Source of the DNA: an uncultured Planctomycetales bacterium
Lineage (GTDB): Bacteria; Omnitrophota; Gorgyraeia; Gygaellales; Profunditerraquicolaceae
Direction: 5' to 3'
DNA length: 52,390 bases
NCBI GenBank assembly: GCA_964354585.1
Contig: CAYHAI010000012.1
Coordinates: 1 to 52,390 of the forward strand
Each line of letters opens with the position of its first letter. The first letter of the stretch is position 1. A program made the position numbers and the translations under genes. A model generated the notes under the pieces. That model was not told the origin of the DNA, made no database searches, and was given only the letters and a program-made list of their open reading frames with translations. This document shows, piece by piece, positions 1 to 52,390 of the stretch.

Positions 1-417
1 GGAATAGGTCTCATGATACACAACCCACTTTGATGTAGGTTTGGGCATATGCCATTCGTTGCTCGACAAACGAAACAAAAAAGGTTTTTTACCGCCTGAT
101 TTACCCATCTTAATCGAACGGACTAACCTGCCGTTATTATCAAAAATACAAACCGTCATCGTACCTTCAACAACATGATAAGATTCACTTTTTCCTTTAG
201 GGTGCCGATGGGGTGGTATAAAAGTGTCTTTATGGGCCACGATAAGCATTTCCTGGGTTTGATGCGCCGTTGAATGATGCATACAAAGCCTGAAACGTTT
301 ACGCGGTGATGCCAAAGCTCTTCGTTTAAGGTCATTGATGACCTTGGCTGTTATCACCAGTATATCTTGATTATTATAAATTGTTTCTCTCATCTCTCCC
401 ATATCAGATATCTCCAT
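1..417 (-). CDS. WbuC-family cupin-fold metalloprotein (partial, runs off window start)
   Basis: Not in the ORF track; translated by hand: MEISDMGEMRETIYN...SPRKRFRLCMHHS...QEMLI...IPPHRHPKGKSESYHVVEG...EWHMP...VYHE. The PHRH..K.E, WH and YHE motifs are typical of WbuC-type cupins in polysaccharide loci. Alternative start at 393. Confidence 0.8.
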   Translation of the reverse strand, partial: MEISDMGEMRETIYNNQDILVITAKVINDLKRRALASPRKRFRLCMHHSTAHQTQEMLIVAHKDTFIPPHRHPKGKSESYHVVEGTMTVCIFDNNGRLVRSIKMGKSGGKKPFLFRLSSNEWHMPKPTSKWVVYHETYS

Positions 418-438
418 AACTACTCAAAAAAGACTCGC

Positions 439-1350
439 CTAAACGAACCCATTAGGGACTGATTTAATATCTGCTATATGCTGATCAAGTAATTCGATTT
501 TTTGACGGATAATCTCTTTGGGGGGCCTAAAATTCATACCCAATGATGATATGGCAAATGAATTATCCAGATGATTACAACGGCCCCGCGGTTCAGAATA
601 AGGGATATCCGAAAATAAAACAACTTTGTAAGCCATCAAATCCTTATATTTGCTAAAATTCATTATCAATGAGGCGAGTTCAGTACGAACAATAGAGGGG
701 TTACTAGCGAGGTGGCAAACTCTTATCCCGGGATTATCGCAAAGCCTCAATAGGCCTTCAACTGTGTCTCTAACATCAATTATAGAAAAAATATTGTCTT
801 TTGCCATTTTGGCTTCTGGATGGATTAATGTATTATAAGTCAGCTTAATCACGCAACGGTCATTAAAATCCCAACCGACATTCCAACCCGTACGGACGAT
901 GCAACTTTTACCTCCTTTTTCAATCAAATAGTTTTCAATTTCAAATTTCATCTTACCATATAAATTAATTGGCCTTGGTGATGATTTCTCATTATAATTT
1001 CCCTGCTCTCCATCAAAAACTTCAACTGACGACATAAAAATAAGACGGGCGCCAACCTCAAAAACTTCGTTGATAAGCCGCTTTGTGGCAAAAAGGTTAA
1101 GCTGGAAAGCTTCATCTTGATTATTATATATCCAGGAGGGATTGCTGTAGGCAGACAAAAGACATACTACATCACTAGAGTTAATGTCCGGTAAAACAGA
1201 TCGTAACGACTGAGATCGCATATCATAACTAACCAGCTCTTCATTCTTTCTAATATTGCATGTACCAACCACCCTTCGTCCTGAGGCCCTGGCCGCAGCG
1301 TATAGATTTCGGCCAATTAACCCAGAAGCCCCAATAATAACAATACGCAT
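439..1350 (-). CDS. RmlD-like NDP-4-keto-sugar reductase (extended SDR)
   Basis: GASGLIG Rossmann motif, FMSSVEVFDG, YNEKSSPRPINLYGKMK (YxxxK) resemble the dTDP-4-dehydrorhamnose reductase family. Confidence 0.8.
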   Translation of the reverse strand: MRIVIIGASGLIGRNLYAAARASGRRVVGTCNIRKNEELVSYDMRSQSLRSVLPDINSSDVVCLLSAYSNPSWIYNNQDEAFQLNLFATKRLINEVFEVGARLIFMSSVEVFDGEQGNYNEKSSPRPINLYGKMKFEIENYLIEKGGKSCIVRTGWNVGWDFNDRCVIKLTYNTLIHPEAKMAKDNIFSIIDVRDTVEGLLRLCDNPGIRVCHLASNPSIVRTELASLIMNFSKYKDLMAYKVVLFSDIPYSEPRGRCNHLDNSFAISSLGMNFRPPKEIIRQKIELLDQHIADIKSVPNGFV

Positions 1351-1362
1351 AAAATTAACCTT

Positions 1363-2292
1363 CTATGTTTTCTCCAATAGTTGTCTGGATTTTTCTAAAA
1401 TTACTTCCTCTGAAAAACCTAATCTTTTACAATGTTGCTCATAAGTTCCGTATTCATGAATAAATTTATCTCCCGTATTTATTGATTCGTATTTAACGCC
1501 GCCTAAATTCCTTGTGCATCTTAGGACTTCCTCAAAGACCCCTCCATACATACTATGCTCTTCAATAGTAAGACAATGCTTTGTCTTTGATAAGCTCTCT
1601 TTTACTATACCCTCATCAAATGGCTTAATTGTATGAATATAAATTATCTCAACCGATATCCCATTCTGTTTTAAAAGTTCTACCGCATTGATTGCTGTTT
1701 TTAACTGTGACCCTACAGCGATAATAGTGAGGTCACTGCCTTCTTTAATCCTAATACCTTTTCCGAATTGTATCTCGGCATCATCAAACATAATATCGTG
1801 TTGGTGCTTAGCTATGCGTATATAATTAGGCAAACCGTTATTATAAGTTTGCTTAAAAAGCAAATTGAACTCTTTGCAACTTGCCGGATACATAATCTGC
1901 ATTCCTTGGACATTTTTTAATAAGGCAAAATCGTCGTAGCAATGGTGTGTGCAACCGTGCGTGCTATAATCAAAAACGCTCCCTATAGATATAAGATTAA
2001 CCCCTAATTTTTGATATCCAAAATTAAGTTTAATTTGTTCAAAAGAACGCTCGATTAAAAAGGGGGTGAACGTATGAACTACAGGAAAAAATCCTAATTT
2101 GGCAAGTCCTGCTGCCATATTTATAACGGTAGGCTCACAAATACCAACATTATAAAATCTTTCGGGATATGCCTTAGCAAAAGGCTGAAGGATAAAATAA
2201 CTAATATCCGCTATAAGAACCACGAGATTATCGTCTTTTTGTCCAACCTCAAGCATTGTATCAGCAAATTCCTGTCTAATTGTTTTACTCAT
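1363..2292 (-). CDS. Split transketolase, C-terminal (pyrimidine-binding + C-terminal) subunit, copy 2
   Basis: RFYNVGICEP, RSFEQIK, GCTHH, HTIKPFD and TIEEHS..GG motifs. Confidence 0.9.
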   Translation of the reverse strand: MSKTIRQEFADTMLEVGQKDDNLVVLIADISYFILQPFAKAYPERFYNVGICEPTVINMAAGLAKLGFFPVVHTFTPFLIERSFEQIKLNFGYQKLGVNLISIGSVFDYSTHGCTHHCYDDFALLKNVQGMQIMYPASCKEFNLLFKQTYNNGLPNYIRIAKHQHDIMFDDAEIQFGKGIRIKEGSDLTIIAVGSQLKTAINAVELLKQNGISVEIIYIHTIKPFDEGIVKESLSKTKHCLTIEEHSMYGGVFEEVLRCTRNLGGVKYESINTGDKFIHEYGTYEQHCKRLGFSEEVILEKSRQLLEKT

Positions 2293-3113
2293 TGTAACTC
2301 ATTCCTTATTTTTTGCATCTCTTCATCGGAAGGTATCCTGTAATGCCAAGGGCCATGGCCTTCTATAAAACTTACCCCTTTGCCTTTTATGGTATGCGCA
2401 ATAATTACCTTTGGTAACGTATTGTAGGCAAAAATTATTTTTCTAAACGCACTTTCTATTTCTTCCTCAGAATGCCCGTCAATTTCATAAGCTTCCCATC
2501 CAAAAGATTCCCACTTCTGCTTCATGTTAGGAATAGGTAAAATCTGCTCAGCAGACTTATTATTATCAACAACTATACACAAATTTCCTAATTTGAGGTG
2601 GGCGCCTACTAGAGCCGTTTCCCATACAGCTCCTTCGTTACACTCTCCATCTCCTACTAATGCAATGACTCTATTTTCTTTCTTTCTGATTTTAAGTCCT
2701 AAAGCAATGCCCATGGCTGTAACTAAACCATGGCCCAAAGAACCTGTAGAGGCTTCAATCCCGGGCACTTTTGTACAATCGGGATGCCCGCCTAAAATTC
2801 CTTCTTCGCTGCTTTTCTTCTGTAAATCATCTTCCGTTACAAATCCATACTTTTGTAATACCACATATAAAGCACAGCAACCGTGTCCCTTACTTAAAAT
2901 AAAATAATCTCTTTCTTCCCAATTAGGATTCTTACAATCATATTTAAGAAAATTCCCATAAAGGAAATCAAGAATGTCAATAATTGAGAATGAACTGGGA
3001 ATATGGCCTTCTCCTGCATTTTTAATTACTTCTGCTATTTTTATTCTTAATTCTTTATTCATTTTTACCTTAACTTTATAGACCAAAAAAACATCTTCCT
3101 TGCCCGCCATCAA
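2289..3113 (-). CDS. Split transketolase, N-terminal TPP-binding subunit, copy 2 (true start probably 3062, MNKELR)
   Basis: GHIPSSFS, DYFILSKGH, STGSLGHG, GDGECNEG..WE TPP motif, HTIKGKGVSF..WH. Confidence 0.9.
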   Translation of the reverse strand: MMAGKEDVFLVYKVKVKMNKELRIKIAEVIKNAGEGHIPSSFSIIDILDFLYGNFLKYDCKNPNWEERDYFILSKGHGCCALYVVLQKYGFVTEDDLQKKSSEEGILGGHPDCTKVPGIEASTGSLGHGLVTAMGIALGLKIRKKENRVIALVGDGECNEGAVWETALVGAHLKLGNLCIVVDNNKSAEQILPIPNMKQKWESFGWEAYEIDGHSEEEIESAFRKIIFAYNTLPKVIIAHTIKGKGVSFIEGHGPWHYRIPSDEEMQKIRNELQ

Positions 3114-3852
3114 CAGGAACTATCGATCCTACGCAAAAAGAAGCATGTTCAGAACAAAAAAAGGCTACAAGGGTCGCAACCTCATCGACTTTGCCAAAAC
3201 GATTAATCGCAACTCTTTCTTTAAGAAACTTTTTTACGTGCTCCGGCCTTGTTTGAGACGTAATATCCCAATAACCTTTTTCTGTAAATACTGGGCCAGG
3301 CAAAATGTCAACCATGATAATCCCATCGGGTGCAACAACCCGAGCCATGCTACGAGTGTATGCTGACACCGCAGCCTTTACGGAACAAAAGGGAACGGGA
3401 CCTTGATTTTCCATCGCAGCAATTGAGGAAATACTAATAATTCTACCCCATTTTTTTTCTTTCATATAAGGTATAACTAAATTATTAATCTCAATTGCCA
3501 CCTCCATATTAATCCGCCATAATTTTCTCCAATCATCAGTTGTACAAAAGGGATCTTTGATATTAAGAGAATCCCCTAAATTATTTACCACAATGTCAGG
3601 ATGGCCAATCTTTCTTTGTATTTTTGAGATGACTTTCTGCGGCATGCCTTCTTTTGTTAAATCACAAGCTATTGCATAATGCCCTTTTTCTTGCCCTCCC
3701 ATATCTTTCACAAGATTATCTAGGTCTGTTTTAGTTCTTGAAACAACAATTAATCGTACGCCTTCTTTAGCGAGATTCATCGCTATTCCGCGCCCTATTC
3801 CCCGTCCAGCTCCCGTAATTAATGCGATTTTCCCTTTTATTTTTAAATCCAT
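3076..3852 (-). CDS. Classical SDR oxidoreductase (FabG-like)
   Basis: TGAGRGIG, VVNNLG, ISSIAA, C-terminal VDGG. The catalytic YxxxK position reads FCSVK. Confidence 0.85.
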   Translation of the reverse strand: MDLKIKGKIALITGAGRGIGRGIAMNLAKEGVRLIVVSRTKTDLDNLVKDMGGQEKGHYAIACDLTKEGMPQKVISKIQRKIGHPDIVVNNLGDSLNIKDPFCTTDDWRKLWRINMEVAIEINNLVIPYMKEKKWGRIISISSIAAMENQGPVPFCSVKAAVSAYTRSMARVVAPDGIIMVDILPGPVFTEKGYWDITSQTRPEHVKKFLKERVAINRFGKVDEVATLVAFFCSEHASFCVGSIVPVDGGQGRCFFGL

Positions 3853-3871
3853 CTATTGAACCCCTCCTTCA

Positions 3872-5104
3872 TTAAATTAAATTAAGCGGTATAATTATCT
3901 GCTTTGTTTCTATCTCTATTAATCTCTTAATAATCGCCCGTGCAGTCTGTAAGGAGTTTATCGCAGTAACAAGAAACACAGAGTTTTTGAAATCGCTGAT
4001 TCCATCTAAATGTTTTATCTGAATAGGTAAATTAATATAATACAAACCATCTTTGTTTTTATCATCGTCTATAATGCATTTTATCATTTTTAATCCACCA
4101 AGGTGATAATCTAAAACGGGAAGCATTAAAGCAGCCCCGTATCCATAAATCTTCTCATCTTTCAAGGATTCTAACTGCCTCTTTGTTATATCCATACAAT
4201 CTTTAAAAATTGAGTAGTGCTTAAGAATTTTTTCATTTGATATGTGTATTAAAAATTTAGCAATTTTATCATGTGGAACAACATTATTTTTGTTTTTTTT
4301 CTTGAAAGCAATCATTAAGGTACCCCAATGATAAGGATTTATTTTAAAATCAATTAATTCTGCCCCTAATTCATTTAACATATAAACCACAGATTTAAGG
4401 GAGAAATAATTAAGATGTTGATGAAATACCTGATCAAATCTACTACTTTGTATTAATGCTTCTAAACTTGGGAATTGAAAGAAAAATAGCGTATTAGAAG
4501 TAGCATTAGCAATTACTCTCTGGATTAATTCTTTTGGCTCCCCAATATGCTCCAACGTATGACTGCTCAAAACCACATCTATTTTGCCATTTATTTTTTT
4601 TAAATCTACATTTTCAAAAAAATCACCTATTATTTCTATCTTCTCGTCTCGAAACTGCTTTTCTTTACCGATTAATATAGGGTCAATACCGTATAATTTA
4701 TCTGCTCTCTTCCGTAATTTTTTAAGTGTATATAAATCATTACATCCGATTTCTACTATATTTTTGACAGGCCTCCCCTTAAGGATATTATCTATAAATT
4801 CTAAAAACACATTTATGGCAGCTACGGCTGAAGAACTTATCGAGGTTCTGGTAACATACCATCTTCCATAAAGAAATTCTGAATCAATTATATTTGATAT
4901 TTGTCCGTGTCCGCAGTTTTTACAAAAATGAAAGTTCTGATCCACAAATCCGACTTTTTCATTAATTTTCTTTTTGATATAAATTTCTGTTATTGGGAAA
5001 TCAGGCAATTCGATTACTGGGCTACCCAATTTTTGTCCACAAACAACACAATGCCTACGTTTCTTGAAAGGAATATTTTTAAACTTGCTAATGTCTATAT
5101 TCAT
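3872..5104 (-). CDS. NDP-hexose C-methyltransferase-like class I SAM methyltransferase
   Basis: N-terminal zinc site (CVVC...CKNC), EIGCND SAM motif, HTLEH, FDQVFHQHLNYFS, C-terminal YGYGA domain typical of sugar C3-methyltransferases. Confidence 0.8.
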   Translation of the reverse strand: MNIDISKFKNIPFKKRRHCVVCGQKLGSPVIELPDFPITEIYIKKKINEKVGFVDQNFHFCKNCGHGQISNIIDSEFLYGRWYVTRTSISSSAVAAINVFLEFIDNILKGRPVKNIVEIGCNDLYTLKKLRKRADKLYGIDPILIGKEKQFRDEKIEIIGDFFENVDLKKINGKIDVVLSSHTLEHIGEPKELIQRVIANATSNTLFFFQFPSLEALIQSSRFDQVFHQHLNYFSLKSVVYMLNELGAELIDFKINPYHWGTLMIAFKKKNKNNVVPHDKIAKFLIHISNEKILKHYSIFKDCMDITKRQLESLKDEKIYGYGAALMLPVLDYHLGGLKMIKCIIDDDKNKDGLYYINLPIQIKHLDGISDFKNSVFLVTAINSLQTARAIIKRLIEIETKQIIIPLNLI

Positions 5105-5107
5105 TTA

Positions 5108-6178
5108 TTAAACAAACTCTAAATGTTCCTTATCTGCATTGAGGTACTCTAAGATAAGTTTATTATTTGTATTTACTGCGCAGTGGTGGTTACAGTACAG
5201 GGAAGGATTGATTTTAAAAAACTTCTTCTTATCAGAAAACCAAAAAAATTTGAACCGACAATTCTTAATAGACCCGAGGGACCCTGTATCAAGATTGTAT
5301 GCTTTATCATGGCAGGCATATATATTAAGGTCGGCACCTATCACCGGAAGAATTTGCAGATATGGACACCATTGATAATCCTTTTTAAATTTCTGGTCCA
5401 ATTCATGATAGGCATCATATAATTCAAAGTTATCATCTGCTAAATTTAGAACGCTTTTTTCAATCTGCTCTTTTACCTTAAGAAAAATAGGTTTATGATA
5501 TTGATTGTTCTCTTTTGCGTCATTACTAACTATACACGGTGAAATCTTTACGCTATCCACACCGGTACTTTTGAGTCTTTTAATAAACTTGTATATATGG
5601 GCTGCGTTTTTCCTGTCCACTATTAAGCATATTCCTAAATAGCACTTCCCTCCCAAGTTCTTGAACTGTTCCATATTGTTCATTACTTTAGTGAACTCAC
5701 CCTTCCTCACTCCTCGGTAGGCAGCATAACTTTCATCATCCCAACCGTCTATAGAAATGCGCAGCCACATTCCATGATAAGCAAAAATCTCGGCTAACTC
5801 ACCCTCCAAAAGGGCACCGTGGGTTAAGGCGGCAAACTTCACGGCAGTATTGGATAATTTCTTTAGCGCATCCAGCAAATAAGGATAGCAAAAAGGTTCT
5901 CCTCCTCCGCTGAAGGTAACAGATTTGACTCCCATATCTTTTATGTCATCGATTATCTCTAGCATTTTTTCTTTGGGGATCAGATCTTTTAAGTTCATAT
6001 CCTTGCCGAGCTGCAAATTATCCGCCCTGTAGGCACAATACCAGCAATTATGATTGCAGGCATTTATCGGCTTTATCCTAATATGTATAGGGGGTAGTAT
6101 CTTATCGACATCAAAAGGAAGTGAATCTATCTTCTCCTTAAAATGAAAAATTTTCATTTTTGTATACAAAAGTTTCAT
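5108..6178 (-). CDS. Radical SAM protein with C-terminal SPASM/twitch-like domain
   Basis: CNHNCWYC (CxxxCxxC), FSGGGEP, C-terminal CPY...YAC...CNHHC. Confidence 0.9.
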   Translation of the reverse strand: MKLLYTKMKIFHFKEKIDSLPFDVDKILPPIHIRIKPINACNHNCWYCAYRADNLQLGKDMNLKDLIPKEKMLEIIDDIKDMGVKSVTFSGGGEPFCYPYLLDALKKLSNTAVKFAALTHGALLEGELAEIFAYHGMWLRISIDGWDDESYAAYRGVRKGEFTKVMNNMEQFKNLGGKCYLGICLIVDRKNAAHIYKFIKRLKSTGVDSVKISPCIVSNDAKENNQYHKPIFLKVKEQIEKSVLNLADDNFELYDAYHELDQKFKKDYQWCPYLQILPVIGADLNIYACHDKAYNLDTGSLGSIKNCRFKFFWFSDKKKFFKINPSLYCNHHCAVNTNNKLILEYLNADKEHLEFV

Positions 6179-6192
6179 AAAAAATCCTTTAT

Positions 6193-6855
6193 TTATTCAA
6201 AGTATATAAATTCATAATCGCCCGTATATCCAAATTCATTAAATAGCCATAACCATTCTTCAGGCTTAAAGAATCCCCTGCAAGTCAAGGCCCAGCATTG
6301 GAGATTAAATAGTTCTTTTTCATTTCGATAACTCTCTACGAGAATATATCTATTTTTAGCGACCCTCTCTATTTCTTTTAAGGCCGATTTCAATTCATTT
6401 ATATAGAGATTATGCAGAGCGGCCAAAGATACAACCAAATCAAATTCCTTGTCTTTAAAGGGATAACTGTCTTGGGCTCTGTGGATGAACAGAGAACTTT
6501 TTATTTCTGGTTTCGCATTTTCTATGGCGTAGTTTGACACATCAAAGCCTGCAATTTTTGCAGCGGACAAAATTTTCTTAAATTCATATAATAAAAACCC
6601 CTTCCCGCATCCTACGTCCAATATTTTGGCATTCGCAGGCAAACTATAAATCCCGGCCAGTTCCCTCGCCACAGGCCCCCATCTTCCATCGTATTTATAC
6701 CCTCCGTAGCCAAACTTTCTCTCACCATCCCAATATTCTTTTCCATATCGCCTGGCCACCTCCATACATCTTACCTTATCATCATTCATTCTCCCCAGGT
6801 AGTCCCTTTTTGTCATCTTATGCAAAGAGGTCACAACATTTAATAACCGACTCAT
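6193..6855 (-). CDS. Class I SAM-dependent methyltransferase
   Basis: ILDVGCGKG, FDLVVS...LHN; N-terminal YWDG...YGGYKYDGRW segment seen in methyltransferases of polysaccharide loci. Confidence 0.85.
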   Translation of the reverse strand: MSRLLNVVTSLHKMTKRDYLGRMNDDKVRCMEVARRYGKEYWDGERKFGYGGYKYDGRWGPVARELAGIYSLPANAKILDVGCGKGFLLYEFKKILSAAKIAGFDVSNYAIENAKPEIKSSLFIHRAQDSYPFKDKEFDLVVSLAALHNLYINELKSALKEIERVAKNRYILVESYRNEKELFNLQCWALTCRGFFKPEEWLWLFNEFGYTGDYEFIYFE

Positions 6856-6857
6856 GG

Positions 6858-7781
6858 TTAAACCTCCAGTAAGCTCTTCGCAGCTCTTATAATATCTACC
6901 TTAGAAAGCCTATTTATCTCTTTCAAATCTTGGTAAGTTCCATACCCTACAGGGAAAGCATCGTCTAACCCTAACCGCTTGAATTTAATAGGCACTTTAT
7001 TATTTTCAAGCACAACCTCGGCAACGGCGCTACCCAAACCACCCAAAACTGTATGTTCCTCAACGGTCAATATGGCTTTTGTGTCGTAAGCTGCCCTGAG
7101 AACAATTTCCTTATCAATGGGCTTTAAGGTGTGAATATTTATTACCCTTACAGAGATACCCAGGCTCTTTAGCTCATCTGCCGCCTGCAAAACTTCATGC
7201 AATATGGCGCCAGTTGCGATAATAGCCAAACCGCTACCTTCCCGTAAAACTACCCCACGGCCCACCTTAAATTCATAGTCTCTTTCATAAATTCTCGGGG
7301 TTCCGGCAGTAGCCAGTCGCAGATATACAGGACCGTTAATCTGTGCCGCCGCAATTGTGGCTTTCCTGGCCTCTAATGGGTCAGCAGGAGAAAATATGGT
7401 CATATTAGGCAGAGCCCGCATAAGGGCAATGTCTTCCGTGGCCTGATGGGTAGGGCCCAAATTGCTATATACAAAACCGGCGCCAATCCCAACCAGTTTA
7501 ACGTTCATCTTTTGTAAACAAACGTCATCCCGAATCTGCTCAAATGCCCGCATAGTAATAAAACAAGCTATAGTGTAGGCAAAAGGAATCTTGCCGCAGG
7601 AAGCCAATCCAGCAGCAATACTGACCATGTTCGCCTCTGAGATGCCACAATTCAAAAATCGATCGGGGAATTCTCGGCGGTATTCGTCATAAACAATAGC
7701 GCCATTATCAGCAACTAAAACCAGAATCTGTTTATTTTCCCTGGCTAAATCATGCAATGCCGATATATATGCTTTTCTCAT
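6858..7781 (-). CDS. Split transketolase, C-terminal subunit, copy 1
   Basis: NCGISEANMV, RAFEQIR, GPTHQATED, HTLKPID, TVEEH..GGLGSAVAE. Confidence 0.92.
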   Translation of the reverse strand: MRKAYISALHDLARENKQILVLVADNGAIVYDEYRREFPDRFLNCGISEANMVSIAAGLASCGKIPFAYTIACFITMRAFEQIRDDVCLQKMNVKLVGIGAGFVYSNLGPTHQATEDIALMRALPNMTIFSPADPLEARKATIAAAQINGPVYLRLATAGTPRIYERDYEFKVGRGVVLREGSGLAIIATGAILHEVLQAADELKSLGISVRVINIHTLKPIDKEIVLRAAYDTKAILTVEEHTVLGGLGSAVAEVVLENNKVPIKFKRLGLDDAFPVGYGTYQDLKEINRLSKVDIIRAAKSLLEV

Positions 7782-7792
7782 CGTGGCTTTTT

Positions 7793-8614
7793 CTAAAAAT
7801 ATTCCAGGCCCAGCTCATCGCAGGCAATCTTCATTTCATCGCTGTTAGGCAAACGATAATGCCAGATAGGGGCATTTTCCATAAATGAAATGCCTTTGCC
7901 CTTAATGGTATTGGCTATTATTAAACTTGGCTTCCCGAATGCAAAGGGAACGGCTTTAAAGATATCACGCAGCTTATTAATATCATGGCCGTCAACCTCT
8001 CTTACCTCCCAGCCAAATGACTTCCACTTATCAACTAAGGAATCTAAGGAAATAATTTTATCTAATCTGTCTAACGCCTGTAATTTATTGTAATCAATGA
8101 TAGCGGTCAAATTGTCTAACTTGTGTTGTGGTGCAAAAAGAGCGGTTTCCCACACAGTCCCTTCCTGACATTCTCCGTCGCCAAGCAGGACGAATACGCG
8201 ATAATCTTTTTTATCCATCTTGGCCGCAAGAGCAACTCCCGCCCCAAAAGGTAATCCATGGCCCAACGATCCCGTAGAGGCTTCTATCCCAGGCACACTA
8301 TACATATCAGGATGCCCACCTAAAATAGTGCCTGACCTGCCAAATTTATCAAGTTCTCCTTTGTCAAAAAAACCCTTGTCTGCAAGAACCGCATATAACG
8401 CAACGCCGGCATGGCCTTTACTCAATACAAACCTATCCCTTCCAGCCTCCTGGGGGTTTTGGGGATCTATTCTTAAAATACCATAATAGAGAACGGACAA
8501 TATCTCTACTATTGACAGCGAGGCTGGTATATGGCCGCCTCCGCCTTTACAAATCGTTCTGAATATCGTTTTTCTTAATTCCTTAACTTTTTTTTCTAAG
8601 TCTATCTCCTGCAT
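7793..8614 (-). CDS. Split transketolase, N-terminal TPP-binding subunit, copy 1
   Basis: GGHIPASLS, DRFVLSKGH, STGSLGHG, GDGECQEG.VWE, TIKGKG...WH. Confidence 0.92.
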   Translation of the reverse strand: MQEIDLEKKVKELRKTIFRTICKGGGGHIPASLSIVEILSVLYYGILRIDPQNPQEAGRDRFVLSKGHAGVALYAVLADKGFFDKGELDKFGRSGTILGGHPDMYSVPGIEASTGSLGHGLPFGAGVALAAKMDKKDYRVFVLLGDGECQEGTVWETALFAPQHKLDNLTAIIDYNKLQALDRLDKIISLDSLVDKWKSFGWEVREVDGHDINKLRDIFKAVPFAFGKPSLIIANTIKGKGISFMENAPIWHYRLPNSDEMKIACDELGLEYF

Positions 8615-8630
8615 ATAATTAGTCTCTTGC

Positions 8631-9629
8631 CTAAGTAAGTTTTATAGCTCGCATTGTCTTGATATTATAATATCTGATATCATCCATTGAATTGGGAATC
8701 TTATTTTGCTTAAAGGCCTCTCTCAAATCCTTTACTGCCTCTTCGATTGTATGCTTAGGCAGGAAACCTAACTCGCGTTTAATTTTCTCCGAAGAAATAT
8801 GATACGAACGGTTATCGTCAGTGGGTTTAATAACTATCTCTAGGTTCTTGTCCACAATATTACGGACAATCTCTGCCAACTCAATGACTTTTTTGTTTTC
8901 GTATCCCGTATTAAAAATCTGGCCATCAACTGCTGCATCCGGCCATTCTAAAGCCTTAATGTAAAGTTCGGCCATATCTTCTATATGGATATTCGGACGC
9001 CTCTGCTGACCTCCGAATACGGTGATTTTTTTGTTATTCACTGCCTGGTTAGTAAGGATATTTACGGTCAGGTCCAGTCTCTGCCTTGGGGAGTAACCAC
9101 ACACTGTTGCCGGCCGTACAACCAGAACGACAAATCCCGGCGCGCGTTCTTTAAGCAATATCTCTTCGCAAAGCGCCTTATATTTGGAATAATCTGTCAA
9201 CGGTTCCAAAGACATATCTTCTGTGACATTATCAGTATCTTTAACGCCATAGACACTGGAGCTTGAGGCGTAGATAAAACGGCGCACCCCATTTTTTTTG
9301 GAAATATTAACGACATCAATAAAGGCATCGTAGTTTATGGACTTACCCAGTTGTGGATCAAGCTCAAAACTCGGGTCATTGGAAATGCAGGCCAGATGAA
9401 TCAGGGCATCACAACTCGGGATGACCTGTTCTAAAAGCGGCGAATTGCGAATATCGCCCTTAATTTGCTCTAAGTTTGGATCATCTTTTACTGCCCCTAA
9501 AACATCTTCTCCAAAAATATACAAATCCAGCACCTTGACATGGTATCCCTTCTTTAACAACTTAGGCACTAATACCGCACCCACATACCCGGCTCCGCCA
9601 GTAACTAAAATATTTTTTAACTTATGCAT
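8631..9629 (-). CDS. NAD-dependent nucleotide-sugar epimerase/dehydratase (extended SDR)
   Basis: TGGAGYVG, ASSSSVYG, YSKYK, RPATVCG.SPRQRLDL. Confidence 0.9.
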   Translation of the reverse strand: MHKLKNILVTGGAGYVGAVLVPKLLKKGYHVKVLDLYIFGEDVLGAVKDDPNLEQIKGDIRNSPLLEQVIPSCDALIHLACISNDPSFELDPQLGKSINYDAFIDVVNISKKNGVRRFIYASSSSVYGVKDTDNVTEDMSLEPLTDYSKYKALCEEILLKERAPGFVVLVVRPATVCGYSPRQRLDLTVNILTNQAVNNKKITVFGGQQRRPNIHIEDMAELYIKALEWPDAAVDGQIFNTGYENKKVIELAEIVRNIVDKNLEIVIKPTDDNRSYHISSEKIKRELGFLPKHTIEEAVKDLREAFKQNKIPNSMDDIRYYNIKTMRAIKLT

Positions 9630-10268
9630 CTACGGTTTTGCCCTCATCCTGCCTCTACTTTGAAGAATAAGATCAAGGAAACAATTACAAATAGAATGGT
9701 GGATCACTTCCACCAGACCATAATTTGTCGAAGACACATAGAAATTTAATTCTCCTAATTTACTCAAGGGGTTATTCATAGAAAATCCGGAAAGGGTAAT
9801 TACTTTCATTTTCTTGCGCAGTGCCATTCTTGCTGCCTTTAGGATATTCTCAGATTTACCTGAACTACTAATAGCAATTAATACATCCCCTCCCTCACCC
9901 AGTATCTCAAGAGGTTTTTCAAATACATATTTATATCCCAAATCATTACAGATGCAGGTCAAAAGAGAGGCATCATTAAAGGTAATAGCCTTTATATGTG
10001 CGTTTTTGCAGAAATCACTAGCCATGTGGCTGGATATAGCAGCACTGGCTCCGTTACCGATAAAAATTAATTTTTTCCTAAAAGAAGATTGTTTCTGAAT
10101 AAGCTTCGCCGCATCAGCAACTCCCGCATAAAAATTGATGGATTTGCTTTGGGAGTCTTTGACCTCCACAGATTTAAACAACTTCTCGATCTGAAAGTAA
10201 TAATTTTCAGCGCGCTGTTCCATGGGTTTATCCTTTCTTTTAACGCAATAAAGTATAAATAAACTCAA
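9630..10268 (-). CDS. SIS-domain phosphosugar isomerase (GmhA-like); likely start about 10223 (MEQRAE)
   Basis: IGNGASAAISSH, NDLGY..VF, AISSSGKSENI, YGLVEVIH: GmhA-type motifs. Confidence 0.85.
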   Translation of the reverse strand: MSLFILYCVKRKDKPMEQRAENYYFQIEKLFKSVEVKDSQSKSINFYAGVADAAKLIQKQSSFRKKLIFIGNGASAAISSHMASDFCKNAHIKAITFNDASLLTCICNDLGYKYVFEKPLEILGEGGDVLIAISSSGKSENILKAARMALRKKMKVITLSGFSMNNPLSKLGELNFYVSSTNYGLVEVIHHSICNCFLDLILQSRGRMRAKP

Positions 10269-11766
10269 ATAATTTCTGCGGTTCTACTGGTTCATGATTA
10301 CAGACAATCTGCACCGCAATAGCGCCTGCTACATTTCCCACAAATGAAATGAGCTCCAAAGGCAAGCCCTTGGCAAAACAAGGCGCAGCAAAACTAAAAT
10401 AGGCATCCCCCGCTCCAATCCTGTCTATAACCCGAGATGAAAAAGCAGGTGTTAAGTTTAACTTCCCACCAGAATTAATGCCTATAGAACCATTTTTGCC
10501 CCGAGTTATAATTAAACATTTCGCATGCACGCGTTTGGCTAATATTTTGGCGATATCATCTATTTTTCCAAACCTATCTTGACAGGCAAAACGTGCTTCT
10601 GGTTCATCAATGCAGGTAAAATCAATTGCATGATATTTAGTTACCATATTAAATCCTAAATTTGCACCATTAGCCTGCACATTTACTGTCAAAATTTTTG
10701 CTTTATCTTCTACTAATTGAATTATTTTTTTTGTGATAAAATTGTGTCCATAATCACCAATCATGATAAGGTCATATTTGGGAATTTGTTTCTTGAGATA
10801 CTCCAAGATTTGTCCTTCCAATTTTCGAGGCAACTCATTATCATTAATGTAACATATCTCAAACAATTTTTGGTTCAAATACTCATCAATAAACCGGCGT
10901 TTCACAAGCGTAGCAGCATCCTGGCGATAGAAAAACTTCGGCTTAATGTTTTCCTTAAGTTTCCTTAATATAAAATTTTCCCGGAGATTTTGATTACCCA
11001 ATATAGTTACCAAATGCACATTATCGCATATCCCGGCGACATGATTGGCTACGGCCAAAACTCCGCCGGCAAAAGACTCATCAGAAAGATACTTATTCAC
11101 CACTAAGTGTTCCTTCACAGACTTTCCCAATGGCGCGCAATAGTGGTATTCGTCAATGATGGTATCACCTATAATGAGAACCTTTAATTTTTTAAGGCCC
11201 CCGAGCTGGGTGATAATATCTTGGGCGCTATATTTTTTCTGAAATTCTCTAAGATACTTCCTTGTTTCCTCTGGATAGACATCAAGAAATTGGTTAATTA
11301 TTTTTGTAGAGCTAAAAACCTCTCCTGGCGTATAATGAATTTTGCAACCGGCAACATCCAAGGCCTCTTCCTCCTGTCGGATTTTGCGCATTACCCCTTG
11401 GTCTCTATCTTTATAGTCTTGACCACGCGCAAATACATCGGGTTTTAAAAACTTCACACATTTTAATGGGGCGGAATCATCTACCACGGATATATAATCT
11501 ACGCATCCTAATGAAGCCACATTTTTTGCTCTTAACTCCTCACCAAATATAGGATAACCTGGGCCTTTACGCACATCTTTATCCCTTATTACCGTAACTA
11601 TCAAGACATCGCCAAGCCTCTTCGCAGCCTCGATATGTCTGATAATACCCGGATGAATAATATCAAACACACCATGACATTGCACAACCTTTTTACCTTT
11701 TTTCTTTAGCTTAGAAACAATCTGGCATAGTTCTTTAAAGGTCTTAATTTTATTTTCGGTGTCCAT
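10240..11766 (-). CDS. Bifunctional nucleotidyltransferase / PfkB-type sugar kinase (HldE-related, reversed domain order)
   Basis: N-terminal HGVFDIIHPG...FSST cytidylyltransferase-like domain; C-terminal IIGDTIIDEY...DRIGAGDAY PfkB signature. Confidence 0.88.
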   Translation of the reverse strand: MDTENKIKTFKELCQIVSKLKKKGKKVVQCHGVFDIIHPGIIRHIEAAKRLGDVLIVTVIRDKDVRKGPGYPIFGEELRAKNVASLGCVDYISVVDDSAPLKCVKFLKPDVFARGQDYKDRDQGVMRKIRQEEEALDVAGCKIHYTPGEVFSSTKIINQFLDVYPEETRKYLREFQKKYSAQDIITQLGGLKKLKVLIIGDTIIDEYHYCAPLGKSVKEHLVVNKYLSDESFAGGVLAVANHVAGICDNVHLVTILGNQNLRENFILRKLKENIKPKFFYRQDAATLVKRRFIDEYLNQKLFEICYINDNELPRKLEGQILEYLKKQIPKYDLIMIGDYGHNFITKKIIQLVEDKAKILTVNVQANGANLGFNMVTKYHAIDFTCIDEPEARFACQDRFGKIDDIAKILAKRVHAKCLIITRGKNGSIGINSGGKLNLTPAFSSRVIDRIGAGDAYFSFAAPCFAKGLPLELISFVGNVAGAIAVQIVCNHEPVEPQKLFEFIYTLLR

Positions 11767-11783
11767 CTTTCTCCTTATTTTCT

Positions 11784-12263
11784 TTAAAACGTAAAGTATT
11801 TCTTTAATAATTTTGTGGAAGAAAAAACAATCTCATGGGTAAAACGCACTCGACATCCAATTTCTTTTAGTACTTTTAGTTCTTTTTGTAACTTTCCTGT
11901 TTTATCTTTTTCGCCCTCAAATTCCTGGCCTTTAACATAAAAATGAGGTTTTATTCTCTTAAGCGTCTCTACCGCAGTAGGCCACTTATTGATACTGGCA
12001 AAATCCACACATTCTAACGCTGCTACAGAGTTTACCCTTAAGTTCTGATTAAAGACAGGCCTCCCCGGTCCTTTGTCTACATATTTATCAGAGGTTACCG
12101 TTACCATAAGTATATCCCCCATTTTCTTTGCTGCCTGAAAGTGTTTAATATGGCCGGGGTGCATAAGGTCAAAACAACCGTGGCATAAAACAATTTTTTT
12201 ACCAGCGCGTTTTAGATTCTTTAAATTTTTAGCTAATGTATCAAATTTAACGACCTTTCCCAA
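11784..12263 (-). CDS. Standalone cytidylyltransferase-family (RfaE domain II-like) nucleotidyltransferase
   Basis: HGCFDLMHPGH (HxGH), KGPGRP, YVKGQE, FSSTKL. Confidence 0.88.
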   Translation of the reverse strand: MGKVVKFDTLAKNLKNLKRAGKKIVLCHGCFDLMHPGHIKHFQAAKKMGDILMVTVTSDKYVDKGPGRPVFNQNLRVNSVAALECVDFASINKWPTAVETLKRIKPHFYVKGQEFEGEKDKTGKLQKELKVLKEIGCRVRFTHEIVFSSTKLLKKYFTF

Positions 12264-13236
12264 CTGTGGCCTCCATTTTATTTATCTGCGCCCACAAATT
12301 CGGGATGGTTTGAGAGTGTTTGCCTCTGATATAAAAACTTTTTCCGCCACCGGCAATACTACGCACTAACATCGTCTTCCAAGGCCTAAAATAGTACACA
12401 GGTTCATTTCGCGAGGGTTCTTTTTTAATATTACCTGAGAGCCGTATAAGGTCAAAAACAACGCTGGTAAAATGCCTGATATCCTTACCTTGCCTATGAG
12501 CGACGTTTCTGGCCATGCTTAAGGCCTTTAAAAAAACTTCCGGTCCCATTACCGCGCTACCGAAATTAATAATCAGGCCGTTTTCTAAATTTTGCACTAC
12601 AGAAACAAATTTTAAAAAATCATTATAAGAAAGAGCGCCTGTGGCTGCGCCACTGCAATTAGGGTGTTCGTGAATAATATCATAACCAATGCCTACATGT
12701 ATGGTAATGGGAATACCTAAACGATAACCGGCAGCTAAGATACTAATTGATTTATAGGGAAAGCGAGAATTCTCTACATAGCGTCCAATAGCCTCTCCCA
12801 TACCTATGTTTTTATCTTTTGCGTAGGCCTGATTGATAATATCATTTAATTGCGCGGTTTCTCTCCAAAGGCCGAATTGCCCTTCTTTTATATAACGCGC
12901 TACATTTTCAGTGGTGGCGCCAATTAAAGCAAATTCAAAGTCATGGATTATCCCCGCGCCGTTTATGGCAATGCATGATATATAACCTCTTTGCATTAAA
13001 TCAATAAGATAATTCTGCACGCCCGACCTTAGAACGTGCGCGCCAAGCACCATAATAATTGCCCCCTGTTTTTTCTTGGAGCGAAGCACACACTGCGCAA
13101 GCTCTGCGAGCCGAACATTACCCTTTGATATCTGCTGAGTTTCCACTTTTCTTATAATTGAAATATCCAAATCGTGTTTTCTCTTTGATAAGGCCTTAAT
13201 AATTAGTCTGTCTCGATCAAATAATTGTGCTTTCAT
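12247..13236 (-). CDS. Conserved hypothetical protein, possibly deoxyhypusine-synthase-like fold
   Basis: LGAHVLRSG, NGAGIIHDFE, FGLWRET, PITIHVGIGYDIIHEHP and NFGSAVMGPEVFLKAL blocks recall a DHS-like uncharacterised family. Fold assignment is from memory. Confidence 0.55.
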   Translation of the reverse strand: MKAQLFDRDRLIIKALSKRKHDLDISIIRKVETQQISKGNVRLAELAQCVLRSKKKQGAIIMVLGAHVLRSGVQNYLIDLMQRGYISCIAINGAGIIHDFEFALIGATTENVARYIKEGQFGLWRETAQLNDIINQAYAKDKNIGMGEAIGRYVENSRFPYKSISILAAGYRLGIPITIHVGIGYDIIHEHPNCSGAATGALSYNDFLKFVSVVQNLENGLIINFGSAVMGPEVFLKALSMARNVAHRQGKDIRHFTSVVFDLIRLSGNIKKEPSRNEPVYYFRPWKTMLVRSIAGGGKSFYIRGKHSQTIPNLWAQINKMEATVGKGR

Positions 13237-13260
13237 TTATCAGCTAATGCACCTCCTCCA

Positions 13261-14565
13261 TTAAGGTATAGTCTTGTCAAGACAAACCGTCTCCCAGGCA
13301 AGCCGCGGCCGTATTACTGGTCCTGCCCAAGAACCCAAAAATTCTTTGCGCATCTGTCCGGTATCATGTACATCAAACGAAAGTAAATATTCCAGGAGAA
13401 TCTGGGTATCAAAAAAATCTTTACCCAGAATAACACCAATACTGTATAAGCCTTCATTAAGAAAATTCCCGGGTATGCGACAGATAGATTTAAAGAGACC
13501 TTTAGGATACGCCCGCCCACTCCAGTAATCTTCACTTAGAGAAACTGACTTATGATTACTCGAAGTAAGTATGAAAGTACCTACCCCATCTCTCAGGCGG
13601 ATGCCTGGATAAAGAAATGCTCCTTCTCGCAAATTCCAATAGTTAATCTCAATGATAACCTCTCTGGAGATATCTATATCTGCGGCAGGGCCATCTATTC
13701 CTTCCTGAAGGATACGGACCGCCTGTAAACGCACAATATCATTACCTGGTGCCTTGTCTGGTTCAAGCCACACTACCTGGCCGGATGCAGAGCGAACTGT
13801 ATCTAAATAATACTGAACAACATCTCTAGGAAGGCCTTCTTTCTCTAAACTGCCTGCTGTCAATAAAAGAGCGCGCTGACAAAGATTGATGATACTAGGT
13901 ATATTATGCGAAACAAACAGCACTGTCCTGCCTTCTTTAGCTACATCGCCCATCTTACCCAAGCACTTCTTTTGAAAGGCTGCATCACCTACTGCCAAGA
14001 CTTCATCTATCAACAAAATCTCCGGCTCAAGGTGAGCAGCTACCGCAAAGGCAAGGCGCAAATACATACCGCTGGAATAGTGTTTCACCGGAGTATCAAT
14101 AAACTTCTCAATTTCGGCAAAAGCCACTATCTCATCAAACTTACGCTTTATTTCTTCCTTCTTCATACCCAAGATGATACCACTCAAGAAGATATTATCC
14201 CGACCAGTCAGTTCAGGATGAAAACCCGTGCCGACCTCAAGCAGTGAAGCTATCCGGCCTTGGACTTCGACATACCCTTCAGTGGGCGGAGTGATACGGG
14301 AAAGTATTTTAAGAAGAGTGGATTTACCTGCCCCATTACGGCCAATTATGCCCACGGCTTCGCCTTTTTTTATCTGGAAAGATACATTCTTTAGCGCCCA
14401 GATGTAACTTGGGGTCTGTTCTTTTGATTTTAAACCATTTTTAAGTTTTTTAAGGGAAGATGTAAAGATATTGTTTATAGCCTCGCGTAAGGTTTCATAA
14501 GGCGCTTTCTCTGCGATATGATAAAGTTTACCTAAGTTTTCTGCGCGTATCACCACTTCGTTCAT
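13261..14565 (-). CDS. wzt: Polysaccharide ABC transporter ATP-binding subunit with C-terminal carbohydrate-binding domain
   Basis: GRNGAGKST, LLEVGTGFHPELTGR, YSSGMYLRLAF, LLIDEVLAVGD, plus a ~180-aa Wzt_C extension. Confidence 0.93.
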   Translation of the reverse strand: MNEVVIRAENLGKLYHIAEKAPYETLREAINNIFTSSLKKLKNGLKSKEQTPSYIWALKNVSFQIKKGEAVGIIGRNGAGKSTLLKILSRITPPTEGYVEVQGRIASLLEVGTGFHPELTGRDNIFLSGIILGMKKEEIKRKFDEIVAFAEIEKFIDTPVKHYSSGMYLRLAFAVAAHLEPEILLIDEVLAVGDAAFQKKCLGKMGDVAKEGRTVLFVSHNIPSIINLCQRALLLTAGSLEKEGLPRDVVQYYLDTVRSASGQVVWLEPDKAPGNDIVRLQAVRILQEGIDGPAADIDISREVIIEINYWNLREGAFLYPGIRLRDGVGTFILTSSNHKSVSLSEDYWSGRAYPKGLFKSICRIPGNFLNEGLYSIGVILGKDFFDTQILLEYLLSFDVHDTGQMRKEFLGSWAGPVIRPRLAWETVCLDKTIP

Positions 14566-14568
14566 CTT

Positions 14569-16494
14569 CTACACCATATCTGCAAAAACTTTCTCCATCC
14601 GGCGAAAATAAAAAGCGCCAGAAATCAAGATAAGCAAAACTATCGCTATGGAAACTATCATGAGCGGGCCGGGCGGTTCTGTTCCGACGAGGACCCAACG
14701 AAAACCTTCGATTACGCCTACCATCGGATTTAAACCATATATCCACTGCCAGGACTTCGGCAAAGATGAACTGGAGTAAACCACCGGCGAGGCAAAAAAC
14801 CAAAACTGGATTAAAAAAGGTATGGTATAGCGGACATCCCGATACTGCACATTAATTGCGGAAAGCCACAAACCCACTGCCAAGGCAGTAATTAATGCCA
14901 AGAGCAGAAAAACAGGAAGTAGAAGGATTTTTATGGTGGGAGGAAAACCATAATAAAACATCAACCCGATAAAAACAAGAAATGCAAAGCCAAAATCAAC
15001 CAAAGGAGATATAATCCCAGAGATAGGCATAATTAGCCGCGGGAAATAAACCTTCGTAATAAGATTAGCGTTCTGGACCACGCTGTCAGTAGAACGGCTA
15101 AGCCCTTCGGCAAATAACATCCAGGGCAGTATGGCCGCATAACTAAATAAGGGATAAGCAATACCTTCGCGCGGGACTTTCATAAACTTGCCAAAGAAGA
15201 GACTGAATACCACCATCATCAAAAATGGCTGCAATATTGCCCAGGCAGCGCCCAGGGTCGTCTGCTTGTAACGCACTTTGATCTCACGCCAGATAAAAAA
15301 ATAGAGTAATTCGCGATGGCGCCAGAGCTCTTTTAGATCAATAGGCACCCATCCCTTAACAGATTTAATCCTTAGGATAGGATTAGAAGATATTACCTTT
15401 GCAGAAATTATTTCAGAGACGCGCTCTTTAAATTTATGAAAACTAAAAAATTCAAGGATGCGCTGTCTAAGATATGGACCATCTAATAAACTTTCAGGCG
15501 CTTCTCTTTTTAAAATTTTGATAATTGCGGCTTTAATTTCGCTGAGATTATGCGGGTTAACCAAAAACCCTAGCTCTCCATCCAAAAGCGCATCGCCTGA
15601 ACCATCAATATTTCCGGCAATAACCGGCTTACCACAGGCAAGCGCTTCTAAAAAGACTATTCCAAATCCTTCCGCCTTACTGGGCATTACAAAGACATCG
15701 CAGAGATTATAATAATCTACTATTTCCTCGTGAGGTATAAAACCGTTAAGTATTACTTTATCTTCCAAATTATTATCGCTAATCAGCGCCTTTATTCTCT
15801 CTTCATCGCTACCTGAGCCTACGATAATATATTTTGCATTAGGAACCTCTTTTACTATTTCTTTCATCGCCATAATCACCAAGTCATATCCCTTATACTT
15901 TTCTTGCTTCGATAACCTGGCAATGGTAAGAAGAATCTTATCATCGGGTTTTATGTTCAGCTTATTCATAAGATACTCTGGTTTTGGCTGGGGTTTAAAC
16001 TTCTCTGCATCAAATGTGTTAGGAAGGATAAATATATTATCTTCTCCATAGTGCGGTAATTGCTTCAGAATTTCATTTTTGGTGAATCGACTTACTGAAA
16101 GAATTTCAAGAGAACATCTAAGCCCTAATCTTTTTAGCCCCCTCAACCTCCACGCCTCTATGCCATGGGTGATGGTAAAGTAAGGCGCCTTAAAAATTGT
16201 TTTTAATAACAGACAAAAGGGGGAAAAATTAATATGACCGCAGAGGATAAGATCGGGTTTAAAACTAAAAATCTGCCTTAAGGTATTTATAATAAATGCA
16301 GTCTTTTTAAAATATCCATATTTACCACAAGGCATAAATGAGCATTTGGCATTATTCAGGCTTTTGCTATCATTTAGAGAAACCACGCTTAGGTTATTCC
16401 CAAGTTCAGCCAATGCCTTTATCAGGTGATTATTAAATACCTGAATACCGCCTTTACTATTAGCAAGGTCGGTAACTAAAAATAGAATTTTCAT
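14569..16494 (-). CDS. Fusion: GT4 glycosyltransferase (N-terminal ~365 aa) + Wzm ABC-2 permease (C-terminal ~270 aa)
   Basis: GGIQ...HGIEAW...EGFGIVFLEALACGKPVIAG (GT4), followed in frame by ELWRHRELLYFFIWREIKVRYKQTTLGAAWAILQP...KVYFPR...YRDV...LNP...FADMV (Wzm). Confidence 0.9.
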   Translation of the reverse strand: MKILFLVTDLANSKGGIQVFNNHLIKALAELGNNLSVVSLNDSKSLNNAKCSFMPCGKYGYFKKTAFIINTLRQIFSFKPDLILCGHINFSPFCLLLKTIFKAPYFTITHGIEAWRLRGLKRLGLRCSLEILSVSRFTKNEILKQLPHYGEDNIFILPNTFDAEKFKPQPKPEYLMNKLNIKPDDKILLTIARLSKQEKYKGYDLVIMAMKEIVKEVPNAKYIIVGSGSDEERIKALISDNNLEDKVILNGFIPHEEIVDYYNLCDVFVMPSKAEGFGIVFLEALACGKPVIAGNIDGSGDALLDGELGFLVNPHNLSEIKAAIIKILKREAPESLLDGPYLRQRILEFFSFHKFKERVSEIISAKVISSNPILRIKSVKGWVPIDLKELWRHRELLYFFIWREIKVRYKQTTLGAAWAILQPFLMMVVFSLFFGKFMKVPREGIAYPLFSYAAILPWMLFAEGLSRSTDSVVQNANLITKVYFPRLIMPISGIISPLVDFGFAFLVFIGLMFYYGFPPTIKILLLPVFLLLALITALAVGLWLSAINVQYRDVRYTIPFLIQFWFFASPVVYSSSSLPKSWQWIYGLNPMVGVIEGFRWVLVGTEPPGPLMIVSIAIVLLILISGAFYFRRMEKVFADMV

Positions 16495-16495
16495 T

Positions 16496-18331
16496 TTATT
16501 GCCTTCCCATTACTATCAGCGCCCAAGCCCTTGACCAGTGTAGCCTGCCCTGTTCAAACTTACGCCAGAGGCCATTAGCGTATCTCTTGTTTATATTACC
16601 TTTAGATAAGGCAACCTTCAAAAGTTGATTCCCTTGTTTTCTTAGCCATAAATCAAAAGGGAAAGTAAACCCTTGTTTTTTTCTATAAATAATTTCTCTA
16701 GGCAACATATCCTTAAGGGATTTTGCTAGAAGCGGCTTGGGTATATTTTTATCAATTTTTAGGCGGGAATCTACAGCGGCTATATAATCCACCAGAATAT
16801 GGTCAAGGAAAGGCACCCTGGTTTCCACAGAATGATACATACTCATAAAATCGGTATCTTTCAGGAGTTGATTCTGCAGGTACAAATTTATTTCCATATG
16901 TGAAAGCCAATCGATAGGGTTTAAAGTATTAAGTATTGAGTATTGAGTATTGAGATTAAAATCATCTATTGAATTGCTTACTTCTTTCTCGGTAATATCC
17001 AAAATTCTTGCTACATCCTTTGGAACAAAGAGCCCTCTGATAGCTAAGTAGAGCGCCAGATGGTCATCTTTTTGAAGATAATTTAACTTACGCCAGCGAT
17101 CATTAAGACCGCCGGTTAAAGCAAGCGCAGACCGCAATATTTTCGGCAGACGATTTATAGCCTTAAGCAACCGGATTTTTTTAAATGATTCGTAGCCGCA
17201 AAAAATTTCATCTCCTCCTAAACCTGACAATACTGCCTTCAGCCCTGCCTGTTTAGCCGCCCTGGAGACAAAATAGGTATTCACTCCATCAACCGTGGGT
17301 TGGTCCATCGCCGTAAAAATATTATCTATCTCGGCATAAAAATCCTTCTGTGTTACTTTTATCTGCCGATGGTCTGTGCGGTATTGCTCGGTAATCATCT
17401 TCTGGTAGGGGAGTTCAGAATATGCTTCTTCATCAAAGATAATGGAGAGCGTGGTAATCGGAATATCTCTGGCCTTACTGGCCAGGGCAACCAGAACTGA
17501 TGAGTCTATGCCTCCGCTTAAAAATACACCCAATGGCGCATCGCTAATCAAATGCAGGTCTATCGCTTCAGTCAGAATAGAACGCAAACTGCTATATATA
17601 TCTTCAGTGTCTTTTAACTTAGCTTTAGTGAAACTATCAATAGGGTCGTAGTATTTTACCAGTCTTTTTTTACCATTCTCAATTAACATATAACTGCCCA
17701 CTGATAGAGAAAAAACATTTTTTATTGTCGTCCAAGGCGCCGGGATATAACCAAAAATAAAAAAGGCAATATCCGCCTTCTGGTTACGTTCAACCGGGAT
17801 AATTCCGCTTTTTACCATAGCGCCCACCTCAGAAGAAAATATGAGCAGTTTATCATCTTGATAATAATAAAGCGGCTTTATGCCAAAGCGGTCGCGGGCA
17901 AGGATAAACCTTGGGATCGGAGATGTTAGGTCATAAATGGCAAAGGCAAACATTCCTCGCAGGCGCTTAAGCAAACCATCAATTCCCCATTCCTTATAAC
18001 CATTGACGACTACCTCTGTATCGGAATTAGAGCTAAGGCTGTAACCTTTTTCTTTTAGTTCATTTTGCAGTTGGCAATAGTTATATATTTCGCCGTTGTA
18101 TGATATCCATACTTTGCCCTCTCTATCAGACATTGGCTGGTGGGCTAAAGGGGTAAGGTCGATTATGGAAAGCCTTGTATTAACGAGGCAAAATCGTTTA
18201 TCAGAACTAAAATAAACGCCATGGTCATCCGGCCCGCGGCGCGTCAAATAATCGCGCATCTTGACTGTGCGGGTAAAATCTATCTCTTTTTCTTCTTTAA
18301 GATTATACGTTCCGGCAATTCCACACATCAT
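16496..18331 (-). CDS. asnB: Asparagine synthase (glutamine-hydrolysing)-family amidotransferase, probably amidating glycan carboxylates
   Basis: MCGIAG N-terminal nucleophile, RGPD, RLSIID, YNGEIYN, ARDRFGIKPLYY, FLSGGIDSS, LSGLGGDEIFCGY, ETRVPFLDH, KKQGF. Confidence 0.92.
   Translation of the reverse strand: MMCGIAGTYNLKEEKEIDFTRTVKMRDYLTRRGPDDHGVYFSSDKRFCLVNTRLSIIDLTPLAHQPMSDREGKVWISYNGEIYNYCQLQNELKEKGYSLSSNSDTEVVVNGYKEWGIDGLLKRLRGMFAFAIYDLTSPIPRFILARDRFGIKPLYYYQDDKLLIFSSEVGAMVKSGIIPVERNQKADIAFFIFGYIPAPWTTIKNVFSLSVGSYMLIENGKKRLVKYYDPIDSFTKAKLKDTEDIYSSLRSILTEAIDLHLISDAPLGVFLSGGIDSSVLVALASKARDIPITTLSIIFDEEAYSELPYQKMITEQYRTDHRQIKVTQKDFYAEIDNIFTAMDQPTVDGVNTYFVSRAAKQAGLKAVLSGLGGDEIFCGYESFKKIRLLKAINRLPKILRSALALTGGLNDRWRKLNYLQKDDHLALYLAIRGLFVPKDVARILDITEKEVSNSIDDFNLNTQYSILNTLNPIDWLSHMEINLYLQNQLLKDTDFMSMYHSVETRVPFLDHILVDYIAAVDSRLKIDKNIPKPLLAKSLKDMLPREIIYRKKQGFTFPFDLWLRKQGNQLLKVALSKGNINKRYANGLWRKFEQGRLHWSRAWALIVMGRQ
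16924..16954. repeat. Heptamer tandem repeat (AAGTATT x2, GAGTATT x2, GAG) inside asnB
   Basis: Read directly; encodes the low-complexity segment LNTQYSILNTL. Confidence 0.8.
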
Positions 18332-18337
18332 CGTTGG

Positions 18338-19435
18338 TTATACAAAGACATCTTTCAGGAAACCAATAAAAACCTTGCCTAAGAGAATCTGTAACTGGGG
18401 GTCTTTAATAATGATAGATATGACCTTAGAATGATTCTCAAAATCTCCAAACTTTTCTATAATACTGGCATTATTCTTAAGAACGGCGAATAATTTTTCC
18501 GTTTCCTCTTGGTTTAACCTCTCATACATTCGTTTTAATTTTAAACCGATATCAATTTCTCTCTCAAATCTCTGCTTCCATTGCCTCTCGTATTCTCCAG
18601 CGTTATTCTTTAATATACAATCAACGAGCATCTCTGCGCAGCGCATCCCGTAATATATACCACCATGGGTTAAAGGCTTTACCTGACAGGCAGCATCGCC
18701 TACTAAAAATATATTTCTATTATGGGTGAGGCATTTTCCTAAAGGCACAACTCCGGCGAATTTTTCTAAAATTTCTCCCTCAATAGACTTCTCTTCTAGA
18801 AATTCGCTTAAATCATGGTAAGGATTATCCGAAATAATCCCTATCCGGACAATACCTTCACCCTCGGGAATAATCCAGGCAAAACAGGGGCTTTTTAAAT
18901 AAACTTGAACGGAATTTTTATCACACTTATCATATCCCATTCTAAATTGCACCCCGCGCAGATACTCTATATTTCCCTTAAAACCTGTGATCTTACGCAG
19001 CGTTGAATTTGCGCCATCTGAACCGATAACAATATCTGCGTAATATTCTCCTTTGTCTGTCTCTACCAGGTAAGCCTCGCCTTCCCTTTCTATGCCGACA
19101 AATTTGGTGTTAAAATTTATCTTCAGTCCAATACCTAAGGCGCGGTCAAACTTTTCCCGGTCTATTACCACGGCCACGTCTTTTCTGTTTATTCTAAAAC
19201 TATCGTGATTTAAGAAAAACTCCGCGCCATCTATCCGATTAATGATGACGTCATCATTAATCGGAACTTTAATTTGAGTGAACACATCCATACTCACCAG
19301 ACCTGCGCAATGAACAGGCCGGCCAATCTCTGGATGTTCCTCAATGATAGTAATGTCAAAATCCCTATCTTTTTCTTTTAGTAATTGCGCGGTATAGCAA
19401 CCGATAGGTCCTGCGCCAATAATTATTATCTTCAT
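18338..19435 (-). CDS. Geranylgeranyl-reductase-family FAD-dependent oxidoreductase
   Basis: IIGAGPIG, EEHPEIGRPVHCAGL, IDREKFD, GSDGANS, FAWIIP, LVGDAACQVKPLTHGGIYYG. Confidence 0.85.
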   Translation of the reverse strand: MKIIIIGAGPIGCYTAQLLKEKDRDFDITIIEEHPEIGRPVHCAGLVSMDVFTQIKVPINDDVIINRIDGAEFFLNHDSFRINRKDVAVVIDREKFDRALGIGLKINFNTKFVGIEREGEAYLVETDKGEYYADIVIGSDGANSTLRKITGFKGNIEYLRGVQFRMGYDKCDKNSVQVYLKSPCFAWIIPEGEGIVRIGIISDNPYHDLSEFLEEKSIEGEILEKFAGVVPLGKCLTHNRNIFLVGDAACQVKPLTHGGIYYGMRCAEMLVDCILKNNAGEYERQWKQRFEREIDIGLKLKRMYERLNQEETEKLFAVLKNNASIIEKFGDFENHSKVISIIIKDPQLQILLGKVFIGFLKDVFV

Positions 19436-19454
19436 CCCGCACCTTCTATTTTAT

Positions 19455-19787
19455 TCATCCCGTACCTTTGATAAATTCATTTTTATTCTTTTCTTTGAAT
19501 ATCTCCAAAGGTGCGGGATTCAAGGCTTTTATTTGATTCAGGCTATTCTTTATTCTAAGTTTTAAGTATGCGTATGCTCTACCAAAGGATTTAAGAGATC
19601 TCTCGCGTATCTTAGCATCTTCTAATGAAATAAAAGTCTCGCAATAGACTAAATTCCAGGGTAGGTATTTCCTTGTATATTGGACTAATCCTAAGTTGTG
19701 CTCCTTTAATCTTTGTTTAATATTCTTTGTATAACCAATATAAAATACACCGTTTTTCTGACTCTTTAAAAGATAAACGTGATACAT
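19455..19787 (-). CDS. Small GIY-YIG endonuclease (SLX1/UPF0213-like)
   Basis: YHVYLL...FYIGYT...RLKEHN...YT....PW.LVYCE......A..RE..LK. Confidence 0.92.
   Translation of the reverse strand: MYHVYLLKSQKNGVFYIGYTKNIKQRLKEHNLGLVQYTRKYLPWNLVYCETFISLEDAKIRERSLKSFGRAYAYLKLRIKNSLNQIKALNPAPLEIFKEKNKNEFIKGTG
19458..19518. mobile_element. Nested 61-bp MITE-like copy with the same ends
   Basis: Ends TCCCGTACCTTTG (19458-19470) and CAAAGGTGCGGGA (19506-19518), again flanked by direct TTCA (19454-19457 and 19519-19522). Confidence 0.7.
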
Positions 19788-19812
19788 TTTGAATACAAAG
19801 AAGGTGCGGGAT

Positions 19813-20523
19813 TCATCCCCTTATCAAATCCTCTCCTCCAATAGATTTAAGAAACTCAAACACCTCTCCTACTACCACTCCGCCAGAAACTGCTTTCTGT
19901 AACGCTATAGCTTTTTGAATATGGTAAAGAAAATTTTCTACTTTACCCCGAGAGAAGAAATATCGGCTCAAGTAAAGATGGATACTTAAGTTCTGAGGAG
20001 AAAGCAAAACTGCTTTCTTAAATTCTTCTTCCGCGCTTTTAGTATCTGATAATTTATCAAATATAGCGCCCAGCCTCTGATGGTAAATGGCATTGGTGGG
20101 CTCCCTTAAAATCGCTCCTGTGAATTCTCTCTTTGCCAGCCCATAAAATTCCATCCTATCGTTTTCGAGTTTAGCATCCAGCATTTTTATATCCAAGGAA
20201 CTGCTCAGCAGCGTATCATCTCCTATCTCTGTAATAATCTGCGCATATTCAAAATAAGGCCTTGAATCATCAGTATTCAAACTGGCAGTTTCTTTTAGCA
20301 ACTTTAATGCCTGGTAATAAAAGAGCGTTTTCTCTATAATTATCTGCTTGTCTAAAGAGCGGCTTTTCTCTAAATAATCTAATGCCTTATCTAAATATCC
20401 CTGCGCGGATAAACGCGAAAATAAAACACATTCGTAAAAGATAAAGAGAAAAATAAACAAACTCATCAAAATTAAGGATTGTTTTTGGTCTAAGTCTTTC
20501 TGCCAGTTACTTAGTAACACCAT
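19813..20523 (-). CDS. Membrane-anchored TPR-repeat protein
   Basis: N-terminal hydrophobic helix, then TPR-like units (AILREPTNAIYHQRLGAIF...AEEEFKKAVLLSPQN). Overlaps the end of the ligase-like gene. Confidence 0.7.
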   Translation of the reverse strand: MVLLSNWQKDLDQKQSLILMSLFIFLFIFYECVLFSRLSAQGYLDKALDYLEKSRSLDKQIIIEKTLFYYQALKLLKETASLNTDDSRPYFEYAQIITEIGDDTLLSSSLDIKMLDAKLENDRMEFYGLAKREFTGAILREPTNAIYHQRLGAIFDKLSDTKSAEEEFKKAVLLSPQNLSIHLYLSRYFFSRGKVENFLYHIQKAIALQKAVSGGVVVGEVFEFLKSIGGEDLIRG

Positions 20524-21844
20524 CGCTAAACCTCGTATAGACCAAGCGATAAGCCAGGCCCATAATCACAAAGAATAACAGGGCATTTGCCGGTATGTGC
20601 AGATTAAAATCTAACAGCGAATATACTAACATTGCAAATATGGACGCCATTGCGCCCAATACCACAGATATAACATAAGCGTTATGCCTTTTCCGCCACA
20701 TCTTCAATACCTTCCTAAAATACAAAATAAAAAACAAAGATATACAGAGAAAACCAACTAAACCCACCTCGGATAATAACTGAAGATAGTCATTATGGGC
20801 ATAGGTAAACAAAATTTGCATGGGGCAAGTCTTATACATAGAAGAGATGCTGGCAAATGTGCCTAACCCTGTGCCAAAAAGATGAAAATCCTGCCATATT
20901 CTTAAAGTATCCCACCAGGAATAGCCATGGCCAAAAACAACCAGCGTCTCATCTTTAAATAGATTAGCAAATCTCTCTAAAACACCTTTAAAATCTATAA
21001 AAAAAATAGATAAAAAAAATACTACAGAAAAACAAACAAGCAAAGTTTTTGTCTTGGGCTTTAAACTATACTTGAAGTTTGACAATGACAACATAAATAA
21101 CAAAACCAGAATATAGACTAAAATGCCGGCCCGGGATAAAGACAAGAGTAGCGCCAAAACCATAATCCACATACAAAGGCCGTAAATAACCCTTTTAGAC
21201 CAAGGCAAATCAGTTAAAAAATATCCTAAGGCCAGGGGTATAATCATATTTATATACCCGCTAAAATTATTGCGGTTAACAAAAGGCCCGAAAGGTGTAA
21301 GTGCTGACCCGGATGCGTCAAACCAATAGACCTTACCCGAATAGGTATATTTCTGGATAATCCCAAATATGCTAATAACGACCCCAAAAAAGATAATTGT
21401 ATTTATAAGGTAGTCGAACTGTCTCTTCGTCTCTATCTTGTTAATAATTAGAAAAAATATGCCTATGTAGGTTAAAACCTTAAATAATTCTGAAAGGGTA
21501 GCATTAGGACAGATGCTTAAAGTAAAAAATGTTTTTGAGGCACCAGCGGGAATAAGATTTTTATATAAATAAGCGGTATTACCGCAAATTATTCTCATTA
21601 AATCTATAGGCAACGGGATCAATTGAAGAACAACGAGACCCAAGAATAATGCAATGGGTAAAATTAGGCCTGTTTCTAAAAAAGAGAATCTTCTTTTATA
21701 GGCCATACCTATCAACCAGAATAAAATCAGTAAAACTACTACAGTTTCTATTATTGTAATCGGCAGGGCAGTCACGCTTCCATAAAAGAGACAGCTAAAA
21801 ATGAGCAGGGGCGCAACGAGATATGGGAAGATAATGCCAGACAT
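20507..21844 (-). CDS. O-antigen ligase / Wzy_C family membrane protein (could be an O-oligosaccharyltransferase or polymerase)
   Basis: About 12 TM helices, GPFVNRNNFSGY, SLSRAG, FGTGLGTF, YAHNDYLQLLSEVGLVG, DFNLHIPAN. Confidence 0.85.
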   Translation of the reverse strand: MSGIIFPYLVAPLLIFSCLFYGSVTALPITIIETVVVLLILFWLIGMAYKRRFSFLETGLILPIALFLGLVVLQLIPLPIDLMRIICGNTAYLYKNLIPAGASKTFFTLSICPNATLSELFKVLTYIGIFFLIINKIETKRQFDYLINTIIFFGVVISIFGIIQKYTYSGKVYWFDASGSALTPFGPFVNRNNFSGYINMIIPLALGYFLTDLPWSKRVIYGLCMWIMVLALLLSLSRAGILVYILVLLFMLSLSNFKYSLKPKTKTLLVCFSVVFFLSIFFIDFKGVLERFANLFKDETLVVFGHGYSWWDTLRIWQDFHLFGTGLGTFASISSMYKTCPMQILFTYAHNDYLQLLSEVGLVGFLCISLFFILYFRKVLKMWRKRHNAYVISVVLGAMASIFAMLVYSLLDFNLHIPANALLFFVIMGLAYRLVYTRFSDGVTK

Positions 21845-21852
21845 AATAAATA

Positions 21853-23703
21853 TTAAGCCTTTTTCTCCTTCTCTTGGGCATAATAATAATGGTAATAATA
21901 GTAAGAGTCTTCTTTCTTTATGTTCACATTGTTCAGGATTACTCCGATAATCCTGGCCTTTGCCTCGTTGAGCCGCTGCCTACAGCTTAAGATAGCTTCA
22001 ATATTTCTAAAACCAGCGCGGATAACATAAACCACTCCATCCGCCATATTGGCTAAGATAGCCGCATCGGTAACTGTAAGCACTGGCGGCGCATCAATGA
22101 TAATTCTGTCAAATCTGGTTTTAAGTTCCCCCAAGAGTTGACGGCTCTTAGCAGAACTTAAAAGTTCCGCCGGATTTGGCGGCCGCGGACCAGCAGGCAT
22201 TAGAAAGAGATTAGGGACGGGGGTGTGTTTTATGACTACATCTAGAGTCGCTGCTCCGGCGAGGAAACTACTTAAACCGTCTTTATTATCTACGCCCAAT
22301 GAACTACCGATGCGGCAACGACGCATATCCGCCTCTAAGAGCAAAATCTTTTCATTGGCATGAGCAAAGATAGTGCCTAAATTTATTGCAACCGTGCTCT
22401 TGCCCTCCTGGGGCGAAGCGCTGGTAATCAGAACTGTCTTAAGAGGCTTGTCTTCCGGAGAAGAGAAGATTATGGAACTGCGGATAGAACGATAGGCTTC
22501 AGCAATCCGGGAGTTAGGCATCTTATGAGATAATAAATCAACGTCTTTCACCGTTTCGGCCTCTCGCCTTGCTGAAGGCACATAACCCAAAAAGGGTAGT
22601 CTTACATATGTCTCAATATCTTCGGCGGTCTTTACCGTAGAATCAAGGTATTCTAAGATGAAAGCCAAAACCACTCCTAAAAAGAAACCTAACATTATCC
22701 CTCTGGATACGTCCTGTTTCCTGTTTGGGCTAAACGGCCCTCCCGGCACCTGCGCTAAATCAATAATGCGGATATTGGTTGTCTCTAATTGTTTAGAGAC
22801 CTCAGTTTCCTTTATTCTTCTTAGCAATGATTCATATAGAGATTTGTCTGACTCTAGTTCTCTTTTTAAGGCGTTATACTGTATGGTCTTGGTATTAAGC
22901 TCAAGGAGTTTCCTGGTCTCATCATCAATACTTTTATTTGCTGCCTCCAATCTGGTGTTGGCATTGAGCATCTTGGGATGCTTTGATTTATAGCGCTTGG
23001 ATGACTCTATAATTTCATTTTCAATCTTTACCTTGTCCCCTTTTAAGCCCTCCAGGATAGACGCTGTTTGTTTCTCTACATCTCCCAGAGAGACAATTGC
23101 ATTCCTCTGTATATAATCGTTTAAAGTCGCCTCGGAATCCTGAAGTTTCTTTTTTAACTCTGTTAATTGTATCTGCAGCCATCCGGTTGCATATTTACTC
23201 GCTTCTGACCTTCTCTCTATATCATCCTTTATATAACTCTCTGCCAAGGCATTGGCAAACTTTGCTGCCTTAAGGGGATCGGTACTTACATAACCCACAT
23301 CTATGAGTTGCGTACCGCCCACAAGATTAACGCTCACCCCTCCTAAAAAGGCGCCCTCAGGCTCCTGCATTCCTACAAAAGCGGTATCACCTGTAGCAAT
23401 AAGGCGTTCTACCACTTTTTTGGCTAAACTCCGCGAAGTAAGAATATTGATTTGGGTCTGGATATATTCCTTATCGATCCAAGCGGAAGGGGAATAGACC
23501 TGCTGGATAGGAACCACATCTGGCATAGTTCTTTCGATAAGGACTTTGGCACTTGTCCGATAAAGAGCAATTTTCTTTAAGGTTTTCATCGTGGCATCGG
23601 TAGTGGTAATGGCAAGGCAAATAAGGATTATCCAGAATCTTCTCTTAACGACAACTAGGTAATCCTTAACCGTTATATCCCTTAATTGGGAAGAAGGTAA
23701 CAT
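21853..23703 (-). CDS. wzc: Polysaccharide co-polymerase / tyrosine autokinase (Wzc/GumC family)
   Basis: Two TM helices around a coiled-coil periplasmic domain, AEAYRSIR, TSASPQEGKST Walker A, EADMRR, IIIDAPP, C-terminal Tyr cluster YYYYHYYY. Confidence 0.92.
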   Translation of the reverse strand: MLPSSQLRDITVKDYLVVVKRRFWIILICLAITTTDATMKTLKKIALYRTSAKVLIERTMPDVVPIQQVYSPSAWIDKEYIQTQINILTSRSLAKKVVERLIATGDTAFVGMQEPEGAFLGGVSVNLVGGTQLIDVGYVSTDPLKAAKFANALAESYIKDDIERRSEASKYATGWLQIQLTELKKKLQDSEATLNDYIQRNAIVSLGDVEKQTASILEGLKGDKVKIENEIIESSKRYKSKHPKMLNANTRLEAANKSIDDETRKLLELNTKTIQYNALKRELESDKSLYESLLRRIKETEVSKQLETTNIRIIDLAQVPGGPFSPNRKQDVSRGIMLGFFLGVVLAFILEYLDSTVKTAEDIETYVRLPFLGYVPSARREAETVKDVDLLSHKMPNSRIAEAYRSIRSSIIFSSPEDKPLKTVLITSASPQEGKSTVAINLGTIFAHANEKILLLEADMRRCRIGSSLGVDNKDGLSSFLAGAATLDVVIKHTPVPNLFLMPAGPRPPNPAELLSSAKSRQLLGELKTRFDRIIIDAPPVLTVTDAAILANMADGVVYVIRAGFRNIEAILSCRQRLNEAKARIIGVILNNVNIKKEDSYYYYHYYYAQEKEKKA

Positions 23704-23736
23704 CCATAACCCCTTGTTATAAAAGGCATTTCACGT

Positions 23737-23765
23737 ATTTTAGCATATTCTTGTGATGTTATCAA
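23737..23765 (-). promoter_or_regulatory. Putative sigma70 promoter for wzc and downstream glycan genes
   Basis: Minus strand TTGATA-17 nt-TAAAAT, with TG in the extended -10 position. Confidence 0.55.
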
Positions 23766-25510
23766 TAACAAAATAAATCTAACCCTATCTTCTCTACTCT
23801 TAACTGATGGTTAAGATAATTCTGGTATTGAATATTATTCCTTAAGAGCTCTTCATGTGTGCCCATATCAATCTTATCAGGACTATTTAGGAAAAATACT
23901 AAATCTGTTCTTTTTATGGCGGAAAAACGATGCGATACAATTATAATAGTAGTATCTCTCAGTGAAACCATCATATTATCTATTATCCTTGCCTCTATCT
24001 GGGCATCTACCGAGGAAAGCGCCTCATCTAAGATTAGAATCTTAGGTCTTTTAATCACTGCCCGGGCAATGGCAATGCGTTGCTTCTGGCCCTCGGAGAT
24101 TTTACAGGCATTCTCTCCAATAATTGTATCGCAGCCCAAAGGCAAGTTATTGATAAAATCATCAATACAGGCAATCCTAGCTGCCTCTACTATTTCTTTA
24201 AAACTCGCATCTGGATTCCCATATCTGATATTATTTGACACTGTATCATTCCATAAATATGGCTCCTGAAGCACTACGCCAATTTGCGCGTATAAGGATT
24301 TTGATTTAATAAGATTTATATTGCCTCCATCAATGATTATCTGGCCACTCAGAGGTTTATAAAGTCTTAAGATTAAATTAAGTATCGTTGTCTTTCCACA
24401 ACCCGAAGGGCCAACCAAGGCAATAAAAGAACCACCCTCGATATAAAAATTTAGGTTCTGCAAAACCATCTTATCCTGTCGGTAACCAAAGGTCACATTT
24501 CTAAATTCTATCTGGCCTTTTAAAAAGGTAATTTCTTTGGTATATTTATCTTCTATAGAGTCAAGCTTGGTTTCTAATATGGAATCTAACCTCTCGCAAG
24601 AAACAAGATCCAAAGATACTTGCTGGAAGAAATATGCCAGCGAACTTTGTAACCCTGATAGCTGATTTAAATAAAGGGTTATTGCGCTAAGGCTTCCTAA
24701 AGTCATTTTGCCCTTGATTATCTGATAACCGCCATAAAAAACAATTAGGCCTAAAATTATCCGCTGGGCTAAACTGTTGGCAAATCCGGATATCACTCCT
24801 AATCTTGTATTTATTAATCCAAATCTAATATTTTCTATCAATCCTTTTATATATCGTCTGGTCTCATATTTTTCTTTTCCCAATGCCTTTACTAAATGAA
24901 TATGTGATAATACTTCCTGTAGGCTCTTAAAAATCTCCCGTGAATTTTCTATCAATCTCCTCATTATTTTCTTTGCTCTGCGGGTAAAATAATAAGGGGT
25001 AAGATATAAAAAAGGTATAAGCGCTAAAGCCAACAAGGCAATCTTGTAATCTAAATAGAACACAATCGCCAAAATAAGTAATGACCTAGGTATGAGTGGG
25101 ATAGCCTGTGGCAACACATCAGTAATAAATGAAGTAAGCCGGTCTATGTCATAATTAATCGTATAGAGGTGCTCGCCAGTAGAGCTATCTTGAAAAAATC
25201 CATAAGGAAGACGCTGTAATTTATTAAAAACCTTACAATTTAAATCAAGATTTATCCGCAACCTGATATAATTTGTTAAATAATTACTTAATCCGCCAAT
25301 AAGACCATTTAAAATAAATATGCTTCCTCCAATAGAAACTATGATTATAAATAATCTTAAGTCTCTATTCCCGTAGGCTTTATCAATAATAAGTTTAGTC
25401 AAATAAGGGTTAACCAAGCCTAAGGCCATAGTAATGCCGCTTAAAAACAATACAAGAACTTCTCTCTTCCAAAAAGGAAGTAGATATCTATAAAACTTAA
25501 GGTATTTCAT
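23762..25510 (-). CDS. ABC exporter, fused permease + ATPase (peptide/MsbA-like), no C39 peptidase domain
   Basis: N-terminal 6-TM domain, GPSGCGKTT, ISEGQKQRIAIARA, LILDEA, SHR. Confidence 0.92.
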   Translation of the reverse strand: MKYLKFYRYLLPFWKREVLVLFLSGITMALGLVNPYLTKLIIDKAYGNRDLRLFIIIVSIGGSIFILNGLIGGLSNYLTNYIRLRINLDLNCKVFNKLQRLPYGFFQDSSTGEHLYTINYDIDRLTSFITDVLPQAIPLIPRSLLILAIVFYLDYKIALLALALIPFLYLTPYYFTRRAKKIMRRLIENSREIFKSLQEVLSHIHLVKALGKEKYETRRYIKGLIENIRFGLINTRLGVISGFANSLAQRIILGLIVFYGGYQIIKGKMTLGSLSAITLYLNQLSGLQSSLAYFFQQVSLDLVSCERLDSILETKLDSIEDKYTKEITFLKGQIEFRNVTFGYRQDKMVLQNLNFYIEGGSFIALVGPSGCGKTTILNLILRLYKPLSGQIIIDGGNINLIKSKSLYAQIGVVLQEPYLWNDTVSNNIRYGNPDASFKEIVEAARIACIDDFINNLPLGCDTIIGENACKISEGQKQRIAIARAVIKRPKILILDEALSSVDAQIEARIIDNMMVSLRDTTIIIVSHRFSAIKRTDLVFFLNSPDKIDMGTHEELLRNNIQYQNYLNHQLRVEKIGLDLFCY

Positions 25511-25540
25511 GGTATCTTTCTATAGGACTGCCTTCTCTAC

Positions 25541-26665
25541 TTACCCCAGATGCGCTAATGCACAAAACCATCTGACTCTTCCCTCTAAATCTCCTGTCTC
25601 CAATAGTGCTTTTCCCGGACAATTAAAACAGGTGTTTCTGATGGAACAGCTCTGACATTTAGAATTATTAGCAAAATATCGTGTTCTTACCCAGTCTAAA
25701 ACTTTTTTCTGGGCTTCTCCCACATCTTCCTTAAGCAGATTTATCTTAGGCTTCCTAATGCAGTCACAAGGGAATGTATTTCCATAAGGGTCAATATAAA
25801 CTCCGTCTCCGCCTCCGATAGCACAGCGGAATAATTCGTGGTTCCTGCCTGCCGGCAGGCATGGCGTGGGGCGTGGTTGGTGGTTCGTCAATAAATCACG
25901 ATCATCAATTAACGATTTCTTATTTCCATTTAAACCCAAAACTTCCTGTGGTGAAATTCTTAAATTAGCAGGAGCCAAATCTCGGTTTAATCGACTATGC
26001 AGGAAAATACCCGGTCTAAATTTTAAGCCTGAACTTTCCACAAATTTTCTTATCCGGGGTAGCTCTCTAAAGTTATCTCTCGTAACCTGGGTCTTAATCT
26101 TTAAGGGCAGCTTGGCTTTTAAAATTAGATTTATTCCTCTCATTACTTTATAAAATGAACCTTTGACTTGAGATATCTTCTCATATAAATCTTGCGTAAC
26201 TGCATTTAGGGTAATCTCAATAACAAAGGGAGGCCTGCCTCTTAAATACTCAGCTATCCTTCTATTCATAGAATAGCCATTAGTAAATATAGTGATAATA
26301 AAACCTTTATTCTTTGCATACCCATATAATTCTAAAAAATCTTCTCGGGTCAAAGGGTCTCCTCCGGTAAAACATAACCATAACATACCTCGGTTATAAA
26401 CCTTATCTAAAATGAGTTTTGCCTCTTGGGTATTCAATTCTCTCCGAATGAATCTCGCTCTATTATAGTAATCACTATAACAGTGTTTGCAATGAAGTTC
26501 ACAACCAAAGGTCAGTTCGAACTGGCAAACATTAGGTCTTCTATTTTGCCAATTCTTTTTGTGAAATTTTAAACTAAAATGTTTATAAGGAATTATTCTC
26601 ATTGGCCTACTGACATCTACATTGCCGACTAAGAATGAATTTGTATTACTAAGATACCTCCGCAA
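25541..26665 (-). CDS. Radical SAM/SPASM protein 3 (likely start 26602, MRIIPY)
   Basis: CELHCKHC, FTGGDPL, FTNG; SPASM FRCAIG...IDPYGNTFPC...CQSCSIRNTCFNCPG...FC. Confidence 0.92.
   Translation of the reverse strand: MRRYLSNTNSFLVGNVDVSRPMRIIPYKHFSLKFHKKNWQNRRPNVCQFELTFGCELHCKHCYSDYYNRARFIRRELNTQEAKLILDKVYNRGMLWLCFTGGDPLTREDFLELYGYAKNKGFIITIFTNGYSMNRRIAEYLRGRPPFVIEITLNAVTQDLYEKISQVKGSFYKVMRGINLILKAKLPLKIKTQVTRDNFRELPRIRKFVESSGLKFRPGIFLHSRLNRDLAPANLRISPQEVLGLNGNKKSLIDDRDLLTNHQPRPTPCLPAGRNHELFRCAIGGGDGVYIDPYGNTFPCDCIRKPKINLLKEDVGEAQKKVLDWVRTRYFANNSKCQSCSIRNTCFNCPGKALLETGDLEGRVRWFCALAHLG
25837..25885. repeat. Heptamer array (CGTGGTT-like) interrupted by a 16-bp perfect palindrome TGCCTGCCGGCAGGCA, inside the radical SAM gene
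   Basis: Units at 25837-43, 25865-71, 25872-78 and 25879-85; palindrome at 25846-25861; encodes HQPRPTPCLPAGRNHE. Confidence 0.75.
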
Positions 26666-28298
26666 GATAATTCTTTAGCATCCACACCAGATGATAAATA
26701 ATCTCTTCACTACTTATTTGTTTAAACAACTTACTCATATACTCATTTATTTCCTCAATACTCGAGTTCTGTTTTTCTCTTAAATAAAAAAGTATTAAGA
26801 AAACTATTTGGGGCACGATAAGATTTAATGGAGGCACTGCTGATAAAAATCTCCTTGTTTTCAATAATTGAATCCCTTCTTCTGTTACGGTTATATGGGT
26901 TTGCTTATTTAATATACGCGAAGGATAATGCTTAAAACATTCAAAATATCGGGGATAAAAAACCGGTTTTGCTTTAGGAGATGCCTTATATTTTTCTGCT
27001 TTATCTATTAATTTGTCACAAAGCATTTCATATTTAGGGATAACCAATGACCAGTCATAATTTTCAAGAACCCGCTTTCTGGCATTATATCCCAATCTTA
27101 AACGCAAGTCCTTGCGTTTAATGAGGAGCGAAAGATACTCAATCATTTTCTTTATATCTATACAAACTGATTGCCCCAAAGATAAATGCTCTACCTGAAT
27201 ATCATTAGTGAATAAATAAGTAGAATTTGATATCTCCCGGTCACACTTAGCCCAATATGTAGGGATACAAAAGCCTGTTTCATTATGTATAACTATCTCT
27301 CTATAGCCATCCCAATCGGAAACAACCACAGCTAAACCTGAAGCCATAGCCTCAATGACGGTTAAACCGAATGACTCCTGCAGGCTATCGCTCGGTGAAA
27401 CAAAGATATCGCTTGCAGCGTATAATAAATATTTTTCTGCCTGGGAAAGATTTAAGAAAAATTTGATATTATGCAAAATACCTAAATCATTTGCCATCTT
27501 CTTTAGTCTTACGGCATAATTACCTTGAAAATTTTTACCTGCAAGCACAAGTAAAATATTTTTGTTTTTAGTTAACAGGTTCTTAAAAGCAAAAAGCACT
27601 GGGTAGAGGTCTGCTTTATCAGAAATCGAGAAACGACCGACATAAAGAATAATGATTTTTTTGTCAGGTAATCGCAGCTTTTTACGAGACCCATCCTTAT
27701 TATTTTTCATATAATCTTCGCTATTTATCCCCAAGGGCAGACAGTCTAACCTTGCTTTATAATTGAGGTTTATAGACATTTTTTTAAATATATTTTGCTC
27801 TATCAATCTATGTATTTTCTTTACAGACTCCAAATTTGACTTACTAACGCATATAATAGAATCAAAAGGATGTAAGTCAGAAATCATATTATAAAAAAAA
27901 TAGTGACCAAGTAATTCAGCATAACTTACAGTATGGCTCACGCCACAGATAGGAAAATACCTTTTTGCATAAATACTGCGCAAATTAGCTATATTAAATA
28001 TTGCCGGAGTACTAAAGGTTAAAAAGATTAAATTTTTTGCATTCTTTAAAAATAAAGGAAGTTGAATAATCTTTTCAATTTTTACCCTTTCATTATTTAT
28101 ATAAGGAATTACCTCTTTGTGCAAAGGATACTTTTTACTATTTTCTGGAAGGATAAAAAAATGATACTCATCAAATTTTCCAAATCGGATTAAGTTTTTA
28201 TAAAAATCGCTTGTTGCCACCCATGCCCCATATAAACCTGCTTTGCTTGAGGATTCCCTAAGATTCCCCATGAATTCATTTGTTACAAATATTCTCAT
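26649..28298 (-). CDS. GT4 glycosyltransferase with C-terminal helical (winged-helix/RRE-like) extension
   Basis: LYVGRF...K, DIFVSPSDSLQESFGLTVIEAMASGLAVVVSDWDGYREIV; extra ~110 aa after the GT-B fold. Confidence 0.85.
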   Translation of the reverse strand: MRIFVTNEFMGNLRESSSKAGLYGAWVATSDFYKNLIRFGKFDEYHFFILPENSKKYPLHKEVIPYINNERVKIEKIIQLPLFLKNAKNLIFLTFSTPAIFNIANLRSIYAKRYFPICGVSHTVSYAELLGHYFFYNMISDLHPFDSIICVSKSNLESVKKIHRLIEQNIFKKMSINLNYKARLDCLPLGINSEDYMKNNKDGSRKKLRLPDKKIIILYVGRFSISDKADLYPVLFAFKNLLTKNKNILLVLAGKNFQGNYAVRLKKMANDLGILHNIKFFLNLSQAEKYLLYAASDIFVSPSDSLQESFGLTVIEAMASGLAVVVSDWDGYREIVIHNETGFCIPTYWAKCDREISNSTYLFTNDIQVEHLSLGQSVCIDIKKMIEYLSLLIKRKDLRLRLGYNARKRVLENYDWSLVIPKYEMLCDKLIDKAEKYKASPKAKPVFYPRYFECFKHYPSRILNKQTHITVTEEGIQLLKTRRFLSAVPPLNLIVPQIVFLILFYLREKQNSSIEEINEYMSKLFKQISSEEIIYHLVWMLKNYLAEVS

Positions 28299-28304
28299 TT
28301 ATCT

Positions 28305-29873
28305 TTATTTATATTCATCTGACACCAGATAACCCAAATCCACTAATTCCTGAACTATGGCAATCTGCTCTTTGTCTTGAGGAATAATTAAATATTCATC
28401 TGGTTTTAAGTAACGGGCGCACTTCACTAAAGAATTCCATAATTTTTTGGGATAGCGCCTAATCCTTGGCCCAGGATATCCAAATTCCATGAGTGCCTTT
28501 TCTTTATCCCAAAAGGCAATGCGGAAAAACCCGCGCCAAATACTATTTTTTTCTACTTTGGGCGGCGCGTTCATAGCTGAATATATTCCCTGGGCAACGG
28601 CAAAGGCATAATGTAAAGGTCCATCACCATAGACATAAGCTCCGGGAGGCAATTCTTTTCTTGTATCCACAAAATAATTAAAAACCCTGTTATCAACCAC
28701 ATTAAATAACTGTCTTTTTATATCTCGCTCAGTTTTTTCTAAATCCAGGGGTATCTCGGGAGGCCTCTTTATCAGATATCTTACGGCTTTCTTTAAATTA
28801 TCTTTTAAAATTTTGGGGTTACATTCTTTGAGCACAAAATTACGGTATTGTTGGTTGGATAGCCAATTTCGTTCAAGGATTGCCCTTTGTAAAAGAATTC
28901 TAAATTGCCTTAAGCTAAAGCGACAGCCAAAAAGCGTAGGATAGGTATCCACCCCTTTCCAGGGCATATTATCTGCTAAGAGCCTTAGGCCACAAAAATT
29001 AGTGGTCACCACCGGCAGTCCGCAGGACATTGCCTGGCGTGGAGTAACCCCAAAATCCTCATCTGGCTGGATAGATAGATTGACAAACAAATCTGCTGAC
29101 CAAAATAAATCCCTTAACTCCTGCTTATTCTTAGCCTCCTGAAAACGCAGCCAGGGCCTGGGCCTATTGCGCAATATTTCCGCATTAAAAAAGTGGGAAA
29201 ATGTCTTATGCTGGGCAAAAGAAAAAGCCAACCCAAACTCTTCTTCAATATTACCTGCTAAGGTAAACACAATATTATCTGAAATAGGCCAGATATCCAA
29301 GGCGCGGATTAACTGACAAATTCCCTTAGTCACAATCCATCTACCGGCATAAACAATATGTAACTGCCCTTTTCTTATCCCTTGTTTCTTACGTGCCAGC
29401 AAACGCTGATGGTTATTAGGTAGAGTAAAATAATTAGTATCTACTTTGTTACTAAAAACCGCTATCTCCGGCGCAAGACTACCCAAGTAAGACCTTATCC
29501 GATTCATTTGAAATTGGGTTGAAACAAGGTCAACCTGAGCAGAGGGCAGATATTTAAAGTTATAAAGATGCTCTGGCAACAATAACGAACCTAAAGAAAG
29601 CCAAAGTAACCGATGGGGCACTTTGGATAGGAGATTTCTTTCTGATAAAAAGTGTACTGATACAAATATCGCATCTGGTTTTCCCAGAAGCATCTTAAGT
29701 CTTTTCTCTTCTAATTTTTCATTCAGTGGAATAATTTTGCCAAGCTGGCTAAGACAGCTAAAAAACCATTTTTTATACGCGATGACCGCAGTCCCTTCGT
29801 CAACCTTGAACGGGCCTTTTTTGTTCTTCTTAAAAACACTCAAGTAGTCTTTTTCTAAGATATAAAATTTCAT
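28305..29873 (-). CDS. GT4 glycosyltransferase with C-terminal extension (RRE-like tail)
   Basis: VYAGRW...KG, DLFVNLSIQPDEDFGVTPRQAMSCGLPVV; tail ends ...QELVDLGYLV. Confidence 0.8.
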   Translation of the reverse strand: MKFYILEKDYLSVFKKNKKGPFKVDEGTAVIAYKKWFFSCLSQLGKIIPLNEKLEEKRLKMLLGKPDAIFVSVHFLSERNLLSKVPHRLLWLSLGSLLLPEHLYNFKYLPSAQVDLVSTQFQMNRIRSYLGSLAPEIAVFSNKVDTNYFTLPNNHQRLLARKKQGIRKGQLHIVYAGRWIVTKGICQLIRALDIWPISDNIVFTLAGNIEEEFGLAFSFAQHKTFSHFFNAEILRNRPRPWLRFQEAKNKQELRDLFWSADLFVNLSIQPDEDFGVTPRQAMSCGLPVVTTNFCGLRLLADNMPWKGVDTYPTLFGCRFSLRQFRILLQRAILERNWLSNQQYRNFVLKECNPKILKDNLKKAVRYLIKRPPEIPLDLEKTERDIKRQLFNVVDNRVFNYFVDTRKELPPGAYVYGDGPLHYAFAVAQGIYSAMNAPPKVEKNSIWRGFFRIAFWDKEKALMEFGYPGPRIRRYPKKLWNSLVKCARYLKPDEYLIIPQDKEQIAIVQELVDLGYLVSDEYK

Positions 29874-29901
29874 TTTAATATCCCAAGAAGGAGTTTTTAC
29901 C

Positions 29902-30822
29902 TTATATTTTTCTTACAAATTCAATAACCTTTTTATTATTTACAAATCCCAACTTAAAACAAGTAACATTCTTTACCAAATCCTCGCAAAAACAAACTAC
30001 ATTTTCTAAACACGCCTTATCCCAGAAAGTAGGAAAAAGCGCAGGATAAAGCATGCTAAATGCCTCTTTCTCACAAATACGCCGCAGTCTATTTTGGCAG
30101 GCATGATAAATAAAGAATAACTTATCCAGACGCGCTGATTCAATGCGTGACAGAAGATAATCGCTGAATTCTCCGTGCCAGGGTGAGCCATAGATAAGAA
30201 ATTTACCTTTTAATCTGCGCACAATTATGCGGTCATCATTAAGGACCATTGCCCGGCTATGCTTGTGCCAAAGCCTGGCGGTAGTACTTTTACCCATACC
30301 AGATTTACCGGCAAAAAGTAAACCCCTGCCATCTAAATCCCTTACGCCAATACTATGCACAAAGATTCCTTTTTTCCTCAAGGCAAAATAATTTATTAAA
30401 AGAACCTGTAAAAAGTCATAAATAATATCTGCAATATTCCAGACCCGGCCTTTGTTCTTCTTAGGTAATAGATAAGCGGTTACTGTGTCAAATGTCTGAT
30501 TTACCAACATAACCTGTTGTTTATTTTCTAAAGGGCAGCGGTAAATATAAGCATTATCTTTTTTTTGCAGTCTCCAGCTCTCCTGGTGTCCATCGGGGTG
30601 AAAGGTGGTAAAGATATCTCTGGCTTTACCAATATCCGGCGATTTATCCACTATGTCAATCTTAATGGCAATATCCGGCTTAGCTTTTCCTTTATATAAA
30701 AAGCTATTAAACCTTTCGGGAATCTGCAGTCTTTGTCCTTTTTTGCTAAGTTGTTCATAACTAAAATTACTCTGTAGCTGAATGATTGTGTCAGCGATTT
30801 TTAGCTTAACCTCTGTTTTCAT
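29902..30822 (-). CDS. HPr-kinase-like P-loop protein (ScmC/HPr-rel-A type; putative peptide kinase)
   Basis: VHSIGV...GLLFAGKSGMGKSTTA...VLNDDRIIVR...YGSPWHGE. Start moved to MKTEVK (30822) to remove the overlap with the upstream gene. Confidence 0.8.
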   Translation of the reverse strand: MKTEVKLKIADTIIQLQSNFSYEQLSKKGQRLQIPERFNSFLYKGKAKPDIAIKIDIVDKSPDIGKARDIFTTFHPDGHQESWRLQKKDNAYIYRCPLENKQQVMLVNQTFDTVTAYLLPKKNKGRVWNIADIIYDFLQVLLINYFALRKKGIFVHSIGVRDLDGRGLLFAGKSGMGKSTTARLWHKHSRAMVLNDDRIIVRRLKGKFLIYGSPWHGEFSDYLLSRIESARLDKLFFIYHACQNRLRRICEKEAFSMLYPALFPTFWDKACLENVVCFCEDLVKNVTCFKLGFVNNKKVIEFVRKI

Positions 30823-30835
30823 ATTCTTTTCTTCT

Positions 30836-31930
30836 CTATTCTGCCCGGTATTGGCTTTCTGGATCGCAGGCAGTGAAGGTTCTATTATAAAGCAAGGCCT
30901 GCCCCGGCCACCATTTGCAATCATTGCAGAATTGGCATTTATCGCATTGATAATTCTTATCTGGCTTTATAGAGGCAACTAACTCTTTTAATCTCTCCCA
31001 CGCATATTTCAAACCATCTTTCGGATGTACGATGTGCGATGTGCGATGTACGATGTACTTATTCAATATTTTATATTTAGGATAATCTATCATCAAACAC
31101 ATCTTCAACTCGCCATATGGAGTTATCGCTGCTTGACTTACTCCTACCCCGCATTTAAATAGAGTATTGTGTATTGTGTATTGTGTATTGTGTTCTGATT
31201 TTTGAAAATTCAAACCGCAGGCTTCAAATTTGTCTTTACTGGTGACCTGGCGACCTGGTGACCTGGTGACTATTTGTTTCCTAAATCCTCTATGCCGATA
31301 CGGTTCTCTATCGCCATCTAAACGCGGTGAAAGCCTATCATCTAAACGATGCAAAGCGCCTAAAGAAGCTGCAAAATCCTGAATTTCTTTTATCTCCTTC
31401 TCATTTTCCTTTAAAAGGCAACTCTTAAATCCCAGCCTGACTCCATTTTTATGCAAAAGCCGGATGGCCTTAAATACATTATCGCAAGAGCCCTTAACTC
31501 CCGTAATCTGCTCAAAAGCCCTTTTACTTATAGCCGGGATAGTAATATCTACCTTATTTGGGTTGAGCTGCTTCAATTCCTCGGCTTTGGCTTTATCTAT
31601 GAGCGAACCATTGGTATAAATAATAATCTGGAAACCTTTCTTCTTGGCATACCAGAGAATCTTGAATATATCCTCTCTTAAAAATGGCTCGCCGCCGGTA
31701 AATCCCAAATAAAAACAGCCTAAATCTTTAAGTTGGTCTAAAATAGAAAATACCTCTTTTGTGGTAAGTTCTACCCTGGCTTTCTTTTGATAACTGGCTG
31801 GAACATAACAGTGTCTACATCTAAAATGACATCTATAGGTTAATTCAAATATTACCCGCAAAGGGAAACTATCTTTCCTTGCTGTTTTATGTATCTGTTG
31901 CCAAAAATCGTGGTAGGATCTAACTTCCAT
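30836..31930 (-). CDS. Radical SAM/SPASM protein 2
   Basis: ELTYRCHFRCRHCY, FTGGEP, YTNG; SPASM FKCGVG...ITPYGELKMC...CDKCQFCNDCKWWPG...C. Confidence 0.92.
   Translation of the reverse strand: MEVRSYHDFWQQIHKTARKDSFPLRVIFELTYRCHFRCRHCYVPASYQKKARVELTTKEVFSILDQLKDLGCFYLGFTGGEPFLREDIFKILWYAKKKGFQIIIYTNGSLIDKAKAEELKQLNPNKVDITIPAISKRAFEQITGVKGSCDNVFKAIRLLHKNGVRLGFKSCLLKENEKEIKEIQDFAASLGALHRLDDRLSPRLDGDREPYRHRGFRKQIVTRSPGRQVTSKDKFEACGLNFQKSEHNTQYTIHNTLFKCGVGVSQAAITPYGELKMCLMIDYPKYKILNKYIVHRTSHIVHPKDGLKYAWERLKELVASIKPDKNYQCDKCQFCNDCKWWPGQALLYNRTFTACDPESQYRAE
31024..31058. repeat. Heptamer tandem repeat GATGT(A/G)C x5 inside radical SAM 2
   Basis: gatgtac gatgtgc gatgtgc gatgtac gatgtac; encodes YIVHRTSHIVH. 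Confidence 0.9.
31162..31194. repeat. Heptamer tandem repeat G(A/T)GTATT x4.5 inside radical SAM 2
   Basis: gagtatt gtgtatt gtgtatt gtgtatt gtgtt; encodes HNTQYTIHNTL. Confidence 0.9.
31239..31270. repeat. Octamer tandem repeat CTGG(T/C)GAC x4 inside radical SAM 2
   Basis: ctggtgac ctggcgac ctggtgac ctggtgac; encodes VTRSPGRQVTS. Confidence 0.9.
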
Positions 31931-32993
31931 TAATCTGTTCTGCAGTTGCTTTAGCTAATTCGCAATAATAAGGAACCGGCGCCTCTTCATCACCGGTTTC
32001 TAAATACGCCCTTGCTGGACAATGATAGCAAATCGGTCTTAACCGGCAATCCTTACATTTAGAGTTAGTTTTAAATTTTTCATTTAAAAGTTTAGGAAAT
32101 ATATTATAGAAACCTTCTCTAAAGGCAGTGTCTTTTAGATTAACGCTAAACTTATCTGAGAAGCCACAGAACTTAAGATAACCGTAAGGGTTAATGTCAA
32201 AATGCTGCATCCATGAATTACACTGATAAAGAAACTGCCTATCTCTTCTTAACTTAGGCAAAGTGCAATCTAAACTCTCTTGATATTCCTTCCAGATATC
32301 CGGGTCTTGCTTTTTTACCTCTAATAACTCCGCAGGCGAAAGCCTATAATTACAAGGTATTTTATCACGGTTGTATCTAGGGTATATCATAGGGTCATAT
32401 TGAAAACGGTATCTATTTCGGGGTAAATTATCAAAGGCTTTTTCTGTAAAAGCCTTTATCCGGCCAATCTGGGACTTATTTTGCTTAAGGCAGTTAGCTT
32501 TTAATATCAAGGGCGATTTTTTTTCTTTCAACTGGCTGATTGTATCCATAACCTTAGCAAAAGAACCGGGAACCCGAGTAATTGCTTCATAGGTTTTTTG
32601 GGTTATGCCATTTAAGGTAATTTCTATAGAATAAGGCGGAGATTTTAGAAAATAATTAATCATCTGGGCTGTAAGTGCCTGGCCATTGGTAAGCAGGGTG
32701 ATAAAAAATCCTTTTTTCTTGGCATAAGAATAAATCTCCAGGAAATCCTTTCTTATTAAGGGGTCTCCTCCGGTAAGGCACAGGCACAAGCAACCCTCTC
32801 TTTGTATCATATCGAGGATCCGCTTCCATTCTGCAGTGGTTAGTTCCCGGCGTGTTGATTCTAAGCCTTTACAATAGCAATGGACGCAATTTAATTTACA
32901 TCTATAAGTGAGTTCAATCTGGCCATTTAAAGGAAAGTGTGCTTTTTTATTAAAGAGGTCATAGAAAAAATACCCGGCCTGCTTTTTGTTCAT
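31920..32993 (-). CDS. Radical SAM/SPASM protein 1
   Basis: ELTYRCKLNCVHCY, LTGGDPL, LTNG; SPASM YQCNSW...INPYGYLKFC...CKDCRLRPICYHCPA...YYC. Confidence 0.93.
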   Translation of the reverse strand: MNKKQAGYFFYDLFNKKAHFPLNGQIELTYRCKLNCVHCYCKGLESTRRELTTAEWKRILDMIQREGCLCLCLTGGDPLIRKDFLEIYSYAKKKGFFITLLTNGQALTAQMINYFLKSPPYSIEITLNGITQKTYEAITRVPGSFAKVMDTISQLKEKKSPLILKANCLKQNKSQIGRIKAFTEKAFDNLPRNRYRFQYDPMIYPRYNRDKIPCNYRLSPAELLEVKKQDPDIWKEYQESLDCTLPKLRRDRQFLYQCNSWMQHFDINPYGYLKFCGFSDKFSVNLKDTAFREGFYNIFPKLLNEKFKTNSKCKDCRLRPICYHCPARAYLETGDEEAPVPYYCELAKATAEQINGS

Positions 32994-33134
32994 TGCTACA
33001 TTCTCCTAAACGCACGTCTTGAAAATATCTTTTTTCTCAACTTAGCTATGCCAAACCTAATCCCTCTTATATCCTCTTGTTGCCAAATTTTGAATTTGCT
33101 CTTATTAACAAACTACCAAATCGCCAAAAAGGGC

Positions 33135-33377
33135 TTAGGAAGCGGCAACGGTAGTGTTCTGTTTATATGTAGAGGCAGTCCCACTCGCAGCATCGCAGGT
33201 TACATGCGTCTCACCCACCTTCGGACTCGTAATCCCGCAAGGCCTATATTGAGACGCTCCCTTGTTAGCTGCTACTGTTGTCCAGCTCTGACCAGTATAG
33301 CAGGCGCACTGCAATACCGCCTGTTCAGGGTTGAGTTTTACCCGCGTGATTACCGGCTCAAACTTCTTCTTATACAT
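33135..33377 (-). CDS. Putative RiPP precursor peptide (80 aa)
   Basis: Strong SD (GAGGTGA) before ATG; basic leader-like N-terminus KKKFEPVITRVKLNPEQAVL; core with Cys24/26/47/61 and 16 Ser/Thr; directly upstream of radical SAM/SPASM genes. Confidence 0.8.
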   Translation of the reverse strand: MYKKKFEPVITRVKLNPEQAVLQCACYTGQSWTTVAANKGASQYRPCGITSPKVGETHVTCDAASGTASTYKQNTTVAAS

Positions 33378-33415
33378 ACATTCACCTCGCTTTCTAATAA
33401 CTCTATTTCTATCTA

Positions 33416-34201
33416 TTAATATTTGTCAAATAAGTCCTTGATAATTGTCTTGGCGTTCACTACGAGATTGGCTTCATCTTCATTAAAAAGAAAAGGCCTT
33501 AATCCCTTCGCAAGCCTTTCCAATTCCGAAAGACTAAATTCATTAATCGTCTCGAGCATAACTTCTCTAGGCTCTTGCTTAATACCATTGGCTTCTAACA
33601 CATCTTTATTGATCGGGAATTTTTTAGAAAGCATAATAATAATATCATAGATATGTCTTCCCTTCTTAATATGCCTTAAGGCGTCTATCTTTTCCGCAAA
33701 GACTGAGCCTTTAGACATTACCCTAACTGGAAAAATCTCGCCAAAACTTGAAACGTTAGTTGTCTCTGTCTCCAGTTCAAATATAGGTCTGTTGGCTTCC
33801 AACTTTACCATAAGATTTCCTCTTTTATCCATTATCTTGTAATATTCTAAGACATTTTTGAATACAAATACGCTTGATGAAAGTCTTCCTCTATGCTGGA
33901 AAGCAACCTCAGGATGAATATTCTCTCTTTTTAATTCTTCTTTGACAAATTCTGCAGCCTTTTGGAATTCTACCTTATTGACTTCGGTAATGTTGAAATC
34001 TAAATCTTCGGAAAACCTCTTAAAACCATATACTAATCTTAACGAGGTTCCACCTAAAAAATAAAATTTATCATGCCATTTACTTACGTAAAGATATTTG
34101 AGCATAAGGGTCTGAATATATTCTCTCATTATGCCGCGCATCTTATTGATGGGCAGATTATTAATCTTGGCCTGCTCTATTAGTGCTTCATAACCGAGCA
34201 T
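33416..34201 (-). CDS. AbiEii/AbiGii-family nucleotidyltransferase (type IV TA toxin)
   Basis: FLGGTSLRLVYGFKRFSEDLDF, AEKIDAL...RHIYDI. Confidence 0.9.
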   Translation of the reverse strand: MLGYEALIEQAKINNLPINKMRGIMREYIQTLMLKYLYVSKWHDKFYFLGGTSLRLVYGFKRFSEDLDFNITEVNKVEFQKAAEFVKEELKRENIHPEVAFQHRGRLSSSVFVFKNVLEYYKIMDKRGNLMVKLEANRPIFELETETTNVSSFGEIFPVRVMSKGSVFAEKIDALRHIKKGRHIYDIIIMLSKKFPINKDVLEANGIKQEPREVMLETINEFSLSELERLAKGLRPFLFNEDEANLVVNAKTIIKDLFDKY

Positions 34202-34808
34202 AAATATCCTTTATTGTATTATAAGTTAATTTATTAAGATAAGAAGCGTAATTATAGAGTTTTGCCTTTTTAAATTTTTTAAGCACGGATAAATCAAGGC
34301 GCTCTTCTTCTACATTAATTTTATGACCATCATATAGTTTGAAATAAACATAATCTGCAAACGCCTTTTCTGGTTCAGCAATTTTAATCTTAAATTTATT
34401 CTCTTCTATAATTCTATAGCCAATGAAGGCATTTGTCTTTATGCTTCTGTATCTAAAAAAACCATGGTAATTCTTAAATTCCCGCGTGGGTTTTGTGGTA
34501 ATAGAAGTAACGCCAAAGGCGACTTCCGGAATTATATTGTAGATAGAAAGCGCGGTCTCTAATGATACATAAGATGGGCTATATAACTTATTTGCCAAGA
34601 ATAAATCAGGGATATTTTTGCTTTCTGGATAGATTATCTCATAAAGTCCATTTTTTAGAACTCTAATCCAATTACGTTTCTTCCAATAGTGAATTTGCTG
34701 TCTTAAAATCTCTTTTTTTTCTTCTGGAAAAAGACAGTATAAATCCTGAGTTGAAAATAGATATAATCGGTTTTCCTCTAACTTCTTATACAGATCAATA
34801 TATTTCAT
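34188..34808 (-). CDS. AbiEi-family antitoxin / transcriptional regulator (type IV TA)
   Basis: N-terminal wHTH (LKNGLY), LYSPSYVSLETALSIYNIIPE, TSITT, IAEPEKAFADY; overlaps the toxin start. Confidence 0.9.
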   Translation of the reverse strand: MKYIDLYKKLEENRLYLFSTQDLYCLFPEEKKEILRQQIHYWKKRNWIRVLKNGLYEIIYPESKNIPDLFLANKLYSPSYVSLETALSIYNIIPEVAFGVTSITTKPTREFKNYHGFFRYRSIKTNAFIGYRIIEENKFKIKIAEPEKAFADYVYFKLYDGHKINVEEERLDLSVLKKFKKAKLYNYASYLNKLTYNTIKDIYARL

Positions 34809-34842
34809 TTTATTATAATTATTTATGACTTTCTGAAATAGA

Positions 34843-34871
34843 ATTATAACTAATAAAATCTAATTTGTCAA
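34843..34871 (-). promoter_or_regulatory. Consensus sigma70 promoter of the abiE pair
   Basis: Minus strand TTGACA-17 nt-TATAAT (perfect). An imperfect inverted repeat TTATAATT...AATTATAA (about 34813-34849) overlaps the -10, as expected for an AbiEi operator. Confidence 0.8.
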
Positions 34872-35068
34872 TAAAATAATTCCCTAATTTTTAAATTTTT
34901 ACATTAAATTTAAAAGATTCAGACAGGATTTCTTGAAAAGGCAAAAACCGTATCCTGCCAGGCGAGGTAAAACCAAAACCATCAAAAGAATAGAAAGAAA
35001 ATTCGCTTTAATCGCAAAGCTAATTCCTTCGCCAAGCGACAGTATCTCCTCACCGCTACCTAGACGCG

Positions 35069-35353
35069 TTAACCCTTAACCGCCTTTATCTCTTTTAAGT
35101 CTTTTAAGAATTTTGTTAATTCTTTATCCAGTTTTTTTTCTGTAGTGTCAAACTCTTGCAAAAGTGTCTTTTTAATCTTTTCCAGACTTCTCTTGCCGTC
35201 AATAAGTTCCCAAATCCTTGCTGCTACCTTATTCAGGGTATAAATACAGTTTATCTCATCAGATGTCTTATAAATGGGCATAAGGATTGTTTCGTCTTCG
35301 ATGGTGCGACTAACTATATTAGGGTTCTTTTTCAATACGACTGATTCCTTCAT
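35069..35353 (-). CDS. PqqD-family standalone RiPP recognition element (RRE)
   Basis: 94 aa; IVSRTIEDETILMP...IYTLNKVAARIWELIDGKRSL...FLKDLKEIKAV; strong SD GGAGGAGG. Confidence 0.92.
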   Translation of the reverse strand: MKESVVLKKNPNIVSRTIEDETILMPIYKTSDEINCIYTLNKVAARIWELIDGKRSLEKIKKTLLQEFDTTEKKLDKELTKFLKDLKEIKAVKG

Positions 35354-35417
35354 TTCCTCCTCCCTCTTTGATAAGTTACCTTATAGATACAAGCGATACA
35401 GCTATTGCCACGACCTT

Positions 35418-36245
35418 TTAAGGCGAAACAAGTAATCTTATCATCTGCTGCGCTAACTCCTGTGCTTTTTTAAACTTGCCGATAGATATATGCTGATAAA
35501 TAAATTTCATCCTTGCCTTTATCCCATTGCCAAACCTGTCAAAGAATAGAATATTATTTATATATACTTGCAACCATCTCTCTTTTGGAACGTTGTAGTT
35601 CATACCGGTTTTTGACCTGTTCCACTCATAAATTGTATGATTGATATAACATCCTTTGGCGCCCGACATTAAAGCGCGCATCCAAAAATCCACATCCTGA
35701 CCGTCATACGAAAACTCCTGTAGATATCCGCCTATGCGTCTCCATAAAGATTTTCGGCAGGGGCTGCCTCCATAAAGAATCCAATTATGAGTGGCTAAAT
35801 ATCTGGGGTTCAAAAACCCATCACGAGAACAGAGAACACTGCAGTCTATTAGCTTTTCAATACCCTTCTCTGGTTCGCGGCGAATATAATTGCCAAAGAT
35901 AAAATCAGCTTCCGGTGCTTTTCTAAACCCATTGCGTATAGCGGCTATCGCTGCCTGCGGCAGGGTATCATCAGCATCTAAAGGCACGCAAATATCTCCC
36001 TCTATAGCTTCGTAACCGCTATTCCTCGCTGCTGACAACCCGCAGTTTTCCTTATGCCAGATAATATGCGCTTTCTTTTCCTGTTCTAATTCACGGCAGA
36101 TCTGATTTGTCGAGACATCAGACGAGGCATCGTTTACAATAAGTGTCTCAAAATCCTTGTCGGTCTGGCTTTCAAGACTTGCAAATGCCCGTCGCAGCAG
36201 TTCGCCTTCATTGTAGCAGGTTATTACTACGCTTATTCTGTCCAC
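35418..36245 (-). CDS. GT2 glycosyltransferase
   Basis: ISVVITCYN, VNDASSD, GLSAARNSG, LDADD, QDVDFW; GTG start. Confidence 0.9.
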   Translation of the reverse strand: MDRISVVITCYNEGELLRRAFASLESQTDKDFETLIVNDASSDVSTNQICRELEQEKKAHIIWHKENCGLSAARNSGYEAIEGDICVPLDADDTLPQAAIAAIRNGFRKAPEADFIFGNYIRREPEKGIEKLIDCSVLCSRDGFLNPRYLATHNWILYGGSPCRKSLWRRIGGYLQEFSYDGQDVDFWMRALMSGAKGCYINHTIYEWNRSKTGMNYNVPKERWLQVYINNILFFDRFGNGIKARMKFIYQHISIGKFKKAQELAQQMIRLLVSP

Positions 36246-36303
36246 GGATTGTCCTTAGTTACTTTTGTCAACAGTGCTTTATTTAAGCCAATTCAAGAGG
36301 CTT

Positions 36304-38385
36304 CTATGAATTAACTTTTGCAGGCTTTTTAAAATAAGCAGCTGCTGTCGCACTTAGAATTCTTAGATATGAAGAGATATTAAAGATTACGTTAGAAGTA
36401 ACGGCGCAAGGCCATTGGCAGTAACACCTATTCTCTCTGATTCTTAGCCTTGCTTCTTTTACCTTTTGGGACCTCATAATTTTTCTAAACTTATATCCTT
36501 CATCCCTAAGATTACCTATCCGTTCTGATAATAACTCACATGCAAGAAGATCGCCATTTGTCTCTATAACAAAGAATTTTCGCGCTGCCAGGCATGGCCA
36601 TAATGACCTCCTTGCCTCATATTCCTTTAAAGACTTATCGCGGCAATACTTCAGCAATGACTTATAGAATTTCTCTTTTATGGAACTAAATCGTCCCTTA
36701 AATCTCATATTGGCTTTCTGCAATAATTTGAAATATTTTTTAATTGATATGAACTCCGACCCAATGCTAGTTGCGGCTGGCTGCCTTAGCAGGTTTAAAT
36801 AGTGCCTATCGTAATTGAGATTTTTATTGAAATAATCCAAGATATATTCGATATCAGCTGCATTTTCTTTAACTAATATCGTATTTATATCCAATGTTAA
36901 CCTAGAAAATCTTGATTTTAACCCGTTAAGCTTCTCCAATACAGATAAAACAGTCCTGTAACAACCGTTAGCCCCTTTAAGATAATCGTGCTTTTCTTCT
37001 ATATTATCAAGCGCAATGACAACATTAAGATGAAGCTGCCCGCAGTCTATCAAAAGCCTCTCCGCCGTTTCTTCTATGTGTGATGATAATATTCCGTTAC
37101 TTACTATGGTAATAAACCTTGTGTCGCAGTTATTGTAAAATAACTTACATATATCATAGAGGTCTTCCCTTAAGAACGGCTCTCCTCCTGTAATAACCAA
37201 CCATGGCAAAAAACTCATATCTTCTGTTATCTTTTTAATCTCATCTAAAGACAATTCGTTTTCTTTATTATAAACTCGGCCTCCATTCTTGTTAAAACAA
37301 AAATAACAGTCGGCATTACATCTGGTTGTAACAAAAAAGAAGATGCGCGATAGGGCTGATGGATTAATTATATTAATTATAAATTTAATATGCCACAAAA
37401 CTTTCTTAATTATTCCATGTATAATCTGCAGGAGTGCCTTAATATGTCCTATAAAGTTAAGAATACTTATAGTGAATACAGCTATAGGCAGTAAAAAAAT
37501 GTAAGGAGTTTTTAACGAGCGCCTATATGCCAATATAATAATAGGTAACTGCGCTGCTAAATAAACTATAAGGAAAGAAAAATATGCCTTCCATATAGGC
37601 AGAATTAAAAGCACAGATGTTAGAATTAAAAGAGAAAGGGAAAGTATGTAAAGAAGGCTTTTATAGAGATGGTGGGGCTCTTTGAATAATAAGCCTCCGC
37701 ATAGGCCTGTTGTCCGTGCGCCATTATATCCGTAAGAGATGGATTTTTTTAGAATACCTAATAATGTATATTTTGGATTATGGATTACAGATATTCGTGG
37801 GTCATAAATTACTCTTCCGAATCTGGCCAATTCACAACACATCAGCGTATCATCGCTGCCTACCATTTTGCTGCAATATAATAATTCTTTCTTCTCCCTT
37901 ATGCGCAGCAGTGACGATCTCCAAAAGGCGCAGTTTCCTCCGTAGAGGGATACAAGCACCCTGGGTTTGGCATAGACTATATCCTTCAGGTACCAATATG
38001 TCATAAAAAGCTTGCTAATAATATCCGTATCTTTTAAAAAATTATATCTACCGCCTATACCCACGATATCACAAGTAAGTCTTTTATTTATTTTGTTTAG
38101 CCAGTCTTTTGGGGCTATGCAATCAGAATCCAAGAATGCCACTATTTCCCCGTCTGCTAAATTACTTCCCCTATCTCTCGCAAATGCAGGCCCTCTTCTT
38201 TCAGGCAAAACTAAAATTTTACAATTATATCTCCTGGCAATCTCAACAGAGCTATCAGTAGAGCAATCGTCAACTATAATGACTTCGAAGTTTTTGTAGT
38301 CAAGCGCAAAAATGCTATCCAGGCATCTCGCTAATGTCCGCTCGGCATTATGAACCGGTATTACTATAGTTATTCTCTTCTCCAT
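36304..38385 (-). CDS. Fusion: GT2 + TM helices + radical SAM/SPASM(twitch) domain
   Basis: N-terminal IVIPVHN...VDDCSTD...FLDSD; about 3 TM helices; then TTRCNADCYFC, ITGGEP, C-terminal CLA...LACE...CYCQWPC. Confidence 0.88.
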   Translation of the reverse strand: MEKRITIVIPVHNAERTLARCLDSIFALDYKNFEVIIVDDCSTDSSVEIARRYNCKILVLPERRGPAFARDRGSNLADGEIVAFLDSDCIAPKDWLNKINKRLTCDIVGIGGRYNFLKDTDIISKLFMTYWYLKDIVYAKPRVLVSLYGGNCAFWRSSLLRIREKKELLYCSKMVGSDDTLMCCELARFGRVIYDPRISVIHNPKYTLLGILKKSISYGYNGARTTGLCGGLLFKEPHHLYKSLLYILSLSLLILTSVLLILPIWKAYFSFLIVYLAAQLPIIILAYRRSLKTPYIFLLPIAVFTISILNFIGHIKALLQIIHGIIKKVLWHIKFIINIINPSALSRIFFFVTTRCNADCYFCFNKNGGRVYNKENELSLDEIKKITEDMSFLPWLVITGGEPFLREDLYDICKLFYNNCDTRFITIVSNGILSSHIEETAERLLIDCGQLHLNVVIALDNIEEKHDYLKGANGCYRTVLSVLEKLNGLKSRFSRLTLDINTILVKENAADIEYILDYFNKNLNYDRHYLNLLRQPAATSIGSEFISIKKYFKLLQKANMRFKGRFSSIKEKFYKSLLKYCRDKSLKEYEARRSLWPCLAARKFFVIETNGDLLACELLSERIGNLRDEGYKFRKIMRSQKVKEARLRIRENRCYCQWPCAVTSNVIFNISSYLRILSATAAAYFKKPAKVNS

Positions 38386-38416
38386 CTGCTTTATAAGTAA
38401 ATGTGATTGAAGATAT

Positions 38417-39124
38417 TTATTTCTTAGTTAATAATAGCTTTGTATAACAGTAGATTGTCCCGAAGATATACGAAAGATTATAATGGCTTCTGCCATAGAT
38501 ACGTTTATTATGCGCTATCTCTATTTCGGTTATCCTGTTTGTGCGTTTTGAAAGAATATATGGCAGGAGTCCAATCTCGTATTTATTCGTAAAGACTATA
38601 TTTTTAACGATATCTCTTCTGTATGCCCGCATACCGCAACCCATATCATGCAGATTTAACCCTGTTATCTTTCTTTGTATAAAATTACCTGCCTTTGCAC
38701 TTACAATTTTATACCAGCGGTCTTTTCTATCCTTACGCCAACCGCATACTATATCAAAATTTTCATTTAGTTTTCCTATTAGTTTTGGAATATCATATGG
38801 GTCGTGCTGGAGGTCTGAATCCATAGTAACAATAATTCTTCCTTTGGCTTCCATAAAACCCTTCTCTATAGCTTTATGCTGCCCTTGATTGGATAAGAAC
38901 TTAAAAACCTTGACCATCTTATCTAAAATAGACAGCTGTTTTAATATCTCCGCAGAGCCATCGGTTGAGCCGTCATCGATAAATATAATTTCATTATTTT
39001 CCCCTAACTTCCCAAGGACATCTCTTATCCTTTTATACAAGATATCAATCGTTTTTTCTTCATTGCATATGGGGACTACTACTGAAATTCCGATTTGATT
39101 CTTGTCTTGGGGCGTAATATTCAT
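38417..39124 (-). CDS. GT2, polyprenol-phosphate glycosyltransferase (DPM1/ArnC-like)
   Basis: SVVVPICNEE, IDDGSTD, NQGQHKA, TMDSDLQHDP, CGWRKDRKD, HDMGCGMRAYRR. Confidence 0.9.
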   Translation of the reverse strand: MNITPQDKNQIGISVVVPICNEEKTIDILYKRIRDVLGKLGENNEIIFIDDGSTDGSAEILKQLSILDKMVKVFKFLSNQGQHKAIEKGFMEAKGRIIVTMDSDLQHDPYDIPKLIGKLNENFDIVCGWRKDRKDRWYKIVSAKAGNFIQRKITGLNLHDMGCGMRAYRRDIVKNIVFTNKYEIGLLPYILSKRTNRITEIEIAHNKRIYGRSHYNLSYIFGTIYCYTKLLLTKK

Positions 39125-39139
39125 ACCATAACCATAAAA

Positions 39140-40564
39140 TTACTTGGCAAAATACTCTGCTATTCTTCTAATTATTGTATTTAAATTGCTAATTCTTTTT
39201 ATATCCTTGAGTATCCCGTAGATTATTTTAGGACGCACATAAAATCTAAGATTAAGATAAACCTTAAGCAGGCGCAATTCAAAGAGTGGAATATCGCCCA
39301 ACCTAACAAAAACTTTATCTGACATAATATTTTCAAAATCGAAACTTTCAAGTTTAAGCTTCCCCTCTTTTACAAGTTCGTCAAAAATCTCTGTTCCTGG
39401 AAGCGGCACAAAGATGCCAAAATCCGCCCTGTGAAACGGCATTGTAAGGGCAAACTTTAATGTTTCATAAATCTCGTTTTTAGTCTCCGTAGGCAGCCCA
39501 AATAATAAAAAGGCCAGCATGCGAATTCTGGTTGCGCGTGCTACCATATCTATCTTCTCTTTCATATCCTCAGGGGCCATATTCCGCTTTAGCCTCCTAA
39601 GAAGCCGATGAGAACTTGTCTCAACCCCTACGGCAAAGTAATAAAAACCGGCGGATTCCATCGTTTTTACCAACTCTTCATCAAGCGTATCGAGTCTTAA
39701 CCCCATTGGGCAGGCGAAGGATAATTCGTATTTTAACTTATTTAGTTCGGCGCAGAACCGCATCACATAGTCTTTGTTGAAAGTAAAGTTGTCGTCTTCG
39801 ATATGTATCTCTTTTACGCCAAACCGCTCCGCTAATAACCTTATCTCTTTAATGACAACTTCAATTGAACGCCATCTGATCTTCCTGCCAGTTACTAAAT
39901 GCCCTCCGCAATATGTGCACTGGCAGGGGCATCCCCGCGTAACAATTATGGGCGCTATGGGTAAATTTTTAAAAAATGCTCCCTGGGGCCTTGGCGGATA
40001 TTTACGAGGGTCTATCAAATCCCACGCAGGAGCGCCGAAAATATCTAAATTGTCCTCTGAGGTAAGCGGATTTATAATTATCTTTGTTTGCTTATCCCGT
40101 CTGACTAAGTTTGGAATTTTATCGAATCCGTTTTTGCCGATAGAGATTTGATTCAAAAATAAAGCAAGCGGCATCTCTCCCTCGCCTACAATAATATAGT
40201 CAAGCCCTGGTATATCATTCATCGTTAATTCCGGGACTGCGCTGGGATGCGGCCCGCCTGCAATTAGCTTTAGCCCTGGCTTTACCTGCTTAAGAGCTGC
40301 TGATATTTTTTTTACGCTGACATAGTCTCGGCTATACATAGTAATGCCGACAGCATCTGGGTCAAGCCTTAATATTTCTTCTATAGTTTTTTTCAAGGGG
40401 AGATTGTCTTTAAAGGCATCTAAGATAAAGACATCCCAATTTGTATTTTCTCTTACAGAAGCGGCTAAATACCCAAGTCCTATTGGCGGAATCAATATGC
40501 CTTTCACGGGATGATTCGGCTTGACAAGGACTATTCTTCTATTCGAATCCAATTTTCTTTCCAT
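39140..40564 (-). CDS. Cobalamin-binding radical SAM protein (class B methyltransferase-like)
   Basis: PPIGLGYLAA, GGPHPS, GEGE (B12 domain), TRGCPCQCTYC, EDDNF, GVET, GLPTET, PLPGT. Start set at MERKLD (40564); the ORF track extends to 40651. Confidence 0.9.
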   Translation of the reverse strand: MERKLDSNRRIVLVKPNHPVKGILIPPIGLGYLAASVRENTNWDVFILDAFKDNLPLKKTIEEILRLDPDAVGITMYSRDYVSVKKISAALKQVKPGLKLIAGGPHPSAVPELTMNDIPGLDYIIVGEGEMPLALFLNQISIGKNGFDKIPNLVRRDKQTKIIINPLTSEDNLDIFGAPAWDLIDPRKYPPRPQGAFFKNLPIAPIIVTRGCPCQCTYCGGHLVTGRKIRWRSIEVVIKEIRLLAERFGVKEIHIEDDNFTFNKDYVMRFCAELNKLKYELSFACPMGLRLDTLDEELVKTMESAGFYYFAVGVETSSHRLLRRLKRNMAPEDMKEKIDMVARATRIRMLAFLLFGLPTETKNEIYETLKFALTMPFHRADFGIFVPLPGTEIFDELVKEGKLKLESFDFENIMSDKVFVRLGDIPLFELRLLKVYLNLRFYVRPKIIYGILKDIKRISNLNTIIRRIAEYFAK

Positions 40565-40604
40565 AAGATAATATAAAAAATCGCCTGTTTTATAAAACCT
40601 GTTA

Positions 40605-42308
40605 CTATAAACCTCGCTGGCTATATCCGGTGTTTTTTGGTTTATATACAAGAAAATTTCCTTCAGCCGATTTAAAAACTCTATCGAATCTGTTCTGATT
40701 AAATTTTGATTCTATCGCCTTTGTTCTAACAACAATATATATATCTTTGTTTAGGCTAAAAAAGTCCTCTGTTTCTTTGTCTAAAGACTTTTGAGTTATA
40801 TCATAGATACCTTTGACTATCCTTCTCCTTTTCTCAATTAGATTATAATCGTATCCGCACATTAGCAAAATATCTTTTATAGGCGCGCTATAGCCAAGAT
40901 TTTTCTCCCAATCCCTCTCTTCTCCCATTCCTATAAAAAGCTGTCTCTTGGCAAAGACTGGGATAGTAAGCTCTGAGTCAACAAATATACTATCCAAAGA
41001 CGTATTATTCGTAATCCATTGATATAATTTGTCCTCTTCCTTATCCCTGTGATAGACATTTTTTCCTTTTTCAACACAGGTATTGACAACATCTTTTAAT
41101 CTCGCTATTTTCATTCGCATATCAAAATAGGTAGAGCTAAGAAAAAGAAACAATAGGATAAACATCGCAAAGTTATTGCACCGCTTGCTCATCGCACTAA
41201 AAGCCACTCCCCCTATTATGCCTAAACCTAACGTGGAAAACATAAAGAATTTATACTCGTTCTCCCAGCTCAAACAAATGAGAATATAAAGAAACAGGTT
41301 TGTCACAATAACAGCCAAAATGATAAGCAGGGCTTCTCTGTCTATATTCTTCTTTAAATAGCCTTTATTTATATAGATCACCGCTAAAATTGGAAAGCTC
41401 ACAATAAAATATTTAACAATTTTGATAACAACGGCTCTGATATTTGGAAATTGTATATTTTTTGCCATACCTTGACTTATAGATGACAGATAGGGCCATA
41501 AGATTAAGATAGCGATTGACAAAAGCACGGCTACGAAGACCGTCTTTCTAAAATTAACGATAAAGTTATTCTTTTTGCTAACGATAGCTAGGACTAGAAA
41601 GATTGGGATTATGCTTGTAACCACGCCTAATAATATACCCGGATAAAAAAACCCACCCCCCAAAACAGAGACAAAAAAAACTAACATATAAAAAATGTTT
41701 TTTCTTGTTTCGAATATTTTTATAACGGAATACAAAAATAAAAGAAAGAATACAAACCCTAAAACATCGCCGTTAATATTGGAGAATTTATTAAATATCG
41801 GCGTGCCTTTTATCATTATCCTTGAAGCATAACCAGGAAATATCTCTTCTAACAAATAATGATTCACAATCGACATCCCAAAAACCGAAATAGCCGCAGA
41901 GAAAATATTAGCCTTTTCGTCTCTGATTAATAAACTCGATATCTTATAAGCTAGTATCAGCGTAACTAAAAGTGAAATAGCGCTTATAAAGGAAAAAGAA
42001 TAAAAAGGCGTTATGTTAAAAATCTTAGTAATCCATGCTGCCAGATAATGATATCCCCAATAAAAAACCAGCGGCTGACCGCCTAACAATGGATTGGTGG
42101 GCGGGATTTTTCCATCTAATATCTGATAGACTATTCCAGCATGCCAAAAGCCATGGAATGAATAGATTCGGTTGTTTGGGCTTATAATATAAAACGCTAT
42201 CAGCGCAGATAAACCTAAAAGAATATAGTAGATTTTGCTTATTCCCTTTTTAGATAAAATCGGAAATGAAAAAAATAGATATAATATCAGCCACAACGCG
42301 AAACACAT
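40605..42308 (-). CDS. Polytopic membrane protein, probable GT-C-type glycosyltransferase
   Basis: About 13 hydrophobic segments; early loop H...IPPTNP..GG....YWGYH; C-terminal soluble domain (LYQWITNNT). Confidence 0.6.
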   Translation of the reverse strand: MCFALWLILYLFFSFPILSKKGISKIYYILLGLSALIAFYIISPNNRIYSFHGFWHAGIVYQILDGKIPPTNPLLGGQPLVFYWGYHYLAAWITKIFNITPFYSFSFISAISLLVTLILAYKISSLLIRDEKANIFSAAISVFGMSIVNHYLLEEIFPGYASRIMIKGTPIFNKFSNINGDVLGFVFFLLFLYSVIKIFETRKNIFYMLVFFVSVLGGGFFYPGILLGVVTSIIPIFLVLAIVSKKNNFIVNFRKTVFVAVLLSIAILILWPYLSSISQGMAKNIQFPNIRAVVIKIVKYFIVSFPILAVIYINKGYLKKNIDREALLIILAVIVTNLFLYILICLSWENEYKFFMFSTLGLGIIGGVAFSAMSKRCNNFAMFILLFLFLSSTYFDMRMKIARLKDVVNTCVEKGKNVYHRDKEEDKLYQWITNNTSLDSIFVDSELTIPVFAKRQLFIGMGEERDWEKNLGYSAPIKDILLMCGYDYNLIEKRRRIVKGIYDITQKSLDKETEDFFSLNKDIYIVVRTKAIESKFNQNRFDRVFKSAEGNFLVYKPKNTGYSQRGL

Positions 42309-42450
42309 ATTATTCCCTTATAATAAAAGGCCTCTTATAGTCTTGGCCAAAAGCAATTTTGCCATTGTGATATGCGGAATATATGATCTTGGGCAAGTTA
42401 TTATTTTGACAAATGTACTTTACGAGATAATTATCTTCATTTTTATTATA

Positions 42451-42479
42451 AAGATACTCTCCTATATTTCATTTGTCAA
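42451..42479 (-). promoter_or_regulatory. Putative sigma70 promoter for the long leftward gene run
   Basis: Minus strand TTGACA-17 nt-TATCTT in the divergent intergenic region. Confidence 0.45.
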
Positions 42480-42548
42480 GCACAGATTTCAGTATAGCAT
42501 TACCCGCAATTTTTAAAAACAGCGAGATACAATCGCCTTTTTTATGGG

Positions 42549-42577
42549 TTGACTTAACTATCGCCTCTTTATATAAT
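42549..42577 (+). promoter_or_regulatory. Putative sigma70 promoter
   Basis: TTGACT-17 nt-TATAAT upstream of 42644. Confidence 0.75.
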
Positions 42578-42643
42578 GTATATATAAAGGATTAAAATTA
42601 GGAGAATTCTTGATAGAGAAAACTTTGCGGGAGCGTATAAACA

Positions 42644-44374
42644 ATGAATCTTTTGTTTGCAAGACTTGATTGGGATTCTGTCAATAACAATGATTCAGTA
42701 GCGGCTGAATGCGACAGTTTCAAAAAGGATAATATCTGTCTATATGCAACACGAATATATAACGACAGTAAAGCCATTTTTTACAGCAAAGAAGATAAAG
42801 TTATTTGTGCCATGATAGGATATATACAAAACTTAGAAGATATTAAATTAACATACGGAATCGACAGTAGTTGCGACATTGAAATCATTACAAAACTTTA
42901 CTTGCTAAAAAGGCTTGATTTCATAAAAGATTTGGACGGTGTCTTTTTAATCTTTATTTTTGAGGAGGACACAAAAAAGGGGTATATATTCCAAGACGAA
43001 TATGGCTTTAACTTACCGATTTACTACATCTTTACCAAAGATGCATTTTTGTTTGGCACAAGCCTAAAGTATATATTGAAGAACTCGGGCCTTAAAAGAG
43101 AGTTGAATATTGATGCGGTCTACGACTTTTTGCATTTTAAATTTATAATTCCCAATGAGTCAACCCTGATAAAAAATATCAACAAGTTGGCTCCTTTAAA
43201 GTATATTGCGGTGGATATTAAAACACGTTCTTTTATAGTTGGGGATTCAAACATAACAGTAAAAAAGCTCTCAAAAAAAACCGCCAAAAAGAACTTAACT
43301 ATGTCCGTCAGAGGCAGCATCGCGCGCTTATTAAAGCAATCAAAAAGAGAAAAATCTGCCTTTTTAAGTCTAAGCTCGGGTTTTGATTCTAATCTTCTCT
43401 TAAATTTTTTGAGAGAATCAATTGATTTTTTATTAACAGCCGCGACAATAGGGGGCATAGAAACTAATGAGATTCCCCAAGTTAGTTTGATACTAAAAAA
43501 TTATAGCGGAATTAAACATATAACGAATGTTATAAAGGAGGATATGTTAGAGTTTTTTCCTGACATCGTGTGGAAGCTTGAAGGTTGTGTATGCGAAATT
43601 GGAATATTTTTGCAATACGAATTAGGAAGAATCTTAAAAGAAAAAAAATGCGCATCTATTTTTGTAGGGGACTGCGCAAATGAAATCTTAAGCTACTATC
43701 ATAAAAAGGCCAAAGTTAGTACGATATTTACAGAATTGCTGGTGTCGTTTAAGTATTTCATTAAAAAGACTATTTTAAAATATAAACCGTATGGCAAAAA
43801 AGAGCTGCAAGAGTCGGTAGAGCTGACAGAGTTTAAAAGATACCTTCATAGTTTACAAAAAAGAAGCATAAAAAAATATTCTATATATCCTTGTTATGCC
43901 AAAAACCTATATTGGATTTTTAAAAAAAGTGGAATTATGTTTAACAGCTTCGGGATACAGGGCCTATATCCTTTTTTAAACAAAGAGACAAGGGCAATCT
44001 CTAAGGCTCTAAGGCTGGATACAACAAGAAATTTCTACAAACAAGAAGTGATAAAAACCCTCAACCCGAACATTGCACAATACTTAACGTCGGCTGGCGG
44101 AAGAACAGATATAAGATATCTATTTACCAAAGAGAAAAAAGATATGGCGATGAAAATCCTAAATTCCGAATTCATAAACAGAATATTGGGTAAATCTCAG
44201 GCAGATACAATAGTTAATAATTCGAAATTTTATTTTGCCGATTACCACACATCTAATTTTATTCTGCTATTACTATACCTTTACATCTTCAATGAACTCT
44301 TTATTACCGGCAAGTACGACTCAAGGTTTGACCAAGATAAACTGGATGTATCATTAAATGAGCTCTTGGCATAA
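42644..44374 (+). CDS. Asparagine-synthase-related protein lacking the N-terminal Cys nucleophile
   Basis: DLDGVF...QDEYGFNLPIYY, TLIKNINKL, LSLSSGFDS (PP-loop variant), FVGDCANEI, LYPFL. Confidence 0.7.
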   Translation: MNLLFARLDWDSVNNNDSVAAECDSFKKDNICLYATRIYNDSKAIFYSKEDKVICAMIGYIQNLEDIKLTYGIDSSCDIEIITKLYLLKRLDFIKDLDGVFLIFIFEEDTKKGYIFQDEYGFNLPIYYIFTKDAFLFGTSLKYILKNSGLKRELNIDAVYDFLHFKFIIPNESTLIKNINKLAPLKYIAVDIKTRSFIVGDSNITVKKLSKKTAKKNLTMSVRGSIARLLKQSKREKSAFLSLSSGFDSNLLLNFLRESIDFLLTAATIGGIETNEIPQVSLILKNYSGIKHITNVIKEDMLEFFPDIVWKLEGCVCEIGIFLQYELGRILKEKKCASIFVGDCANEILSYYHKKAKVSTIFTELLVSFKYFIKKTILKYKPYGKKELQESVELTEFKRYLHSLQKRSIKKYSIYPCYAKNLYWIFKKSGIMFNSFGIQGLYPFLNKETRAISKALRLDTTRNFYKQEVIKTLNPNIAQYLTSAGGRTDIRYLFTKEKKDMAMKILNSEFINRILGKSQADTIVNNSKFYFADYHTSNFILLLLYLYIFNELFITGKYDSRFDQDKLDVSLNELLA

Positions 44375-44381
44375 GAAGCAT

Positions 44382-44548
44382 ATGAGGGCAAAATTTTCTA
44401 TGGAGAATTCTACCCCTTAAACTGCATTATGTGCCCGCAGAGGCATAACCTAAAAAAAACTATTGATGCAGATATTCTTAAGAGGAACGTTGATTGGTCA
44501 CAGATAGAAGATATTGAGCTCCAGGGCAGAGAGATACTCGCAATGTAA
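44382..44548 (+). pseudogene. Possible decayed N-terminal remnant of a nucleotidyltransferase-family (NTP_transf_5-like) gene
   Basis: Broken frames read MRAKFSMENS / ALCARRGIT / IDADILKRNVDWSQI, resembling the LCAR...IDW N-terminus of that family (from memory). Confidence 0.3.
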
Positions 44549-44584
44549 GATGCGAAGGATTTTTATCTCTGGCTGACAAAACAA

Positions 44585-45697
44585 ATGAAAATAGGATTTT
44601 TTTATTACGGCTATTATCCATTAATAAATTATGGCAGCTCCACACATGGATATCATTTATTTAAGGCTTTAATAAAAAAGGGGCATACAATTCTGTCTTG
44701 TTTGGGTGAAAATAATCCAGGGTGTGTAAGTTATCCTCATACAATACCTGGCGCTATAAGGCTGGTAAAGGATGCGGACGTCCTTTATATAAGAGAAGAT
44801 ATGTCTTATTACTCTCAGAGGATAGCCTTGCTTAAACTTATCAGGCTCTTTTCGGTGCCTGTAGTATGGGAGATTAACGCGCCTTCGCAAGAGAAATACA
44901 TTATGCTGCCATACGGTCTTAAAAAACAATTTTTTACAATAATGGATGAGACTAGAAGAATTCTTTTTGCGAAGTTTGTTGATGCGGCTATATGCAATTC
45001 TGAGCCTGTTAAAAGATATGCAGAGGAGGTCTTAAGAATTAAAAGGGCATTTGTTATACCTAACGGAGCTGACCCTGAGTTATTTGACCCGGAAAGGAAG
45101 GCATCGCCAACCATATTGGATGATTATAGTAACTATTTTAAGGTTGGGTGGATTGGTCTTCCTTGGGAAATCACAGGAATTAATACCATGCTGGAAGTCG
45201 CTGATGAATGCTACAGGCTCGATAAGAAGATACTCTTTGTTTTTATCATTAAGGAAATAAAGACCGGTTACTTAAGAACCCCCGCAATTCCAATAAGAAA
45301 TAATATTTTGGTTCTGAAAAACATTGAACATCTCCAAGTGCGCGATTATCTTAAGGGCTTGGATTTGTGTCTGGCAATCTATAAAAATTGCGATTGGTTT
45401 AAATATGGGTTCTATCTTTCGCCCATTAAACTATTTGAGTATATGGCTATGGCAAAACCGATTATTGCGACCGGGCTTGGACAGATTTCAGAGGCCATAC
45501 AGGATGGAATTAACGGTTTACTTACAAATAACTCCGTCGAAGATATTGTAGATAAAATATTGTTGTTGAAGAATGATAAAAATTTAAGAGAAAATATTGG
45601 CAGAAAGGCAAGATATGGCGTGCTCAAATATTATAACTGGGATAGGGCTGCTGCAGATATGGAAAACGTGTTTAGAAGCTTAGTGCTGAAATGCTGA
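44585..45697 (+). CDS. GT4 glycosyltransferase
   Basis: WEINAP, IPNGADPELF, SPIKLFEYMAMAKPIIAT..GQISE.I.DG.NGLL, YNWD. Confidence 0.9.
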   Translation: MKIGFFYYGYYPLINYGSSTHGYHLFKALIKKGHTILSCLGENNPGCVSYPHTIPGAIRLVKDADVLYIREDMSYYSQRIALLKLIRLFSVPVVWEINAPSQEKYIMLPYGLKKQFFTIMDETRRILFAKFVDAAICNSEPVKRYAEEVLRIKRAFVIPNGADPELFDPERKASPTILDDYSNYFKVGWIGLPWEITGINTMLEVADECYRLDKKILFVFIIKEIKTGYLRTPAIPIRNNILVLKNIEHLQVRDYLKGLDLCLAIYKNCDWFKYGFYLSPIKLFEYMAMAKPIIATGLGQISEAIQDGINGLLTNNSVEDIVDKILLLKNDKNLRENIGRKARYGVLKYYNWDRAAADMENVFRSLVLKC

Positions 45698-46984
45698 CGT
45701 TTTAACACGGCTCCTTGACGAAATAAGCCTGCTTAAGCCATAGCCTGCAAGAATAGAATAAAACGGTATAGAGGCAAAACGATACCTGCTATTAGAAGTT
45801 AAATCCAACCATATAATCGTAGCAAAATATAGGATAGCAAAAACAAGCACTAACAATTCTTTTATCTTTTTATATTTCAACGCAAAGAATATCCCTGTTA
45901 ATGCCAAAACATATATTATAAGCAGGGTGCTTAAAAATAAAAGTTCAAGGACAGTAAATTTCCAAGAATAACGCAAGAGCCTTATATAATCATTTACATT
46001 AGAACCGCTTAAATTAACAAACAACTCTAAATCCATATTCTTGCCTTCGGGCTTTATTTTATCTGACATATAGTATTTATGCAGATTATCTGTGCGGACA
46101 AAAGTCCTGTAAAATGTTATTGTAGCTGTTCCAAAGATGTATCTTATAGCTGGGTTTTTTATGGAACCAGGATATTTATTATATCTCCATTTTAGATAAT
46201 CAATTTCTTTAAGCAATGGCTCTTTCTCCGGAGAAACAAATCCTTTTGCTTCCACAAAACAGAATTTGTGCCAAATTTTGTAATTTCTGATAATCCAGGG
46301 TGAAATAACCAGTCCGACTACAATAATTGTAACTAAGGAGGCTAGCATAGCTCTCTTTATCGATTTTCTCCAATAAATAAACGCGAATAATATGCTCAAT
46401 AAAGGAAAATAAAAAATCACTGGTTTGGTAAGCATGGCGATGGCAAGGATGATATTCGATAAAATGAGGTATTTGTATCTTATTCTATTTCTTGTATCTG
46501 GTTGAAGAAATTTTATCAAAAGATAGATACTTAAAGGTAGAAACACTGCAATAAGTATCTCGGGCATAGCTATTATTGAATAAAGAAGCACAACGGGTTC
46601 AAAACTGAAAAAGAGGATTGCCCAGATGCCCGCGGTTTCATTAAATAAAATAGATGCCAATTTAAAAATAAAAATGCAGGCAATTACATATAAAGCGATG
46701 TGCAAATAATTGATGAGATGCGGGTTATATCCGAATATATAGTATACGGATGCCAAAAGTGCCGGGTAGACCGGTGGATATAGCGCGGTTGGTTCTACGT
46801 TGGGAGTTTCCAGCCTTTGCATAGAATATATTCCCTTAAATGCTATATTTTGGGCGATAAGGTCATATTTCCAAGCATCGGTGTCAGTATTAAGGTTGTA
46901 TGAAAAGTAAACAAGACAGGTTCTAATAATAACTCCTGCCAAAACAATCATCCAAAAGACACGATTTTTTCTTATAATAGCCAT
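45680..46984 (-). CDS. GT-C (ArnT/PMT-like) membrane glycosyltransferase
   Basis: DAWKYDLIAQNI...PPVYPALLA, MPE, LTKP, PWIIRNY, RYRF; many TM helices. Confidence 0.8.
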   Translation of the reverse strand: MAIIRKNRVFWMIVLAGVIIRTCLVYFSYNLNTDTDAWKYDLIAQNIAFKGIYSMQRLETPNVEPTALYPPVYPALLASVYYIFGYNPHLINYLHIALYVIACIFIFKLASILFNETAGIWAILFFSFEPVVLLYSIIAMPEILIAVFLPLSIYLLIKFLQPDTRNRIRYKYLILSNIILAIAMLTKPVIFYFPLLSILFAFIYWRKSIKRAMLASLVTIIVVGLVISPWIIRNYKIWHKFCFVEAKGFVSPEKEPLLKEIDYLKWRYNKYPGSIKNPAIRYIFGTATITFYRTFVRTDNLHKYYMSDKIKPEGKNMDLELFVNLSGSNVNDYIRLLRYSWKFTVLELLFLSTLLIIYVLALTGIFFALKYKKIKELLVLVFAILYFATIIWLDLTSNSRYRFASIPFYSILAGYGLSRLISSRSRVKTSAFQH

Positions 46985-47071
46985 AGCAACATCTTATGCA
47001 GAATTTAGAAGCAGGCCATCGTGTTTATAAATTTCTTATCCTCTTAGGGATCATAATATACAATAGAATTT

Positions 47072-47099
47072 ATTGTAGCAAAAAAAGATATTTTGTCCA
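47072..47099 (-). promoter_or_regulatory. Possible promoter for 45680..46984
   Basis: Minus strand TGGACA-16 nt-TACAAT with extended -10 TG. Confidence 0.4.
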
Positions 47100-47119
47100 G
47101 ATAATAAGACTGTTATGAG

Positions 47120-47148
47120 TTGACTTAGGCATTACGTCGTTATATAAT
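47120..47148 (+). promoter_or_regulatory. Putative sigma70 promoter, likely leaderless transcript
   Basis: TTGACT-17 nt-TATAAT; the GTG start follows 6 nt after the -10 hexamer. Confidence 0.75.
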
Positions 47149-47154
47149 GCTTTT

Positions 47155-48333
47155 GTGAAATTATTAATAGTTCATAACTTTTATACTAATCTTACAGGCG
47201 AGGATTTTGTTGTAGAAGAAGCCGCAAGAATCTTAAAGAATTCTAAAAAAATAGTTGTGGTTGAATATTATAAATATTCAAAGAATTTTCAAAAGCTGCC
47301 TTGGGTTAAAAAAATAATTATATTGATTAAGGCTAATATGCCTTTTTATATTCCCGGGGAGTTTAAAGAAATCCTTAACAGAGAAAAACCCGATCTCGCT
47401 CAGATCCATAACCTTACACCCTTAATAAATATCTGGATACTAGGAGAGTTAAAGAAAAGAAAATTACCTATCTTATATTACATACATAACTACCGCCTAT
47501 TCTGCCCGCGGGGAACCTGTTTTCTAAAAGATAAGCCTTGCACAAGTTGCGCTGATAAGTCGCTAATCTTCTGTATTATAAATAACTGCTTAGAGAACTT
47601 TTCCTATTCTTTATTATATACCTACAGGGTTTTTTTAGAGAGGTTATTTTTAAGATATATAGACCTTTTTGTCTCAAACACCAACTTTGCAAAAGGATTC
47701 TATGAGAGATATTTGCCAAAAATAAATATATCTATTCTTAAAGGATACGTAGACATACCTGAGGAATTCAAAGATATAAATGGAGAAAAAAAAGAATTTG
47801 TCGTTTTCGCAGCAAGGCTGGTTAAAGAAAAAGGGCTATCTATTGTTCTGGAATCTGCTGCCTCACTTAAAGATATAAGATTTAAAATTTGCGGAGAAGG
47901 TCCTGAGTTTAGGCTATATAAAGATATGGCTATAAGAAAAAATTTAAAAAATATAGAATTTCTCGGTTTAGTTGAACGAAAGAAACTGCTTAAACTTATA
48001 AAAGAAGCGCGGATGCTGATTCTTCCGAGTCTATGGTATGAAATCTATGGCCGGATAACAATCGAGGCTATGTTTTTAGGTACACCAGTAATAGCATCGA
48101 AGATAGGGGCTAATGCTGAAATTATCCAAGATAACAAAACAGGTTTTTTATTTGGCCCGGAGGATGTAACCTCATTGGTTGAACTGATTAAAAGATTATG
48201 GTCCGATGAAAATTTAAGAAAAAATATCAGCTTCGAGGCTTATACAGAGACTAAGAGATGGAATAACTCTGAGAGATATATTAAAGACCTTCTTGATATA
48301 TATAAGAATCTCTTGTCGAAGACAAGGCATTAA
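47155..48333 (+). CDS. GT4 glycosyltransferase
   Basis: LIVHNFY...GE, QIHN, IHNYRLFCP..C..C, ARLVKEKG, PSLWYEIYGRITIEAM. Confidence 0.9.
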   Translation: MKLLIVHNFYTNLTGEDFVVEEAARILKNSKKIVVVEYYKYSKNFQKLPWVKKIIILIKANMPFYIPGEFKEILNREKPDLAQIHNLTPLINIWILGELKKRKLPILYYIHNYRLFCPRGTCFLKDKPCTSCADKSLIFCIINNCLENFSYSLLYTYRVFLERLFLRYIDLFVSNTNFAKGFYERYLPKINISILKGYVDIPEEFKDINGEKKEFVVFAARLVKEKGLSIVLESAASLKDIRFKICGEGPEFRLYKDMAIRKNLKNIEFLGLVERKKLLKLIKEARMLILPSLWYEIYGRITIEAMFLGTPVIASKIGANAEIIQDNKTGFLFGPEDVTSLVELIKRLWSDENLRKNISFEAYTETKRWNNSERYIKDLLDIYKNLLSKTRH

Positions 48334-48369
48334 AGAGTATAAAATTACTAAAGAAAAGATGGTTTAGTA

Positions 48370-49344
48370 ATGAAATTTTCAATAATAGTTCCTGTTTACA
48401 ATTCCCAAGATACCTTAAGAGACTGTTTAGATTCAATATTTTCTTCTGAAATCAAAGATTTTGAAGTAATCGCTGTTAATGCAAAAAGCACAGATAAATC
48501 TGCAGAAATTGCCAAGAGATACCCCTGTAAACTGATAGCTTTAGACGAAAATAGAGGAACTGCCTTTTCGCGAAACATAGGCAAAGACAACGCCAATGGC
48601 GAACTCCTCCTATTTATAGATGCGGATGTGGCGATTAAAAAAAATACCCTGGGATTAATAGCTGAGAGTTTTAGGGAAGATAAAGAGCTTGCCGCTGTTA
48701 CGGGTATACTTTCTAAAGAATCGCCGCATAAGGATTTTTTTACCCAATATAAGAATCTCTATATGCATTATATATTCAAGAGATGCCCAAGATATGTAGA
48801 TTTTCTCTACGGCTCCCTTATCGCCATTAGAAGGGACTATTTTTTAAGATTCGACGAAAGTTTTAAAATCACCGATGATACAGAACTGGGGCAGAGATAT
48901 AAGAAATTAAATAAAAAAATCTTATTAAACCCTGAATTAGAAGTAGTTCATTTTAAAAAGTATGATTTTAAGGGTATAATAAAGAATGACTTTTTCGTGC
49001 CTTTCTGGTGGGCGAAGTCCTTTATGCTACACAATGGCTATAAGGATATCTTGAGAAAGAAAAGATTTTCTCATACCCGAATGAATCAGATAATAAGTAT
49101 CGTAGTTTCATATCTTCTGATGACATCTTTTCTCTTCTGGAACAAATCATGGGCAAAAGTTGTCTTTTTTATTCTCTTACTCATATTCTTTTTATTGAAT
49201 TATGATTTTTTTACCTTTTTACGCAGGGAGAGAGGTCTTTCATTCTCAATAAAATCGATTATATTTACCTACTTAGATATGCTGATAATGGGTTTAGGGG
49301 TCTTAGCCGGGTTTATCTATTTTAACGTCCTTGTTAGAAGTTAA
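48370..49344 (+). CDS. GT2 glycosyltransferase with C-terminal TM helices
   Basis: SIIVPVYN, SRNIG, LFIDADV, DDTELG. Confidence 0.9.
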   Translation: MKFSIIVPVYNSQDTLRDCLDSIFSSEIKDFEVIAVNAKSTDKSAEIAKRYPCKLIALDENRGTAFSRNIGKDNANGELLLFIDADVAIKKNTLGLIAESFREDKELAAVTGILSKESPHKDFFTQYKNLYMHYIFKRCPRYVDFLYGSLIAIRRDYFLRFDESFKITDDTELGQRYKKLNKKILLNPELEVVHFKKYDFKGIIKNDFFVPFWWAKSFMLHNGYKDILRKKRFSHTRMNQIISIVVSYLLMTSFLFWNKSWAKVVFFILLLIFFLLNYDFFTFLRRERGLSFSIKSIIFTYLDMLIMGLGVLAGFIYFNVLVRS

Positions 49345-49382
49345 TTTGTAATTGCAAGAGATCAATAAAGAGTTAAAAATAA

Positions 49383-50303
49383 ATGAAATTTATGGATATG
49401 AAAAATAATATTTTTGTCTCGATTGTAATCCCAACACTAAACAGACCCAGAATATTAATAAATACTGTTGGTTATCTATTAAAACAGACTTATCGCAATT
49501 ATGAAATCATTATTGTTGACCAGAGCGATTCCTGCAATGCAGGGAAAACAAAAAATGAGCTTAAAGACGTTAATAAAATTAAATATCTGCATATCGAAGA
49601 GAAAGGATTGCCAAATGCCAGAAACGTAGGTATTAAAGAATCAGAAGCAGACATAATTGTATTTCTAGATGATGATGTTATCTCGGATAATAATTTAATT
49701 TTATATCATGTGCAAGGATATAATAATTCTCAAGTAGGATGCGTTGGGGGAAGGGTCATAGATGAAACAAATGATATTAAAAATACAGATACTATCGGTG
49801 GAAAGGTTTGTTTATCTGGATGGATGCTAGTAAACTGGGATATTGAATCCAACCATTATATTTACTCCGCTTGCGGGTGCAATATGTCTTTTTCAAGAGA
49901 AGCGATTAAAAGGACGGGCTTCTTTGATGTTAGATTTGAAGGAAGCAGCCAATTTGAAGAAACTGATTATTGCTACCGGTTAAGGAAACTAGGATATAAA
50001 ATTTTATTTGAGCCAAGAGCATCCGTAAGGCATCTCAGAGTTCCAACTGATGGGTGTCGAATGAAAGAACCGTTTCAAGCAGAATACTACCGTTTTCATA
50101 ATACTATTTTATTTTATTGCAAAAATATGAATACAATATTTCTGCCGTACGTTATTTTAATCCACTTCCTGGTAGCGATTAAAAAAGTTTTAATACCTAG
50201 TAGTAGCATTAAGGAGTTTATAAAAGTCTTAAAGGGTATGGTTGACGGATACAATAGCTATCGTTATGGTAATTGCAAAGCTGATAAAAAGATTTTGCGA
50301 TAA
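49383..50303 (+). CDS. GT2 glycosyltransferase
   Basis: SIVIPTLNR, VDQS, ARNVG, FLDDD, GCNMSF, EETDYCYRL. Confidence 0.9.
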   Translation: MKFMDMKNNIFVSIVIPTLNRPRILINTVGYLLKQTYRNYEIIIVDQSDSCNAGKTKNELKDVNKIKYLHIEEKGLPNARNVGIKESEADIIVFLDDDVISDNNLILYHVQGYNNSQVGCVGGRVIDETNDIKNTDTIGGKVCLSGWMLVNWDIESNHYIYSACGCNMSFSREAIKRTGFFDVRFEGSSQFEETDYCYRLRKLGYKILFEPRASVRHLRVPTDGCRMKEPFQAEYYRFHNTILFYCKNMNTIFLPYVILIHFLVAIKKVLIPSSSIKEFIKVLKGMVDGYNSYRYGNCKADKKILR

Positions 50304-50380
50304 AACAATGTTATTAGATAAAGGAAAACAAATAGCCCTTGGACATACAGAAGAGATTGTAGATATTTATCTTAAAAATT

Positions 50381-52015
50381 ATGTTAAATAATATACTAAG
50401 GCAAGACAAATATTTTATCGTTATCTTAATATTTTCCATATTAGCAGGCGTTATATTCCGATTCGCAATTTTAAATTCATGGGGTTTTTGGGAGGATGAG
50501 GCTTTTCAATTCTGGGCTGCCAAAGGAATTAATCCTTTTCAACTGCAAACTCCTAACGCTTTAGTCCAGAATACAAGATTGCCGAATCTGATAAGAAACA
50601 CGCATAGAAGACTACTGGGTTCATCAACTTTTACGCTATGCATACATTATTGGTCAAAGATATCCAATTCAGTTTTTTGGCTAAGGATAATCCCCTGCTT
50701 ATTTGGCATTGGGGCGCTGTTGTTGATGTATATTATAGCGATAGGGTGTGGCTTTTCAAAAAATTGGGCGCTTTTGATAGTAGCGTTTTGTGCATGGAAT
50801 GCACCCTGGGTTTATTATTCGGTTGAATTAAGACCGATTTCATTTGAGATATTTTGTTCAGCGTTAACGCTGCTTTTGTTAATCAGGATTCTAAAAAACA
50901 ATACGTTAACGCTATACACCTGGCTAACTCTAAGTATCTTATTAGGAATAACCTCCGGATACGGATATTTTATTTATTATCCTTTTATAGTTATTTTCTT
51001 GATTTTTTATGTGGTAATAAAAGAAGGGGATTCTATAGGCCGTAAATTTCTTAAAGTGCTTATAGTAACGACGCCGGTTATCGCTTCTTTATTTTATGCC
51101 AAATATAATACGTTAACATTGCTTATAACCAAGGGTTTTCAGCCTGGATATTTAACATATTTAAGCCAATACAGCGGTTTGGCTTATTTTTTGAATGCCA
51201 TAAGAATGATAATCTATACGGTATCCTGGCAGCTCTTTAATGTGCGAAAGATTTTTTTATCCGCTTTACCCTTGGGCCTTCCTTTTATTATAATAACGAT
51301 ACTATTCTTAATATATTCATTATATATTCTGCTACTTGTTATAAAAAAGAAAAAGGTTATAGAAAGCGCTGTCTTAGGGGCATATATCTATTCGATTATT
51401 ATATGTATTGTATTATCGACCAAAGGATTGGCTCCTTTAGGCCCGTCTCACCATAATCTCTTTTTCAGCCCACTGCTATTTATTAGCTTTTTTATCTGCC
51501 TAAGATATGCTTATCAAACTCTTAAGATGGACTCGTTAAAGATAAAAGAAAATTTTGTTTTGATACCTTTGTTAGCTTTTTTATTAGCACCGAGTCTATT
51601 TCGCAACTCCAGCGTATTTTTTAATTACAAGGAGGTAGTTTGGTTAAAAAACATGGAAGATTGGCGGGTATTGTTAAAAAAAATTCAGGAAACTGTCAAC
51701 CCAAATGATAAAGTATCTGTTTATGTAAATGGACGCAGTATCCCTGCTTTTAGATATGAACTTAGGTATTCTAATATTCCCTGGGCAAAGAAGCTAAATT
51801 ATGAAGATATTTCAACAGATTATCATTCTTTTATGGCAGGTAAAAATAGCGGCTATGATTACCAATGGTATATGATTGCTAATATATTCGATGGCCCAGT
51901 GAATGAAATTAAGGAACATTTAAAAAAGGAATATGATATCATTGTTGACCAAGAATATTTTCTTCCCCGGCAAGGCGTAGCGGGATTTAGGGCAAGGAGA
52001 AAAACCCGCCAGTAA
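50381..52015 (+). CDS. GT-C (PMT_2-like) membrane glycosyltransferase
   Basis: FWEDE loop after the first TM, WLRIIP, YYSVELRP, about 11 TM helices, C-terminal soluble domain. Confidence 0.75.
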   Translation: MLNNILRQDKYFIVILIFSILAGVIFRFAILNSWGFWEDEAFQFWAAKGINPFQLQTPNALVQNTRLPNLIRNTHRRLLGSSTFTLCIHYWSKISNSVFWLRIIPCLFGIGALLLMYIIAIGCGFSKNWALLIVAFCAWNAPWVYYSVELRPISFEIFCSALTLLLLIRILKNNTLTLYTWLTLSILLGITSGYGYFIYYPFIVIFLIFYVVIKEGDSIGRKFLKVLIVTTPVIASLFYAKYNTLTLLITKGFQPGYLTYLSQYSGLAYFLNAIRMIIYTVSWQLFNVRKIFLSALPLGLPFIIITILFLIYSLYILLLVIKKKKVIESAVLGAYIYSIIICIVLSTKGLAPLGPSHHNLFFSPLLFISFFICLRYAYQTLKMDSLKIKENFVLIPLLAFLLAPSLFRNSSVFFNYKEVVWLKNMEDWRVLLKKIQETVNPNDKVSVYVNGRSIPAFRYELRYSNIPWAKKLNYEDISTDYHSFMAGKNSGYDYQWYMIANIFDGPVNEIKEHLKKEYDIIVDQEYFLPRQGVAGFRARRKTRQ

Positions 52016-52051
52016 TTAAAAACTATAACTATAGGCTATAAGTGAAATATC

Positions 52052-52390
52052 ATGGAAAATAAGAATGTAATTATAGGCGCAGGCATATCAGGATTATCCT
52101 GCGGATGGGTCCTTAAAGATAGGGCTATTATATTAGAAAAAGAACCTCATATAGGCGGGTTAGCTGTTACGAAAGAATTTGGCAATTTTAAGTTTGATTT
52201 AGGCGGCCATAGATTCTTTACTTATGACCCCTCCATTGAGAGGTTCTTTAGAAATCTCCTTCAGAGAGAAATTCTTGAGACTCAGAGAAAAAGTAAAATC
52301 TATAAAGATGGAAAATTTATAGATTATCCTTTGCGGGCATCTGTAGTCTTTCAACTTAACCCTTTAGATATAACATTATCGTTCTTTACT
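52052..52390 (+). CDS. FAD-dependent oxidoreductase (UDP-galactopyranose mutase / HemY-like), partial
   Basis: Hand translation MENKNVIIGAGISGLSCG...LEKEPHIGGLA...FDLGGHRFF...DYPL; runs off window end. Confidence 0.85.
   Translation, partial: MENKNVIIGAGISGLSCGWVLKDRAIILEKEPHIGGLAVTKEFGNFKFDLGGHRFFTYDPSIERFFRNLLQREILETQRKSKIYKDGKFIDYPLRASVVFQLNPLDITLSFFT

Follow-up and report, generated by a model that had tools for sequence, protein, structure and literature searches.

Background

SynChlorMet cassettes, of which to our knowledge only the enzymes have been catalogued and no precursor has been identified, are the first term of comparison for the locus described here. A PqqD-type chaperone and a PqqE- or MftC-like radical SAM (rSAM)/SPASM enzyme also take part in the synthesis of PQQ and mycofactocin, while prochlorosin-type lanthipeptides exemplify multi-precursor RiPP families, in which one leader is found with many cores. 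From Omnitrophota we know of almost no characterised natural products. In lasso precursors the C-terminal Ser is phosphorylated by HprK homologues, for which the remainder of the peptide matters little, and lasso clusters often contain an uncharacterised nucleotidyltransferase fused to the leader protease B2 (PMC8498205). PsmN, described in its source only as 'a family of uncharacterized nucleotidyltransferases', is needed for the addition of hexoses to that Ser phosphate (PMC6993621).

The window, i.e. the whole stretch of 52,390 nucleotides analysed, contains a short gene, probably coding for the precursor of a RiPP, served by a cassette resembling SynChlorMet; this degree of confidence applies to the general reading and not to its single steps. 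The relevant features are reported in Table 1.

Table 1. Features of the window discussed in the text
Feature	Position	Strand	Evidence or remark
ABC exporter, transmembrane and ATPase domains, no peptidase domain; presumed product exporter	23762..25510	-	Pfam, NCBIfam
Radical SAM/SPASM enzyme C	25541..26665	-	Pfam/NCBIfam matches, orthologues in loci
GT4 glycosyltransferase b, in cassette	26649..28298	-	Pfam; 39%-identical orthologue in L027
GT4 glycosyltransferase a, in cassette	28305..29873	-	Pfam; 35%-identical orthologue right after ABC gene in L004
HPr-kinase/PEPCK-fold P-loop protein, labelled Pfam ScmC, presumed peptide kinase	29902..30780	-	motifs, fold, PF27840 label
Radical SAM/SPASM-like enzyme B	30836..31930	-	Pfam/NCBIfam matches, orthologues in loci
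Radical SAM/SPASM enzyme A	31920..32993	-	Pfam Radical_SAM; orthologues in 24/40 loci
Precursor peptide gene, 80 aa + stop	33135..33377	-	translation, 427 homologous cluster representatives, family conservation
Variable core of precursor with C47, C61, terminal S80	33138-33311	-	
Conserved block of precursor, residues 1-27	leader 1-22 (33312-33377), then x-C-x-C-aromatic	-	
Shine-Dalgarno-like GAGGTG	33383..33388	-	5 nt upstream of ATG (33375-33377), read from sequence
Promoter-like site TTGACA, 18 nt, TAGAGT; 10/12	33400..33429	-	just upstream of precursor, over abiEii end
AbiEi (34188-34808) and AbiEii (33416-34201) toxin-antitoxin pair	33416..34808	-	Pfam, NCBIfam
PqqD-family peptide chaperone (RRE), presumed leader binder	35069..35353	-	Pfam PF05402, E 6.7e-14
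B12-binding radical SAM enzyme, possible accessory tailoring enzyme	39140..40651	-	Pfam; B12-rSAM near cassette in L004, L010, L015, L020

Results

The probable precursor gene

A preliminary description, made from the letters of the window, had proposed this minus-strand ORF as a precursor gene. Its translation coincides with the 80 residues quoted there, and the Shine-Dalgarno sequence, the leader and the composition also agree: residues 1-22 are basic and include F6-x-P8, Q-C-A-C comes next, and the 58-aa remainder contains 4 Cys, 10 Thr and 6 Ser. The call of a promoter for the gene rests on position only, since promoter-like sites in the region number 11, versus 10.4 in shuffles. A 160-aa ORF on the opposite strand overlaps the gene. 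The RNA 3' of the precursor folds no better than shuffles (z +0.83) and a scan found no minus-strand terminator after the gene; an attenuator or terminator at this place was thus discarded.

That the ORF is short, matches nothing in Pfam or NCBIfam and is overlapped on the other strand could point to a chance open frame, or to an element acting as DNA or RNA. This explanation has a negligible probability in our judgement, as it is contradicted by hundreds of homologues sharing frame, ends and similar length, by the correct spacing of the Shine-Dalgarno sequence, by the shuffle-level structure of the 3' RNA, and by amino acids that stay invariant while third codon positions vary. For the leader motif, 39 different DNA versions, a set chosen by the amino-acid motif, were compared: third positions vary (1.24 bits) and second positions have 0 bits. 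Judged from these comparisons, the 80-aa ORF is a real gene under protein-level constraint.

When modelled alone by AF2, the precursor gave no confident fold (pLDDT 59.5, pTM 0.27), so that the pairing of its Cys residues is not readable from the model; the absence of a confident predicted fold fits a peptide substrate.

The internal repeats of the core, noted in the preliminary description as TTVAA (residues 33-37 and 75-79) and as the near repeat ASQY (41-44)/ASTY (68-71), are present in the window copy and are not a feature of the family. When the window core was shuffled 20000 times with its composition preserved, exact repeats of at least 5 residues arose 74 times, which places the TTVAA repeat beyond chance for this single sequence; an internal exact repeat of at least 4 residues was found in only 1 of 155 homologues, and TTVAA was therefore discarded as a family trait. 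Since neither repeat is a family feature, the idea that the repeated Thr/Ser motifs are modification sites finds no support at the family level.

A family with a conserved leader and variable cores

The window precursor is matched, at E<=1e-3, by 427 cluster representatives, so that the family amounts to 427 or more clusters at 50% identity. The architecture was evaluated on 156 proteins, all of which carry the relaxed motif. All of them show a near-invariant leader block, F-x-P-x-ITRVKLNPEQAVL-x-C-x-C-aromatic: by motif numbering, P stands at -3 without exception (156/156) and F at -5 with a single one (155/156), Cys occupies +2 in 156/156 and +4 in 154/156, and Y, F, W or H is at +5 in 152/156. 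The conserved block extends through C-x-C-aromatic, beyond the leader residues 1-22 originally delimited, so that conservation does not mark where the leader ends and the core begins. The expected combination of a conserved leader with a variable core was thus encountered in large numbers. Cores vary and Cys spacing is kept in the 156 proteins (median spacings 22 and 13, with 19 residues from the final Cys to the C-terminus), 3 or 4 Cys being present in 126 of 140 strict-motif proteins. Mean column identity across the entire family alignment is 26%; what is kept family-wide is the leader block, C24, C26, the aromatic residue or His at 27, C47, usually the fourth Cys, and the C-terminal Ser.

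Within the phylum 301 genomes were sampled and 26 of them have the precursor, which is thus an accessory trait. In some loci the precursors number 2-5, and orphan precursor loci are also encountered, their genomes holding the enzymes elsewhere. In one paralogue pair (L017) flanks and leader are 87-97% identical, and the core between them falls below the identity threshold of the repeat finder. A reverse-transcriptase fragment of 133 aa follows the second precursor of this locus (L018 is the same sequence). A diversity-generating retroelement was discarded, as the fragment is found in one locus only and the repeats of L017 come from duplication of flanks and leaders, with no template/variable pair among them.

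No model for the precursor was found in Pfam or NCBIfam, nor was any paper found in the literature describing the precursor, its leader motif, or a cassette combining a kinase-like protein, PqqD and rSAM enzymes, or treating SynChlorMet or ScmC together with rSAM enzymes. General surveys of biosynthetic gene clusters that touch on Omnitrophota RiPPs hold nothing specific in their text, and clusters of this type may figure in their supplementary tables with generic names. The family is very probably a large, undescribed one, centred on Candidatus Omnitrophota. Its fixed scaffold and variable loops suggest that the product is under diversifying pressure; antagonism, recognition or a place at the cell surface are conceivable roles for such a molecule.

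Gene order in the cassette

Forty precursor loci were compared, mostly from Omnitrophota MAGs and many of them cut by contig ends. The recurring order is PqqD, precursor, rSAM_A, rSAM_B, HPr-kinase-like protein (Pfam ScmC), rSAM_C and ABC exporter; it was found in L002, L004 and L009, and also, with no match to the downstream ABC gene, in L003, L014 and L023. The preliminary description would have been refuted by a lack of leader-conserving homologues near rSAM and PqqD genes, and it withstood this comparison: PqqD is found in 26 of the 40 loci, each rSAM type in 24, the kinase-like gene in 19 and the ABC gene, following the cassette, in 14. PqqD is lacking in 14 loci and rSAM genes in 16, many of these being short contigs; five loci (L016, L026, L029, L030, L032) have long flanks devoid of the enzymes. 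The cassette of L001 is fragmentary and lies at a contig end.

In the window the AbiEi/AbiEii pair separates PqqD from the precursor. No counterpart of the pair was found in the 40 related loci, and by this comparison it is an insertion, outside the cassette. A sigma-70-type promoter, perfect at 12/12 positions, is located near it (34843-34871). The window cassette also holds two GT4 genes among its core genes.

PqqD and probable leader recognition

PqqD genes are mostly found directly upstream of the precursor. In L019, L022, L025 and L021, the last cut at the contig start, a single open frame joins PqqD and precursor, and in L022 this frame has no ATG before the leader; P0279, a protein of 214 aa, is an independent PqqD-precursor protein. 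Such natural fusions speak indirectly for binding of the leader by PqqD.

Co-folding of the leader with PqqD, proposed in the preliminary description, gave a score of 0.50, the best of 3 controls reaching 0.01, with at least 83% contact agreement among runs and a partner pLDDT of at least 54. In the calibration, 58 of the 80 solved complexes passed the mark, as did 2 of the 110 mismatched pairs; with a score of 0.60 or less it was passed by only 7 of those 80 complexes and by both of these mismatches. The model stands out from its controls, in a range shared with the mismatches, and supports an interaction weakly. Solved complexes of PqqD-type RREs with leaders exist, so that the score may reflect likeness only. 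The stand-alone PqqD is likely to bind the leader block (F-x-P...ITRVKLNPEQAVL), and would present the peptide to the enzymes.

Radical SAM enzymes

The three rSAM/SPASM enzymes contain CxxxCxxC and conserved C-terminal Cys residues (7 in enzyme A, 6 in B, 7 in C). Among proteins of solved structure, SkfB comes closest to enzyme A in sequence (E 2.4e-12), the similarity being confined to the rSAM core region (residues 18-177). Models of StsB and PapB align almost full-length to enzyme C. None of the NCBIfam curated cut-offs was reached by the three rSAM enzymes, PqqD or the kinase-like protein, and the chemistry is thus not assignable by homology. In particular, the models of the characterised thioether-forming families scored far below their cut-offs, SkfB included (PapB 64.5 versus 340, StsB 81-91 versus 625, AlbA 47-74 versus 850), which gives no membership in any of them. 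The three enzymes may install crosslinks on the framework made of C-x-C-aromatic, the third and the fourth Cys, and these would probably be Cys-based thioethers or C-C links; for Cys-based crosslinks made by the three enzymes we consider the chances about even.

These same enzymes raise the case for the precursor of a peptide-derived redox cofactor, such as PQQ or mycofactocin. The top NCBIfam rSAM matches include PqqE and MftC, the latter at 97.5 bits and nearly full-length on enzyme B, PqqE ranks second, after SkfB, among the solved relatives of enzyme A, and an upstream GT2 domain (36304-38385) has MftF as best match (94.6 bits, cut-off 280). All the scores for MftC, PqqE and MftF are however far under the curated cut-offs. 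Cofactor precursors have conserved cores, whereas the cores found here differ from one another and a genome may hold several unlike copies; in addition, no conserved cofactor-dependent dehydrogenases were seen nearby in the annotated related loci. This reading was discarded as highly improbable.

The kinase-like protein and the terminal Ser

The longest ORF of the kinase-like gene extends to 30924, and the probable start is an internal Met, where its orthologues begin. Walker A and L-N-D-D-R motifs are invariant among the orthologues. The AF2 model (pLDDT 83.8) was matched by Foldseek, with modest TM-scores, to PEPCK (E 3.4e-7) and to HprK/P (1knx, 1.6e-5; 1kkl, TM 0.52 on target). The score against Pfam Hpr_kinase_C is 20.2 bits, for a cut-off of 33.3, and sequence and profile searches of solved structures yielded matches at the P-loop level only. 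The precomputed PF27840 label, named ScmC, is borne by the window protein and by 118 of the 120 homologues listed.

The final residue of the precursor, likened in the preliminary description to the Ser targeted by kinases of paeninodin-type clusters, is Ser in 148 of the 156 proteins, Thr in 7 and Ala in 1, while Ser accounts for 12% elsewhere in the cores; among precursor ORFs read from the loci, 38/41 end in Ser and 3/41 in Thr. Among the interpretations of the preliminary description this one fares best, in view of this conservation and of the HPr-kinase/PEPCK-fold protein that is a core member of the cassette. By analogy with the HprK homologues acting on lasso precursors, the ScmC/HPr-kinase-like P-loop protein would phosphorylate Ser80, a step to which we assign roughly equal odds for and against.

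Accessory genes and glycan surroundings

A nucleotidyltransferase of the NTP_transf_5 family (PF14907) was found in 7 of 10 related loci. In 4 of those loci S24-like peptidase domains are present, fused to the nucleotidyltransferase in L008, L009 and L015 and stand-alone in L003. In the source genome, an orthologous protein of 564 aa, 38% identical over the full length to the L009 fusion, is encoded on another contig (C23), outside the window. A search of the literature on PF14907 retrieved only unrelated phosphonate work. The S24-like domain fused to the nucleotidyltransferase might remove the leader and the ABC transporter might export the product, a pair of steps which is plausible, at somewhat less than even chance. 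More doubtful is an extension of the phosphorylated Ser site with sugar, whether by the GT4 enzymes of the cassette or by the PF14907 nucleotidyltransferase of contig C23.

The same surroundings might indicate that the peptide is a small carrier or acceptor of the polysaccharide machinery, with a permanent N-terminal tag, a phospho-Ser glycan site and Wza/Wzc export. The window is in fact one long glycan locus (GT2, GT4, PMT_2, Wzy_C, Wzc, sugar-nucleotide enzymes). To the two GT4 genes of the cassette correspond a GT9 gene at the same place in L014 and the GT4a orthologue after the ABC gene in L004. Poly_export and/or Wzc-like genes come after the cassette in L002, L009 and L010, and the nucleotidyltransferase gene of the source genome adjoins a Wza gene. 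Of the 10 annotated loci, at least 9 have glycan-related genes at a distance of 10 kb or less, a figure with no control for the density of glycan genes in these small genomes. However, canonical cassettes (L002, L009, L023) have no glycosyltransferase among their core genes, the S24-like peptidase domains suggest cleavage, such divergence of the cores is unexpected of a generic carrier, and a PqqD with three rSAM/SPASM enzymes and an ABC exporter of their own make up the classic RiPP toolkit. A carrier function is for these reasons considered unlikely.

Discussion

In the preferred reading, that of a RiPP precursor with a SynChlorMet-like cassette, we infer for this family both the crosslink chemistry and the phosphorylation of the final Ser. 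A more ambitious formulation, rather improbable as a whole, would see here a RiPP class that is new and belongs to the ultra-small Omnitrophota: a peptide of ~55 aa with a Cys frame and highly variable loops, crosslinked by three dedicated rSAM/SPASM enzymes, phosphorylated at its C-terminal Ser by a ScmC-type kinase, provided on this handle with a phospho-linked glycan by nucleotidyltransferase and glycosyltransferase enzymes, and joined to, or exported with, Wza/Wzc polysaccharide, while the leader-bearing peptide, sometimes fused to PqqD, would also be the missing substrate of ScmC/SynChlorMet-type cassettes.

The family would add a large set of precursors to the rSAM RiPPs, and would provide a concrete substrate for ScmC-type cassettes. 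The terminal Ser, the kinase-fold protein and the nucleotidyltransferase suggest that phospho(glyco)sylation of a C-terminal Ser may occur also in rSAM peptides; in the literature consulted, none was found described outside lasso peptides. Peptide engineering could profit from the constancy of the Cys scaffold, the variability of the loops and the shortness and strictness of the leader. The question is also raised of the role of diversified peptides in bacteria with small genomes, possibly host-associated.

Comparison with known systems

The cassette resembles SynChlorMet in its parts, namely an HPr-kinase-like protein labelled ScmC, a homologue of PqqD and PqqE-like rSAM/SPASM enzymes that occur paired, and differs from it by having three rSAM enzymes instead of two, an ABC exporter, often an NTP_transf_5/S24 protein, and an identified precursor family. 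The NCBIfam SCM equivalogs (TIGR04248-TIGR04251) scored far below their cut-offs in the window cassette, and fell below them also in the distant loci L014 and L035. For the window, ScmC (TIGR04249) gave 24.2 bits versus 125 and ScmD (TIGR04248) 28.7 versus 100, while ScmE (TIGR04250) and ScmF (TIGR04251), both with a cut-off of 400, gave 77.4/52.9 for enzyme A, 57.1/82.2 for B and 61.9/66.2 for C. One sampled genome (G301) contains true ScmC/ScmD pairs (305 and 251 bits; 110 and 107 bits), which differ in appearance from the cassette of the window; a C-terminal extension of ScmD was seen in this genome. Beside these genes no match to the precursor better than E 0.74 was found, and tblastn searches of its two loci with the window cassette proteins returned weak ABC matches only.

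Paeninodin and pseudomycoidin resemble the present system in having a precursor ending in Ser, a putative kinase of HprK-like fold and a nucleotidyltransferase nearby, of which PadeK/PsmK and PsmN may be the counterparts. The protease domain fused to the nucleotidyltransferase is S24-like in Omnitrophota loci and B2 in lasso clusters. Differently from lasso clusters, the window cassette has no cyclase/B-protein pair, its core of ~55 aa has a Cys framework, and the main maturases are rSAM/SPASM enzymes. Two Asn_synthase homologues are located in the window (16496-18331 and 42644-44374), and neither Asn_synthase nor B-protein families were found among 82 neighbour ORFs in 10 related loci. With no conserved Asn-synthetase-like cyclase or transglutaminase-like B protease beside the precursor, a lasso peptide was discarded.

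Sactipeptides and ranthipeptides (SkfB, AlbA, StsB, PapB, SCIFF-type) are similar in their Cys-bearing precursors and in their rSAM/SPASM maturases with auxiliary-cluster Cys, SkfB being the nearest solved relative of enzyme A; here, in contrast, the conserved set comprises three different maturases, PqqD forms a protein of its own, and a kinase module and a near-invariant terminal Ser are added. With prochlorosins the family shares a conserved leader, differing cores and several precursor genes per genome, some of them distant from the enzymes; the maturation machinery consists here of rSAM/SPASM enzymes and a kinase and there of LanM, and Cys spacing is kept in the present family.

Precursor gene and family

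The minus-strand ORF 33135-33377 is translated into 80 residues identical to the protein quoted in the preliminary description, and a recount gave the core composition claimed there (4 Cys, 10 Thr and 6 Ser). A word-indexed search with the precursor returned 11 relatives of 65-85 aa, and an exhaustive phmmer search 427 cluster representatives at E<=1e-3: the precursor gene is real, and part of a large family.

The leader motif is found in all 156 family proteins examined, where I-T-R-V-K-L-N-P-E-Q-A-V-L is preceded by F in 155 and by P in 156. After the motif, Cys is found at +2 in 156/156 and at +4 in 154/156 proteins, and position +5 is aromatic or His in 152. The remainder is variable, with spacing kept: the median distance is 22 (IQR 19-24) from the second to the third Cys, 13 (12-15) from the third to the fourth and 19 (17-22) from the last Cys to the C-terminus. 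The C-terminal residue is Ser in 148 proteins; another 7 end in Thr and one in Ala. At the remaining core positions the share of Ser is 12%. A comparison of 39 distinct DNA versions of the leader motif found codon position 2 invariant and 1.24 bits at position 3; as the versions were chosen by the amino-acid motif, this pattern reflects protein constraint and is not an unbiased test. NCBIfam matched none of 116 family members and Pfam one, by chance; no description of the family was found in the models or papers searched.

TTVAA is repeated in this copy, and ASQY/ASTY form a near repeat, as noticed earlier. A repeat of at least 5 residues arose in 74 of 20000 shuffles of the core, yet an internal exact repeat of at least 4 residues occurs in only 1 of 155 homologues, so the repeat is real here but is not a family property. 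AF2 predicts no confident fold for the precursor on its own (pLDDT 59.5).

Directly 3' of the precursor stop lies a T-rich motif, approximately CCCTTTT-G-TTTT-GG...ATTTGG, which by eye recurs after about 15 of 52 precursor genes from different genomes (in L001, L010, L011, L017, L023, L026, L028, L029, L031, L033 and L036); RNA folding found no hairpin in it.

Gene order and distribution

The cassette genes are reported in the table; the remainder of the 52-kb window is a glycan locus. Upstream of PqqD are a GT2 gene, a GT2-rSAM/SPASM fusion, another GT2 and a B12-rSAM gene. The fusion has an unusual architecture, and the best NCBIfam match of its GT2 part is MftF, the mycofactocin glycosyltransferase (94.6 bits vs a cut-off of 280).

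Coordinates of features in the window and in other loci (L), cassette genes being listed from upstream to downstream
Feature	Position	Strand	Remark
GT2-rSAM/SPASM fusion	36304-38385	-	693 aa; two genes upstream of PqqD
PqqD	35069-35353	-	
AbiEi/AbiEii promoter	34843-34871	-	sigma-70-type, perfect 12/12
AbiEi	34188-34808	-	type IV toxin-antitoxin pair with AbiEii
AbiEii	33416-34201	-	between PqqD and precursor
Shine-Dalgarno-like GAGGTG	33383-33388	-	5 nt ahead of precursor ATG
Precursor	33135-33377	-	
T-rich post-stop motif	33105-33134	-	
rSAM/SPASM A	31920-32993	-	
rSAM/SPASM-like B	30836-31930	-	
HPr-kinase-like protein	29902-30780	-	
GT4 glycosyltransferases, two	28305-29873; 26649-28298	-	
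rSAM/SPASM C	25541-26665	-	
ABC exporter	23762-25510	-	
Wzc	21853-23703	-	
Wzy_C-domain protein	20507-21844	-	
GIY-YIG ORFs	19455-19787	-	
	L017:4230-4565		
GLF/amine-oxidase-type gene	52052-52390	+	N-terminal part, ends window
	L044:4355-5272	-	C-terminal part, ends contig C23
PqqD-precursor frames	L019:7151-7990; L022:8868-9623; L025:9533-10255; L021:2-367		
True ScmD	L045:12394-13098	-	genome G301
	L046:8889-9596	+	genome G301
UPF0489+TPR proteins	L003:8079-9620; L004:8274-9710; L014:7951-9687; L017:2329-3861; L020:8192-9676		
RVT_1 fragment	L017:12128-12526	+	133 aa
Repeat arrays	L011:2570-3870; 5280-5430; 6070-6150		around three precursor genes

A scan with one genome per species gave 40 loci, many ending at contig ends; by record title, 33 belong to Candidatus Omnitrophota MAGs and 7 to other lineages. 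The expected homologues with conserved leader and variable core do adjoin PqqD and rSAM genes: by tblastn with the window proteins, 26 of the 40 loci have a match to PqqD, 24 to each rSAM enzyme, 19 to the kinase-like protein, 14 to the ABC exporter and none to AbiE. The recurrent order in related loci is PqqD, precursor, A, B, kinase-like, C, ABC; since it lacks the AbiE pair and the GT4s, these are insertions in the window copy. Several loci hold 2-5 precursor genes, and orphan precursors occur elsewhere in genomes with one enzyme locus. Of 301 genomes sampled from the phylum, 26 contain a precursor match, one of them 11; this genome (completeness 89.3%) has a single copy.

Association of PqqD with the precursor

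Three loci of one marine MAG (L019, L022, L025) encode PqqD and precursor in one continuous open frame, with a K/R/E-rich linker between the two; in L022 no ATG precedes the leader. L021 has the same arrangement, cut at the contig start, and a search for longer proteins yielded an independent PqqD-precursor protein of 214 aa (P0279).

Solved structures of RRE-leader complexes exist. Co-folding of PqqD with precursor residues 1-34 scored 0.50, against 0.01 for the best of three controls, with at least 83% of contacts in agreement between runs and partner pLDDT of at least 54. Of 80 solved complexes, 58 attain the pass mark, as do 2 of 110 mismatched pairs, and passes at or below 0.60 comprise only 7 of the 80 solved complexes and both mismatches. 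The model thus leans slightly towards PqqD-leader pairing, a pass being able to mirror likeness to already solved complexes.

Two true ScmD proteins of the SynChlorMet (SCM) cassette, adjoining true ScmC and above NCBIfam cut-offs, were found in another genome, G301. They measure about 235 aa vs 84, and past a variable linker share a conserved island, Y-E-x-P-K/R-L..L..E-R.A.G, followed by divergence. The extension is reminiscent, in sequence, of a fused leader and core, and may be a lead for the SCM substrate; neither gene was found to have an rSAM gene within 10 kb.

rSAM enzymes and kinase-like protein

CxxxCxxC is present in rSAM A, B and C, with 7 conserved C-terminal Cys in A and C and 6 in B. 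Their best NCBIfam matches (AhbD, NirJ, MftC, PqqE, StsB, PapB, GeoRSP) all score far below curated cut-offs, so homology assigns them no chemistry; the best solved relatives are SkfB and PqqE.

In the kinase-like protein the Walker A and L-N-D-D-R motifs are invariant, and the orthologues start at its internal Met. A fold search with its AF2 model (pLDDT 83.8) matched PEP carboxykinases (E 3.4e-7) as well as HPr kinase/phosphatases (1knx, E 1.6e-5; 1kkl, TM 0.52 on target). Homologues number 476 at E<=1e-5, and 118 of the 120 listed carry the precomputed label PF27840, named ScmC in the Atlas. Scores stay below NCBIfam SCM equivalog cut-offs in the window and in the most distant loci.

Accessory genes and contig C23

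At 10 loci, 82 of 155 neighbour ORFs were scanned, the other 73 being core genes or outer edges. A PF14907 nucleotidyltransferase was found in 7 loci, and an S24-like peptidase domain in 4; the domain is part of a nucleotidyltransferase fusion in L008, L009 and L015 and stand-alone in L003. In 5 loci the gene immediately upstream of PqqD encodes a UPF0489+TPR protein of about 500 aa; a search of this genome gave no match, but nor did its control, so a copy may still be present. B12-rSAM genes are close to the cassette in 4 (L004, L010, L015, L020), a truncated radical SAM ORF in L002 also matches the B12-rSAM of the window, and glycan genes are close in at least 9.

Another contig of this genome, C23, encodes a 564-aa orthologue of the L009 S24/NTP_transf_5 fusion (38% identity over the full length), adjoining a Wza gene, and also carries a porin-like gene. 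The window and C23 each end in one part of a GLF/amine-oxidase-type gene, with a gap of about 100 profile positions between the two, so that C23 may continue the window, as one possibility only.

Precursor loci seem to gather small selfish genes: in two genomes, small ORFs with a GIY-YIG nuclease domain are located within, or next to, the cassette or the glycan locus, and 23S rRNA-intervening-sequence-protein ORFs amid cassette genes (L010, L017). An RVT_1 reverse-transcriptase fragment directly follows the second precursor gene of L017, and is found only there (L018 is the same sequence). Dense intergenic arrays of ACGCGAAT-like units of about 10 nt, with spacings of 10 and 21 nt, occur in L011; a single copy lies 3' of a precursor in L017.

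Proposed pathway and comparison with known systems

Around the observed gene, its constraint, architecture and synteny, a pathway may be outlined in which PqqD would guide crosslinking by the three rSAM enzymes within a framework of C-x-C-aromatic, third Cys and fourth Cys. Ser80 would be phosphorylated by the ScmC-like kinase, a step proposed because the final Ser is near-invariant and a lasso precedent exists; sugar might be added, the leader would be removed by the S24-like domain, and the product exported by the ABC transporter. [quoted passage not shown] The part available of a 2025 list of phosphorylated RiPPs includes no rSAM peptide (PMC12639078).

The cassette falls outside the NCBIfam SCM equivalogs, every curated family of sacti- or ranthipeptide maturases, and the lasso peptides; by analogy, it would work like a SynChlorMet-type system combined with a lasso-type Ser tailoring module.
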